Below the pieces are notes generated by a model. It saw only the letters and a program-made list of their open reading frames with translations, made no database searches and was not told the origin of the DNA. Of a stretch of 64,000 nucleotides of DNA, positions 1-64,000 are shown piece after piece. Position 1 is the stretch's first letter. Each line of letters opens with the position of its first letter. The translations under genes were made by a program, and so were the position numbers. Location: assembly GCF_011386835.1 (NCBI RefSeq), contig NC_088803.1:12090001-12154000 (forward strand). Direction: 5' to 3'. This DNA comes from Chrysemys picta bellii (lineage: Eukaryota).

Positions 1-1530
1 TAGATGATCAAGATGTTAAAGGAGCAATCAAGGAAAACAAGGCCATTGCAGAGAACCTCAATGAACTATTTTCACTGCAGAAGATGTGGGTGAGATCCCA
101 CTATCAGAGTTACTCTTTTTGGGCAACAAATCTGAAATAAGTTCCCACACTGATGTGTCAGTAGAAAAGATTTTAGAACAAATTGATAAATTAAACAGTA
201 ATAAGTCACCAGGACCAGATGGGATTCATTCACGAATTCTGTAGGACCTCAGATATGAACTTGCAGATCGCTAACTGTGTGATGTAACCTTCTGCTGAAA
301 CCAGCCTCTGTACAAGATGACTGGAAGGTAGGTAATGCAACACCAATTTTTAAAAAGGGGTCCAGAGGTGACCCTGGTAATGACAGGCTAGTAAGCCTAC
401 CTTCAATACCAGGTAAATTGGTTGAAACTATAGTAGAGAACTGAATTATCAGACATATAGGTGAACACGATTTGTTGGGGAAGAGGCAATACATCTATTC
501 TAAAGAGAAAACATGCTTCACCAACCTATTAGAATTATTTGAGGGTGTTCACAAGCATGTGGACAAGGGTATGGACAAGCATGTGGACAGTTGATATATG
601 GTACTTGGACTTTCAGAAAGCCTTTGACAAGGTCCCTCAGCAGAGACTCTTAAGCGAAGTAAACTGGGTAGACTGCGTAGACTGTTGGTCCTTCATCAGT
701 TAAAACTGAGCTGATCACAACACGTCTTCCAATCTTCTCTTGCTCTGGCCATCCTTCACCATGCTTGTCCATATCTCCTTGTTAGGAAATCATCTCACCT
801 CTTTGGAGGCCGACCGCATGGCCGTTTCTGTTCTCATGGATATCTCTCGGATATAGCTGTGGTCCATCTGTTGTCGCTGAGTGGGACAAAGTAAACAGTC
901 ATGGTATAAAAGGGACGGTCCTCTCATGGATCAATAACAGGTTAAAAGACAGGAAACAGAAGGTAGGAATAAAAGGTTAGTTTTCACAATGAGACAGATA
1001 AACAGCAGGGACCCCCAAGGATCTGTATGCTAGCCAAAATATTAGTTAATGATCCGGAAAAAAGTGAACAGTAAAGTGGCAAAGTTTGCAGATTATACAA
1101 AATTATAGTGGTTAGTTATTTCCAAAGCTGACTGCAAAAAATTACAAGGAGATCTCATAAAATTAGGTGACTGGGTAACAAAACAGTAGATGAAATTTAA
1201 TATTGTTAAGTGTCAAGTAATGCACAGTGGGGGGAAATAGTCCAAAGTATACATACATAATGATGAGTTCTAAATTAGTTGTTACTCCTCAGGAAAGGGA
1301 TCTGGGAGTCATTGAGGATACTGTGGAAAAAGTGAATAGAGAAGTGTTATCTACCCTTTCCCACAATACAAAAACCAGAGGTCATATGATGAAATTCGTA
1401 GGCAGCAGGTTTAATACAACAAGAGGAAATACTTTTTTACACAATGCAAAATTAACCCGTGGAACTCATTTCCATGGGATAGTGTACTGGCCAAAAGTAA
1501 ACCTGTGTTCAAAATAAAGGTTAATGAGGT
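1..1530 (+). mobile_element. CR1 LINE ORF2 (RT) remnant with stops and frameshifts, interrupted by an RTE fragment
   Basis: Degenerate CR1 RT motifs, e.g. gtacttggactttcagaaagcctttgac (YLDFQKAFD) at 601-628, a PGPDGIH-like stretch at 209-229, and the 3' TRGHMMK segment in ORF 1227-1517. Confidence 0.9.
665..888 (-). mobile_element. 5'-truncated RTE-clade LINE 3' end inserted in the CR1
   Basis: Flanked by the direct repeat AAGTAAAC (657-664 and 889-896). The minus strand reads DNRWTTAISERYP*EQKRPCGRPPKR*DDF...W*RMARAREDWK, the typical RTE ORF C-terminus, followed by a short cagtcta tandem tail. Confidence 0.75.
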
Positions 1531-2318
1531 TGCCAGTTTTGTATCTATATAATATAGCATTCCAAATGTGTCCTATTATAAGGCCATTCTACTCCAGTAG
1601 CTTTGTATACACACTGGCCTGGTTTGCGATTGAAAAATCTTAGCTATGTCATTTGGTTCCCTCTCTTCTATTATAAACCTTAAGAGATACTGACTCCCTT
1701 AAGGAAAAATCCAATCTTTGCATCTACATGGGGCATCCTGCAGTGTGTGAAGATGATCATGGCATCTGTTCTTACGCATTCTCTTCTCATAACACTATGG
1801 GCTAGCCTGTGCATCAGGATCAAACCACACTTAAAACAATTTGGATAGAAAAAGTATTAACAAAAATTAAAGATAAAATACAAGATATAGGCGGACCTCC
1901 TTTGATTACATATGTAAGAAATATCAGCTACCACTGTCTCACGGTTCCTTCTTTCAGTGGCTAAACTCAAGATTTCATGGAAGGATAGTGGGCAATTGGT
2001 CTGTTCCTATTCTATCACCTTTAAGAGCATGTTAAGAAATATGGAAACAGAAGTCCCTTTGTAGGAATGACTTGTAGGTGGCTTAATGCTTTGCATTACC
2101 CTCTCAATCTCAGTCTCAATGAAAGAAATGGGAAAAGGAACATAGCCGTACTATCACAAGAGAAAACTGATACTTCAAGTTCTTTGTCCTTGCAATCTTC
2201 CAGAACAATTTATTAAACAGAATGTTGGATTCGAGAATGTTGGTTTAAACCTCGATTGGCACAAACACAAATGCTGGAGGTGCCAAGCCCTATGCCAAAC
2301 TTCCACATGTCCTCTAAA

Positions 2319-2413
2319 TGTTATATTTATAAGAAGCACATGGGGTCTTTATAGGGGAGAAGGCAAAAATGCCGCATTTATTGAGCATACAGCAGTTAGC
2401 ATATGCTTTTTAG

Positions 2414-2448
<35 letters not shown>

Positions 2449-3152
2449 CTTGCCAGTTGATGTTCATAGTTACCAGTCCAGTGTCTGGATCAATGTAGTG
2501 GCCAGGCTCTGTCAGTTGTGATCCAATGCTCCTGGAGTGTGGCAAGATGTACCCAAAGTCCCATGGCAAAGCACCCTGTTCTTATAGTCCTTTTTCTCTC
2601 TTGATGTCTATGGATTTTGCTGTGCCAGTTTATGACCTGTTATTCCTTAATTGGTGGTATCTTTTTATGTAAACGTTCCAATACACCTCCGAGAGCACTG
2701 TCCTTAGGGGTGCTAGCCTTCACCTCAGGGTCATGAATTTGCCCTTCTTTCATTATGGATGCACATTGATAGTTCTCTGGTGTCATTAAGTCTCTTCACT
2801 CCTTCTTCCTTGACCATCTGGGTATAACAATGGCCTTCACATCTTATTTTTTTCTGGATGCTTGCATTCCTCATTCACACAAACAGTCTTCTACACAGGC
2901 CTCCAGATAGGATAACATTTTGGAAAGGACTATATAGTTAACCTTACACAACTTAGTTTGCAATGCATACATATAAGCAAGACCTTATAGCAAATACTGT
3001 AATGAAATCTTATCCTAAAACAAAAGGTGACCATAATCAGCCATAAGGACTATTCTGGTCTATTCCTGCCTTGAAATCAAAAAGGGTGGCTGGCAGGATC
3101 AAATCAAATCACACATTAATTCTCATAGTACAATTATAAATCCTGCTCCTAC
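2319..3152. mobile_element. Probable solo LTR-like insertion containing an (AC)n tract at 2418-2444
   Basis: TG...CA bounded block that interrupts the L1-like remnant. No TSD found. Confidence 0.3.
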
Positions 3153-3169
3153 ATATACTTCTCAAAAAT

Positions 3170-3356
3170 GTGTGTTCTGGAACATCCTAACTGTCAGGGT
3201 GGTTAAGCACTGGAACAAATTGCTTAAGGAGGTTGTGGAATCTCCATTATTGGAGTTTTTCAAGAGCCGGTTAGAAAAGACGTGTCAGGGATGGTCTATA
3301 GTCCTGTCATGAGTGGAGCTCTCGAGGTCTCTTCCAATCCTATATTTCTGTGATTT
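3170..3356 (+). mobile_element. CR1 3' end fragment
   Basis: gttaagcactggaacaaattg...gaggttgtggaatctcc and a degenerate attctatg-type tail. Confidence 0.8.
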
Positions 3357-3550
3357 AGTGCTCTTTCAAAAATTTTAAGATTTTTCCTTCTGTAAGTTTG
3401 ATTATTTTGGGCGTGCTGGACTAGTTGATATTATTATAGTGACCAAAAGAGTTAATTTGAGAAAATGGAAATCTGCAATTTCTCCCTTTTACACAGACAG
3501 GCGTAGTGAGATCTCTATGATGGCATTAATGGAAAAATGACTGTCTCATA

Positions 3551-3724
3551 GGGCATGTCTACACTTACCTCCAGAGCAATTGATCCAGGGGGGAGCGTTA
3601 GCAGTCGACCTACCGTTATGAAGACACCGCGTTAAGTTCCTCTAAATATGTCGACGTCAGCTACGCTATTTTCATAGACCGACTTAGCTCACCCCTGCCC
3701 CTCCGCTCCCATGTAGACCAGGCC
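3551..3724. mobile_element. Non-autonomous Harbinger MITE
   Basis: Termini GGGCATGTCTACACT...ATGTAGACCAGGCC resemble the TIRs of the large Harbinger. 3-bp duplication ATA at 3548-3550 and 3725-3727. Absent at the paralogous site near 50725. Confidence 0.8.
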
Positions 3725-4367
3725 ATAGAAACACTTTGAAAACATATGAAGAGATCTGGTCACACATGAAAATATTGCATACTTTTGCAGTTAGTATTTA
3801 TTAGTCTTCGATACTCAGAGGATATATTCTCACATATTTACCTAATTAGTCACTTTAATAGTTGATGTCCTGTATGACCTCTGCAGGTTCAGGGTTTTTC
3901 TTTGTTTACTTATTTGGTTCCAGGTTTACCAAATAATGAACATTGAATTTCATTATTTATATGCTATTTCCATCTCGAGCATGTATTTATACATGTTTCA
4001 TTTTGTTATGTGTTTATATTTAATGTCAAAATAATAAAATTAAGGTTTAAAGAAGGCTCACTCATTCACACCATGGCTACCCACTATCCCCATTCTTCCT
4101 ATTTCTCATTGCAATGGGAGAACCACTGGCTGCTAGGGTTAGAGAGACTGAGATAACATAGGGAATACAACCAATGCAGCTGTGTCAGTTTACACCTGCT
4201 GAGGATCAGCCCAATTTACCTAAATAAATTCAACTGAATAGGAGGTGCAAATATAAAAAATGCTGAGTATCTTCTTGCTATAACTCAGGAGAACTGACAA
4301 GGAATTGGGACACCTAAATGGGTCCTTTCAGACCAGAACTGATTTATTGCCATATCAATCACCCTCT

Positions 4368-5309
4368 CTAAATTCTACATTTCTGGAGACCTCTCCTCAG
4401 CGCCTCCTTGACCTCTTTGTTTCTCAGGCTGTAGATGAGGGGATTGATCAGGGGTGTAAAGACTGCGTAAAGGACAGAAAACACTTTGTTGGGAGCTCTG
4501 AGTGCACCAGTGTTGGGTAACATGTAGACAATCATTAAGGTCCCATAGAAGATTGTAACCACAATAAGGTGGGAGGAGCAGGTGGAAAAGGCCTTTTGCC
4601 TCCCAGTGGTAGAAGGGATTCTTAGGATGGTGGAAATGATATAAACATAAGATGTCAGGGTCAAAAGAAATGGAGGGACAGTGTCTATAGAGGAGAAAAT
4701 AAGGGTCACCAGGGTAACAAGACTGGTGTTGCTGCAGGAGAGTTTAATAACTGGGGTGAGATCACAAAAAAAATGATCAATTTCATTAGGGCCGCAGAAT
4801 TCTAATTGCGACACCAAAGATATTACTATAGTACTAAATATGAATGAACTTATCCAAGATCCGGCTGCTAGCTGGATACAGAACCTGCCATTCATACGGG
4901 TGACATAGTGCAGCGGTTTACATATTGCTAAGTAGCGATCAAAAGACATCACAGCTAGGAGATAACACTCAGTGGTCAGTAGCAGAGCAAAGCAGTAAAA
5001 CTGTGTGATGCATTGGCTGACAGAAATGGTATTGAATCCTTTCAGAAGACTGGGTAGCACCCTGGGCAGGATGGTAGAGGTGTAGCAGGTCTCCAAGCAG
5101 GACAAATTCCCCAGGAAGAAGTACATGGGGGTGTGAAGGTGCTGATCAGCCACAACTAGCACCACAATGAAGATGTTCGCAGTCATGGTGACTATGTAGA
5201 TCACTAGAAAGAGCAGGAAGAAAAGAATGCGCAGTTCAGGGAGGTTTCTGAATCCCAGCAGGATGAATTCGGTGATAGACGTTTGATTTTCCCTTTCTCC
5301 TGTCTCCAT
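4368..5309 (-). CDS. Olfactory receptor, class II, intact (313 aa from METGERENQTS), subfamily 'a'
   Basis: Motifs LHTPMYFFLGNLS, MSFDRYLAICKPLHY, KAFSTCSSHL, PLINPLIYSLRNKEVK and N-terminal NQT sequon. The upstream ATG at 5384 falls behind a pyrimidine-rich acceptor (AG at 5357-5356), so 5309 is the likely start. Confidence 0.95.
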   Translation of the reverse strand: METGERENQTSITEFILLGFRNLPELRILFFLLFLVIYIVTMTANIFIVVLVVADQHLHTPMYFFLGNLSCLETCYTSTILPRVLPSLLKGFNTISVSQCITQFYCFALLLTTECYLLAVMSFDRYLAICKPLHYVTRMNGRFCIQLAAGSWISSFIFSTIVISLVSQLEFCGPNEIDHFFCDLTPVIKLSCSNTSLVTLVTLIFSSIDTVPPFLLTLTSYVYIISTILRIPSTTGRQKAFSTCSSHLIVVTIFYGTLMIVYMLPNTGALRAPNKVFSVLYAVFTPLINPLIYSLRNKEVKEALRRGLQKCRI

Positions 5310-7670
5310 GAGGTATACGTCGGTTTCCTCTTTCTCCTCTCTCCATGTGACATATCTAGTGATGGAGAAAAAGAAATAATTCATTAGGGCTGATGCTGTA
5401 CAATGAATCTGGGTGGATTTCTGTCCCTTTGATTCTATAATAATTCACACTATCAACTGGGTTTATATTCTCTAACAATAAAAAAACAATTTTAAAAAAT
5501 CCCCCAAAACCTGTGTCACATTCAAACTTTGCACAGAGTTTTGTAACAGAGAATTCCCCCTGTTCCCCCCCGCCTGCCCAATAAAGCAACAACACAGTTA
5601 ACTGATCACTTTCTGCCCTTGTCCACAGGTTTTTTGTTTTTTTCATGTGTGGATTAATAGATTTTAAGGCCCAAAAGGGCTATTAGAACCTGTATAACAC
5701 ACACCATTGTTTCCTCCGGTTTCCTGGACATTGAACTTAATAACCTGTATTTGGCTACTGAAGATCTTCTAGAAAAGCATCCAGGGCCAGATCTCTAAGG
5801 CTATTTAGCCACTTAGTAGGAATTTAAAAGAACCTAGGCTCCCAAGGAGTAGAAGCTTCAATGGGTGTTTGCCACCTCTATGCCTTTAAAAATCGGCCCC
5901 TCCATCTTGATTGGACGGCATCAAGAGACAGGGAATCCACCACTGAACTTTGTAGTTTGTCCCACAGGATAATCACCCTCACTTTTAAAAGTGTGTGTTT
6001 ATTTCTCATTTAGATTGATCAGGCTTTAACTTCCAGCTATTGGTTTTTGTCCTTCCTTTGTCAAGATCCCTTTAGTACTTGCTCCTTTCTCTCTATTCCC
6101 TGTAATCAAGTCAGCTCTCAGTCTTGTTTTTTATAAGCTAAAGAGTTGGGCTCTTAAAATGTGAACCCCAGAACTGGATGCAGTATTCCATTGCCTGTCT
6201 CACCAGTGCTGTATAGAGAGGTGATTACACTTTCGTGCTCGTTATTCCTCTGTTTATCCATCCAAGGATCACATCCACTCTCTTCGCCATGGCATCGTAG
6301 GGGGAGCTTATTCTGAGTTGCTCCTCCACCTATGACTCCTAAACTTATTTGATGGGGGATAGGGTCATACGGACAGACGTTCTAGGACATGAATGTGATT
6401 GTATCCAGCTAGAGCCTGAAATGAGGGCGGGATACTGATCAGCAGCACAGAAGACAAGAGACTGTATAGAGGTTCCTGCCCAATGCACAAAGGAAGCCTC
6501 CCAATCAGGCACACATTCAGACTCTTCTCACTCTTATTGCCCTAGTGACCGACCAAGGAACACAAAACCCTCTTATTATCAGTTATGAATTGTGAACTAT
6601 TAGTTATTGATCAACCATTCAAGGTTACTGATTAATTCCTGGCTATATGGGTTCGTGGTGATCCCATCGGATAGGTCCTTCAAGGAACTGTAAAAACATA
6701 CAGCCAACTATTAGCTCTCAGCAGTTGCTTGACTGTCATGAGTCTGTAGGGGTGGAACTGCAGACCAGCTCTGTGTAGCAAAAAGAGCTGCAGTAACTTA
6801 GTACACCGGGCCACTCTCTCTGTTCAGTAATATCAGGAGCTCTAAAGGGATATAGCGGGGGGAAGAAAGGAAAGTGTACCCTTGTAAGGTTCTTAGATAA
6901 CCCCATTACTGCAGCACACCTCATAATACCTCTTGAGGTACAGCAATGCTGTTATCCACATTTTATGGATGGAGAGCTGAGGCAGAGAGAAAAGAGCCAA
7001 ATGTTTAAAGATATTTTGTGCCTAGTGCAATTTTCAAAAGCAATTAGTGCCTAGCTCCCAACTCACTAAGCACCTAAATACCTTTAAAAATCGAGCCCAG
7101 AGGGACTTGGTCAGTACTACACATTGATGCTGTGGCAGAGCAGAAAAGAGAAGTCAGGTCTCCCAAACATCACCATAGTGCCCCAATCATTGGACTATCC
7201 TTGCTCTTGAGTGCAAGGTTGGAGCAGCAAATGACCAGGCAAAGTTTGTTATGCAGGTGTCGCTGCTTCCCAAGCTGTCAGGAATGCCAAGCCCCATTCA
7301 GTTCATTTCTAATGTGGACCCCTTTCGTGTGTGGTGCTCAGCACCTCACAAGAAATGATGAGGGGTTCAACTCCCATTGTAATCCATGGAGAAGATTCTC
7401 AACCGGAGACATGTAGCATCTCCCAGGACTGGGCAGGGAAAGTGAACCTTAAGAAAATGATGCACTGCCAGGCAGAAAGAGAGAGAGACAGACAGAAAGA
7501 AAGGAAAAGAAGGATATATAGATAGGGGGATGTGTAAGGATAAGGGTTGGTAGAGCGAGGTTTTGGTCACAGAGACAGATACTTGTTTAAAGGTTAGATA
7601 GATATGTAAAGAACTCAACAGAGAGATGAACCGATAAATAAGTAGATAGATAGAAGGATGAGTAATTGGC

Positions 7671-7740
<70 letters not shown>
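7671..7740. repeat. (GATA)n microsatellite, about 17 units, in the inferred OR intron
   Basis: Perfect tetranucleotide run. The paralogous array is at 55545-55633. Confidence 0.98.
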
Positions 7741-7741
<1 letters not shown>

Positions 7742-7927
7742 GGGGCTTAACACATAGATCTTCTTTGTGTTTCATGCCTTTCTCTAGCAGTATCATGATG
7801 AGATAGATGCTTAAGTCCTTATTCAGGCAAAGCTGTCAGGAAGTGAGGACCCTGTCTAATAGGAGTGTTCTTCTAAGTGAGGTAAAGTCTGAGGAAGAGT
7901 GTGAGGGTTTGCCCTGAGGCTGGTAAC

Positions 7928-8280
7928 ACTCACCTTTAATCCTCAGCATGAAGGAGTGACTTCTCCATTGACGGTGACTGGGTTTGGTCTCACAGTCAGA
8001 CTTGTTCTCTGCTCGGGAGACACTTATATGTTGCTGGGGGGCGGGAAGTCTCTCTCTCCTGTAGCCCAGCATGATTGTTTGCCTCACTCAAGCCCTTATA
8101 TGACTCCCGCTCTGGATCCTTGCAGGGTTTATCAGGACAGGAGCCTCCCCCTGGGATCTCCCTGGGGCCCTACTGCTGGTTAACTTTTACATTACTGTCA
8201 TAGTGGAATTAACACTGTGCTGTTGGTTAAAATAGTGTAACACCAAAGCTGACGCCATGAACATTTGAATCCCAGAGGAA
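7928..8280 (-). promoter_or_regulatory. Putative OR promoter plus non-coding first exon for the OR at 4368-5309
   Basis: Minus-strand AG|GTGAGT donor (GT at 7933-7932), TATAAG-like box at 8094-8099, Olf/Ebf-like sites at about 8146-8168 and 8270-8278. The block recurs upstream of the other three intact ORs. Confidence 0.6.
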
Positions 8281-8389
8281 ATCTCCCCTTTCTCCACATG
8301 GTCTGTGTCTGTGCCAAGAGCTCCAGAGAATGGGAAATAAATTTCCATGTCTTTAGTAATAACATCAGGCTCTAACAGACCATTTGCCA

Positions 8390-8570
8390 TCCATAGATCT
8401 CAAAGCACTTTATACTGCATGGCAGTATCTTTATCCCCATTATACAGATCTGGAAACAGAGGCACAGGAAAAGGAAATGATTCCCAAAGGGTTGTGAAAG
8501 AGGACATTGGCATAGCTGGGTGTAGCTTCCAGGCTTCCTCAGTCAAAGTGTATCACCATGGCTGCTGGAC
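8390..8570. mobile_element. MIR/CORE-like SINE remnant
   Basis: ccccattatacagatctggaaacagaggcacag resembles the MIR/CORE conserved segment. Similar pieces near 6950, 54830, 56330 and 61170. Confidence 0.5.
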
Positions 8571-9009
8571 CACACAGACTGAGAGCCTTTGTCTATTAAC
8601 GTTCAAAGATTTCCGTATGTGTGAGAGGGATTTGTATTGCTGCCCAGCCCTGTAGCATCTGAGCAAATTCAACATAAGATCAACAGTAATAGCAAAATCT
8701 CTTCTTCATTTAATGCAGACTCTGGCTCTTTCCTCTTTTTGGGGTGGGGTGGGGACGAAGCCCTCTGCTTTGGGGTGGAGTTTTTGGTATTGATTTTTTT
8801 GATTATATTCATTCTTTTTTTCTGGGTGGAGATTTGGTTGGGGTTTGTGGAGTACATGGCAGAGTCATTTTATATTGTTAAATACTATAGAATCAGAGAA
8901 AAATTAGAGTCGGAAGATACCTCAGAAGGTCATCTAGTCCAAACCCCTGTTCAAAGCAGGACCAACCCCAACTAAATCATCCCAGTCAGGGCTTTGTCAG
9001 CAACAAAGT

Positions 9010-10156
9010 ATCTATTGGACTCTCAAGTGAGTCACCCCCCTTCCCTTGGTCAGTCTGGGGCTATGATTAGGAGATACTCACCTGACTCTGAAGGGTGGGG
9101 CAAAGTCAAGAGGGAAGAAAAAACATGATAAAAGGGAGAGATGTTTGCCATGCTCTTCCTCTCTCTCTTCCACCTCCATCTACAGACACCACCACCAAGC
9201 TACAGAAGCGCTGATCAAAGGGGAGAGCCTGGCTGAAGGGCAACCAACCAGCCTGTGGTGAGAAGCATCTAAGTTTGTTAAGTGTTAAGATCAGCTTATA
9301 TTGTGTTTTGCTTTTATTTCATTTGACCAAATCTGACTTGTTGTGCCTTGCCTCATAATCACTTAAAATCTATCTTTGTAGTTATTAAATTTGTTTGTTT
9401 ATTCTACCTGAAGCAGTGCATTGGTTTGAAGCGTGTCAGTGACTCTCCTTGGGATAACAAGCCTAGTACATATACATTTCTTTGTTAAATTGATGAACTC
9501 CTATAAGCTTGCAGTGTCCAGCGGGCATAACTGGACACTACAAGACGGAGGTTCCTAGGGTTGTGTCTGGAACCGGAGATATTGGCTAATGTCATCCAAG
9601 CAGTGACTGGCCAAAAGTGCTCACTCATGCAGCTTACATGCCAGAGGCTGTGTGTGAACAGCCCAGGAGTGGGGGTCTCACAGCAGAGTAGGGTAAGGCT
9701 GGCTCCCAGAGTCGAGGATTGGAGTGACCCAGCAGATCACCAGTCCAGATAACACAAGGGGAACGTCACAGTAGCGCAGCGAGCAGGGTGTATATGCAGC
9801 TTGTTACTCCAAGTGGAATTCACACTTTAAGCACTGATATTTGTGATTTTAAGTGAGTCTTAAGTACATTGTCTAAGGACAGTCAGGAGGAGGTTACAGT
9901 TTTGTTATTTTCTGTTTGTTTATTTCAGATGAGGGAAATAAGCTCAAGAAAGTAGAAAAATGACTACCAGTGGGGCAGCTACAAAATTAGAGCTGGCCAG
10001 ACTGGAAGTGAGAGAGAAGGCAAAGGACCATGAGTTTCCAATGTGGCAGGCAGAAATGAGGCTCAAAGAAGTAGCTGTGGCTAGGGAAACTGTGGAGGCA
10101 GAGGATGCCAGGGAGGCTTCCAGAGAGGAGGCTGCACACAGAAGGGCTATGGAAGA

Positions 10157-10204
<48 letters not shown>

Positions 10205-11601
10205 AGAAGAAGAAGAAGAAGAAGAAAGAGAAAGAGAGAGGAAACACAAGCTGGACCTGGTAGAGAAGAAGAACCAGAGGCCCCTGACCCCAATGGCTCC
10301 CACCACTCCAAAAATCCACAAATGGGAAAACTTATGCCCTGCATATAGTGAGGACAATGATATTGCTGAATATCTGACTACCTGTGAATGGCTGTGTGTA
10401 ATACATGAAATCTTGATGATAAGAGAGTTCCTACCCTGGTTGCCAAAGTAACTGGTAAAGCTCAAAATGTATGCAATGGAATGTCTATTGAAGACGCTTT
10501 AGAGTCTAGTCTAAAGTTTAGACTATTGCAAATTTAAAAATACTGTTTTGCAAAGTTTTCAGATTACCCCCCAAAACATATAGAATTGAATTTAGGAATT
10601 TTAAGAGGGATATTGGTATGAGTAATGGGGGATATGTGAACAAAATGAAAGAATTGATGGGAAAGTGGGTGAGGGACAAAGGTGTTACAAGCGTTGAGGG
10701 AATGTTGGATCTTTTTGCTCAAAAGCATTTCCTAAGCATATGTAAGGCTGATGTAAAGCAGTGCCTATGGGACAAAGCTGTAAAGTTTGTGGATGAGATG
10801 GTGTCTCTTGCTGATATCTTTGAACAGACCCAGGCATCTATTGAAAACAACCCCCTGAAAGAGGTGTTTAAAGGTGGTGGGAAGGGGAGATCCCATTTTA
10901 TCCCTAGCAAGAGGGAGGGTGGCTGGGAGGCTGGGTACTCAACTCCCCCAAACCATTCCTCTAACCCTCATCCTAAATCTCCTGTAAAAGCAGAAGAGCC
11001 CAAAAGGTGCTATCAGTGTAATTCCACTGATCACCGGAGGAATAAATGCCCTGTGCTAAGAGGAAGCAGGCAAATAATAGCTCATGTTAGTTCTGCCGTC
11101 CTGAACACAGAACACCCCACCTCCCAGGCAATTGGAACCTATCATATTGGCTCTGTGAGGTTAGCCTCTGCAGAACCAGATATGGAGCATGTTCAGGCTG
11201 TCCAAATTAATGGCAGGGAATGCTTGGGGCAGAGAGATATAGGAGTCCAGATCTCTCTGGTTAAGCAGAGTGTAGTCCCAAAGGCCAGTATGTTACCTGG
11301 CCAAATGGCAGAGATTGTGGGGGGGTGGGTGAAAGCAGATACCTTGTACCACTAGCTAAAATCGATGTGATGTGGGAAGGTTTGGAAAGTGTTTTCATTG
11401 TTGGGGGTTATGGAACACCTCCTATTCGACCTACTCCTGGGTAATGATTTTTTCTGTGTAGCTCAGGTTAAAGTATCTGCCTGCAGCAGGCGGAAGTTTT
11501 ATGCTGGGACCCCCAAGGGAAAGGGTAAGGTCTAAGGAACTGCTGAGAAAATGGGAGACCTAGCAGATCACTGGTCCAGATAACACCAGGGGAACATCAT
11601 A
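9010..11601 (+). mobile_element. Internally deleted Gypsy-like (Gmr1-type, SCAN-bearing) LTR retrotransposon
   Basis: Partial 5' LTR ends ...gataacacaaggggaacgtcaca near 9770. The last ~50 bp of the LTR recur at ~11555-11601 directly after the protease region, so pol and most of the 3' LTR are deleted. Confidence 0.75.
9960..11355 (+). pseudogene. Gag (coiled-coil, SCAN-like, CCHC knuckle) and aspartic protease remnant of the Gypsy-like element
   Basis: ORF 10618-11355 has CYQCNSTDHRRNKC (CX2CX4HX4C), a SCAN-like FLSICKADVKQCLWDK...SLADIF stretch and a decayed protease motif RDIGVQISLV. Broken between 10451 and 10618. Confidence 0.75.
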
Positions 11602-11940
11602 AAGACACATTCTGTAATTACCAGATAACCAAAGAAATACAATTGTACACTACAGCTCCCATCAGAAATGGTTCTGTCCCCAGTCAGGGACTGGCCAGCA
11701 CCCTGGGCAGGATGGTGGAGCTGTCACAGGTCTCCAAGCATAACAAGGTCCCCAGGAAGAAGTATATGGGGTTGTGAAGGTGCCAATCAGCCACAACTAG
11801 CACAATGATGAGAATGTTTCCAGCCATGGTCATGACATAGATGACTAGAAAGAGTAAAACTTGCAAGTTCAAGGAGATTCCAGAATCCCAGGAGGATGAA
11901 TTGAATGACGAAAGTTGAATTGTGCCCTTCTTCTTTCTTT
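11602..11940 (-). pseudogene. OR pseudogene, 5' half only (N-terminus to TM3)
   Basis: VIYVMTMAGNILIIVLVVADWHLHNPIYFFLG and the TM3 segment QLYFFGYLVITEC. Cut by the Gypsy-like element, with the 3' half missing and no ATG visible. Confidence 0.85.
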
Positions 11941-12318
11941 CGAAAAAGAAATTCCTCAAACTGACTCCCTCTCCCACAAATGATTCTGGCTTCAGGAAAT
12001 CAGTATTTTTTGATGCAAAAAAAAAAAAAAAAAAAGGTCAAAAATTTCCTGAACGTCTCTATTTCTTACATCCACAAGCCCCTACACCTCCCCCCAATCC
12101 ACCTACACCCACACTGCATGCCTACATTATAGCAGGCCACGACTTAGCAGAGAAGGGATCTAAGGTAGAATTAAACCTGGGAAAGTTTTATCTGGGTATT
12201 ACTATATCTACTATATCCCATCTTGACGGACCAGATACTGGTCTCATTTATGGTTGAGTTAGTCCCGATCAACATCCCTGAGCCACATGGACTTACTCTG
12301 GATTGACACAACTCTGAT

Positions 12319-12703
12319 TAGGCTTGGCAGAATTTGATTTGTAATTTTCATAATTTTGACAGATAATATCAATGTTTATTTAAAGCACTTTTTCAATTTG
12401 TATTGATCTACATCTTCACAGTTGCAGAAAATTTTGGGGGGGAGGGGAAGTGTCAGACAGTAGAGAAGGTCAGAATATAATTAATAACAGTAAATTCTGA
12501 GGCTTATAACTATAGCTTTAAAGCTTTATAATTATTAAAACACAAATTGTCAGTCACATGTCAAAATATATAAAGAAAAGATCCTGAAATCTATAAATTT
12601 CCTCTATTATAGGAGGACATTTTTTTTTTAATCTGTTTGTGTGTGTACAGTGAAATCAAGGTTTAGGACATTTACCAATACAAATCTAATCCTTCCAAGC
12701 CTA
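12319..12703. mobile_element. MITE-like DNA element
   Basis: Terminal inverted TAGGCTTGG...CCAAGCCTA. No TSD recovered. Confidence 0.4.
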
Positions 12704-13580
12704 AGCGTAAATGTGATTAGAATCCAGATAGTAAACCAGAATACAGTTGGCTCTTTCGTGCTAAAATTGACCTATTCTGTATTGGAAATGAAGTGAAAAT
12801 GGTTAGCATTATTTCCAGTACCCATCCAATCCATTTATGGTTTCATAGATTCTAAGGACAGAAGGGAACCTTTGTATTTATGTAGTCACACGTTCTGTGT
12901 AACACACGCCATAGGACTTCCCTGAAATTACTCCTGATTGAACAAGAGCTGATCTCTTAGGAAAAACAAAACAAAACATTCATTCTTGTTTAAAAATTGA
13001 CAGTGACAGATAATCCACAGTATTAGAAAATTTATTTACTGTTTCAATTTGTCTACATTCAACTTCCAGCCTTTATGCTTTTGCCTGCTAAATTGAAGAG
13101 CCCTCTATTAGCAAATATTTGTTCCTTTTACAGGTACTTATAGATTGTGATCAAATCACCCCTTACCCTTCTATTTCTTAAGATAAATAGATTGAGCTCT
13201 TAGGCCTTGTCTACACTACGAGAGTAGTTCGATTTTACTTGCATCGAATTTTTGTAATCGATATTGCAAAGTCGAACGTGTGTGTCCACACTAAGGACAG
13301 TAATTCGACTTTGTGCGTCCACACTAACGGTGATAGCGTCGACATTCGAAGCGGTGCACTGTGGTCAGCTATCCCACAGTTCCCGCAGTCCCCTCTGCCC
13401 ATTGGAATTCTGGGTGTAGCCAGCAATGCCTTCTGGGTAACAAAATGAGTCGAGGGTGCTTTTGGGAAACTGTCGTCATCCGTCCATCACTCCCGCCCTC
13501 CCTCCCTGAAAGCGCCGGCGGGAAAACAGTTCGCGCGCTTTTCCAGTCATTGACAGCGCGGACGCCACTGTACTCCGAGC

Positions 13581-14864
13581 ATGGAGCCCGCTGCGACCAT
13601 CGCTGCAGTTGTGGCCGCTCTCAACGTCTCGCAGCTTATCATAAAGGTTTCCCTGAGGCAGATGCAGAAAAGTCAGGCAAGGAGGCTACGGCACCGCGGT
13701 GATGTCCTGAAGTCTGAGAGTAGCACAGACCTGTCAGAAAGCAGGCGACCCAGCGCCGAGGACATCACAGTGGCAATGGGTCATGTTGATGCCGTGGAAC
13801 GGCGATTCTGGGCACGGGAGACAAGCACTGAGTGGTGGGACCGCATAGTGCTGCAGGTCTGGGATGAATCCCAGTGGCTGCGAAACTTTCGCATGCGGAA
13901 GGGAACTTTCCTGGAACTTTGTTAGTTGCTGTCCCCTGCCCTGAAGCGCAGTGACACCCGGTTGCGAGCTGCACTGAGTGTACAGAAGCGAGTGGCCATA
14001 GCCCTGTGGAAGCTTGCAACGCCAGACAGCTACCGGTCAGTCGCGAACCAGTTTGGGGTGGGCAAATCTACCGTGGGGGTTGTTGTGATGCAAGTAGCGA
14101 AGGCAATCGTTGATGTACTGCTGCCAAAGGTAGTGACCCTGGGAAACGTGGAGGCGATCATAGATGGCTTCGCAGCGATGGGATTCCCAAACTGCGGTGG
14201 GGCCATAGATGGAACTCACATCCCTATCCTGGCACCGGACCACCAGGCCACCCAGTACATTAACCGAAAGGGATACTTTTCCATGGTGCTGCAAGCACTG
14301 GTGGACCACAGGGGACGTTTTACCAACATCTACGTGGGATGGCCGGGCAAGGTTCATGACGCTCGTGTTTTCAGGAACTCTGGTCTGTTTAGACGGCTGC
14401 AACAAGGTATTTACTTCCCGGACCACAAAATAACTGTTGGGGATGTGGAGATGCCTATAGTCATCCTCGGGGACCCAGCCTACCCGCTAATGCCCTGGCT
14501 CATGAAGCCCTATACTGGCGCCCTGGACACTGAAAAAGAACTCTTCAACTACCGGCTGAGCAAGTGCAGAATGGTGGTGGAGTGTGCTTTTGGCCGTCTC
14601 AAGGGGAGATGGAGAAGCTTACTGACTCGCTGTGATCTCAGCGAAACCAATATCCCCATTGTTATAGCAGCTTGGTGTGTGCTCCACAATCTCTGTGAGA
14701 GCAAGGGGGAGACCTTTATGGCGGGGTGGGAGGTTGAGGAAAATAGCCTGGCTGGTGATTACTCACAGCCAGACAGCCGGGCGATTAGAAGAGACCAGCG
14801 GGAAGCGCTGTGCATCCGGGAGGCTTTGAAAGCAAAGTTCCTGAGTGAGCAGGGTAACCTGTGA
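13581..14864 (+). pseudogene. Harbinger DDE transposase (427 codons) with one in-frame stop at 13923-13925
   Basis: GAIDGTHIP, GDPAYPL and RMVVECAFGRLKGRW catalytic motifs and an N-terminal WLRNFRMRKGTF motif. ORFs 13581-13925 and 13926-14864 are in the same frame, separated by TAG. AATAAA near 14979. Confidence 0.95.
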
Positions 14865-15613
14865 TTTTATAGTTTGTGTACTGAGAAGCTAAACCTGCCC
14901 CCGTTTCTTTACCCAGGTAATGTTGACTATCCTATCCAGTTACATACCCCCTTCACCCCCCCTCCAACACACGTGTCGAAATAAAAATAGTTCTACTTTG
15001 TTAAAGCACACCGTTTTCTTTAATACTGTTTTAGCGGGAATTTTTTAAAACTGGGACGCAGACTGTGGTGCGGGGCGGGTCTAGTGTTGTGATGCGAATG
15101 CAGCTTCTAAACTCAAGGATTGACAGGCTCCGCTGCGGTGGGATGCTTGTTTCAACGGAGCCTGTCACCCCTCCTGATCGGGACTGTGTGTATGGGAGGT
15201 CTATTTGACTTTGTGGCAGGGGGAGGACGGTTACAGATCCCATGCTGTGTGGCTCTGTGATCCTGTCTAAGGACCGGCGCTTAAGATCTGTAACTGCCCT
15301 CCCCCGCCACAAAGTCACAGAGCAACCCACCCCCCCCAACATTACATCAAAACAACCTCCCAGACTAACCGGGGCAACTAGTCACTGCATCACTGCACTG
15401 TGTATGTGCCCTGCTGCTGTGCCTGCCCCCGACTATGTACCCTGCCAAAGGAGACTGTCCTGTCCAATTTCCAACCCCCTTTCCCCTCCTCCTCCAAAAG
15501 AACATGATTGAAACAGTAGTTAACAGAAACGAATTTTTTATTATCAACTACACATGGCATTGGGAGGTGAAACTTGGACGTGGGCTTGTGTCAGGCGGGA
15601 AGGAAAGAACTTT

Positions 15614-16089
15614 TCAAATTTTGGGAAATGAGAGCCTTCTGCTACTAGAGCTCTCTGCAGGGGTGGAGTGAGAGTTAGCAGGGACTCTGCCGCCTCTCCT
15701 TCTTTGCACTTTGGGTGAGGTGGGTATGGGACTTGGTGGCGGGGGAGGGCGGTTAGAGATGGACTGCAGCGGGGCTCTGTCCTCCTGCCTCCGTTCCTGC
15801 AGAACATCCACAAGGCGCCGGAGCGTGTCCGTTTGCTCCCTCAGTAGTCCAAGCAGCGTTTGAGTCGCCTGCTGGTCTTCCTGCCGCCACCTCTCCTCCC
15901 GATCCATGTTGGCTTGGTGCATTCGGGTCAAGTTCTCCCGCCACTGGGTCTGCTGTGCTGCCTGGGCTTGGGAAGAGGCCATAAGCTCAGAGAACATGTC
16001 CTCCCGTGTCCTCTTCTTCCTACGCCTAATCCGCGCTAGCCTCTGGGAGTGTGATTCCAGGCTAGGTTGTGAGACAGTCGCAGACGGGG
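15614..16089 (-). CDS. Harbinger Myb/SANT-like protein, exon 2 (basic NLS-like and coiled-coil region)
   Basis: Acceptor ttttcccatttccacAG at 16091-16090 is phase-compatible with exon 1. The spliced product is 1053 nt (350 aa) with no stops. Minus-strand AATAAA at 15542-15537. Confidence 0.8.
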
Positions 16090-16585
16090 CTGTGGAAATG
16101 GGAAAAAGGGAGTGAATTCCTCTGAAAGATAAATGTAGTTGTGAACAAAGAACATAGTCTTTCTCTGTGAACAAGACCATGCACAGCACCTTTCACATGC
16201 GCACTCAGCACAAGGTCGAATTCTCGGCCTTCGCATTCTGTGCCTGGGGTCTTGAACAGCACATTTGAGAAGCGAGGCAGCACAACGGAATTTCTGTTGC
16301 AGGCAGACATGGTAAGCCGTACACTTGTGGCAGTTTAAAACTTTTATATTACCACTGGCCTCATTTCACATTTAAATCAATGTCAGTCCCTGCTGCCAGC
16401 AATCCGGCAAGCGGGAACTCTGCCCCTGTCCCACCCCCTCGCGGCTGTCCCCGGGAATGATCCCTTTCGGCTGCCCCTCTCCCGCCTCCACCGCGTGGCT
16501 GCAAACCAGCGGTGACAGTTCTGTAAAGGAACGGGAAAGCAGTCCCAACACTAACATTCCCCTACCTAATTAAAAGCAGGTCACC

Positions 16586-16876
16586 ATGGCCGACATCACC
16601 CTGATGAGGATCTCCGAGAGCGACAAAGAGAGAATGCTCCGGGAAAGCCTCCAAAGACCAGGGCCGTATGCCGCCCTGCTGTGCAGAGCAATGATCCCCG
16701 AGTACCTGATAATCTCGTGGCGCGGCAACGTGTCGTACTTCGGAGGACCCAATAAGGCCGCTCTCCCCAAGAACCTCATGCAACGGCTTTCAAGTTACCT
16801 CCAGGAGAGCTTCATCGAGATGTCCCAGGAGGATTACTGCTCTATCCCCGCACATATAGACCGCATTTTACTGTAG
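16586..16876 (+). CDS. Third Harbinger ORF (96 aa), putative BEN-domain protein nested antisense in the Myb intron
   Basis: Intact ATG-initiated ORF with an in-frame acceptor (AG 16578-16579), an upstream ATG|GTAAGC donor (16309-16317) and AATAAA at 17054-17059. The residue pattern aligns by eye with BEN domains. Confidence 0.6.
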   Translation: MADITLMRISESDKERMLRESLQRPGPYAALLCRAMIPEYLIISWRGNVSYFGGPNKAALPKNLMQRLSSYLQESFIEMSQEDYCSIPAHIDRILL

Positions 16877-17083
16877 CTGCAGTAGCAGGGAATACACAGT
16901 AGAGCGGCTTGTGCAGGACAATCACTGAAAACCGGACATTGCTAGATTTCTTTTCAAAACTTGCACTGCCCCTTACTAAACCGTTAAGCGCCTAGGGCAC
17001 ACTAATCATGAACAACCCATTCTTTTAATTGTTAATATTCCTGTTTTGTTAAAAATAAATGTTTAGATGTTTACAACACTTAC

Positions 17084-17660
17084 TGGCTGATCCTTCACCA
17101 GATTCTGTGTCCGGGGTAATGGCTGGGGACGCTTCGTAGGGGATCTCTGTAAGGGTGATGAAGAGATCCTGGCTGTCGGGGAAATCAGCGTTGTGAGAGC
17201 TGCCAACTGCCTCGCCCTCCTCATCTCCTTCCTCATCTTCCCCGTCCCCTAACATGTCTGAGGAACCGGCCGTGGACAGTATCCCATCCTCAGAGTCCAC
17301 GGTCACTGGTGGGGTAGTGGTGGCGGCAGCACCGAGGATGGAATGCAGTGCCTCGTAGAAACGGGATGTCTGGGGATGGGATCCGGAGCGTCCGTTTGCC
17401 TCTTTGGTCTTCTGGTAGCCTTGTCTCAGCTCCTTGATTTTCACGCGGCACTGCGTTGCATCCCGGCTGTATCCTCTCTCTGCCATGTCTTTAGAGATCT
17501 TCTCGTAGATCTTTGCATTCCTTCTTTTGGATCGCAGCTCGGAAAGCACGGACTCATCGCCCCACACAGCGATGAGATCCAAGACTTCACGATCAGTCCA
17601 TGCTGGGGCTCTCTTTCTATTCCCAGACTGCACGGCCATCACTGCTGGAGAGCTCTGCAT
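17084..17660 (-). CDS. Harbinger Myb/SANT-like (trihelix) protein, exon 1
   Basis: RAPAWTDREVLDLIAVW...RGYSRDATQCRVKIKELRQGY followed by an acidic tract. Ends at a consensus GTAAGT donor (17083-17078), phase 1. Confidence 0.9.
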
Positions 17661-18233
17661 CGTTGCCAGTGCTGCTGTGCTCGCCACGATGTCCAGACAG
17701 GAAATGAGATTCAAACTGGCCAGACAGGAAAAGGAATTCAAATTCAAATTTTCCTGGGGCTTTTCCTGTGTGGCTGGTCAGAGCATCCGAGCTCGCACTG
17801 CTGTCCAGAGCGTCAACAGAGTGGTGCACTGTGGGATAGCTCCCGGAGCTATTAGCGTCGATTTCCATCCACACCTAGCCTAATTCGACATGGCCATGTC
17901 GAATTTAGCGCTACTCCCCTCGTCGGGGAGGAGTACAGAAGTCGAATTAAAGAGACCTCTATGTCGAACTAAATAGCATCGCAGTGTGGACGGGTGCAGG
18001 GTTAATTCGATTTAACGGCGCTAACTTCGACATAAACGCCTAGTGTAGACCAGGCCTTAGAGACTATCACTATAAGGCAGGTTTTCTAATCCTTTAATCA
18101 CTCTCGTGACTTTTCTTTGAATCCTCTCCATAATTCCATAATCCACCATGGCAATGCAGACGGCTTATCACGAGTACACTGCCTGACATCCCAAGTTGCC
18201 CAACCCTGTGGTATTGAGCAGAGGTGGGGTATA

Positions 18234-18991
18234 TGTGACAGAGTCAGGCCAGATGGCTACAAGAGAATGGTCGAAGGTAGATACATTAGTTCCAGGTTAA
18301 GCAGGTCCCTTTTCCCTGGGTAAGATAACATAGCCTATTCCAGAATACTCAGGAACTTTCTAGGACTAATTAAGGCAGGCAGGCTATTAGGACACCTGTA
18401 GCCAATTGGAAAGCTGCTAGAATTAATTAAGGCTAATCAGAACACATGGTTTAAAAAGGCTCTCACTCCAGTTAATGAGGTGTGTGTAAGGAGCTGGGAG
18501 TGAGAGGACATGCTGCTGGAGGACTGAGGAGTACAAGTGTTAACAGACATCAGGAGGAAGGTCCTGTGGTGAGGACAAAGAAGGTTTTGGGAGGAGGCCA
18601 TGGGAAAGTAGCCCAGGGAATTGTAGCTGTCATGTAGATGTACCAGGAGGCACTCTAGACAGCTGCAGTCCTCAGGGCCCTGGGCTGAAACCCGGAGTAG
18701 AGGGCAGGCCCAGGTTCCCCCCAACCTCTCAACTCCTGATCCAATACAGGAGGTTCCACCAGAGGGGAAGGTCTCTGGGCTGTACCCCAACCCACATGGT
18801 GGATCAGCAGAAACTGCAGGGATTGTTCTTACTCTTTTTTCCCCATGCTGGCCAGTGATGAGATTATCTGAGTGAATGGCAGATTTGAGCCACAAAAGTG
18901 GCCAAACTGAGGAGTATTGTGACTCTCTGAGGCGAACAAAATCTGCCAATAAGCGCAGGACCCACCAAGGTAGAGGAGGAACTTTATCACA
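18234..18991 (+). mobile_element. Solo LTR-like element
   Basis: TGTGACAGAG...TTTATCACA termini inside the CR1 remnant. TSD not clear. Confidence 0.6.
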
Positions 18992-19488
18992 ATAGCTATA
19001 TTCAAACACCTATTATTTTCTAGTGCCCAACTTACTAAGTGATACAAATATCTATGTGTCACTGACTTGTCCTCTTCATTATTTACCACCTTTGCAATTT
19101 TTATGACATCTGCAAATTTTATCAGTGATGATTTTATGTTCTCCTCCAGGTCACAGATAAAAAATTAGAATAGCATAGGACTAAGAACTGATTCCTCAGG
19201 CCCCCACTAGGAACACATGCTCTCAAAGATGATTCCCTATTTACAATTCCATTTTGAGACCTTTCAGTTAGTCATTTATGAATGAATGCATTTTTAATGT
19301 AGTTTCTCCCCCCGCCCTTTTTTTTTTACATATAATGATATTTCTTTGCTGCCAAACTACACCAATGTCCCATAAATAACAGTACACATAAAACAGCTAA
19401 TATCAAAGTACACCAAATTATGTATTTTTGGTACTTACAGACCTGGGCTGAATTTTCCACCTTGCACTCTCTGCAACCTTCTCCACAC

Positions 19489-20760
19489 TGTGACAGTCAG
19501 CAGCGACCCCCCCTTAACAGCTAGCAGCCTTTATGGCAACCGGCGGCCATTAAGGGGAAGCAGAGACTTCACTACACAGTAGCCTGAACTTTTGAACTGT
19601 CTTTCCTTCTCTGTCTTGAGGCAGTGGGAGCTGGTCCCAAGCCAGTTTTCACTGACCAGATAGCAGAAGTGCAAGGTTTGTTGACCACCAATCAAATGCT
19701 AACACAACCGGAGCCTGTGTTTGAGTGTGTATAAAAGATCTTTGGCTTTTGTATGAGTTAAAGTTTTTGTACTAAGGTGCAAAGCTCTCCTTTCTTCTGC
19801 AGAATAAAGTAACCTTTTTCCTTATTCCTGTCTGGCTGTTATTGGCTCTCAGCTAGGCGAACCCGATATTTTGATAACAGTTTCTGGCACCCCAGATGGG
19901 ACCCTTCTAGCTCGGACATTGGACTCCGGACGGCTTTGGCGAACTAGGAACAGCACCAACGGGGTGCTTAACCCCTTTTTCCCCACTTCACCGCAGCCCC
20001 TGGGGTTCATGCTCCGATAAGGTGAGTCCTAATAGGATAAGGAAACACTATCTGGCTCTGGTTCTGTTCTCGTCAACTGGTTAATATATTTCTGTCTCAT
20101 ACACTTCTGTGTTAGGTGTGTGGGCAGAACTGAGCTTCTCGTTCGTAATTCCTCAGTGTGGAAGCCATAGCGTGAGAGGAAGCCCTGAGGTCGAATTGAG
20201 ACCCTTCTGTTCCGTCCCCTGTAGCAGTCGGTGTGAGCAGAAACTGACTTAGAATTTCTGGATTAGACCATAATTCCCTCCGCCTTTCCATTTAATTCTC
20301 TATTTGAGTGTCAGAGGGGGGATGGGTGGGTCTCAGAGGAAACCCTCTAAGGATAGCCCTTTGGATTATATGTTAAATAAATGGCCTTTACCTGGTGTTT
20401 AAAAGTATTCCGGTAATGGGTATAGGTGGAAAGCCATTTGACTGTTCTGTATTGCGGGAAGCTACTGTAGAAATCTCTGGTATCTCCGCCTCCCATGCCT
20501 TTTTGCTAGCTCCTGATTCCCCAGTTAATCTCTTGGGCAGAGACCTGTTGTGTAAACTGCGTGCTGAGATTTTCTTTTCGGATGACAGGATCGTCCTCTG
20601 GTTACCTCAAAACCAACTTCCCCAGCTGTGTGCTGCATTAACCCAGGCTTCAAAGAACCCAATCCTTCCTACGGGCCTGATCCTACCCGTGCAACTCAAA
20701 CAGGAGGTACAAGCCTCCCTATGGGGTACTTCAAAGGCAGACTTGGGCACTCTCTGGACA
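19489..20760 (+). mobile_element. Truncated ERV1-like provirus: 391-bp 5' LTR, Arg-type PBS, leader, gag stub fused by deletion to protease
   Basis: LTR TG...CA 19489-19879 with TATAAAA at 19730 and AATAAA near 19803. PBS TGGCACCCCAGATGGGAC at 19885-19902, donor AG|GTGAGT near 20023, gag stub [21 protein letters not shown] (20322-20402), protease C-half [19 protein letters not shown]. Confidence 0.85.
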
Positions 20761-20761
20761 G

Positions 20762-23140
20762 AAGAGTCATGGCTGACTAACCTAATTGCCTTCTATGAGG
20801 AGATAACTGGGTCTGTGGATGAGGGGAAAGCGGTGGATGTGTTATTCCTTGACTTTAGCAAAGCTTTTGATTCGGTCTCCCACAGTATTCTGGCCAGCAA
20901 GTTAAAGAAGTATGGGCTAGATGAATGGACTATAAGGTGGATAGAAAGCTGGCAAGATTGTCGGGTTCAACGGGTAGTCATCAATGGCTCCATGTCTAGT
21001 TGGCAGCCGGTATCAAGCGGAGTGCCCCAGGGGTCAGTCCTAGGGCCGGTTTTGTTCAATATCTTCATTAATGATCTGGAGGATGGTGTGGACTGCACCC
21101 TCAGCAAGTTTGCACATGATGCTTGTGACGGGTTGGATCACAGAAACCCCCTTGGGATCTGCCACTCGATGTGCCAAGACTACTTCTGCCACTTTTCCCT
21201 CTGTCAGCCTGGGAATCCAGCACCCTGTCTTGCTGAGCCAGACACACCCGTCTGCTCCAACACAGACCCAGGGTCAGAACCAAATACCCAAAAGCTGCAG
21301 ACTTAACTGAAAGCAGCTTACAGAAGTGTGCTTATCTTTAAGACTCAGATGTCCAACTCCCAATGAGGTCTAAATCCAAATAAATCCATTTTACCCTGTA
21401 TAAAGCTTATGCAGGGTAAACTCATAAACTGTCTGCCCTCTATAACACTGATAGAGAGATATGAACAGCTGTTTGCCACCCCAGGTATTAATACATACTC
21501 TGAGTTAATTAATAAGTAAAAAGTGATTTTATTAAATACCGAAACTAGGATTTAAGTGGTTCGAAGTAGTAACAGACAGAACAAAGTAAGTCACCAAGCA
21601 AAATAAAATAAAACACGCAAATGTCTAATCAAACTGAAAACAGATAAGAACCTCACCAGTTCCAGAATGCTCCCTTTTACAGACTAATCTCCTTTTAGCC
21701 TGGGTCCCGCAATCACTCACACCCTTGCAGTCACTGTCCTTTCTTCCAGTTTCTTTCTCGTATCCTGGGGGGTGTAGAGGCTCTCTCTTTAGCCAGCTGA
21801 AGACAAAACGGAGGGGTCTCCCATGGGCTTAAATAAACTTTCTCTTGTGGGTGGAGACCCCCACCCTCCTATGCAAAGTCCAGCTCCATAATGGAGTTTT
21901 GGAGTCACCTGGGCAAGTCACATGCCCATGCATGACTGAATCCCTTACCAGCCAAGCCGCATTCCTGGGAAAGCCCAGATGTGGATTGGTGTCTCCAAAT
22001 TCATTGTTGGCTTAAGTGTTTCCTGATTGGGCACTTACTGAGAATAGTCCTTTCTCAGCAAGCTGACCAACTGCTTCACTACAGCCTACTTATAATCAAA
22101 CAAGTATGCAGCCAATATTCATAACTTCAAATACAAAAATGATACATGCATACAAATAGGATTAATAGATTCAGTAGATCACAACCTTTACAGAGATATG
22201 TTACATGGCATATGCAGTATAAAACACATTCCAGTTATGTTATATATATACATTCATACATAAAGCCTTATCGGAGGAGTGGTAGATATGCTGGAGGGTA
22301 GAGATAGGATACAGAGGGACCTAGATGAATTAGAGGACTGGGCCAAAATAAATCTGATGAGGTTCAACAAGGACAAGGGCAGAGTCCTGTTCATAGGATG
22401 GAAGAATCCCATGTACTGCTACACTCTAGGGACCGAATGGCTAGGCAGCAGTTCTGTAGAAAAGGACCTAGGGGTTACAGTGGATGAGAAGCTGGATATG
22501 AGTCAACAGTGTGCCCTTGTTGCCAAGAAGGCTAATGGCATTTTGGGCTGTATAAGTAGGGGCATTGCCAGCAGATTGAGGGACATGATCATTCCCCTCC
22601 ATTTGACATTGGTGAGGCCTCATCTGGAGTACTGTGTCCAGTTTTGGGCCCCACACTACAAGGAGAATGTGGAAAAATTGGAAAGAATCCAGCAGAAGGC
22701 AACAAAAATGATTAGGGGGCTGGAACACATGGCTTGTGAGGAGAGGCTGAGGGAACTGGGATTGTGCAGAAGAGAAGAATGGTGCTGGGGGCAGGATTTG
22801 ATAGTTGCTTTCAACTACCTGAAAGGGGGTTCCAAAGAGGATGGATCTAGACTGTTCTCAGTGGTACCAGTTGACAGAACAAGGAGTAATGGTCTCAAGT
22901 TGCAGTGGGGGAGGTTTAGATTGGATATTAGGAAAAACTTTGTCACAAAGAGGGTGGTGGACTACTGGAATCGGTTACCAAGGGAGGTGGTGGAATCTCC
23001 TTCCTTAGAAGTTTTTAAGATCAGGCTTGACAAAGCCCTGGCTGGGATGATTTAGTTGGGGATTGGTCCTGCTTTGAGCAGGGGGTTGGACTAAATACCT
23101 CCTGAGGTCCCTTCCAACCCTGATATTCTATGATTCTATG
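20762..23140 (+). mobile_element. 5'-truncated CR1 (RT to 3' tail), split by an LTR at 21124-22270
   Basis: [29 protein letters not shown] and SKFAHD, resuming after the LTR in ORF 22279-23055 and ending in an (attctatg)n tail at about 23124-23147. Confidence 0.93.
21124..22270. mobile_element. Solo LTR of an abundant turtle-type LTR family
   Basis: Begins TGTGACGGGTTGGATCACAG and is closely similar to the copy starting at 62624. The far end is truncated. Confidence 0.75.
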
Positions 23141-23149
23141 GTTCTATGG

Positions 23150-24046
23150 TTACAAAAGAAATACAAGTAAAATCACAGTCTAAATTCTAAACTTTATCAG
23201 ACAAAGCAACAGTTGAATTAAGCAGTTTTTTCTCACCCCACTGGATATTGCAGGTAGGTTACAGTTCTTAATATAGGAGCTGAGTTCCCTTCTCAGCCTG
23301 GGACCAATGTCCTCAGTTCAAAGTCTTCCCAGCATTCTTGTTGCCTTCAGCGTAGGTGGGAGAAGACAGAGATGGTCTCATGATTCCACTGCCCCTTCTT
23401 TTATACTCTCAGTTCATGTCCCAGGGAAGATACTGGTCCAGGTATGTCCTGGTGGGCTTTACTGAGTCACAGAGTTGAGCAATCCCCATTGTGTTGTGCT
23501 TGCATAACTGTCTCTTATCAGAGGGTAGCCATGTTAGTCTGTATCCATAAAAACAATGAGGAGTCCGGTGACACCTTAAAGACTAACCAGTTTATTTGGG
23601 CATAAGCTTTCATGGGTAAAGAAGAAGTAAAGAAGAAGTGGGTTTTTTACCCATAAAAGCTTATGCCCAAATAAATCTGTTAGTCTTTAGGTGACACCGA
23701 ACTGTCTCTTACAGAATTATAAATCTTTTGTTTACAATTCCCCTGCTGGACAATGACTAGTCATGGTCAGTTAAAGCCCGTTTGGGTGTGCCTCTCCCCC
23801 TTTGTTGTCATTGGAGAGTAAGCAGTGGGCATCTCCCAGATTCATAACATATTTCAATAACACCATATAGCAAAATCTCATACACACTAACGAGATACAT
23901 ATTTTGAAAGAACAATGAGTGTCAGCAGATCATGACCCTTCATATGGTATCTTATGTGGCGTGCTTTGTATGAAATATCACAACCATATACAAATAATGA
24001 ATATGGAGGTTACAGCTTGCTACTTTGAGATACAGTGCATCACACC
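23150..24046. mobile_element. Partial LTR-like remnant containing a Penelope-like insertion
   Basis: Shares composition and motifs with the 21124 LTR type and ends ...CATCACA. The left end is lost at the CR1 tail. Confidence 0.45.
23518..23699. mobile_element. Penelope-like element terminal-repeat fragment in inverted (hairpin) arrangement
   Basis: gtagccatgttagtctgtatcc...ggtgacaccttaaagactaac is followed by its reverse complement. Flanking 12-bp direct repeat AACTGTCTCTTA at 23506-23517 and 23700-23711. Confidence 0.75.
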
Positions 24047-24049
24047 ATT

Positions 24050-25308
24050 CCAACCCATCATATTATAATTTCATACATAACCATCTTTTGACTGGGTGAG
24101 TTGGTCAATTGCTAGCTGGTTTGATTTTCTGCAGAAAAGGTAGATTTCTGAAAGGACAAAACATAGTGGATGAATAATCAGAACCAGAGCCCATTTGAAA
24201 CCACCATTTTTTCAGACTCACAGTTTTCAGCCTTTTTGAAAATATTCTGAAAAATATTTTTTTAAAAGTTTTGAAAATTCACGTAGGTTAAAAAATACTC
24301 ATCACCCACTTCTCCTAAATAGATCCCTAGGTTTGTTTAATTTGAGACATTGAGAACATTGTCCTAAGTTTGCAACAATGAATGGAAAATCTAATAAGCA
24401 CAGACTAGAAAGTTCTTCTGGTTACATCCCAAAGAACCTAACAAGTGTTTAGAAATTGTTTGAAAATTATTTTTATAAAATGGAAGAGGATAATAGAAAA
24501 ATCCTATATTTTATTACCACTTAATACTCAACAGTTCCTGGTCAGACCAGTTGTTTTTTTAGTTCATTTGTTGTATTGTCATAAGGGTAATGACACACAG
24601 AGGCTAAATAGCCTGATAAAGTGCTCATTGAGGTTAATGGGAACCTTTCCCTTGATTTCAGTAGGGGTTGGACTTGTTCCTCAAATCTGCTTTGAAAACC
24701 CTGAAACTCAAGTGAGGGTTAATGCCAACAACGCTATGAAGATATACAAAGGGATTTTGAAAGCAACTTAGAAACAGGAGGAACCAGTCCTCAGTAACTT
24801 TCCATATGATTTGGAGGCCTAACTGCGCAGCCCCACTTTGGAACATTTCTCCCATTCAGACTATTGTTATGCCCTTTTCCCCCTCTTCCTGTTTTGGAGT
24901 CGGAGAACATTTGGCAGCCAGTGTTAGAGAGACTGAAATAATATTGACAATCAAAATAAATAGAGTGTTAATTTCCTATCATGTACTTGACTGGGCTTTG
25001 CATTTTCACAAAGATGGCTGGAGCCTAGGATGGAATTTTATAAAATATATTTCGGGGCAGATCATCGTCTTATTCAAATTGCATCTCTCCATTGAAATCA
25101 ATATACCTGTGACAATTTAAACCAGCTTAGGGTATGTCAGTTTTCATCTAAATAAATAAAACTGAATAAGAGATAAAACTCTAAAATAGCCTCAGTATCC
25201 TTTTCCTATGACTCAGGATGCTTAGATTGATAAGAACTTGTACCATGTATATGGTTCTATTCTGACTAGCGAGTTGATTTATTCCCATTTCAATCAATTT
25301 CTCTGGAT
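24050..25308. repeat. Intergenic spacer block duplicated three times, each copy lying 3' of an OR
   Basis: Clear collinear similarity with about 39090-40330 and 57400-58422, e.g. cagaaccagagcccatttgaaaccaccattttt and gggaacctttcccttgatttcagt. Confidence 0.85.
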
Positions 25309-26292
25309 TCATGGGAAAACCCTACATTTCTGCAGAGCTCTCCTCATGGCCTCCTTGACCTCTTTGTTTCTCAGGCTGTAGACGAGGGGATTGATCAGGG
25401 GTGTCAAGATAGTGTAGAAAAATGAAAACACTTTGTTTGGGGCTGTGAGTTCATTGCTGTTTGGTAACATGTAGACAGTTATTAGGGTCCCATAGAAAAT
25501 TGTAACCACAATTAGGTGGGAGGAGCAAGTGGAAAATGCCTTTTGCTTCCCAGTGGTAGAAGGGATTCTCAAGATGGTGGAGATGATAAAAACATAAGAT
25601 GCCAGAGTCAAAAGAAATGGGAGAACAACATTTATGGAAGAGAGTATAAGGGTCGCCATGGTCACCAGATTTGTGTTACTGCAGGAGAGGTTAATCACTG
25701 GGGTGAGATCACAAAAGAAGTGATCGATTTCATTAGGGCCGCAGAAGGCTAATTGTGACATACAAGATACTAATATGGAAAGAGATATGAATGAACTTAG
25801 CCATGATCCAGCTGCTAACTGCATACAGAGCCTGCCATCCATATGTGTTGTATAGTGCAGGGGTTTACATATCGCTAAGTACCGATCATAAGACATCACA
25901 GCTAACATATAACATTCAGCAGTCGCTAGGAAACCAAACCAAAAAAATTGAACCATGCAGCCTGTAATAGAAATGGTTCTGTCCCCGGTCATGAAGCTGG
26001 CCAGCATCCTGGGCAGGATGGTAGAGGAGTAGCAGATTTCCAAACAGGACAAATTTCCCAGGAAGAAGTACATGGGGGTGTGAAGGCACTGATCAGTCAC
26101 AGCCAGTGCAGCAATGAGGATGTTCACAGCCATGGTGACTACGTAGATCGCTAGAAACAGCAAGAAGAAAATAATTTGCAGTTCAGGGAGGTTCCCAAAT
26201 CCCAGCAGGATGAATTCTGTGATGGATGTTTGATTTCCTCTTCTCCTTTCTCCGTGAGGTGTACGTCGGTTTCCTCCGTCTCCTCTCTCCAT
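25309..26292 (-). CDS. Olfactory receptor, class II, open 327-aa frame using a shifted upstream ATG, subfamily 'b'
   Basis: All OR motifs are present (LHTPMYFFLGNLS, MSYDRYLAICKPLHY, KAFSTCSSHL, PLINPLVYSLRNKEVK). The ancestral ATG is now ACG (26255-26253). Acceptor AG at 26303-26302. Confidence 0.88.
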   Translation of the reverse strand: MERGDGGNRRTPHGERRRGNQTSITEFILLGFGNLPELQIIFFLLFLAIYVVTMAVNILIAALAVTDQCLHTPMYFFLGNLSCLEICYSSTILPRMLASFMTGDRTISITGCMVQFFWFGFLATAECYMLAVMSYDRYLAICKPLHYTTHMDGRLCMQLAAGSWLSSFISLSILVSCMSQLAFCGPNEIDHFFCDLTPVINLSCSNTNLVTMATLILSSINVVLPFLLTLASYVFIISTILRIPSTTGKQKAFSTCSSHLIVVTIFYGTLITVYMLPNSNELTAPNKVFSFFYTILTPLINPLVYSLRNKEVKEAMRRALQKCRVFP

Positions 26293-27506
26293 CTGAGGTA
26301 TCTAGTGACAAAGAAAAAGTAATAATTATTTAGGGAAGTTACTGTACAATTAAACTGGGTTGTTTCCATCCATTAAATACCATAAAAAATTGCATTGCAA
26401 ACTGAGATCAGGGTTTGTATTCTTTCACACTCAGGCTTTGCACAGGGTTTTGGAACAGAGAGTCACCATACACCTATCCAAAAAAAAAAAAAAGCAACAA
26501 CATGGATCATTTATCACTTTCAACCCTGCCCCCCTTTCCATTATTTATTGATAAGTAGATTTAAAGTCCTAAAAGGGCCATTCGATCATCTAGTCTCACA
26601 TCCTGTATAACACACACCATAGATTAGCCCCAGTTTCCCCAATGTTAAACTCAATACCTTGTGTTTGGCTAAAAGGGATCTTCTAGAAGAGCATCCAGGG
26701 CCAGATTTTTAAAGGTATTTAGGCATCTATGGATCTAGTGGATAAAGGTATCTAGTGGATTTTAAAAACATCTAGGCTCCTAAAGGGCAATAACTTCAAT
26801 GGTTGTTAGGCACCTCCATGCCTTTAAAAATCTGAATCTCTGTCTTCATTAGAAGACATCAAGAGACAGAGAATCAATTACTGCCCTTGGTAGTTTTTTC
26901 TCAAAGATTAATCACCCTCACTTTTAAAAATATGTGTTTACTTCTCATTTAAATTGGTCTGACTTTAATTTCCAATTATTGGTTCGTGTTCTTCCTTTGT
27001 CCATTAGATTAAAGAGCCCTGCTATTTTCTCCAGGTGAAGGTTCTTATAAATTGTACTCAAATCAGCTCTCAGTCTTGTTTTTAATAACCTAATCAGATT
27101 GGGCTCTTTCAGACTGGTTTAATGAGATGTCTATGATGCAATTAATGAAAAAAAATGTCCCATAGAAAAACTTGGAAACGTATGAAGATGTCTGGTCACA
27201 CATGAAACTATTGCATGCTTTTGCAGTTTAGTATATATTAGTCTCCGATACACATAGAGAGAGGGATGCGTAAGGAGATGGGTGGATAAATCCGGATGGC
27301 AAGAGTGAAGTATGGCTCACAGAGATATATACGTGTTTAAGGTGATAGATAGATCGATAGATAGAGTGTATGGGGACAGGCCCTCTCAGAGGTCCAGAGA
27401 GGCCTGGGCCACATCCCCTAGTCATAATAAAAATAAAAAAATGATGACACAGGAAAACAAAATAAGGCACCAAAAAAAGAGGGAGACATAAATTTGAATT
27501 ATTTTT

Positions 27507-30149
27507 TTATGTAACAAACGCTTTTCTAGCCTTTTGCTGTGCAGATGCACTAATTATTGAGGAAAAATCTAGCTTTTGTGCAATGTCATAGTTGATATTA
27601 AGCATGATGAGCCCATTCAAATGCTCTTGTCCCATACTTGAACTGTGGAAGTTCTTTACCTGTTTCAAAACAGTGAAAGTGCATTCACCTGAAGCCACTG
27701 ATGCATGTAAATTGACAAAAACACACAATGCAATTGTGATATTAGGAAACACCCCAGAGAGTCCAAGTTCAAGTATTTCTTGAAGCAATTCCTTTGGCTT
27801 GCAACCCAATATAAAGTTCGTGGAATATATTCGTTTGAGGAAGATGACCTCGTCACTGAGATCTTTTGAGATTTCTTCATTGTACTGTTGCTGAAATTGT
27901 TCAGCTGCAGAAAGTAGATCTTCATTACTCAATCTGTTAAACTGGCAAAGAAACCCCCAAATTAGTCACAGTGACTCAAATTGGTGTGTATAGGGTGACC
28001 AGACTTCAAGAAAAATCAGGACAGGGGGTAGGAGGTAATAGTCGCCTATAGAAGAAAATTACCCAAATATCGGGACTGTCCCTATAAAATAGGGACATCT
28101 GGTCACCTAAAACACTTAAGACCTAATTGAATAGAATCAATGATGACAAGGAAGACATTGATCCTATAATGCTGCTCGGCTTCTGATTCAGTAGGTAAGT
28201 TGCGATTGGTGGACAACTCAGATGAAATGCCAATATTCTGTGCTACTAATTTGGACTCGGTCAGGTTCACATCTCATTGTTCACAAATCTGTTGAATGTC
28301 ATTGATAAGACTTGGAAGTTATCCGTCTCAACATTAAGTGTAGTATTGCATGCTTCAATTACCAAATTCGTTTTGTGGATCATTGTAAGTAGCTTCATCC
28401 ACAAAAAATGATATCAGAATGCATTCAAATTTAGACATGTGCTTCTGAATAGACTGAAGTTCAGTTCGAGCCTGTGCAGTGAGATTGAGAGATTCAAGCT
28501 CATTTAAAGACTTTCTCACTGAATTCAAATGCTGCGCAACTGATTGAACACCATCAATCTGTGCAGACCATCTAGTTTTGGACATCCCATGCAGTGGAAC
28601 AGGAAGATATTGCTTCATAATTTCCCACCTTTGTGGACTGCTACTGAAGAGATTGCCAAAGTAAGTAATTACCTCCTTGCATGATTTAGCACAATCATGT
28701 ATGTGGTTTAGTATGTGGTTTAGTATGTGGTTTCCACAGCTGGAGAAAATTCAGTTTTAATTATGATAAAGAAGAACTGCTTGTACACCTTTGTACTTCC
28801 CAGCCATATTAGTTCCATTGTCATAGGCCTGACCAATGCAGACTTGAACATCTAACTTAAAACCTTCTAGAATTGCTAGTACTTGAGCAGCAATTTCTTT
28901 TCCAGTTTTTCTTGTGAAATTATCAAACAAAATAAACCTTTCTTCAATTGAAATTTTTGATCTGTCTACAATTTTAATATATCGAATAACCATAGTAGTC
29001 TCTTCCTTGTGAGAGCAATCTGGAGTGGCATCAACAATGATTGAAAAATACTTGGCATTTCGAGTCTGATCAAGAATTGTTGTTTGTATGAATGACCTAT
29101 ATAGCTCAATAAACTCGTTTTGTATGTGTGTGGAGAGATAATGGACTTGCATGTACTTTTGACTTTTTTGTGATTCTCGAACAGGTTTAACGTGCTCTGA
29201 TAAAAATGGGTCATATTTGCTGAGGAGCTCAACTATGCCTAGAAAGTTTCCATTTGCACTATCACCAATACGTTGACTAGAACCAAATAAAGCCAATCCC
29301 CACTCAGAAAGAAAAAGGATGATATTCAGGATGTGCTCAAGAAGTTTTTTCCAGTTATTAGTTTCTGAGGAGAGTTCAGTGAACTGAATTTTCAGCTGAT
29401 GCTGCCCTATTGTCTGATTTCCATGCAACCTGGTTTTCTTTGCGTGATGTTGAACTCTCGTGTGATGGTAATCAGTCTTTCAACTTCCTCCAACCTCTCT
29501 TGATGCTCCATCCTGATTGATCAGAGAGAACTGATGCATTTGCCACACTTTTTTTTTCAAAATGAAACAGGGTGCACAGTACAGAGATTGTTTTTCTGTA
29601 CTCCAGCATAACCAGTCTCTTGTGCAGGTCTCACCATTTGGAAGAGTTTTTGTCAGCAGATGAGTAGGGAAAGCATGATTAGCAGCATCTTGTGGAATGT
29701 TACTTGGAATTTCAAATTTGAAGAAAAGATTGCATTTGGGCAGCATTGCTCTTGTCAATAATTCCAATGTCAGTCACAGTCAAACCTGTAGTACTGATGA
29801 ATTTCTCTTGCTGCATAAGATCTACATTTTCCTGTTGCTGTTGAGTTTCTTGATCATAAACAGGATCTTCTGCTACATCTGTTACTGTTGGCACATCCCC
29901 TTCTTGACTACTGTCCTCATGTTCAGCTCTTGGGATTGAAATATCACCTGTTTCAGTTGAGGAGTTTTCATTATCTGTAGCATTGTTTGTAGGGTAAGGT
30001 GTGTTTTCCAGGGGTTTGAGAAATGAAGTTGTTGGCTTTGAGCTCTTAGCTGCTGCTTCGCTCAGTTGTTTTCTCCATCTCTTGCTTGCACCACTTTCAA
30101 ATCTCCTCTTCACAGTGATCATTCTGGTCAATATGTCGCCTATCCACAC
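27507..30149 (-). pseudogene. hAT transposase pseudogene (pieces 29712-30149, 29480-29767, 28757-29428, 28355-28618, 27507-27932)
   Basis: Collinear hAT domains split by frameshifts and stops. Confidence 0.85.
27991..28109. mobile_element. Small hAT-Blackjack-like MITE nested in the hAT transposase
   Basis: Inverted termini TAGGGTGACCAGA...TCTGGTCACCTA. No TSD match. Confidence 0.6.
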
Positions 30150-30781
30150 TTGAAATATTCTGCTGTAAATAAGTAGCTTATCTACACTTGAAATCTTCTA
30201 ATGTAAACATGTACACAAATACTGAATGGTAAACAGATGCTGAAAAGACTTAAAACAAAGGAATACTAATTAAGAACACAAAATGAAACAGTCAGACAGG
30301 TTATTATCCTTATCACTGAATCAAAACTCAAGCATGCAAGGTATAATATAACAGGCTGAGCTGAAGACAAAGGGATGACATATATAGATATAGATATAGA
30401 TATAGATATATAGATATATATAGATAGATATAAAACACGCACACAGATACAGGGAGAGGGATAATGTCCATACATTTCAAAGGTGTGTCCTCATGAAACT
30501 CACTGTACAAGATTGTCCTCACAAATTTTCACCTTGAATCTGGTCCTATAGACTACAAAAGCCTATGATGATGGCCAAGCTACCAACCTAGGGCTCAACC
30601 AACCAACCAGTCACCTCTTTTAGCTACCATATGAAGATAATAATGAGGAATTCTCACACATAAATAATTCCTTAGTCAACTAGACGTAAAACTATAAAGA
30701 CACTAAAATGCAACAGTTCTCTATCTTTCAACATGCACTTGATCCAGCACCAGCCACTAGTAGTGGTTTCTTTATATAATC

Positions 30782-31710
30782 ATAGCATCATAGAATATCA
30801 GGGTTGGAAGGGACCTCAGGAGATCATCTAGTCCAACCCCTGCTCAAAGCAGGACCAATCCCCAACTGAATCATTCCAGCCAGGGTTTTGTCAAGCTTGA
30901 CCTTAAAAACCTCTAAGGAAGGAGATTCCACCACCTCCCTTGGTAACCCATTCCAGTACTTCACCACCCTCTCTGTGACAAAGTTTTTCTTAATATCCAA
31001 CCTAAACCTCCCCCACTGCAACTTGAGACCATTACTCCATTGTTCAGTCATTTGGTAGAACAGAGAATGGTCTAGCTGCATCCTCTTTGGAACCCCCTTT
31101 CAGGTAGTTGAAAGCAGCTATCAAATCCCCCCTCCCCCCCGCTGCCCCATTCTTCTCTTCTGTAGACTAAATAATCTCAGTTCCCTCAGACTCTCCTCAT
31201 AAGTCATGTGCTTCAGCCCCCTAATAATTTTTGTTGGCCTTTGCTGGACTCTTTCCAATTTTTCCACATCCTTCTTGTAGTGTGTGGGTCCCAAAATTGG
31301 ACACAGTACTCCTGATGAGGCCTCACCAATGTTGAATAGAGGGGAATGATCTTGTCCCTCGATCTGCTGGCAATGCTCCTACTAATACAGCCCAAAATGC
31401 TGTTGGCCTTCTTGGCAACAAAGGTACACTGTTGACTCATATCCAGCTTTTCATCCACTGTAACCCCTAGGTCCTTTTCTGCAGAACTGTTGCCTAGCCA
31501 CTCGGTCCCTAGTGTGTAGCAGTGCTTGTGATTCTTCCGTCCTAAGTGCAGGACTCTGCACTTGTCCTAGTTGAACTTCATCAGATTTATTTTGGCCCAG
31601 TCCTATAATTTGTCTATGTCCCATTGTATCCTATCACTACCCTCCAGGGTATCTACCAATCCTCCCAGTTTTGTGTCATCTGCAAACTTGCTGAGGGTGC
31701 AATCCACGCG
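30782..31710 (-). mobile_element. 5'-truncated CR1 nested in the hAT element
   Basis: Antisense CR1 3' ORF pieces (MDEKLDMSQQC..., [14 protein letters not shown]) and tail at 30782. Confidence 0.92.
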
Positions 31711-32129
31711 ATAATCAGCTGATCTGAGAGGACATGTTCATCACGGTCTAATCTGGTGCCATCAGAACCGATATATTTGTATTAATATTTATGAAAATTT
31801 TTAACTCTTTAATATGACAAAATCTATATCAGTTAACAAAAAATATGTGTTTTACCTAATCACATCTCATATGTGCTTAAATTTGCAGCTCTAATTGGAG
31901 AGAGTGTCACATTTTGGTCCGATAGGGATGCACATAAAAATAAGTAGTGAAACTTATCAAATGTCAAAAAATTAAGAAGTTTCTAAATTTGAGGCCCCCT
32001 TTGACCTTGAGGCCAGGCCAAATGGCCCTCGTGTCCCCCCCCCCCCCCCCGATTGGCCCTAAATTGGGATAGCTAGCTAGCTAGGTAGATAGATAGATAG
32101 GGTTTGACCCACAATTAACAATAAGTATG

Positions 32130-35100
32130 ATAAGAACATAAGAACGGCTGTACCGGGTCAGACCAAAAGTCCATCTAGCCCAGTATCCTGTCTACTGACA
32201 GTGGTCAATGCCAGGTGCCCCAGAGGGAGTGGACCTAACAGGCAATGATCAAGTGATCTCTCTCCTGCCATCCATCTCCATCCTCTGACAAACAGAGGCT
32301 AGGGACACCATTCCTTACCCATCCTGACTAATAGCCATTAATGGACTTAACCACCATGAATTTATCCAGTTCTCTTTTAAATACTGTTATAGTCCTAGCC
32401 TTCACAACCTCCTCAGGTAAGGAGTTCCACAAGTTGACTGTGCGCTGCATGAAGAAGAACTTCCTTGTATTTGTTTTAAACCTGCTGCCTATTAATTTCA
32501 TTTGGTGACCCCTAGTTCTTGTATTATGGGAATAAGTAAATAACTTTTCCTTATCCACTTTCTCCACATCACTCATGATTTTATATACCTCTATCATATT
32601 CCCCCTTAGTCTCCTCTTTTCCAAGCTGAAGAGTCCTAGCCTCTTTAATCTCTCTTCATATGGGACCCGTTCCAAACCCCTGATCATTTTAGTTGCCCTT
32701 TTCTGAACCTTTTCTAGTGCCAGTATATCTTTTTTGAGAAGAGACCACATCTGTACGCAGTGTTTGAGATGTGGGCGTACCATACATTTATATAAGGGCA
32801 ATAATATATTCTCAGTCTTATTCTCTATTCCCTTTTTAATGATCCCTAACATCCTGTTTGCTTTTTTGACCGCCTCTGCACACTGCGTGGACATCTTCAG
32901 AGAACTATCCACGATGACTCCAAGATCTTTTTCCTTACTTGTTGTAGCTAAATTAGCCCCCATCATATTGTATGTATAGTTGAGGTTATTTTTTCCAATG
33001 TGCATTACTTTACATTTATCCACATTAAATTTCATTTGCCATTTTGTTGCTCAATCACATAGTTTTGTGAGATCTTTTTGAAGTCCGTCAGTCTGCTTTG
33101 TTCTTAACTGTCTTGAGCAGTTTAGTATCATTTGCAAACTTTGCCACCTCACTGTTTACCCCTTTCTCCAGATCATTTATAAATAAGTTGAATAGGATTG
33201 GTCCGAGGACTGACCCTTGTGGAACACCACTTGTTACCCCTCTCCATTCTGAGAATTTACCATTAATTCCTACCCTTTGTTCCCTGTCTTTTAAAAAGTT
33301 CTCAATCCATGAAAGGACCTTCCCTTTTATCCCATGACAGCTTAATTTACGTAAGAGCCTTTGGTGAGGGACCTTGTCAAAGGCTTTCTGGAAATCTAAG
33401 TACACTATGTCCACTGGATCCCCCTTGTCCACATGTTTGTTGACCCCTTCAAAAAACTCTAATAGATTAGTAAAACATGATTTCCCTTTACAGAAACCAT
33501 GTTGACTATAGCTGAACAGTTTATGTTTTTCTATGTGTCTGACAATTTTATTCGTAACTATTGTTTCAACTAATTTGCCCAGTACTGACGTTAGACTTAC
33601 TGGTCTGTAATTGCCGGGATCACCTCTAGAGCTCTTTTTAAATATTGGCATTACATTAGCTAACTTCCAGTCATTGGGTACAGAAGCCGATTTAAAGGCG
33701 AGGTTACAAACCTTAGTTAATAGTTCCGCAACTTCACATTTGAGTTCTTTCAGAACTCTTGGGTGAATGCCATCTGGTCCCGGTGACTTGTTCATGTTAA
33801 GTTTATTAATTAATTCCAAAACCTTTTCTAGTGACCTTTCAATCTGTGACAGTTCCTCAGATTTGTCACCTACAAAAGCCGGCTCAGGTTTGGGAATCTC
33901 ACTAACATCCTCAGCCATGAAGACTGAAGCAAAGAATCCATTTAGTTTCTCTGCAATGACTTTATCGTCTTTAAGCGCTTCTTTTGTATCTCTATCATCA
34001 CGGGGCCCCATTGGTTGTTTAGCAGGCTTCCTGCTTCTGATGTACTTTAAAAACATTTTGTTATTACCTTTGGAGTTTTTGGCTAGCCGTTCTTCCAACT
34101 CCTCTTTGGCTTCTCTTATTACATTCTTGCACTTAATTTGGCAGCGTTTATGCTCCTTTCTATTTGCCTCACTAGGATTTGACTTCCACTTTTTAAAGGA
34201 AGTCTTTTTATCTCTCACTGCTTCTTTTCATTGGTTATTAAGCCATGGTGGCTCTTTTTTAGTTCTTTTACTGTGTTTATTAATTTGGGGTATACCTTGA
34301 AGTTGGGCCTCTATTATGGTGTCTTTAAAAAGTGCCCATGCAGCTTTCAGGGATTTCACTTTAGTCACTGTACTTTTTAACTTCTGTTTAACTAACCCCC
34401 TCATTTTTGCATAGTTCCCCCTTTTGAAATTAAATGCCACAGTGTTGGGCTGTTGAGATGTTCTTCCCACCACAGGGATGTTGAACGCTATTGTATTATG
34501 GTCACTATTTCCAAGTGATCCTCTTATAGTTACCTCTTGGACCAGCTCCTGCGCTCCACTCAGGACTAAATCTAGAGTTGCCGCTCCCCTTGTGGGTTCC
34601 CGTACCAGCTGCTCCATGAAGCAGTCATTTATAGTATCGAGAAATTTTATCTTTGTATTTCGTCCTGAAGTGAAATGTTCCCAGTGAATATGGGGATAAT
34701 TGAAATCCCCCACTGTTATTGGGTTCTTAATTTTGATAGCCTCTCTAATTTCCCTTAGCATTTCATCGTCACTATCACCGTCCTGGTCAGGTGGTCTATA
34801 ATAGATCCCTAATGTTATATTCTTATTAGAGCATGACATTTCTATCCATAGAGATTCTATGGAACATGTGGATTCACTTAAGATTTTTACTTCATTTGAT
34901 TATACATTTTCTTTCACATATAGTGCCGCTCCCCCCCGCACGACCTGTTCTGTCCTTCCAATATATTTTGTACCCCGGAATGATTGTGTCCCATTGATTG
35001 TTCTCAGTCCACCAGGTTTCTGTGATGCCTATTATATCAATATCCTCCTTTATCACAAGGCACTCTAGTTCACCCATCTTATTATTTAGACTTCTAGCAT

Positions 35101-36405
35101 TTGTGTACAAGCACTTTAAAAACTTGTCACTGTTTGTTTGTCTGCCCTTTTCTGATGTGTTAAACATTCACATAAAAAAGAATCTATCATCTGATCTAGC
35201 CCTTACATTATCCTCCTCCATCCTCAGCTCCTGACTATTACCTGGAGATTCTCTATCATTAGACTCTCCCCTAAGAGAAGTCTCTGTCCGATCCACATGC
35301 TCTTCTGCAGCAGTCGGCTTTCCCCCATCTCCTAGTTTAAAAACTGCTCTACAACCTTTTTAATGTTTAGTGCCAGCGGTCTGGTTCCACTTTGGTTTAG
35401 GTGGAGCCCATCTCTCCTGCTTAGGTTCCCCCCATCCCACAAGTTTCCCCAGTTCCTAATGAATGTAAACCCCTCTTCTCTATACTATCGTCTCATCCAC
35501 GCATTGAGACTCTGAAGCTCTGCCTGCCTACCTGGCCCTGCGCGTGGAACTGGGAGCATTTCTGAGAATGCCACCATAGAGGTCCTGGATTTCAGTCTCT
35601 TCCCTAGCAGCCTAAATTTGGCCTCCAGAACATCTCTCCTACCCTTCCCTATGTCATTGGTACCTACATGTACCACGACCACCGGCTCCTACCCAGCACT
35701 ATACATAAGTCTGTCTAGATGCCTCGAGAGATCTGCAACCTTCGCACCAGGCAGGCAAGTCACCATGCGGTTCTCCCGGTCATCACAAACCCAGCTATCT
35801 ATGTTTCTAATGATCGAATCGCCCATTACTAAGACCTGCCTTTTCCTAGCAACTGGAGTTCCCTTCGGGGAGAGGTAACCTCAGTGCGAGAGGTAACCCC
35901 AGCACCATCTGAAAGGAGGGTTCCAACTATGGGAAGGTTTCCCTCTGCTCCCATTGACTGCTCTGCTTCCCTGGGCCTTTCATCCTCCTCAACAGCGCAG
36001 GGGCTGTCTGACTGGAGGTGGGAAAATTCTACAATGTCCGGGAAAGCCTCATCAACATACCTCTCTGCCTCCCTTAGCTCCTCCAGTTCCGCTACCCTGG
36101 CCTCCAAAGTCTGTACGTGGTCTCTAGGGCCAGCAGCTCCTTGCACCGAATGCACACATACGCCACCTGCCCACAGGGCAGGTAATCATACATGCTGCAC
36201 TCAGTGCAATAAACTGGATAATCCCCACTCTGCAGCTGGGCTTCTGCCTGCATTGTCTCCTAGTTAATGAAAGGGTTGTTTAAGCAAGAGGTTTCAAATG
36301 TAGTTTGGTTTATAGGTTTTAAGGGGAATAAAGGGACCCCCGCTCCCTTCCCACTCCCCTTCCAAACTCCCTTGCGAAACTCCCTGTTAGCAGCCCCTGT
36401 TCATA
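32130..36405 (-). mobile_element. Near full-length CR1 LINE (~4.3 kb) with frameshifted ORF1 and ORF2
   Basis: ORF1 zinc-finger/esterase pieces (VVVHVGTNDIG), endonuclease (CLYTNARSL, IGITETWW, GDFNYP, SDHN), RT ([27 protein letters not shown]) and a (ttcttatg)n tail at about 32130. Confidence 0.96.
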
Positions 36406-36738
36406 AAAGCTGAAAGCCATGATCTTGTGGTTAACAGACTAAAATATGACTAGGAAATGCTGGCTTCCATTCCAGTTCTGTCGCAGACTCCCTGTATGAC
36501 CATGGGTAGGTCCCTTGCAGTGAGATGGAGGTGGGGGAAGACACAGAACTCATTTGGACATCTAAGTGACCAGATTTTGTACAGTGCTCTTCACTAGCTA
36601 CGCATGGTGAGATGAGATGCTAAAGTCCTTTCTCAGGCAAAGCTCCCACTAAATGAGGACACTGTCAAACAGGAGTGTCTTTCAAAGTAAGGGCTATGTC
36701 CGAGTAAGAGTTTAAGGGTTTTCCTTGAGGCTGGTAAC

Positions 36739-37095
36739 ACTCACCTTTAATCCTGATCATGAAGGAGAAACTTCTCCATCGACGGTGTTTGGTCTCAGTC
36801 AGACTTGTCCTTTGCTCGGGAGATACCTATATGTTGCTGAGGAATGGCTCTCTCTCCTGTGGCCCAGCATGATTGTTTGCATCACACAAACCCTTATATG
36901 ACTCTGGCTCTAGATCTTTGCAGGGTTTATCGAGTACAGCAGCCTCCCCCTGGGCCTTCCTGCTGCTGTGATCTCCCTTGGGCCCTGCTGCCGGTGAGCA
37001 CTTAGAGTTACTTTCTCAAGCGAATTAAAACTGTGGTGTTTGTTAAAACAGTGTAACACCAAAGCTGATACCATGAGCATTTGAATCCCAGAGGA
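36739..37095 (-). promoter_or_regulatory. Putative OR promoter and non-coding exon for the OR at 25309-26292
   Basis: Same block as 7928-8280: donor GT at 36744-36743, cccttatatgactc, and Olf/Ebf-like TCCCAGAGG at 37086-37094. Confidence 0.55.
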
Positions 37096-37299
37096 AATCT
37101 GCCCTTTCCCCCATGGTCTGTGTCTGTGCCAAGAGCCCCAGAGAATGGGAAATAAATTTCCATGCCTTTAGTAATAACATCAGGCACTAACAGACCATTT
37201 CCCATCCAAAGATCTCAAAACACAGGCTCTGACTGACAAAAACTTGGGACACCTTGATTCTTCATTTGTAGACAGTGAATAATTATTACCCTTCCAATC

Positions 37300-38367
37300 A
37301 ACCTCTCTCAACACGCTACATTTCCATAGAGATCTTAGGGTCTCCTTGTTTCTCAGGCTGTAGAAGAGGGGATTGGTTAGGGGCATGAAGACAGTGTGAG
37401 GGACAGAAAACACTTTCTTCAGGGCTCTCAGTGCACTGGTGTTTAGTAATATATAGACAACCATTAGGATCCCATAGAAAACTGTAACTATGATAAGGTG
37501 GGAGGAGCAGGTGGAAAATGCTTTTTGCCTCCTGGTGGTGGAAGGGATTCTCAAGCTGGTGGAGATGATACAAACATAGGATTCCAGGGTCAAAAGAGAT
37601 GGGGAAACAATGTCTACAGAGGAGAACATGAGGGTCACCAGGATAACCAGACAAGGGCAAAATCACCAGAAAAATATCTATTTCATTAGGGACATGGAAG
37701 GCTAATTATGACATTAAATATCATAGAATGTCAGTGTGGGAAGGGACCTCATCTAGTCCAACCCCCTGTGCAAAGCATGACCAATCCCCAGACACATTTT
37801 TGCCCCAGATCCCTAAGTGACCTTTTCAAGGATTGAGCATATAACTCTGGGGTTAGTAGACCAATACTCAAACCACTGAGCTATCCCTCCCCCCTACAAA
37901 CTAGGAATGAACTTAGCCAAGATCCAACTGCTAACTACATACAGCACCTGCCATTCATAAGGGTTGCACTGTGCAGGGCTTTCGTTAAGTATTGATTATA
38001 AGCCATCAAAGTTAATTAAAAAAACACTCAACAGTCAATAGGAAACCAAACCAATAAAACTGCACAGTACAGCCGGTATCAGAAACAGTTTTGTCCCTAG
38101 TCAGGAGATTGGCCAGAATCCTGGGCAGGATGGTGGAGGTGTAGCAGATTTACTAGCAAGCGAAATTCCCCAGAAAGAAGTATATGGGGGGTATGGAGAT
38201 GCTGATCAGCCACAACTAGTGCCACAATGGTCATGGGCTCACTCACGATGACAGTGTAGGTCACTAGAGATCAGGAAGAGAAGAATGTGCAGGTTAGGGA
38301 GATCCCTGAATCCCAGCAGCATTCATTCTGTGATCGACATTTGATTTTCCCCTTCTGTTTTCTCCAT
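37300..38367 (-). pseudogene. OR pseudogene, full span but frameshifted and SINE-interrupted
   Basis: ATG at 38367 (MEKTEGENQM), recognisable RQKAFSTCSSHL and NPLFYSLRNKE, disrupted TM3/MAYDRY region, SINE at 37721-37894. Confidence 0.92.
37721..37894 (-). mobile_element. tRNA-derived SINE with CR1-type 3' tail (tortoise PolIII/SINE type)
   Basis: The minus strand starts GGGGGGAGGGATAGCTCAGTGGTTTGAG (A-box-like), has a B-box-like segment, then ttagggatctggggcaaaa and a CR1 tail attctatga. Confidence 0.85.
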
Positions 38368-40339
38368 TCTCCATGTGATGCATCTAATGATTGAGGAAGA
38401 GTAATGCTCAGTTAAGAAGTTTGCTGTGCAATACTATGGTTTTCCCTCTATTCGAATCCATACAAATTCAGAGTCTCTGGCTCTTTCCCCTTCTTGGTGT
38501 AAACTAATAAAATAAACTTCTGCTTTGGGATGCGGTCTATTTTTGATTTTCTAGATTGTATTTGTTTCCTTTCTTTGGGGGTAAGGATTTGATTGTGGAC
38601 TTCGGAGTAGAATGGGGAGTCATTTTATATTGTTCAGTAATATCCAGATCAGCCCCATCAGAAATCACCTGAAGCACAAGACCTATTAATATTATTTTAC
38701 TATAGTGACTCCTTAAGGACTCAAATAGAGAGGGGGTCCCCAATGTGTTGGGACCTTGCACACATACAAAGGGAAAGAAAGTCCCTGGTCCTCAAAATTG
38801 ACAGAGACAAAAGGGAAGGTAGGAAAAGAGAGACATGATGTTTGGCCAAGACCTCACGTGTGGTCAGAATAAATAACAGAATGCAAATCTTCTCATTTCA
38901 AGTCCAGTCCCACTGAAGCATTGTGTAAGATATGAAATGTCACATAAAGTCTCTGGCAGTAGAGCACTGGACTTGTAACCCCTGGATATTGTGGTAATCT
39001 GGGATATTCTCCCAAAATGAACGGAGAACCCAAGAAACACAGATCATATGATATCTTTAGACAATGTCAAAAGACTTAGGAATATTATTTCAAAAATATA
39101 TGAGAAAAAGGGGGGGAAAAGACCCCCAACTCATTCTATCATAATTTATTCATAACTGGGCTGGTAGGTAAATTGCTAGCTGGTTTGACTTTCTACAGAA
39201 AAAGTGGATTTCTGAAAGGATGACACATAATGGATAAATAACCAGAACCAGAGCCCATTTAAAACCAACATTTTTCAGATGGAGAGTTTTCAGCTTATTG
39301 AAAGTATTCTGAAAAAAAATAATTTAAGAAAAGTGTTGAAAAATTTCCATAGGCAAAGAATTAAATCATCCACCACCTCTGCCTTTGTTTGAATTGAAAC
39401 ATTTGGAATATTTTCCTAAGATTGGAACAATGTATGGGAAATGTAATAAATATGGACAAGAAAGTTTGTATGGTTCTATCTCAAATAAACTAACAAGTGT
39501 TCAGAAAAAGTTTGATTTTTTTAAATGAAAGAGGAAAACAGAAGAAAAAACACATTTTATTAATGCTTAATACTCAACAGTTCCTGGTCAGGCCATCTGG
39601 TAATTTTTTTTGTTTGATTGTTTTGTTGTAGGAGAAGTGGTGAGGCACAGAAGATGAATAAGCAGATGCAAAGCCCTTTAAGGTCAACGGGAACCTTTCC
39701 CTTGATTTCAGTGAGCACTGGACTTGTTCCTCAAATCTGCTTTGAAAACTCTGAAACTCAACTGAAGGTTAATGACAACATGTCTAAAAACATGTAGGCA
39801 GGGATTTTCAAAGCAGTTTAGGAAAAGGAGGAACCACACCCCAGTGCTTTTCAAAAAGGATTGGAAGCCCAGCTGTCCAGCCCCACCTTTGAACATTTCC
39901 CCCATTCAGACTAGTGTTATACACTTACCCACACTTCCTGTTTCCCATTGCAGTAGGAGAAACCATGGCAGCCAGTATTAGAGATATTGGAATAATACTG
40001 GGATAAAAATAAAAAATGTGTTAATTCCCCATCATGCTCTTGACTGTGTTTTTCATTGCCACAAAGAAGCTGGAGCTCAGGAAGGGATTTTTTGAAATTT
40101 ATTTTGGGGCAGATCATCATATAGTTCAAATTGCATTTAATCATAGAAACCAATGCACCTATGACAATTTACACCAGCTTAAGATCTGTTTTTACCTAAA
40201 TAAATACAACCAAATGGCAGATACAACTCTAAAATATCCTCTGTATCTTTTTCCTATAACTCAGGATGCTTTGACTGATAAGAATTTGGACCACTTAGAT
40301 GGTTCCTTTATGATTAATTAATTGATTTATTAACATTAT

Positions 40340-41450
40340 TTACATTTATTAACATGACTTATGGGCAAATTAGATGTCTTCAAGTCACCAGGGCCTGATG
40401 AAATGCATCTTGGAATACTCAAGGAGCTGACTGAGGAGTTATTTGAGCCACGAGCGATTATCTTTGAGAAGTCATGGAAGATGGGAGAGATTCCAGAAGA
40501 ATGCAAAAAGGCAAATATAGTGTCCATCTTTAAAAAGGGAAATAAGGACAACCGAGGGAATTACAGACCAGTCATCTTAACTTCTGTACCCAGAAAGATA
40601 ATGGAGCAAATAATTAAGTAATCAATTTGCAAACATCTAGAAAATAATAAGGTGATAAGTAACAGTTAGCATGGATTTGTCAAAAAAAATCATGTCAAAC
40701 CAATGTGATAGCTTTCTTTGACAGGGTAACAAGCCTTGTGAATAAGGGGGAAGTGGTGGACTTGGTATATCTTGACTTTAGTAAAGCTTTTGATACTGTC
40801 TCACATGATCTTCTTATAATAAACTAGGTAAATGCAACCCAGGTGGAGGTAGTATAAGGTGGGTGCAAAATTGGTTGGAAAACTGTTCCCAGACAGTAGT
40901 TATCAGTGGTTCGCTACTCCGCTCTGATTAGGCCTCAGCTGGAGTATTGTGTCCAGTTGTGTGGGCACCACATTTAAGGAAGGATGTGGACAAATTGGAG
41001 AGAGTTCAGAGAAGAGCAAAAAAATGATGAAAGGTGTAGAAAACATGACTTATGAGGGAAGACTGAAAAAAATGGGTTTATTTAGTCTGGAAAAGAGAAA
41101 ACTGAGAGGGGACATGATAACAGTTTTTTCAAGTATGTAAAAGGTTGTTACAAGGAGGAGGAAGAAAAAATGTTTTTCTCAACCGCTGAGGATAGGACAA
41201 GAGGCAATAGGCTTAAATTGCAGCAAGGGTGGTATAAGTTGGACATTAGGAAAAACTTCCTAACTGTCAGAGCGGTTAAGCACTGGAAAAAATTGCCTAG
41301 GGAGGTTGTGGAATCTTCATCATTGGAGATTTTTAAGAGCAGGTTAGACAAACACCTGTCAGGGATGGTCTAGATAATTAGTCCTGTCACGAGTACAGGG
41401 GACTGGACTAGATGACCTCTCGAGGTTCCTTCCATCTATGATTCTATGAT
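40340..41450 (+). mobile_element. Internally deleted CR1 fragment inserted just 3' of an OR pseudogene
   Basis: [18 protein letters not shown] and RGNRLKLQQG motifs. Tail gattctatgatt at about 41440. Confidence 0.92.
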
Positions 41451-41469
41451 TTCAATCAATTTCTCAGAA

Positions 41470-42003
41470 TTTATGGGAACACCTGACTTTTCTGCAGAGC
41501 TCTCCTCAGGCCCTCCTTGACCTCTTTGTTTCTCAGGCTGTAAATGAGGGGATTGATCAGAGATGTCAAGACAGTTTAAAGGACAGAAACAAATTTGTTC
41601 AGAATTCTGAGTGCTCTGATGATGGAGATGATATAAATATAAGATGCCAGGGTCAAAAGAAATGGTAGAATGATGTTTGTGGAAGAGAAGATGAGGGTTG
41701 CCAGGTTAACCAGACCAGTGTCACTGCAGGAGAGGTTAATCATTCTGTGAGATCACAGAAGAAATGATCAATTTCATTAGGGCCACAAAAGGCTAATTGT
41801 GACACCAAATATATTATTTTAGCAAGAATGATGAATGACCTTAGCCAAGATCCAGCTGCTAGCTGCATACAGAACCTGACATTCATAAGTGTTGCATAGT
41901 GCAGGGGTTTGCATATCACTAAGTACCGATCATAAGACATTGAAGCTAGGAGATAACACTCAACAGTCAATAGGACACCAAACCAATAAAACTGAACTAG
42001 TAA
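41470..42003 (-). pseudogene. OR pseudogene, TM3 to C-terminus only, with an internal deletion of the TM6 region
   Basis: QFYWFGVLLTVECYLLASMSYDRYLVICKPLHY and FCGPNEIDHFFCDL. The KAFSTC segment and the 5' half are missing. Confidence 0.9.
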
Positions 42004-43017
42004 AACTAGTAAGAGGTAATAAGATCACAATTATTCCTTTGAGGTCATAGATTAGTCCAGGAAAGGAGAGACGAATTTAGGTGGCCCATGTTAGGAGATT
42101 CCCTATGCATCTACCAGAGGGGGGGAAGAGAAAAGATGGGGGGGCAGGGAAGAAGTCGGTTCAGCCTGCTTATGGAGCTACAGCAATAACTGCAGTTTTG
42201 TACCCCCACTTTATCACTAAATTGTTTTCTTCCTAACCAGGAGTCAGATTCTATTCTATTCACGTTCTTAAAACAATGCCCATCCCTGACTTATGTAAGC
42301 CCTGGGGCCTTGACAATTTGTCCCTTATGGACTAAACTCATTCCTCGGATTTAAGCCAGTTATGTTAAATGTTCACATTAATTTACATTTTGATAAAACA
42401 GCCAAAGTTTTATGGGTGGGGTAAAACATAGGAGTACTGTTAACTTTCTATAGCACTTTATGCTCTAAAAAGAGGTTGGTTCCTAACTCCCTTAGGCTAC
42501 CACTTTTTCACAGAGGCTTACACATGCTTTATTTGGTTATGTTGACTGAACTGTAAAACCCAACTCAGCCCTTTGGCCCCCATACCAGTCAGCTGACTCC
42601 AGGGACAAGGGACCAGGCTGGATCAGAGGTTCTGGAACAATTTTTATAGTGGGGTGTTGAGAGTCAGTGAACCAATCTGGAAACATAGGATGGAAACCAT
42701 AGGATGGAAGCCAGGGGGTGCGCTTCAGCACCATGGGCAGGAATGGTGGTGGTGGAGGGTCTGGCTGGGGCGGTGCATGACTACCATGATGGGGTGAGAG
42801 GCTGAAGATCCTCACTGGAGTGAGAGAAGATAGGAGCCCAAATGACTGGACAACACAAAGTATACGATTCACATAAAGTTGAATAAGAAATAGAAAAAAT
42901 AATACATTTATAAAAAGTTCAAAATAAATTTAAAATACTAATGAATAAAATACAAAAATATTAACAGACTTAAAAAAGGTAAAATAATAAAAACTGAAAA
43001 TAAAAGAATTGTAAAAT

Positions 43018-43364
43018 TGTAGGGATGCATAGCTCCCGAATCGCCAGTCCACAGGCGCAGCAAACTGCTCCCATGGCTACGAGGCAGGAGTGACCTTCAA
43101 TCCAGCGTTTGTGTTTGGGAAACTTATTTGGCTGATTTGATTGTACCCTCGCAGCTGGTGTTCACGCGCTCAAGAGATGGGTTCGTTATCTTATGTGCAT
43201 GTATACTGCCTGGCTTTTCTATGCGCAAGATTTGTACCAATGAGAAGCGTTGTAAGCAGGGAAGTGTAAAGAATAAAAGCCCCAGGAAAAGTTCCTGGAG
43301 GTAGAGGGGCTTTTCGGCTACCACAGACCTGGTGTTCTGTTTCCTTTCCTGCGTTGTCACCACA
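43018..43364 (+). repeat. 5' LTR, 347 bp
   Basis: TG...CA termini, CCAAT near 43236, AATAAA at 43272-43277. Identical to 47916-48262 by inspection. Confidence 0.97.
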
Positions 43365-43366
43365 GC

Positions 43367-43384
43367 TGGTGACCCCGACGTGAT
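43367..43384 (+). promoter_or_regulatory. Primer binding site, tRNA-Trp
   Basis: TGGTGACCCCGACGTGAT, 2 nt after the LTR. The same 18-mer I recall as the avian leukosis/Rous sarcoma virus PBS. Confidence 0.9.
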
Positions 43385-43452
43385 GACCCCGTACTCACCG
43401 GCTGGATATGCCGAGCGCGCCCGCGGCTGTTTGCCGCCCCTTATTCGTGAGT

Positions 43453-43644
43453 ATGGGGGTCGAACTTTCCAGTGCCCAGAAGGAGCACACAAGAGAGTTC
43501 AAGATTACACGGCAGCGATCATGCATCGTTGTCCCGGTCGCTCATATTGAGGACCCCCTAAGGGAAATAGACCGCCAGTGCCCCTGGTATCCGGACTGCA
43601 GGTCGGTATGGCTTCATGACTGGAAAACAGGTTGGAAACTTTGA
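43453..43644 (+). pseudogene. Betaretrovirus-like Gag matrix (p10-type) stub, 63 aa
   Basis: MGVELSSAQKEH...CPWYPD...LHDWK, and removing one A gives WKQVG. Matches the MG...CPWFP..G...DWKRVG pattern of MMTV/MPMV/HERV-K matrix. Confidence 0.75.
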
Positions 43645-43726
43645 GGGCATAGAGGAAGGAAAGGAGTAAGTAATTATAGGCATGGGGATTTCAAATCCCC
43701 AGGATGATAACTGGAATGGAAAAATG

Positions 43727-44096
43727 TGTATGAGACAGAGTTTTTGTACCAAGGTGCAAAGCTCTCCTTTATTCTGCAGAATAAAGCAACTCCTCCTTAT
43801 CCCTGTCTGGCTGTTATTGGCTCTCAGCCAGGTGGACCCAATATTTCGGTAACAGTTTCTGGTGACTCCGCCGGGACTCTCCTGGCTCGGACATTGGACT
43901 CCGGACGGCTGCGGCGAACTGGGAACGGCGCCAACGGGGTGTTTCACCCCTTTTCTCTGCTTCACCGCAGCCCCTGGGGTTCGTGCTCTGATAAGGTGAG
44001 TCCTAATAGGATAAGGAGACACTCTCTGGTAAAACCCTCTAAGGATAGCTCTTTGAATTATATGTTAAGTAAATGGCCTTTACCCGGTGTTTAAAA
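43727..44096 (+). mobile_element. Captured R-U5, Arg-type PBS, leader and gag stub of the ERV1-like family also present at 19489
   Basis: Collinear with about 19750-20050 and 20341-20404. U5 ends at 43854, PBS TGGTGACTCCGCCGGGAC at 43860-43877. Confidence 0.88.
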
Positions 44097-45506
44097 AGAA
44101 ATAGTTACACCTTGTGTAGAAATTGATGTGGCTAGTGTTGTGGAAATTGAATTGTGGAAAACATGTGCAGTATATATTGTAGTAGAGGTGTAAGAAATGC
44201 AAACCTACCAATATAGGTTGTGTTGTCTTGTTCAGATCACTGTAAAGAAGTAAAAGGCAATCAAAAGTCCGGGAAAGTTAATTGTGTCCCTTTTTAAGTA
44301 ATAATCTTTAAGCCGTGGATAGCTTTGGATCTGGAAGCAAGCCAGAAAGCATCTGTATTAATGCAATTTTCTAACTAATAAGGTAGTAGCCACTGAAACC
44401 TGGGCTGCATATGAAACAAATACAAGGAAATATGTGGTGATTTCTCTGTTTTGCCTAAAATCAACAAGAGTATGTGTATGTAAAGGAAATATTTTAAGTA
44501 ATGACTGACTGCCCAGAAGGGGTAGACCTCGGTTTTTTTGTCTTTCAGATCATCAGAGAAAACGGATGCCAGCTGAATAGCATTCGATGTACCATGCATT
44601 TACTGGTACAATAGGAATTATTTTTGTGTTCTTTGTCCTGTCTTGTGATGTTTGTCTTGTGGCCAGAATTGTTGTATTTAATATTTTCATAGGACAGTCT
44701 AGCTCAAATTTAAATAGAAGGGTTAAATCAAAAAGCAGATACTTGTTTTATTCATCTTGGAATACAAAGTGTTTGGATAAATCAGGAAAATGTGATATAC
44801 TAAAGTCTGATATATTTGCTTAAGTAAGAAAAAGAAACTTCATTGGCCAGATTTTTAATTGCAAAATTGTTGTTAAAATTTGCATACCAACAGTCTTTGG
44901 AAACAAGGACATGGAAGGTTAACCCACTCCCCATATTGCCCATGGGATCCTTCTGGCTACCTCAGATTTCTAGCCAGAGGGCTGGGGAGGGAGGAAAGCG
45001 ATTAGACACCTGAGGTTGTACCGAGTGAACTCCTCAAAAGTGGGTGTGCTTGTCCCGGTTTGTTGCTCCAAAGCTCTGTAATAAAGTTATTTTACTGGAA
45101 GAGTGTACACGGCATACATTGAATAATAAGACTAATGTACTGTATAATGGCAATGTGTATGCGTTCATTGTTGGAAAAAAGTGTATAAGTGAAGAGTGAA
45201 AGTTTCCTTTGTAGGTTAAAAGAAGCCGAGAAAGGGAGAAGAGGAAAAAGCACGGAATGAGTTAACTGAGGGAAAAATAGCTAGCAAGCTCAGTCCAAAG
45301 ATAAGACCTGGCTGACAGCCACGAAAAAGGGGGGCCTAAATGTGCCCAAACAACTGAGATTTGTAAAACAATGCCAGGCACTAATGAAATGTGTTAGGTT
45401 TTTTTCTCACAGATAAAAGAAGTGCTACCCAAAGACCCTAGCAGCCCTGCCGTTTATTGAAACAAGGAAACGGAGTCTATGTAAAGTCCATCAACGAAAG
45501 ACTGCT

Positions 45507-45710
45507 TTGGCTCCACACTGGAAAGGCCCTTTCCAAGTCCTGTTAACCACCAACACTGCTGTGAAGTGCCAAGGACTGCCCACCTGGACCCATGCTTCTC
45601 ACTGCAAAAAGACCCCTCCACCTGGAGAGGATTCTCCAGCTGCTAATCAGCCTATTTCGTCTTCTAGCTCTGCTGTGCCTCCTGGACAGCAGGGAAAGAG
45701 AACAAGGTGA
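45507..45710 (+). pseudogene. ERV1-type integrase C-terminal (GPY/F) fragment
   Basis: [32 protein letters not shown]. Confidence 0.88.
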
Positions 45711-45978
45711 AGTGCTAGTAACCTCTCCCTTGTCCACTGACAGACCTACTGTTGCTTTGAATTTTTCTAGAAGAAGCAAAACCATTACAGGGTGATGTGC
45801 TAGTAACCTCTCCCCTACATGATGCTAAACCACACTGTTTCAGGAAAAGAGAAGAAGGAACACTTGCTTCCTTGAAACCACAAAGTCCAGGAATTCCTGA
45901 CTACAAGAGACATTAAGAACTGACCCTGGTAAAGAAACAAAGAATTATAACCTGGAAAAAAAGAAACTTGTGGGACCC

Positions 45979-47261
45979 ATGCTTGGGAACGTGGTATTGA
46001 TTAGATTTTAAGGTTTATTTTACAGGCTGCGCCCTGTGTTTTGGATAAGTCCTTCAGCATGTATTGCCCTCCCTAATTGGATTTTAAATGATAAGTACCA
46101 AAGGCACCTTGTTGCCATTGCCCCTGCCATCTCCTCTATTACACTATTACCCCTGTAACACATCCAAATACAGACAATGACCCAGAAGTTGCTGACAGAG
46201 ATGGTATTGAATATCACTGAGGCTGGGAAGGCATTGCAGTGGGATCTAGCATGTTCAGGCTTGGCCCACTGCCCTTACAGACACATCAGGAGTACCATCT
46301 GATCTGTGGCATGAAGACATACTCGGAGACTTTCTGGGTGGAAGTGCAGACGTTCTCAGTGCTCCTTCCAAGCATATGGACCGGTTGAGGGGGTGTGGGC
46401 TCCCACATACCGAATCCTGCTGGGTCCATAGGGAGGATGCATGTGGGATTGGGTAATTCACCAAGACATCTGGGAAATTAGACTACCTGGTATGCCCAAT
46501 TGATTTTAGTAAGTGCTCCGGAGATTACATCTGACATTTGGATGGGGTTAGGGAGTCAATGGACATTTTGGCCGTTAGAACCCCCACAGCTTCAGTGTAT
46601 ATGTAAACTGAAGCCAGGAGAAGTTGTCACTGTTTATGACTACGTTTGCTGGGAGGGTAGGGGACAAGGAACTACCCTGACAGGACACTTACTCTTTTAA
46701 GCTAATGATAGCTGTGTGTATGTTAATGCCACCACATTGCAAGACATACATTTTAATCTCACTACCACTGCAGGCAACCATATCATTTACTGGCCTGCAG
46801 ATAGAGTTTTTCAAGTAGCCCTTAGGTTCCAGATACTTTTTAATTGGACTAGTTTAGTATCTGATAGATTTCAGAATTTGTTTTCACTGTTACCAGAGAT
46901 TCAGACAATCTCTGAAGTACAAGGGCAAATTCACATGCTTTATAATATATATTAAGTTGAAAAGTATGCTTTTCAGACAGCTTATAGAGTATCCATTTTA
47001 TGTACTAAGTAGGATGTATTGTGCTTTATGATTAAGATTGTACAACAGCCCCATTATATTATTGTTATGGGAATGTTATTGCTTGTGTTGCTATTAGTTA
47101 GCTTAGGATTATGTTATCATTGTTGTAAAAGACGTAATAATAGTAATACCTTTCATGTTTATGCTAATCATGCATTGTCATTACATCCAATCAGAACCCC
47201 TAAGATTGAAGCATCTGATGTAGAATTTGAAGTCCAGGACTTAATGCAAATAGAGATTTAA
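45979..47261 (+). pseudogene. Decayed env with a long TM subunit
   Basis: KYQR|HLVAIAPAISSITLL cleavage/fusion-peptide-like site at 46093-46149, heptad-like TQKLLTEMVLNITEAGKALQWDLAC, Cys-rich middle, membrane anchor IIVMGMLLLVLLLVSLGL. Several stops and frameshifts. Confidence 0.65.
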
Positions 47262-47283
47262 GAATGTTTGTTGTACTAGAAGT

Positions 47284-47666
47284 AAAAAAAAAAAAAAAAA
47301 AGGGGGGGGGGAGGAGTCGTGGAAGCAGAGAAAGAACTGTCAGAAAAGAACTGCTATGCATGACAGTTTGTTAGTAAGAGTCAGGCTAACTGTAACCCTG
47401 ATAACGCGAGATTTGTAGAAGCGAGGATTGTGTGAGGCGGGTGAGAAAGTACTGTGTGAGAAGTTATTGTGACCTTGTGTAGATAAGGTCTAGAAAATAT
47501 TGTATGTTGGCAAGAGTCAAAACAAGTAAGGAATTAAGATATCAAGATGGCCTATGTATAACAAAATGCAGCTGTCCCTCATTATTTCTGTAATGAAAAG
47601 TATAAATGCAAGGTCTGTTAAGTACCTGCCTTGTTCCTGTTTGCAAACCACTCAATTTGCAATAAT
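47284..47666 (+). mobile_element. Internal PPT (A18G10) followed by a U3-like segment of a different LTR type
   Basis: Polypurine run at 47284-47311, TATAAA at 47601-47606, AATAAT (broken polyA-like signal) at 47661-47666. Confidence 0.6.
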
Positions 47667-47915
47667 AGAGTATTGATTAGGTATAGCTTTATACCCCCTT
47701 TGTAGCAAATTATGCCAATAATACTTGTGCCAAAGTAGTTAATTGTTTTATTTACAAACCCCGTGGGGGTGTTTGGCAATTGGTCAAGCCTTATGGGATT
47801 GGCGTTTTGCTTTGCTGTTTTGCTTAGTGTATACCCAATCTAGTGGCATTGTGTATGCTACCCTGCGAGAGTGTTTTGTTTAAACACCGCATTTATAAAA
47901 TAAAACAGGGGGGGA

Positions 47916-48262
47916 TGTAGGGATGCATAGCTCCCGAATCGCCAGTCCACAGGCGCAGCAAACTGCTCCCATGGCTACGAGGCAGGAGTGACCTTCAATC
48001 CAGCGTTTGTGTTTGGGAAACTTATTTGGCTGATTTGATTGTACCCTCGCAGCTGGTGTTCACGCGCTCAAGAGATGGGTTCGTTATCTTATGTGCATGT
48101 ATACTGCCTGGCTTTTCTATGCGCAAGATTTGTACCAATGAGAAGCGTTGTAAGCAGGGAAGTGTAAAGAATAAAAGCCCCAGGAAAAGTTCCTGGAGGT
48201 AGAGGGGCTTTTCGGCTACCACAGACCTGGTGTTCTGTTTCCTTTCCTGCGTTGTCACCACA
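47916..48262 (+). repeat. 3' LTR, 347 bp
   Basis: Preceded by PPT AAAATAAAACAGGGGGGGA. Identical to the 5' LTR by inspection. Confidence 0.97.
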
Positions 48263-49554
48263 TAAAATACATACAAAACCATAAAAGGGGAAATAAAATA
48301 AAATGAAACTTAAAATATATAAACAACAATAAAATCAAAAAGGAAATACACGTAAAATATATTAAAAAGGTAAAAATATAACTATTAAGAAAAGACACAC
48401 ACACAAAAAGAAAGAAAAAAGAAGTACAATTGCAAAACTGAGGGCGAGAGTCCATGGGGTTTGTGCTCCTATATCACAGGTGAGGAGCTCTGGTGTGTGC
48501 CCCCGTGTCCCCCTCTCTGCCCCCATGTGGACAGGGCTAGACAGCAGTCTTACTCTGGCCATATGGCCACCCCAGCTTGGGAGTGAGGGGCGGCGCCCTC
48601 CCGGGCTTCCGGATCCACAGACAAAGCCCGGGGGGAACCACTCACATTTATACTTGCTGGACACAAGTGTTGTACAGGAGGCTAGGCAACCCCCCTGTTA
48701 TACACTGAGCAATGAGGGCTCCCTCCGTGTGGGGCAGAGGCGAGACCCTGCGCTCCAGGGCCAAAGTAGCTGGTGGACAGACCCCGCTGGAGCGGGGAAT
48801 GTCGGCAGGCGCCAGTCTGCCTTGGATGGAGTCATCTCCACTTGAGTAAGCAAGACTCCCCACAACCACCAGGCACCTCTTCTGTCAGTGGTTGGTGACC
48901 CTGACTCCTGGAGAGACCCCCGGGAGAGTGAGAGAGAGAGAGATGGGGTGTCCCTCAGCTGGGCTCCCTGGGGTGAGATTCAGCCCAGCCGCCATGGGGT
49001 ACACAAGGTACTAGGTGGAGAGGGGAAGGAGAGAGAGAGCCAGGCTGGACACCTCCGGGCTCTGCTCCCCTCTCTGCACCAGCCTGAGTGGGGGGCCTCA
49101 GGGGTTTTCCCAGCATGTACCCAGCTCACCCAACCTTGTGACATGGGGTCTGGGCCAAGCCTTCGGAATGAGGGGAGAGAAAAGGGCAATGCTGCCTCTG
49201 CCCGGGCTGTGCAGGGAATCACCCCGCCCGCCTGGAACTGGCCTCTGGGGACTCGGCTGGGATTGTAGCTCACTGAGACTTCCAGAGCCTGGCCCCATTG
49301 TGGTCACACCATGAAGGAGAACAGAAACACCTGCCTTTAAAATTCAACTGTATCTAGGGTGACCCCACCTGTATTTCAAGTTCCCTAATAGAGGACACTG
49401 TTGTGGTGGGTGAGCTCGAGGAGGTATTTCGGGGTGCTGGAGGGGTGTGTGTGTACTGGGAGATGGTATTTGGGAGGTGCTGGACAGAGTATTTGGGGTG
49501 TGTCAGAGCAGGGGCACCTCTCAGGACTGGGGGACCTCACGCAGGCATGCCACC

Positions 49555-49735
49555 GAAGGCAGCCTGACTGCCGCCCTCAGGGCGACCAGCAGGCCGCACC
49601 CCATGGCTTGCCGCCCCAGGCAGGCGCTTGCTGCGCTGGTGCCTGGAGCCGCCCCTGCACTTAGGGATCTGGGGCAAAAATCTGTCTAGGGATTGGTCTT
49701 GCTTTCAGCAGGAGTTTAAACTAGATGGCCTCAGG
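49555..49735 (+). mobile_element. GC-rich hAT-type MITE end followed by a SINE 3' fragment
   Basis: ...ctggagccgcccctg terminus, then ttagggatctggggcaaaaatctg as in the SINE at 37721-37894. Confidence 0.5.
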
Positions 49736-50774
49736 CTTGAGTCTTTGAACTAAAATCATTGTGTGGGTGTCTTTGACCACAACAGTAGTAATAAATAGTT
49801 AGATTTCACAAAGAGACAGATAAACAGCAGGGACTGCCAAGGATCTGTATGCCTGCCAATGTATTAATTAATGATCTGGAAAAGTGAGTGAATAGTAAAG
49901 TGGCAGAGTTTGCAGATGATAAAAAATTATAGCAGATAGCTATTTCCAAAGCTGACTGTAAAAAATTACAGGGAGATCTCACAAAATTGGGGACTGGGTA
50001 ACTGGGTAACAAAACGGCAGATGAAATTCAGTATTGTTAAGTGTAAAGTAATGCATAGTGGGAAAAATAGTCCAAAGTATGCACACATAATGATGGGTTC
50101 TAAATTAGCTGTTACTCCTAAGGAAAGAGATATGGGAGTCATCGAGGATAGTGGGGAAAAGTGAATAGAGAAGTGTATCTACCCTTTCCCACAATACGAA
50201 AAACAGAGGTCACCTGATGAAATTCATAGACAGCAGGTTTAATACAACAAGAGGAAATATTTTTTTTTACACAATGCAAAATTAATCTGTGGAACTCATT
50301 TCCCTGGGATAGTGTACTGGTCAAAAGTACACCTGTGTTCAAAATAAAGGTTAATGAGGTTGACAGATTTGTATCTATATAATATAGCACTTCAACTGTG
50401 TTCTATTGTAAGGCCGTTCCACTCCAGTAGCTTTGTATACACACCGGCCTGGTTTGAGATTGAAAAATCTTAGCTATGTCATTTGGTTCCCTCTCTTCTA
50501 TTATAAATCTTAAGAGATACTGACTCCCTTAAGGGAACTTTAATTTTTTCCTTTTGCAAATTTGTGTATTTTGAGGATGCTGGAGGTTGCTATTACCAAG
50601 CAGTAATTATTTTAGTGACCAAAAGAGTTATTTTGAGAAAATAGAAATATGCGAGTTCTCCCTCCTACACAGACTGCCTTAGTGAGCTTTCTATGATGGC
50701 ATTAATGGAAAAAATGACTCTGTCTTATAGTAACACTTGGAAAACATATGAAGATATCTGGTCACACATGAAAC

Positions 50775-51529
50775 TGTGAGGAAAAGGAACTGGGTAGCCT
50801 TCTTTATAACAGCCAAGATGGTGACGAAGGCCCAAATTCAGAGCCTCTAACAGAAGCTCAATACACGGACTGCCCTTATAGAAAGCAATACAGGCCAGAT
50901 CCTAAACAAAACTAAGATACACGATTCCCTGCCAAGTTCAGTCAAGGGTTATGATCAGAGGAGAGAGGGGAAGGGAACAATGCAAAAGGCCTCAGCAACA
51001 TAATAACCGCCTTAGCAACATTATAACCGCTTGTTTATGAAATATAATAACCGCTCATATGAAGAAACCGCTTCTAGTAAAGTCCAACCTCTCCTATAAG
51101 TTCCAGTTAGCTGCCAAACCAGCCAATCATATCTCTTCTTTGGGCGTCCTGTAATAAACCCCTATGTCCTTAACCGTAAAACCCCGGAAAAATAATATAT
51201 ACTTTGACGAGAAAAGCATTGCAACCGGTGCCAAGTACCACCCATGTCGGAAACCACCAGGAAACCCCTCACCCAATAGACACCCAATTCTCGTAAATTA
51301 ATAGGGAAGTTACCAGGAAAAAGGACAGACCCCAACTCTTATATTCACATAAATGACATATTGTTTGTACTATGCTTGCGGTTTGACATAATAAAGCAGC
51401 CTACGAGCTGCTGCTAGGTGTGACAGTTCTCGGACTGATCACCCCAACGTTGGTTTGTATTGCAATAAACTAGCCTCAGACTTGCATCTGTGAACTAAAA
51501 TCAATGCGTGGGTGACTTTTTCCACGACA
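50775..51529 (+). mobile_element. Solo LTR (755 bp), ERV1-like
   Basis: TG...CA termini, 4-bp TSD AAAC (50771-50774, 51530-51533), AATAAA near 51464. Absent from the paralogous site near 3758. Confidence 0.9.
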
Positions 51530-52124
51530 AAACTATTGCATACTTTTGCAGTTTAGTATTTATTAGTCTTCAATACTCAGAGGATATGTTCTCACATGTT
51601 TGCCTATTTAGTCACTTTAATAGTTGATGTCCTGGATGACCTCTGCGGGTTCAGGGTTTTTATTTGTTTACTTGCTTGGTTCCAGGTTTACAAAATAATG
51701 AGCCTTGAATTTGGTTATTTATATGCTAGGTCCATCTCGGACATGTATTTATAGATGTTTTGTTTTGTTATGTGTTCATATTTAATGTCAAAACAATAAA
51801 ATTAAGGTTTAAAGAAGGCTCACTCATTCACACTATGGCTTCCCACTATCCCCATTCTTCCTATTTCTCATTCCAATGGGAGAACCACTGGCTACTAGGG
51901 TTAGAGAGACTGAGATAACATAGGGAATAACAACCAATGCAGCTGTGTCAATTTACACATGCTGAGGATCTGCCTAATTTACCTAAATAAATACAACTGA
52001 ATAGGAGGCGCAAATGTAAAAAGTGCTGAGTATCTTCTTGCTATAACTGTGGAGGTCTGACAAGGACTTGGGTCCTTTCAGACCAGAACTGATTTATTGC
52101 CATATCAGTCACCCTCTCTAAATC

Positions 52125-52210
52125 AAGAAGAACAGGAGTACTTGTGGCACCTTAGAGACTAACAAATTTATTAGAGCATATTAGAGCATTTATTAGAGCT
52201 ACTCTGAAAA
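52125..52210 (-). mobile_element. 86-bp Penelope-like terminal fragment inserted at the OR stop codon
   Basis: aacaggagtacttgtggcaccttagagactaacaaatttattagagcat flanked by the 11-bp duplication CTCTCTAAATC (52114-52124, 52211-52221). Absent from the paralog at about 4365. Confidence 0.8.
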
Positions 52211-52214
52211 CTCT

Positions 52215-53156
52215 CTAAATCCTACATTTCTGGAGACCTCTCCTCAGCGCCTCCTTGACCTCTTTGTTTCTCAGGCTGTAGATGAGGGGATTGATCAGGG
52301 GTGTAAAGACTGTGTAAAGGACCGAAAACACTTTGTTTGGGGCTCTGAGTGCACCGGAGTTTGGTAATATGTAGACAGAAATTAGGGTCGCATAGAAAAT
52401 TGTAACCACAATAAGGTGGGAGGAGCAGGTAGAAAATGCCTTTTGCCTCCCAGTGGTAGAAGGGATTCTCAGGATGGTGGAGATGATATAAACATAAGAT
52501 GTCAGGGTCAAAAGAAATGGAGGGACAGTGTCTATGGAGGCGAATATGAGCGTCACCAGGGTAACCAGACTGGTGTTACTGCAGGAGAGTTTAATGACTG
52601 GGGTGAGATCACAAAAAAAATGATCAATTTCATTAGGGCCACAGAATGCTAATTGTGAAACCAAATATATTAATATGGTAATAAGTATGAATGAACTTAT
52701 CCAAGATCCAGCTGCTAGCTGGATACAGAACCTGCCATTCATACGGGTGACATAGTGCAGCGGTTTACATATTGCTAAGTAGCGATCAAAAGACATTACA
52801 GCTAGCAGATAACACTCAGTGGTCAGTAGCAGAGCAAAGCAGTAAAACTGTATGATGCATTGGCTGACAGAAATGGTCCTGTTTCCAGTCAGGAGACTGG
52901 CCAGCACCCTGGGCAGGATGGTGGAGGTGTAGCAGATTTCCAAGCAGGACAAGTTTCCCAAGAAGAAGTACATGGGGGTGTGAAGGTGCTGATCAGCCAC
53001 AACTAGTGCAGCAATGAGCATGTTCGCAGCCATGGTGACTATGTAGATCACTAGAAAGAGCAGGAAGAAAAGAATGCGCAGTTCAGGGAGGTTCCCAAAT
53101 CCCAGCAGGATGAATTCGGTGATAGACGTTTGATTTTCCCTTTCTCCTTTCTCCAT
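52215..53156 (-). CDS. Olfactory receptor, class II, intact (313 aa from MEKGERENQTS), subfamily 'a'
   Basis: All OR motifs present. I count 25 amino-acid differences from the OR at 4368-5309. Acceptor AG at 53204-53203. Confidence 0.95.
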   Translation of the reverse strand: MEKGERENQTSITEFILLGFGNLPELRILFFLLFLVIYIVTMAANMLIAALVVADQHLHTPMYFFLGNLSCLEICYTSTILPRVLASLLTGNRTISVSQCIIQFYCFALLLTTECYLLAVMSFDRYLAICKPLHYVTRMNGRFCIQLAAGSWISSFILITILIYLVSQLAFCGPNEIDHFFCDLTPVIKLSCSNTSLVTLVTLIFASIDTVPPFLLTLTSYVYIISTILRIPSTTGRQKAFSTCSSHLIVVTIFYATLISVYILPNSGALRAPNKVFSVLYTVFTPLINPLIYSLRNKEVKEALRRGLQKCRI

Positions 53157-55544
53157 GAGATGTACGTCGGTTTCCTCTTTCTCCTCTCTCCATGTGACAT
53201 ATCTAGTGATAGAGAAAAAGTAATAATTAGTTAGGGCGGATGCTGTACATTGAAGCTGGGTGGATTTCCCTCCATTTGATTCCATAATAATTCACACCAC
53301 TGAGATCATTGTTTATATTGTTTCACAATTAAAAAAAAACAAAAACAAAAAACCTGTGCCACAGTCAAGTTTTGCTCAGAATTTTGGAACAGAGAAATCC
53401 CCCCATCTGCCTCTTCAATAAAGCAACAACATAGTTAACTGATCACTTTCTGCTCCTGCCCACAGGTTTTTGGTTTTTTCATGTACGGATTAATAGATTT
53501 TAAGGCCCAAAAGAGCTATTAGATCCTGTATAACACACACCATGGTTCCCCCAGTTTCCCCCACATTGAACTCAATAATCAGTATTTGGCTAACAGAGAT
53601 TTTCTAGAAAAGCATCCAGGACCAAATCTTTAAGGCTATTTAGCCACTTAATAGGAATTTAAAAGAATCTAGACTCCCAAGAATTAGCAGCTTCAATGGG
53701 TGTTTGCCATCTCGATGCCTTTAAAAATCTGACCCTCCATCTTGATTTGAAGGCATCAAGAGACAGGGAATCGACCACTGATCTTGGCAGTTTGTCCCAC
53801 AGGTTAATCACCCTCACTTTTAAAAACATGTGTTTATTTATCATTTAATTTGGTCTGACTTTAACTTCCAGCCACTGTTTTTTGTCCTTCCTTTGTCCAC
53901 TAGTTTCAAGAGCCCTTTAGTACCTGCTCCTTTCTCTCTATTCACTGTAATCAAGTCAGCTCTCAGTCTTGTTTTTGATAAGCTAAAGAGTTGGGCTCTT
54001 TGAACTGTTTTTCACTTTGAAGCATTTTCTCCAGCCCAGCATCATTTTTGTGTCTCTTTGAGTTACAATCATCTGTGATCTTGCAACATTCTTCTTAAAA
54101 TGCGAACCCCAGAACTGGATGCAGTATTCCATTGCCTGTCTCACCAGTGCTGTATAGAGAGGTGATTACACTTTCCTGCTCGTTCTTCCTCTGTTTATCC
54201 ATCCAAGGATCAAATCCACTCTCTTAGCCATGGCATCGTAGGGGGAGCTTATTCTGAGTTGCTCCTCCACCTGTGACTCCTAAATTTATTTGATGGGGGA
54301 TAGGGTCATACGGACAGACACTCTAGGACATGAATGTGATTGTATCCAGCTAGTGCCAAAAATGAGGGCGGGATACTGATCAGCAGCACAGAAGACAAGA
54401 GACTATATAGAGGTTCCTGCCCAATGCACAAAGGAGACCTCCCAATCAGGCAGACATGCAGATTCCTCTCACTCTTATTGCCTTAGTGAACCATCAAGGA
54501 ACACTAAACCCTCTTATTATTGGTCATGAATTGTGAACTATTAGTTATTGATCGATCAACTATAAAATGAGCTGTAAAAACATACAACCAACTATTAGCT
54601 CTCAGCAGTTGCTTGACTGTCATGAGTCTGTAGGGATGGAACTGCAGACCAGCTCTGTGTAGCAAAAAGAGCTGCAGTAAATTAGTACACCGGGCCACTC
54701 TCTCTGTTCAGTAATTTCAGGAGCTCTAAAGGGATATAGCGGGGGGAAGAAAGGAAAGTGTACCCTTGTAAGGTTCTTAGATAACCCCATTACAGAAGCA
54801 CGCCTCATAATACCTCTTGAGGTACAGCAATGCTGTTATCCACATTTTATGGATGGAGAGCTGAGGCAGAGAGCAAAAGAGCCAGATTTTTAAAGATATT
54901 TTGTGCCTAGTTCAATTTTCAAAAGCAGTTAGTGCCTAGCTCCCAACTCACTAAGCACCTAAATACCTTTAAAAATCAAGCCCAGAGTGACTTGGTCAGT
55001 ACTACACATTGATGATCTGGCAGAGCAGAAAAGACAAGTCAGGTCTCCCAAACATCACCATAGTGCCCCAACCATTGGACTATCCTTGCTCTTGAGTGCA
55101 AGGTTGGAGCAGCAAATGACAGGCAAAGTTTGTTATGCAGGTGTCGCTGCTTCCCAAGCTGTCAGGAATGCCAAGCCCCATTCAGTTCATTTCTAATGTG
55201 GACCCCTTTCGTGTGTGGTGCTCAGCACCTCACAAGAAATGATGAGGGGTTCAACTCCCATTGTAATCCATGGAGAAGATTCTCAACAGGAGACATGTAG
55301 CATCTCCCAGGACTGGGCAGGGAAAGTGAACCTTAAGAAAATGATGCCCTGCCAGGCAGAAAGAGAGAGAGACAGACAGAAAGAAAGGAAAAGAAGGATA
55401 TATAGATAGAGGGATGTGTAAGGATAAGGGTTGGTAGAGCGAGGTTACAGAGACAGATACTTATTTAATGGTTAGATAGATCTGTAAAGAACTCAACAGA
55501 GAGATGAACCCATAAATAAGTAGATAGATAGAGGGATGAGTAAT

Positions 55545-55633
<89 letters not shown>
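55545..55633. repeat. (GATA)n microsatellite, about 22 units
   Basis: Perfect run, paralog of 7671-7740. Confidence 0.98.
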
Positions 55634-55635
<2 letters not shown>

Positions 55636-55821
55636 GGGGCTTAACACATAGATCTTCTTTGTGATTCATCCATTTCTCTAGCAGTATCATGATGAGATAG
55701 AAGCTTAAGTCCTTATTCAGCCAAAGCTGTCAGGAAGTGAGGACCCTGTCTAATAGGAGTGTTCTTCTAAGTGAGGTAAAGTCTGAGGAAGAGTGTGAGG
55801 GTTTGCCCTGAGGCTGGTAAC

Positions 55822-56190
55822 ACTCACCTTTAATCCTCAGCATGAAGGAGTGACTTCTCCATTGACGGTGACTGGGTTTGGTCTCACAGTCAGACTTGTT
55901 CTCTACTCGGGAGACACTTATATGTTGCTGGGGGGTGGGAAGTCTCTCTCTCCTGTAGCCCAGCATGATTGTTTGCCTCACTCAAGCCCTTATATGACTC
56001 CCGCTCTGAATCCTTGCAGGGTTTATCAGGTACAGCAGCCGCCCCTTGGCCCTTCCTGCTTCTGGGATCTCCCTTGGGCCCTGCTGCCAGTTATCTTTTT
56101 CAATTATCTTTGTAGGGGAATTAACACTGTGTTGTTGGTTAAAACAGTGTAACACCAAAGCTGATGCCACAAGTATTTGAATTCCAGAGG
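55822..56190 (-). promoter_or_regulatory. Putative OR promoter and non-coding exon for the OR at 52215-53156
   Basis: Donor GT at 55827-55826, cccttatatgactc, Olf/Ebf-like TTCCAGAGG at 56182-56190. Confidence 0.6.
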
Positions 56191-58422
56191 AAATCTCCCC
56201 TTTTCCCCCATGTGCTGTGTCTGTCCCAAGAGCCCCTGAGACTGGGAAATAAATTTCCATGTCTTTAGTAATAAATTATGGCCATCCATAGATCTCAAAG
56301 CACTTTGTACGGCATGGCAGTAACTTTATCCCCATTATACAGATCTGGAAACTGAGGCATGGGAAAAGGAAGTGATTCCCAAAGGGTTGTGAAACAGGGC
56401 ATTGGCATAGCTGGGTGTAGCTTCCAGGCTTCCTCAAGCCTTCCACAGTCAAAGTGTATCACCATGGCTGCTGGACCACACAGACAGAGAGCCTTTGTCT
56501 ATTAACGTTCAAAGATTTCTGTATGTGTGAGAGGGATTTGTATTGCTGCCCAGCCCTGTAGCATCTGAGCAAATTCAACGTAAGAGCGACAGTAATAGCA
56601 AAATCTCTTCTTCATTTAATGCAGACTCTGGCTCTTTCCTCTTTTTGGGGTGGGGTGGGGACGAAGCCCTCTGCTTTGGGGTGGAGTTTTTGGTATTGAT
56701 TTTTTCGATTATATTCATTCTCTTTTTCTGGGTGGAGATTTGGTTGGGGTTTGGGGAGTACAAGGCGGAGTCATTTTATATTGTTAAATTCAATAGAATC
56801 ATAGAATATTAGTGTTGGAAACGACCTCAGGAGGTCATCTAGTCCAACCCCCTGCTCAAAGCAGGAACTACCCCAACTAAATCATCCCAGCCAGGCTTTG
56901 TCAAGCCGGGCCTTAAAAACCTCAAAGAATGGAGATTCCACCACCTCCCTAGGTAATGTCCTGGTCAGCCCTGCAGGAATCACCAAAAGCACAAGGGGTG
57001 TTATAATTGACTATGGTGACTCCTTAAGGACTCAGATAGAGACGGGATCCCCACTGCGCCTCGTCCTGCACACACACAGGGAGGTAAACTCCCTGCCCCA
57101 CAACATTTCTGATTGAAATAGACAAAAGGGGAGTTGGGAAACGAGAGACCGATGGCTTGCCTGAAACCCCACCTGAGATCACAATAAATATCAGAAAACA
57201 GGTGTTCTGATTTCTAGCCCGGCGCCTTACTCGCTGGAGCACAGTGTAAGACATGAGGGGTCACATAAACTCTCCATAGCTCAAGCATTAGAGCACTGGG
57301 CTTGTAAGCCAAGGGTATCTCGACAATTTGGGATATTTTGCAAAGACTAATGGAGAATCCAAGAAACGCAGACAACAGGCTGTCACAAATGCAATAGGTT
57401 TCTGACAAGGTCAAAAGAGTTAGGAATATTATTTAAAATACATTGGGGGGAAAGTGAGAAGGGGAAAAGAACCCAATCTAGTATATAATAACTGAATACA
57501 TAACTGTTTTTTACTGGGCTGGTTGGTCACTTGTTAGCTGGTTTGATTTTCTGCAGGAAAAGTGGATTCTGAAGAGATTACACATAGTGAATGTGTAGTT
57601 TGAACCAGAACCCATTTAAATCCAGCATTTTTCAGACTGAGGGTTTTCAGTTTTTTGGAAAAAAAAATGATTTTTTTAAAATTTTCTATTAGCAATATAT
57701 ATTATATATGTGCTTGAGGGGATTAAAGATGATGGATATATATATCATCCGTGACGTCTTCTAAACAGACCCCTGCCTTTGTTTAATGTGAGCCTTTCAG
57801 AACATTTTCATAAGATTGGAAGAATTAATGGGGAAATCTAATAAATCCAGAATAGAACATTCTTATGATTATATCTCAAACCACCTTACAAGTATTCAGA
57901 AAATGTTTGAAGAATGATTTAAAAAGACTCAAGAGGAAAACAGAAAAAAAACCCACATTTTATTGCCACTTAATACTGAATAGTTCCCGGTCATGCCAAC
58001 TGGTAATTTTTTAGTTCATTTGTTTTGTTGTGGGAAAGGTTGTGATGCACACAGGAAGAGTAGCCTGATGCAGAGCCCTGGAAGGTCAATGGGAACCTTT
58101 CCCTTGATTTCAGTGGGAATTGGACTTGTTCCTCAAATCTTCTTTGAAAACTCTGAAACTCAGCTGAGGGTTAATGTAAACAAATCCATAAAGATAGAGG
58201 CAGCATAGGAAAAGTAGGAACCAAATCCCAATGGAACTCAACAGCTGTTCCCTGGCATGCAGGAGGTGCTGGGAGAGAGGGGAAGGAGTTGATAAGTGGG
58301 GCCCGCAGACCCCCCGGGGTACCCTTAGGGTCCATGGATCCCAGTTTGAGAAAGACTGACTTAGATGGTTCCTTTCTGACTAGTGAAATGATTTATTCCC
58401 ATTTCAATCAATTTCTCTGAAT

Positions 58423-59370
58423 TCATAGGAATACCCTACATTTCTGCAGAGCTCTCCTCAGGGCTTCCTTGACCTCTTTGTTTCTCAGGCTGTATATAAG
58501 GGGATTGATCAGGGGTGTCAAGACTGTGTAGAAGAATGAAAACACTTTATTTGGGGCTCTCAGGGCCCCGGTGTTTGGTAACATGTAGACAGTTATTAGG
58601 GTCCCATAGAAAACTGTAACCACGATAAGATGGGAGGAGCAGGTGGAAAAGGCCTTTTGTTTCCCAGTGGTGGAAGGGATTCTCAGGATGGTGGAGATGA
58701 TATAAACATAAGATGCCAGGGTCAAAAGAAATGGAAGAACGATGTTTATGGAAGAGAAGATGAGGGTCGCCAGGGTAACCAGACAAGTGTCACTGCAGGA
58801 GAGATTAGTAACTGGTGTGAGATCACAAAATAAATGATCGATTTCATTGGGGCCACAGAAGGCTAATTGTGACATAAAATATATTAATATGGATAGAACA
58901 ATGAGTGAACTTAACCAAGATCCAGCTGCTAGCTGCATACAGAACCTGATATTCATAAGTGTTGCATAGCGCAGGGGTTTACATATCGCTAAGTACCGAT
59001 CATAAGACATGACAGCTAACATATAACATTCAGCAGTTGCTAGGAAACCAAACCAATAAAACTGAACCATACAGCCCATAACAGAAATGGTTCTGTCCCC
59101 AGTCAGGAAAGTGGCCAGCATCCTGGGCAGGATGGTGGAGGTGTAGCAGATCTCCAAGCAGGACAAATTCCCCAGGAAGAAGTACATGGGAGTGTGAAGG
59201 TGCTGATCAGCCACAACTAGCGTTACAATTAGCATGTTTGCAGCCATGGTGACTATGTAGATCCCTAGAAACAGCAAGAAGAACAGAATTTGCAGTCCAG
59301 GGAGATTCCCGAATCCCAGCAGGATGAATTCTCTGATAGACGTTTGATTTTCCCCTTCTGCTTTCTCCAT
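58423..59370 (-). CDS. Olfactory receptor, class II, intact (315 aa), subfamily 'b'
   Basis: MEKAEGENQTS start and all canonical OR motifs. Acceptor AG at 59388-59387. Confidence 0.96.
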   Translation of the reverse strand: MEKAEGENQTSIREFILLGFGNLPGLQILFFLLFLGIYIVTMAANMLIVTLVVADQHLHTPMYFFLGNLSCLEICYTSTILPRMLATFLTGDRTISVMGCMVQFYWFGFLATAECYMLAVMSYDRYLAICKPLRYATLMNIRFCMQLAAGSWLSSLIVLSILIYFMSQLAFCGPNEIDHLFCDLTPVTNLSCSDTCLVTLATLIFSSINIVLPFLLTLASYVYIISTILRIPSTTGKQKAFSTCSSHLIVVTVFYGTLITVYMLPNTGALRAPNKVFSFFYTVLTPLINPLIYSLRNKEVKEALRRALQKCRVFL

Positions 59371-60641
59371 TCTCCATGTGCTGCAACTAGTGATTGAGAA
59401 AAAGTACCGATTTGTTAAGGAGTTTGCTGTACAATGCTGTGGTTTCCCTCTATCTGATTAATTACAAATTCAGTGTGCCAATGAAGATCAGGGTTTATAT
59501 TCCCTCCCAACTGAGGAACGGCTTCTCACCCAGGTACACACCAAAGAATGTCCCCAGTTAGTCCTGCATTGAGTTCAATTAATTGTGTTTGGCTAAAACA
59601 TATTTTCAAAAAAAGCACCCAGAACCAGCCATTTAAAGGTATTTAGGGGTCTAGTGGGATTTTCAAAGGCATCCAGGCAACTAAAACTCATTGATCTGAA
59701 TGGGTATTAGGCAGGTAGCTACTTTTGAAAATCCAAGTAGGCACCAAAATACCTTTAAAATTCTGGCCCAGGGTGACTTGCTTAAGGCTATACAGAAAGG
59801 CAGTGATAGAGCAGAGAATAGAACCCAAGTCTAGTCTAGAAACCAAATGACAAGCTAGTGCCTTAAGCATTGGGCTACCCTTCCTCTTGAAAGCTAACAT
59901 GGAGCATTAAATGGCCAGAGAAAGTTTGTCCCACTGGTGCCACTACTTAATCTGTAAGGATTTCCAGTCGCCATGCATTTCAAATGTAGAGCCCTTTCCT
60001 GTGTGGTGCTCAGACCCTCCCAGGAAATGCTGAGGGCCCTCTGCTCCCTCTGAAATTCATGCAGAAGACACGCAATAGAAGAGACATAGCATCTCACAAG
60101 TCTGGGGTGGGCAGGTGCATAGGAAACTGCAGTACAAGAAGGGCTGTGTAGTCAGCCAAGAAACTGAGGAGAAAGGTGGAGAAAAGTCTCTGAGAAAGTG
60201 AAATGGATAGGGAGACAGACAGATAGGGGGATGTGTAAGGTGATTGATGGATAGACAGAGGAGTTTTTATGGGAACAGTCAGAAGTTTAAAGAGATAGGT
60301 AGATAGATGTGTAAAGGACTCAACAGAGATTTATAGATGTCTAAGTAAAAAGATAGAGGGATGTGAAAGGGGTTTGGTAGAGGGAGAGATAAAAAGACAG
60401 AGAGAGACTGTAGAAGAGGCTTGATATAGGGATAGATTTATGGGCTTAGAAGGGTGCCTAAATGGCTTGTTAGGTGAGGGGTGGTAGATAGATCTCCTTT
60501 GTCTTTCATCAACTTCTCTAGCAATAAATCATTATCACATTCTAAAGTCCTTACTCAGGCAAAGCTCCAGTGAGTGAAGACACTGACCAAGAGGGGTGCC
60601 CTCTGAGGAAGAGATAGAAGATTTGCCCTGTGACTGGTCTC

Positions 60642-61012
60642 AATCACCTTTAATCCTCAGCATGAAGCAGCGACCTCTCCATCGACGGTGACCAGGTCTG
60701 GTCTCACAGTCAGTCTTGTCCTCTTGGTTCTTGGACAGAGAGCTGCATGTTGCTGTTGGGATGGGTCTCTCTCCTGCTGCTCAGCATGCCAGTCTGCATG
60801 ACTCAAATCCTTAATGTCTCCTGCTCTGGATTCTTGCATCCTTTATTGGTGAAAGCAGCCTCCCCTGGCTACCTCTGCTGCTGGGAGCTCCTTTGGGCCT
60901 CCTGCTGGTGATCACTTAGAATTACCTTCATAGGGAAAATATTAACACTGTGCTGTTTTGTTAGAACAGTATAACACCAAAGCTGATGCCTCTGGCATTC
61001 TCACCCCAAAGG
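60642..61012 (-). promoter_or_regulatory. Putative OR promoter and non-coding exon for the OR at 58423-59370
   Basis: More diverged copy of the block: donor AG|GTGATT (GT at 60647-60646), Olf/Ebf-like CCCCAAAGG at 61004-61012. Confidence 0.5.
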
Positions 61013-62059
61013 AAATTTTCCTTTTCCCCCATGTGCTCTGTGTGTGTCAAGAACTCAGGAGAATGGGGAATAAGATTCCATACCTTTAATAGTAAAATCT
61101 AGTTCTAACAGGCCGTTTTCCATTCATGGATCTCAAAGCACACTACACAGTATGGCAGTATATTTATTCCAATTGACTGATGAGGAAACTGAGGCACAGA
61201 GAATGGACATGATTTCCAAAGAGTCATGAAACAGCCACTGGCATAGCCGGAAATAGCCCCCAGGCTTCCTCCACCAATATGTCAGCCCCGTCTGCTTTGC
61301 CGCACAGATTGAGAGCTTTGTCTATTATCATTCAAAGATTTCAGTGCGTATCTGAGGGATTTGTATTGCTGCCCATCACTGTAGTATCTGGGTAACTTCA
61401 ACATCAAATCAATAAGCATAGCAAAGTCCCTTGTAGATTTAATGGAGTCTCTGTCTTGTGTTACTTTTTGGTGTGAAAACAAAACCCTCTTCTTTGGATT
61501 GAAATTTTTCAGTTTTGATGTTTTAGATTGTATTCATTCCTTTTTCCCTGAGTTGGTATTTGGTTGTGGGTTTGGGGATAGAAGGGGGAGTGATTTTATA
61601 TTGCCCCAGCAGAAATCACTAGAAGCACAAGGGCTGTGATTATTTGATGCTGGTGACTCCTTAAGGACTCAAATAGAGATGGGGGGCCCCATTGTGCAGA
61701 GTGCTATACACACAGAGAGGAAGTGTCTGGCCCTGTCCCAAAAACTTGCACTTGACATAGACAAAGGGGAGTGAAAAGGGACAGATACAATGGTTTGTCC
61801 AAGACCCCACTTCAGGCCAGAGCAGCAAACAGAATCCAGATCTCTTGGTTCACTGTCCAGTGCCTTACCCAATGGAGCACTGTGTAAGATTCAAGACATT
61901 TAAAAAGGCTTCAGAACTCAGGCATTGGAGTCCAGCACTCATAAATCCCAGGTTATGTGTGCTAATCTCACTGAAGTTTCTTGCCTTTTTTTTAGAAGGC
62001 CTTGTGCCCTCACCGGGGGTTGAAATGCCCAAGGCTGTGGTTGGGGGAGTGAAAGATGT

Positions 62060-62175
62060 GAAGGTAATTAAACAGTGGAAAAATTTACCAAGGGTCATGA
62101 TGGATTCTCTATCGCTGGAAATTTTAAAATCAAGATTGGATGTTTTTCTAAAAGACATGCTCTAGGAATTCTTTG
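62060..62175 (+). mobile_element. CR1 3' fragment
   Basis: KQWKNLPRVMMDSLSLEILKSRLDVFLKDML. Confidence 0.8.
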
Positions 62176-62177
62176 AG

Positions 62178-62623
62178 GGACTACATCTACACTACAAACT
62201 TTGGTCAATGCAAGTTACTTCGGCATAAATCCTTTATAGATACTATGTTGCTTGTGTTCGTGCATGCTTGGCTCCTTGCGTACACCCCAGGATTGCTTGT
62301 GTCAATCCACAATGCGGTACACCATGAGTAGGTATCCTGGTGTTCAACTCACCATCATTCAGCTCACTGTCTTTTGGGAAGTTTTGGCAATGCATTATGG
62401 GGCAGAAATGAGTCAAGCAGGGGTGACTGGGAGCAAGAGTCGACTTCCCACCATGCAATTTCTCCATTCTGTAATGCCCTCCATATCCCATCATTTTCAC
62501 ACCTTTCTTAAAAATACAACAATCCTGCACAACCCTTCTCTCTCTCTGACATCTCTGACAGAAGCGCAGAAACTGCACAGCTCTGCACTGTTGTCACGAC
62601 TGTTGCAAACAGATGATGCACGT
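62178..62623 (+). mobile_element. Left end of an older Harbinger subfamily, cut by an LTR insertion
   Basis: TIR-like GGACTACATCTACACTA. Decayed transposase 5' region (gcacagctctgcactgttgtc) near 62575-62610. Confidence 0.55.
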
Positions 62624-64000
62624 GTGACGGGTTGGATCACAGAAAGCCCTTTGGGACTGCCACCTGATGTCCTTAGACTACCTGTGAACCTGTTTTCCCT
62701 GCCACCTTGGGACTTCAGTGCCCTGCCTGGTTTGAGCCAGACACACTAGCCTGCTACAAACACAGACCCAGGTCTGAACTACGTCCCCCAAAAGCTGCAG
62801 GGTTAACCGAAAACAGCTTAAGAAGTGCTCCTGTCTCCAGCACTCAGATACCCAACTCCCAATGGGGTCCAAACCCCAAAAAATCTATTTTACCCTGTAT
62901 AAAGCTTATACCAGGTAATCTCATAAATTGTTCACCCTCTATAACACTGATAGAGAGAAATGCACAGCTGTTTACCACCCCTCCTCCCCCCAGGTATGAA
63001 TACATACTCTGGGTTAATTAATAACTAAAAAGTGATTTTATTAAATACAAAAAGTAGGATTTAAGTGGTTCCAAGTGTAAGCAGAGTCAGAATGAGCTCT
63101 ATCCTGACATCTGGTGGTGAGCTGTGGAAAAGGACTTCGGGGGCTGATCTCGTTTGCATGGGCACACCCACCCTGCCTAGCATGATGGGACTGTTTGCCC
63201 AAATGGTCACTTTGGCTGCTGTGGGATCCCCAGTCTCTTTGTTATTGGGGCAGGAGTAATAAAGTGGTGTTATCCTGGTTATGTGAATCAAGGACAGTAG
63301 AACTGTACTTGGCATTTTATGATGGAGGGACTCGCCTTCAACTAAGTAACACTCGCTGGGCAAGGGACATGGGTTCCAAAGTCCAGGGAATTGAGAGAGA
63401 GGGCAGGGCAGGGCAGGGCAGGGCAGGGCACGGCACGGCACGGCACGGCACGGCACGGCACGGCACGGCACTGCGGGACCCTTCTGAGGGTCCTAAGCAC
63501 TACTTGACTACTTCTCTTCTTCTTCTTCCTCCTCCTCCTTTTCACAGTGTAATAACAGAGCTAGTTTTGACTCCGTTAGGAGTCTTATTACATACTGCAG
63601 AACTGAAATCACTGACACCTTGCTCTAAGCATTAGATCTATTCTAGGCTAGTGGTTCTGAGTGCACCAGCACTGAGGCTCTCCTCACCCTCAGAGATATT
63701 GCAAGATATTTCTTTTACAGACTAGTCTCCTTCTAGTCTGGGTCCAGTAATTGCTCACACCCCTCTGGTTACTGTCCTTTGTTCCAGTTTCTTTCAGGTA
63801 TTCTTTGGGGGTGGAGAGGCTACCTCTTGAGATAGCTGAAGACAAAATGGAGAGGTCTCCCAGGGTTTTATATAGTTTCTCTACTGTGGGTGGAAATGCC
63901 TCCCTCCCCCTGTGTAGAATCCCCTCTACAAGATGGAGTTTTGGAGTCACCTGGGCAAGTCACATGTCCATGCATGACTTAGTTCTCTACAGGAAAGCTC
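62624..64000. mobile_element. LTR of the same family as 21124-22270, with a second LTR-like element nested from 63076 to about 63680
   Basis: Starts TGTGACGGGTTGGATCACAG and is collinear with 21124 onward. Similarity breaks at TGTAAGCAG (63076) and resumes near 63700. Confidence 0.7.
63401..63470. repeat. Compound pentamer array (GGGCA)6(CGGCA)8
   Basis: Counted directly. Confidence 0.97.

Follow-up and report, generated by a model that had tools for sequence, protein, structure and literature searches.

The locus examined here raises the question of what kind of retrovirus left a provirus with identical long terminal repeats (LTRs) and a tRNA-Trp primer-binding site (PBS) in the genome of the turtle Chrysemys picta bellii, and whether it represents, as the original prediction held, an intermediate or cross-species lineage, with an alpharetroviral primer and a betaretroviral matrix, that is still, or was very recently, infectious. 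Within the window, i.e., the whole stretch of 64,000 nucleotides analysed, the region addressed by that prediction turns out to be the 5′ end of a 5245-nt provirus on the plus strand (43018–48262). We consider it probable that this provirus is a non-coding, non-autonomous, cross-class recombinant endogenous retrovirus (ERV) resembling recKoRV and mobilised by helper proteins of class II; in appearance, it is a hitch-hiking hybrid and not an infectious alpha–beta intermediate. Directly observed are the anatomy of the element, the class to which each part belongs and the presence of the 5′ junction in further data sets as well. The outer parts of the element are the following.

43012–43017, plus strand: left target-site duplication (TSD), TAAAAT; only length 6 fits
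43018–43364, plus strand: 347-nt 5′ LTR belonging to the outer class II element, TG...CA; CCAAT at 43237, AATAAA at 43272, then a hairpin
43367–43384, plus strand: PBS, exact complement of the tRNA-Trp 3′ end, after a 2-nt spacer following the 5′ LTR
43385–43452, plus strand: outer leader with the presumed packaging signal; CpG-rich (observed/expected CpG of leader plus matrix, 0.89)
43453–43623, plus strand: class II gag matrix stub, first 58 codons, one codon short; 78–79% identity to Terrapene/Chrysemys Gag
43624–43721, plus strand: segment of approximately 98 nt after the matrix stub, following the stub also in contigs of runs X1 and X7
47609–47915, plus strand: outer 3′ end, possible env-tail remnant and polypurine tract
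47916–48262, plus strand: 3′ LTR, identical to the 5′ LTR
48263–48268, plus strand: right TSD, TAAAAT, matching the left one

Self-comparison of the window yields one perfect repeat, the two LTRs (43018–43364 and 47916–48262), identical in 347 out of 347 nucleotides. Both have TG...CA ends directly abutted by TAAAAT, and among the TSD lengths from 3 to 10 tested none other than 6 fits, in agreement with the 6-bp norm of ERV2 (PMC4299795; here and below, papers are cited for those portions of their text that were accessible). As the insertion site is 62% A, the chance of the TAAAAT 6-mer alone is 0.6–2%. Each outer LTR has kept 13 CpGs, and its observed/expected CpG ratio of 0.61, compared with the window median of 0.21, is reached by 7.6% of 347-nt windows. 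Thus, the 6-bp TSD, the identity of the LTRs and their undecayed CpGs, all noted in the original prediction, are confirmed. Since the identical LTRs and the TSD enclose the whole 5.2 kb, the chimera integrated as one unit.

Zero differences in 347 nucleotides correspond to a 95% upper age of 2.2–8.6 My if rates of 2e-9 to 5e-10 per site per year are assumed; this dating is weak, because turtles evolve slowly at the molecular level (PMC4054807) and the identity of 347 nucleotides sets an upper bound only. A geologically recent insertion, as had been predicted, is therefore supported, with activity not necessarily ongoing. The damage to the interior and to the matrix stub, together with the slow evolution that weakens the dating, would also suit an insertion of greater age, gene conversion having homogenised its LTRs; given the CpGs kept in each LTR, the perfect TSD and the LTR contigs with zero differences in other sequencing runs (X1 record 1, X2 record 9), we regard this as very improbable.

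The LTR itself tells less about the lineage than had been expected. AATAAA indeed lies 35 nt after the CCAAT box in the 5′ LTR; its position, which had been considered typical of alpha- and betaretroviral LTRs, is not diagnostic, as the single AATAAA is found 95 nt before the PBS, inside the range of five gammaretrovirus loci (84–99 nt), compared with 108 nt in the ASLV loci and 127–148 nt in loci of the EAV and SMRV types. No TATA match was found upstream of the LTR AATAAA, compared with a TATA box 21–23 nt upstream in the ASLV, EAV, and SMRV loci, and hence the hexamer could be the TATA element itself. A scan of 42900–48400 against Rfam (E≤1) yielded no family, the retroviral dr1 and packaging RNAs included.

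A PBS merely mirrors a conserved host tRNA. The 18-nt PBS of this element occurs once in the window (chance 0.01) and is found exactly in nine IMG/VR contigs, which, judging by their long ORFs, we take to be of the avian sarcoma/leukosis type; comparison of the outer element with these nine loci (blastn) shows the PBS, one 18-nt chance stretch, and nothing else alike. The 3′ end of tRNA-Trp is printed in 10.1101/400127, and its reverse complement is this PBS; the same site serves as the ALV/EAV primer in PMC5029493, which, along with the nine exact matches, bears out the predicted identity to the PBS of ALV/RSV. The type of PBS is an unstable marker of ERV lineage (PMC4724089), and primers other than tRNA-Lys are used by avian beta-like ERVs as well (PMC3482500).

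Proteins are more informative. The 63-aa ORF with the MG start and the CPWYP motif (43453–43644) matches the Pfam family Gag_p10 with E 1.4e-4 and 22.1 bits, just under the cut-off of 23.9 bits, so that the expected similarity to this family is indeed found, slightly below the threshold; its best match in PDB is a Gag (E 0.17). The matrix is similar to beta Gags (E 2e-7 to 2e-3), versus E > 5 for the Gag of ASLV. In comparison with seven out of seven relatives tested, the Gag homology ends at DW (43623), and the stop at 43644 is reached in unrelated sequence past the stub. The Gag relatives shown have DWIRIG, and the QVG letters of the window come from another frame, past the deletion; hence, from the betaretroviral matrix motif initially described, the MG start and CPWYP stand, and DWK(Q)VG does not. 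The stub deviates at nine out of 53 columns on which four relatives agree, compared with zero differences between the LTRs, which indicates that the template was already defective before this insertion. The segment 43624–43721, for which no Pfam or protein match was found, is probably what remains of a distal part of the outer family after a large gag–pol deletion. At the other end, the segment 47609–47915 has no Pfam match and no significant protein match, the best similarity to env tails (E 0.06–0.6) being not significant. The copy contains no intact ORF, and neither gag nor pro, pol, or env is intact.

Longer relatives of the Gag stub are gene models of Terrapene triunguis and Chrysemys picta bellii (78–79% identity; two out of four candidates returned, seven cluster members), with Gag_p10, Gag_p24, and integrase domains above the cut-off. 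A model from Emys orbicularis contains the capsid (CA), reverse transcriptase (RT), RNase H, and integrase (IN) and matches the Terrapene protein at 83% in the CA region and 95% in IN. As the copy in the window has no RT, the Emys protein was used as a proxy, the chain leading from the stub to Terrapene (79%) and from Terrapene to Emys via the CA and IN regions. Gag, RT, RNase H, and IN of the outer family are thus present in the gene models of Emys, Terrapene, and Chrysemys, which skip NC/pro.

In the RT tree (84 rows, 13 out of 97 having been dropped as near-duplicates or short), the Emys proxy, which carries the YMDD motif, shares a seven-row clade (99/99) with three unnamed proteins and those of Gopherus, Natator, and Thamnophis, and the 26-row Pol tree (26 out of 37 chosen rows kept, MMTV being among those lost to the motif rule) agrees on this reptile clade (97/97). 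The clade falls inside the alpha+beta group in both trees (99/98 and 97/96, respectively), and the exogenous betaretroviruses of the MMTV/JSRV/M-PMV type form their own clade without the reptile group (99/97 and 100/100, respectively). Both trees were built under LG+G4 without a mixture model, ASLV is a long branch, the alpha/beta backbone has no resolved order, and PyERV lay outside the sampling. A short IN tree (five out of 26 rows lost to the motif rule, one row misaligned), used for the placement of Podarcis only, puts a Podarcis protein with the dUTPase domain PF00692 in the reptile group (93/97). Thus, by its proxy RT, the outer lineage groups with class II and not with class I or III; together with the 6-bp TSD and the Gag_p10 match, this upholds the predicted class II origin of the termini. 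Judging from these sequence comparisons, the assignment of the termini to a reptile class II (ERV2), beta-like family present in emydid turtles is supported; beta-related ERVs in Testudines have already been reported by Xu et al. (PMC6001957).

The position of this family between the two genera can be considered in terms of the criteria that define them. With regard to Betaretrovirus, the proxy RT lies outside the genus clade and the primer is tRNA-Trp, not tRNA-Lys; with regard to Alpharetrovirus, the tRNA-Trp primer is present, and the alpha-type matrix and capsid are not. The CA scores 82 bits to HERV-K versus 38 to RSV, and the IN, 91 bits to the best entries, which we take to be MMTV (the reference labels of IMG/VR are assumed likewise), versus 65 to RSV. 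In AU tests, direct pairing of Emys with ASLV is rejected (p 0.003), grouping of the whole reptile clade with ASLV is not (p 0.32), and grouping of the reptile clade with beta is narrowly not rejected, with a borderline p of 0.053. The reading of the termini as an alpha–beta intermediate is weak, because only the primer is alpha-like, and MA, CA, and IN score far better with beta-type proteins. The proxy RT clade spans several turtle families and a snake, which suggests that it has resided in reptiles for long and did not arrive by a recent jump.

This bears on the broader claim of the original prediction, an intermediate or cross-species lineage with continuing or very recent infectivity. The exact tRNA-Trp PBS shared with ASLV/EAV, the identical LTRs, the unresolved backbone with the AU test that retains the alpha sister grouping, and the invading ERVs found in turtles (nine units in five out of 20 species; PMC10435555) are in its favor, as is the wide occurrence of the LTR–matrix stretch, which was detected in 20 runs of seven studies, 19 of them with half or more of its words (zero words in four presumed-RNA runs, X21–X24, carry no weight). 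Against it are the rejected pairing of Emys with ASLV, the beta-like matrix, CA, and IN, an RT clade that covers emydid, tortoise, and sea-turtle hosts as well as a snake, and the copy itself, with no intact ORF and an age bound of 2–9 My. By the criteria of Wang and Han (2023; PMC10435555), the element, with its identical LTRs, is not an invading ERV, since its genes are not intact. Taking all this into account, we consider the claim quite unlikely, and an intermediate is not supported by the combination of an alpha-like primer with a beta-like matrix.

The class I-type element, which makes up most of this copy, had not been mentioned in the original prediction. About 3.9 kb of the 4.55-kb interior (43727–47608) are of class I type, the gag homology being over after 58 codons. 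This segment comprises, in order, an LTR end (R–U5), a second PBS, a leader, a gamma-type integrase tail, a broken env, a polypurine tract, and U3; the cut lies at the TATA box of the segment itself, and the 5-nt repeat AAATG is found at both junctions.

43722–43726, plus strand: AAATG, the 5-nt repeat, on the side of the 5′ junction (two random points would have a 5-mer in common nearby with a 2.9% chance)
43727–43854, plus strand: captured LTR end of class I type with the last part of U3, then R and U5; AATAAA at 43780, ends with CA, 86% to 19750–20055
43860–43877, plus strand: PBS-like site belonging to the captured element, the second in the provirus; by alignment, its counterpart in the 19.9-kb copy starts with TGG
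43878–44096, plus strand: captured leader and gag-start remnant (44032–44096) of presumed class I type; splice-donor-like AGGTGAGT at 43994–44001
45489–45614, plus strand: C-terminal integrase domain of class I (gamma type), as a remnant (Pfam MLVIN_C, E 4.2e-13)
46177–47261, plus strand: remnant of a broken env with TM ectodomain, membrane anchor, and tail; 251 aa match a Chrysemys protein at 88%, with three stops
47284–47608, plus strand: captured polypurine tract and U3-like stretch; TATA box at 47601–47607, second AAATG at 47604–47608

The inner LTR end, PBS-like site (presumably tRNA-Arg-like), leader, and gag start are 86–94% similar to a separate ERV fragment in the window (19750–20404). 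The pol matches of 45489–45614 are gammaretroviral loci in seven out of seven cases among those listed (E 3e-9 to 1e-7). The segment has no RT, and its assignment to class I is based on MLVIN_C, the gamma pol matches, and the gag start. The CpG ratio is 0.18–0.23 in most of the interior (the middle part and env) versus 0.61–0.89 in the 5′ portion of the outer element. High ratios are also seen in the inner LTR and leader (0.50–0.61), and many contigs of the inner family are at least 99% alike, and thus the inner family need not be old. The best reading of these sequences is that the inner segment derives from a class I-type ERV, abundant in the turtle and more decayed than the outer LTRs.

The inner env has stops, a frame break near 46506 and further breaks before its distal part, and the cleavage-site and fusion-peptide region is missing. 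A search with it returned eight proteins, seven out of seven named ones coming from turtles, and its relatives amount to just 15 representatives among 1.84 billion proteins. Natural relatives carry an R-x-K-R site, and their TM ectodomain measures about 350 aa; compared with Pfam, they match no family beyond one weak membrane-anchor match, with no PF00523, and they show no meaningful sequence match in PDB and are unlike the envs of the retroviral comparison loci. The first AlphaFold model of the env (pLDDT 41) had no clear fold match. For the second one, made from a natural relative (pLDDT 45), Foldseek ranks 1–11 in PDB are RSV F (E 0.012–0.12) and the first match in BFVD is a shark paramyxovirus F0 (E 7.3e-4), the TM-scores of these F-like matches being about 0.1 and VIA Z at most 4.4. 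From these models, which give a weak lead, the chances that the captured env is paramyxo/pneumovirus-F-like appear roughly balanced.

Contigs from four runs (X1, X2, X7, X20; the best 32 of 1237 pieces), which say nothing on transcription, were compared with the window. The 5′ junction is bridged in two out of four runs, from two studies, by X7 record 26 (43410–43859) and X2 record 11 (43621–43988); with six differences each from the window, these contigs are other copies or alleles. The inner family leaves the window upstream of 43720–43721 in X20 record 17 and in one X1 loose end of two contigs, and the latter carries a TATA-like tract upstream of the junction, in line with the inner LTR having been opened at its TATA box. 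We had also considered that the 5′ junction could be an RNA cap site (forced copy choice); this was dropped, as the TATA-like tract upstream in the X1 relatives favors a cut at the TATA box. In X1 record 3, the outer part continues as far as 43725 and is followed by 235 nt unlike the window, and a minor, more diverged X1 form departs at 43604 and probably represents undeleted gag. A joint from outer 43725 to 47609 was not seen among the 32 of 1237 pieces, and the inner piece may either have been inserted into the outer sequence or have replaced it.

For the 3′ junction, no bridge was found among the same 32 of 1237 pieces, X2 record 15 passing it by just 27 nt. Contigs start at 47606–47611 in three runs, and a second joint, from 46745 to 47606, lies at another short shared word. 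The summed contig depth, which is no copy number and serves as a hint only, rises at about 43700 and falls at about 47607 in X1, X2, and X7; the outer parts are barely covered in X20. None of the contigs listed (32 of 1237 pieces) joins the unique flanks to the LTRs, and uncovered flanks do not mean absence.

These junctions are relevant to two other explanations. An erroneous join of two repeat families in the assembly could be suspected, as the region abounds in repeats, the two families among them; since the complete unit is flanked by a perfect TSD and the 5′ junction is crossed by independent contigs, it is hardly credible. Secondary (“piggy-back”) integration of a class I provirus into a resident class II provirus, later trimmed by deletions, finds parallels in the nested forms common in HERVs (PMC4724089), and the 5-nt direct repeat around the inner piece can be read as a TSD. 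However, the inner piece begins and ends within its own LTR, at complementary points by the TATA box, its end is not CA, its decay exceeds that of the outer LTRs, which show zero differences, and the junction recurs in other runs with sequence differences. Thus, we consider secondary integration unlikely.

The recombinant that we favor would have arisen as follows. The reptile class II beta-like family would be the source of the ends that act in cis (LTRs, PBS for tRNA-Trp, leader, matrix stub, polypurine tract), and nearly the whole interior would have been swapped for a permuted copy, of unit length, of a turtle ERV of class I type whose LTR had been opened at the TATA box. A class II genome with a deletion may have recombined with the class I-type element at the 5-nt microhomology, via template switching during reverse transcription in a shared particle or a crossover with a one-LTR circle, the product retaining all cis signals of the class II virus. 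The chimera would then have been transcribed from the class II LTR, packaged, and primed with tRNA-Trp, and class II Gag/Pol acting in trans would have integrated it, leaving the 6-bp TSD and the identical LTRs. Relatives capable of providing help existed, as the same family has Gag, RT, RNase H, and IN in emydid gene models. In a stronger version, the Trp-primed class II lineage would still be retrotransposing in, or reinfecting, emydids, spreading a polymorphic chimera with two primer sites and a captured F-like env. This version seems doubtful to us; if true, it would be a reptile counterpart of KoRV/recKoRV with a new env–backbone pairing.

Recombination between a young retrovirus and a resident ERV has been followed in detail mainly in koalas. 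A young chimera of class II and class I in a reptile that is long-lived and evolves slowly would show that the route of degradation and remobilisation is confined neither to mammals nor to a single ERV class, and its junctions would be convenient markers for population studies. In addition, it draws attention to a Trp-primed branch of class II retroviruses in reptiles, recently active and, as it seems, not yet characterised, which bears on the evolution of primer use and of the alpha/beta split. The chimera is no demonstration of a currently infectious virus. Screens that require RT and intact genes miss such elements (cf. PMC10435555). In the literature searched, neither a Trp-primed turtle class II family nor this chimera was found described, subscription papers and Repbase lying outside the search; painted-turtle LTR entries in Repbase are cited in PMC4299795.

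Among known systems, the outer part is similar to the beta-related ERVs of reptiles, namely, clade Shui (Xu et al., 2018, PMC6001957) and PyERV (via PMC3758190, PMC3482500), in its class II RT and beta-type Gag, and the host range of these ERVs, Testudines and Squamata, is the one seen for the RT here (PMC6001957, PMC3758190, PMC3482500). With MMTV, JSRV, M-PMV, and HERV-K(HML-2) it shares the Gag_p10 matrix with the MG start, the best CA and IN scores, the 6-bp TSD, and the 2-nt PBS spacer; unlike betaretroviruses, it has a proxy RT outside the exogenous-beta clade and is primed with Trp, not Lys. Similarly, the 18-nt tRNA-Trp PBS, class II membership, and the short LTR are common to ALV/RSV and the avian EAV/alphabeta ERVs, and the outer element differs from ALV/RSV in having no other DNA likeness, a different matrix family, and a rejected direct RT pairing. 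Alphabeta ERVs are galliform and dUTPase-less (PMC3482500), whereas the reptile group has a lizard member with dUTPase.

The captured env resembles that of lokiretroviruses, for which an F-like Env has been described (PMC7947760), in the RXKR site, the long TM ectodomain, and the weak paramyxo/pneumovirus F likeness, the latter seen in a low-confidence model only; it differs in the absence of a PF00523 match and in its link to a gamma-type integrase tail. Alpha-like envelopes are widespread in reptiles (PMC13568524), and capture of class I env by class II viruses has been documented (PMC3758190). Human mosaic ERVs are mostly formed within one class, with few cross-class cases (PMC4724089).

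The closest system is recKoRV1, in which KoRV ends surround the older PhER and template switching in a shared particle has been proposed (Lober et al., 2018, PMC6112702). As in recKoRV1, a young LTR, leader, and 3′ end surround a non-coding, high-copy older ERV, with microhomology at the breakpoint, a normal TSD, identical LTRs, and presumed mobilisation in trans. Unlike recKoRV1, the turtle element combines an outer class II part with an inner class I-type part, the latter being permuted, of nearly unit length, and equipped with a PBS and polypurine tract of its own. Each of the ingredients is known; what is new is their combination, a cross-class recKoRV-like element in a turtle.

In two sequencing runs of other data sets, X1 and X2, the middle of the inner env remnant (position 46745) is joined to the outer 3' end of the provirus (position 47606), with the word TGCAAG common to both sides of the joint; this arrangement either was derived by deletion or is a recombinant of separate origin. 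The remnant itself (46177-47261) and its database relatives (P0010-P0017 and P0137-P0149) form a small Env family, apparently centred on turtles, with P0142 as a divergent member (30% identity). A Pfam search of this family yielded no match, and a structural resemblance to paramyxo/pneumovirus F is weakly hinted at.

The class I-type inner family is represented in the window by a second fragment:

19750-20700, LTR end, PBS-like site, leader, gag start and protease remnant

The protease remnant matches Pfam RVP (E 5e-4), the PBS-like site differs from that of the captured segment, and the fragment is truncated by a CR1-like piece near 20760.

One strong hairpin is predicted in the outer LTR:

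43271-43325, -18.8 kcal/mol, folded without a shuffle control

It overlaps and directly follows the single AATAAA of the LTR, and may hide the signal in the 5' LTR.

The provirus lies within an unbroken A-rich tract (42870-43011 and 48269-48430, 62-64% A on either side), and a broken gene, presumably for an olfactory receptor, is found 1 kb from it. The surrounding features, with presumed identities, are:

4368-5444, 25309-26301, 37180-37662, 41471-41970, 52215-53291 and 58423-59457, tandem cluster of presumed olfactory-receptor genes and remnants
13337-17883, nearly intact ORFs, presumably Harbinger-like transposase and Myb/SANT-like
9942-11355, 27507-30197 and 32328-34899, transposable-element remnants, which we take to be Gypsy/SCAN-like, hAT-like transposase and long CR1

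Self-comparison of the window reveals segmental duplications in the cluster (963-8999 versus 49785-56903, about 89-94%).

Among sea turtles, P0038 (Lepidochelys), P0028 (Natator), and P0029 (Eretmochelys) belong to a related class II family; its matrix is 33% identical to the 58-codon gag stub of the provirus (43453-43623), and its Pol cluster has 42 members. This family suggests a second sizeable class II expansion in turtles.

Follow-up and report, generated by a model that had tools for sequence, protein, structure and literature searches.

In the koala, recKoRV1 is a recombinant of KoRV and PhER. The passages describing it report the termini, gag leader, env tail and LTR of one ERV enclosing a dissimilar non-coding retroelement, with microhomologies at breakpoints, many independent breakpoints and many loci, and they propose co-packaging (PMC6112702). 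Human Harlequin is likewise non-autonomous and combines parts of several ERVs, among them a piece of LTR in its interior; it amplified once recombination had taken place, and co-packaging with polymerase jumps was proposed for it. In the relevant sections of the human survey its parts are all class I, its LTR divergence averages 8%, and most human recombinants joined members of the same class, I or II (PMC4724089). The mouse ETn/MusD pair, as summarized in excerpts of a further source, joins an env-less class II helper with commoner non-coding passengers that carry the helper's ends, and trans-mobilization was shown there (PMC6466679). Inter-class ERV recombination is described, in part of a fourth source, for PyERV, TgERV-F, SERV/BaEV and XtERV-S, which gain a working env and remain coding (PMC10536682).

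The turtle element analyzed here occupies positions 43018–48262 of the window, which is the whole stretch of 64,000 nucleotides, and measures 5,245 bp with 347-bp LTRs and a 6-bp target-site duplication (TSD). Its family resembles recKoRV, Harlequin and ETn in mode, and what is new is that the capture is cross-class, nested and repeated. As in recKoRV, the termini of one ERV surround a dissimilar retroelement with several independent breakpoints at many loci. However, in the turtle a class II shell encloses a class I cargo, which contributes an R-U5 and a PBS of its own as well as the PPT-U3 of a third family, and the helper type has lost most of env. The element works like recKoRV but is not a member, since its shell is class II and it is not KoRV/PhER in koala. 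Compared with the Harlequin average, LTR divergence in the turtle family is only 0.16%. As in the ETn/MusD pair, a non-coding passenger with the helper's ends is commoner than an env-less, coding class II helper, although here we infer the trans-mobilization, the interior of the passenger goes back to two families of class I and the lineage is unrelated. In contrast to the cross-class env recombinants, nearly all of the coding sequence has been replaced by a decaying class I cargo. We regard the locus, with a probability of about 0.8, as a recently amplified non-autonomous LTR element whose class II shell carries a class I cargo and which is copied in trans. Its features are as follows.

43012..43017, +: left copy of the TSD, TAAAAT, 6 bp as in 34/35 other two-LTR copies
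43018..43364, +: 5′ LTR-A, class II, mosaic
43367..43384, +: PBS1, 18/18 to tRNA-Trp(CCA), also in helper-type elements
43453..43644, +: beta-like matrix stub, 63 codons then stop, with splice donor 43601/43602 inside
43625..43718, +: linker of ~95 nt at the 5′ junction (J1), in J1 chimeras only
43719..43854, +: J1, then the last U3 nucleotides of LTR-B, R and U5, with AATAAA at 43780–43785
43860..43877, +: PBS2, Arg-type, one mismatch (position 4) in 33/36 main-lineage copies
43878..44100, +: LTR-B leader and gag stub, major splice donor 43995/43996, ~284-nt deletion near 44030
44094..45371, +: AT-rich non-coding segment, splice acceptor 44549; bounded on the left by a deletion scar that donors also carry
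45372..45707, +: family C integrase tail (MLVIN_C), splice acceptor 45413
45592..47258, +: family C env, broken and internally deleted, longest stop-free frame 84 codons, not gamma-type
47284..47316, +: internal PPT, family C, with expanded homopolymers that vary from copy to copy
47318..47609, +: LTR-C U3 through the TATA box, ending at the 3′ junction K1 with the microhomology AAATGC (47604–47609)
47604..47915, +: class II env in three pieces (47604–47654, 47681–47801, 47799–47896) and terminal PPT (~47897–47915)
47916..48262, +: 3′ LTR-A, same sequence as the 5′ LTR
48263..48268, +: right copy of the TSD, 6 bp

The chimera family and its class II shell

The two LTRs agree at 347/347 positions and the TSD is perfect, as the original prediction had stated. 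An exact-pattern search gave 48 matching loci, all of which carry the junction, and controls gave 0; the family thus holds, as a lower bound, at least 48 loci with the 5′ junction of this element. Among the 35 other two-LTR copies compared, 34 have a perfect 6-bp TSD of their own and 20 have identical LTR pairs, with 19 differences in 12,121 sites overall. The same mosaic recurs in several copies, in sense orientation, between different flanks and with the same LTR at both ends, as the Vargiu criteria for mosaics demand; those criteria also demand that no third, unrelated LTR lies inside, and here partial LTR-B and LTR-C are present within the element.

Two PBSs, two PPTs and inner LTR fragments are the usual leftovers of a single nested DNA insertion that later lost parts by deletion and never moved as a whole. 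The copies differ in their flanks and TSDs, which refutes this explanation and leaves it next to no probability: the junction recurs across loci, env stops are common to the copies, and several LTR subfamilies surround the same interior. Furthermore, both junctions cut within U3, the class II sequence skips from matrix to env, and the cargo has neither its own TSD nor a complete LTR. An assembly chimera joining two repeats is equally improbable. The region is rich in repeats and was judged from the assembly and contigs; however, 48 loci with distinct flanks share the junction, and contigs of runs X5 (43573–43823) and X9 (43640–43776), which carry two other organism labels, span J1, for which this explanation is refuted.

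PBS1 is complementary at 18/18 positions to the 3′ end (plus CCA) of the tRNA-Trp(CCA) genes of this genome, confirming the predicted Trp PBS, and the beta-like matrix stub is recovered as a Gag_p10 match at 43453–43641 (E 1.4e-4), although its 22.1 bits fall slightly below the 23.9 cut-off. The helper-type relatives are 6.3 kb long with gag-pro-pol open and most of env deleted. One of them, L068, has Gag_p10, p24, two zinc knuckles, dUTPase-protease and RT-thumb-RNase H-integrase; its Gag_p10, zinc knuckles, dUTPase in pro, RT thumb and IN_DBD_C are class II (beta-like) markers, and the class II TSD length of 6 bp is found in both the chimera copies (34/35) and the helper-type loci, which also share the PBS. 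An open pol of 897 codons is present at five helper-lineage loci among 17 RVT_thumb matches, and its best relative of solved structure is 7sr6 (E 5.9e-134), which we take to be the HERV-K RT. LTR-A is native to class II gag-pro-pol elements and not to the inner ERV1. Chimera loci are more numerous than helper-type loci. Another class II family, with a pol of 906 codons, was rejected as helper, as the element has no nucleotide match to it.

Among the helper-type copies compared, none exceeds 79% identity to the whole LTR-A. Nucleotides 1–200 resemble the shells joined to the cargo at two other junctions, J2 and J3, and nucleotides 201–347 resemble the older J1 lineage; both LTRs share this mosaic of J2/J3-type U3 and PPT with J1-type R-U5. 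LTR-A is thus a recombinant. Fast point mutation was rejected, since block swaps account for the ladder in the LTR tree. The shell is a family and not a new virus found once.

The class I cargo and its donors

The cargo is attributed to a non-autonomous ERV1 family (LTR-B, Arg PBS, 4-bp TSD) that had earlier captured parts of a third family, family C (LTR-C, Pro PBS). Donors are 89–95% identical to window positions 43721–47575, and the class I assignment follows from an MLV-type integrase C-terminus, MLV-like RT/RNase H and the 4-bp TSD of LTR-B and LTR-C elements. The proposed R-U5 from another LTR family holds over a greater length than claimed: the LTR-B match from 19750 onward covers 306 nt at 86%, PBS and leader included, and 44032–44096 also matches that element (94%). 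A join of two families near 44096 had been suggested; this point does separate LTR-B from other sequence, but it marks the scar of a deletion that donor copies already share. The non-coding segment (44094–45371) has a relative at 75–83% within an older non-autonomous element.

PBS2, predicted as a second, Arg-type PBS, matches 17/18 positions of an intron-bearing tRNA gene without an ARAGORN name, whose anticodon loop we read as that of Arg(TCT). Donors carry three different Arg-type PBSs. Priming from PBS2 was rejected as the norm, as the position-4 mismatch is kept in 33/36 main-lineage copies; two of the three perfect copies also have the neighboring ancestral allele, which is compatible with recombination. 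PBS2 looks like a passenger.

The ERV1 integrase tail is supported by the MLVIN_C match at 45417–45707 (E 3.8e-13), and the internal PPT and U3 form a genuine LTR start, of family C. A gamma-type Env is defined, in the part of the source dealing with it, by an ISD and CX6CC between HR1 and HR2 (PMC9967133). The cargo env gave no TLV_coat match and, by simple pattern, no CX6CC or ISD-like motif; searches of Pfam and PDB gave no match. Its relatives carry turtle names, and its predicted fold has a mean pLDDT of 31. A class III (rhabdo/Monjiviricetes G) env was rejected: a 317-residue piece is weakly recognized, but the look-alikes of the full-length protein are F-type, also weakly. Three tested env stops are common to 33/34, 33/33 and 33/33 covered chimera copies, which bears out decay before the last reverse transcription. 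Donors have no stop at these positions and are young (LTR pairs 96.6–100% identical), so the rescue of an old, decayed genome is not supported; the three stops arose while the cargo was in the class II shell. The cargo tree, from which L048 and L063 were left out because the segment is missing, is poorly resolved and was not used for the order of events.

Junctions and proposed mobilization

In the closer donors, J1 lies 12–14 nt past the start of the LTR-B TATAAA, rather than the ~20 nt given before. The cap site is expected at +25 to +31 from TATA, so J1 is upstream of the expected capped start and the cargo is not bounded by RNA ends. The foreign piece had been thought to stop at AATAAT (47661); its real end is the LTR-C TATA box (47604–47609), and 47610–47654 is class II env, 91% identical to the helper type and without an LTR-C match. 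As both ends lie inside U3 near TATA boxes, a cargo spanning the rough limits of an RNA is unsupported.

Other class II shells hold the same cargo via the second junction, J2. We regard J2 as independent of J1, so that class II shells captured the cargo at least twice and the LTR-B shell did so earlier. Microhomology measures 6 nt at K1 and 5 nt at J2, and also occurs at J3, K2 and K3. Three J1 copies (L042, L049 and L052) have a helper-type 3′ end, which, like the LTR mosaic, is expected from strand transfer between co-packaged RNAs. No source was found for the 95-nt linker at J1: all 48 pattern matches in the genome are J1 loci, and the 61 matching sequences among 119 compared are every one a J1 copy.

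An RNA-level origin of J1 is the more probable one. Classical oncogene transduction begins with a DNA-level 5′ join, followed by a template-switched 3′ join. Similarly, an LTR-B element may have integrated in or just past a class II provirus, a deletion taking its promoter to just past TATA and only the 3′ junction arising by template switching; the family and its trans-mobilization would be the same. Such a route would account for the ~12–17 nt of U3 at J1, which would be missing from a capped donor RNA, the ~95-nt linker lies at this junction, and nested ERV insertions do occur in this genome (e.g. L050 within another ERV's env). However, J1 shows neither a TSD nor an LTR-B start, no intermediate is seen in 48 loci, the independent J2 has a clean microhomology, and an R-to-R jump onto the donor 3′ U3-R might also import a few U3 bases. 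We consider this DNA-level route rather unlikely.

The element retains the class II cis parts: LTRs with att ends, the Trp PBS, leader and gag start (the likely packaging signal), env tail and PPT. Transcription would start from LTR-A, packaging and reverse transcription would be provided by Gag-Pro-Pol of the env-deleted class II relatives, and the helper integrase would insert the copy, giving the 6-bp TSD. The 3.9-kb interior would be a passenger from a non-autonomous ERV1 RNA whose LTR-B shell already held the non-coding segment and the family C integrase tail, env, PPT and U3; capture most likely occurred when reverse transcription switched, at short microhomologies, from one co-packaged RNA to another. 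Such trans-mobilization is very probable, the evidence being TSD length, PBS, att ends and recombination traces, and the core of the original prediction, a non-autonomous class I hitch-hiker in a class II shell, holds to that extent.

PBS2, the internal AATAAA and the internal PPT/U3 would be tolerated relics. The splice donor that came with the donor sequence lies 211 nt past the AATAAA and may silence it, a suppression to which we give about even odds; this splice donor is missing from copy L058, and copy L050 lacks the whole block. In HIV-1 a splice donor 195 nt downstream silences the 5′ poly(A) site, whereas MLV, according to the relevant part of the source, controls its site without a splice donor (PMC3694450), so that the U1 model does not apply throughout. 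Contigs of 3/4 public runs, whose RNA status is guessed, contain GT..AG joints that link the matrix donor of the class II shell with acceptors in the cargo, with a short side of only 24–27 letters; an exact-pattern search for the spliced form in genomic DNA gave 0 matches.

Retention of the cargo and biological meaning

The cargo could have been kept because part of it helps, as a portable splicing, export or packaging module, rather than as neutral filler. Segments 44535–44630 and 44862–45105 are present in all 15 class II structures compared, class II shells made at least two captures after an earlier one by LTR-B, and chimeras outnumber helper-type loci. Yet the 15 structures are related and have deletions in common, and so are not independent; 44862–45105 folds no better than shuffles (z −1.0), and high donor expression by itself would favor capture. 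A useful cargo is thus doubtful. It is just as doubtful that the core is a selfish RNA module, kept as these two segments improve splicing control, export or packaging, which hopped among retroviral machineries that are not related: first from a C-like element of class I to the LTR-B class I shell and then, at least twice, to class II shells. Each time the design would have been the same: the 5′ end of the shell, the cargo as far as a U3, and the shell env tail, PPT and LTR. If this were true, the class barriers to co-packaging would be porous in a living germ line.

The family suggests that uptake of class I RNA into class II particles is frequent enough to give rise to several successful families, and it documents, within a single genome, the parents, the junctions, the helper-type elements and LTR ages close to zero. 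As a natural element with two PBSs and two PPTs, it is a reptile counterpart of recKoRV and ETn in which sequence and RNA data can address cross-class co-packaging, the loss of coding capacity in helpers and the way an internal poly(A) signal is tolerated. Its host is also likely to carry recent insertion polymorphism that stems from this family.

The chimeric element and its family

Two elements of the window are compared here:
43018–48262, chimeric element, with LTR-A (the class II shell LTR) at both ends
19489–20780, truncated element of the class I (ERV1) non-autonomous donor family: LTR-B at 19489–19879, a different Arg-type PBS, leader and gag stub

The two LTRs of the chimeric element are identical (347/347), and the TSD TAAAAT is found on both sides. 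The predicted order of parts is borne out: Trp PBS, matrix stub, foreign R-U5, PBS and leader, non-coding sequence, integrase tail, broken env, inner PPT and U3, env tail, PPT and LTR. The Trp PBS is complementary (18/18) to tRNA-Trp genes of the same genome. Profile searches match the beta-like matrix stub to Gag_p10 (E 1.4e-4, below the cut-off) and the cargo to an MLV-type integrase tail (E 3.8e-13). The R-U5, PBS and leader of the other family (306 nt) are 86% identical to 19750–20055. The LTR-B element ends near 20780, where another sequence, which we take to be a CR1 RT, truncates it. The window holds many dispersed repeats besides a 2.8-kb direct repeat (6152–8999 and 54093–56903, 92–94%) and a 0.9-kb inverted pair (22273–23147 and 30774–31665, 88%).

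Full-length relatives occur in the same genome at 96–99% identity (26 of 4,075 candidates scored). An exact pattern adjacent to J1, the 5′ shell–cargo junction, was found at 48 loci (two on small contigs, which could be duplicates) and never in the reversed control; J1 is present in 48/48. Among 36 other loci fetched from genome searches, 35 have two LTRs; in 34 of these 35 the 6-bp TSD is perfect, in two cases within a homopolymer run. The LTRs are identical in 20/35 copies, with 19 differences over 12,121 sites (0.157%). Assuming a turtle rate of 1–2e-9 per site per year, the mean age of the copies would be well under one million years. Contigs of the public runs X5 and X9 (organism labels B and C) also bridge J1. 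Thus, the 48 loci and the bridging contigs rule out an assembly chimera, and the many loci with their own TSDs, together with these contigs, rule out a one-off nested insertion. In the one two-LTR copy lacking a TSD, L040, PBS2 (the inner Arg-type site) is perfect as well; recombination between loci or a join made in assembly could account for this copy. At L050 / L101, a J1 copy that lacks 43761–44055 (poly(A) signal, U5, PBS2 and splice donor) is inserted in the env of an older C-like element that is kin to its own cargo.

Origin of the cargo and repeated capture

Regarding the donors, 12 LTR-B loci were fetched, and three (L088, L090 and L093) are non-autonomous elements of 5.2–5.4 kb with 4-bp TSDs and LTR pairs 98.7–100% alike, which already hold 43721–47575 at 87–95%. 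An LTR-B relative of coding type is class I, and its match to the cargo is confined to the first 380 nt of the latter. The integrase tail, env, PPT and U3 of the cargo derive from a third family, C, with 442-bp LTRs, 4-bp TSDs, LTR pairs 96.8–99.8% alike and a PBS presumably of Pro type. The non-coding stretch has a 75–83% relative in an older non-autonomous element. The discontinuity near 44096, which had been read as a possible join of two families, is a deletion scar, with 500 nt more at this point in donor L086. The cargo is therefore a chimera within a chimera, and the same build occurs twice: the 5′ end of a shell, then cargo as far as a piece of LTR-C U3, then the env tail, PPT and LTR of the shell.

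The env of family C encodes an 864-aa glycoprotein (L117:6463–9054, + strand), of which 45592–47258 is a relic, with a furin site at 418 followed by a long ectodomain. No CX6CC motif or ISD, Pfam env match or PDB match was found for it. An 873–874-codon frame is open at many loci. Its named homologues come from turtles only (49–89%), and the language-model look-alikes are, weakly, F-type fusion proteins; an F-like Env is known from Lokiretrovirus (PMC7947760). Family C combines a class I backbone with an unclassified env.

In 5/5 close donors, J1 falls 12–14 nt downstream of the point where the LTR-B TATAAA begins, and upstream of the textbook cap position; the source of its left neighbour (43625–43718) was not found in our searches. 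At the 3′ junction, K1, which falls on the LTR-C TATA box, there is an AAATGC microhomology to class II env. The foreign segment stops at this box and not at 47661; 47610–47654 is class II env and not foreign R. With J1 before the cap position and K1 on a TATA box, the cargo is not bounded by RNA ends, contrary to the original prediction. An origin of J1 at the DNA level is the main rival to the RNA origin that we infer. The U3 in the window stays with family C past the point where D90-type donors leave it, so another recombination event, or a donor outside the sample, must have contributed.

A Gag_p10 profile search gave 67 loci, and 19 were fetched. Ten of these hold the same cargo, joined at J1 in two, J2 in five and J3 in three. 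J2 joins the RT start to the non-coding segment with a 5-nt microhomology and keeps 11 nt of undeleted donor sequence that are absent from 39/39 J1 copies; thus, J2 is a second capture. Of the 67 Gag_p10 rows, 30 have a 323-codon frame in common; the two of these that were fetched are J3 copies. Three more 3′ junctions are located upstream of K1; deletion could not have generated them from it. The family, its parents, its junctions and its TSD signature are matters of direct observation.

The class II shell and helper-type elements

Among the 19 fetched loci are elements of 6.28 kb that have the Trp PBS of the chimera, 6-bp TSDs, LTR pairs 99.5–100% alike and a beta-like domain set (matrix, capsid, two zinc knuckles, dUTPase-protease, RT and thumb, RNase H, and integrase). 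An open 897-codon pol of this helper lineage is found in 5/17 RVT_thumb matches, with gag and pro frames also full length in 3/5. Most of env is gone from these elements, and a relative, L074, retains a gamma-type piece (TLV_coat). Beta-related ERVs in turtles are noted in PMC6001957. In L067:5586–6119 and its relatives, the env-deleted type keeps a 173–178-codon open frame after pol, the N-terminal part of env. A second class II family (L102, L103, L106 and RVT_thumb rows with 906-codon frames) has a Trp PBS, an open 906-codon pol and near-identical LTRs; its RT is only 64% similar to that of the helper lineage. Next to an N gap and a class II shell that is truncated lies another young ERV (L080:4272–8706), with 389-bp LTRs 99.7% alike and a different PBS.

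The helper-type LTRs are only 77–79% identical to LTR-A, which is a mosaic: nucleotides 1–200 are 92–100% like shells L071, L075, L076 and L080, and nucleotides 201–347 match an older J1 copy, L044, at 100%. The PPT follows the U3 part. The mosaic is the same in both LTRs and so dates from reverse transcription or earlier, suggesting strand transfer between non-identical RNAs packaged together. The segment 47604–47654, part of the env frame kept after pol, is conserved at 88–96% across shells whose LTRs are only 70–88% alike and is a possible cis element.

Possible expression, decay and proposed mobilization

The window stretch is present in 20/24 listed public runs from seven studies. In the contigs of four runs, presumed to be RNA, element depth, to which donors and other chimeras contribute, exceeds that of the unique flank by at least two orders of magnitude. 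GT..AG joints link 43601 to 44549 (X1, X12), 43601 to 45413 (X1, X5) and 43995 to 45413 (X1, X12). The first two connect class II sequence to cargo and can only stem from chimeras; translation of the two would reach a stop after 58 and 50 codons, and an exact pattern search found no genomic copy of either joined sequence.

Three env stops are common to 33/34, 33/33 and 33/33 covered J1 copies and absent from 4/4 donor or family C copies checked, so env decay at these sites is older than the amplification and later than the capture. Decay before the last reverse transcription, as predicted, is therefore supported; decay before capture is not, at these three sites. PBS2 carries one mismatch in 33/36 main-lineage (J1) copies; as this mismatch persists, a tRNA does not renew the site as a rule. 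In 38/38 copies that include the internal AATAAA, the signal is intact, and 36/37 retain the GT of the splice donor that lies 211 nt further on. According to PMC3694450, HIV-1 keeps its 5′ poly(A) site silent through such a downstream donor, and MLV does not; suppression of the internal signal may operate here. In recent J1 copies, the A and G runs of the internal PPT (47284–47316) exceed those of the donors in length and vary more. LTR-C starts with CG or CA, not TG, in J1 copies.

The chimera is most likely a non-coding passenger that env-deleted relatives of class II mobilize in trans, and that template switching among RNAs packaged together has formed and reshuffled. Swaps of env across classes are reported for other ERVs in PMC10536682. 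A literature search, outside Repbase and Dfam, found no description of this turtle family or of such a cross-class passenger; breakpoints and turtle ERVs may be covered in the supplements of PMC6112702 and PMC6001957. Compared with the nearest known systems (recKoRV, Harlequin and ETn/MusD), as their published accounts present them, the chimera differs in its class II shell around a class I non-coding cargo, two PBSs, three-level nesting and repeated capture. The chimera family is real, and these features are what is new in an otherwise known type of element.
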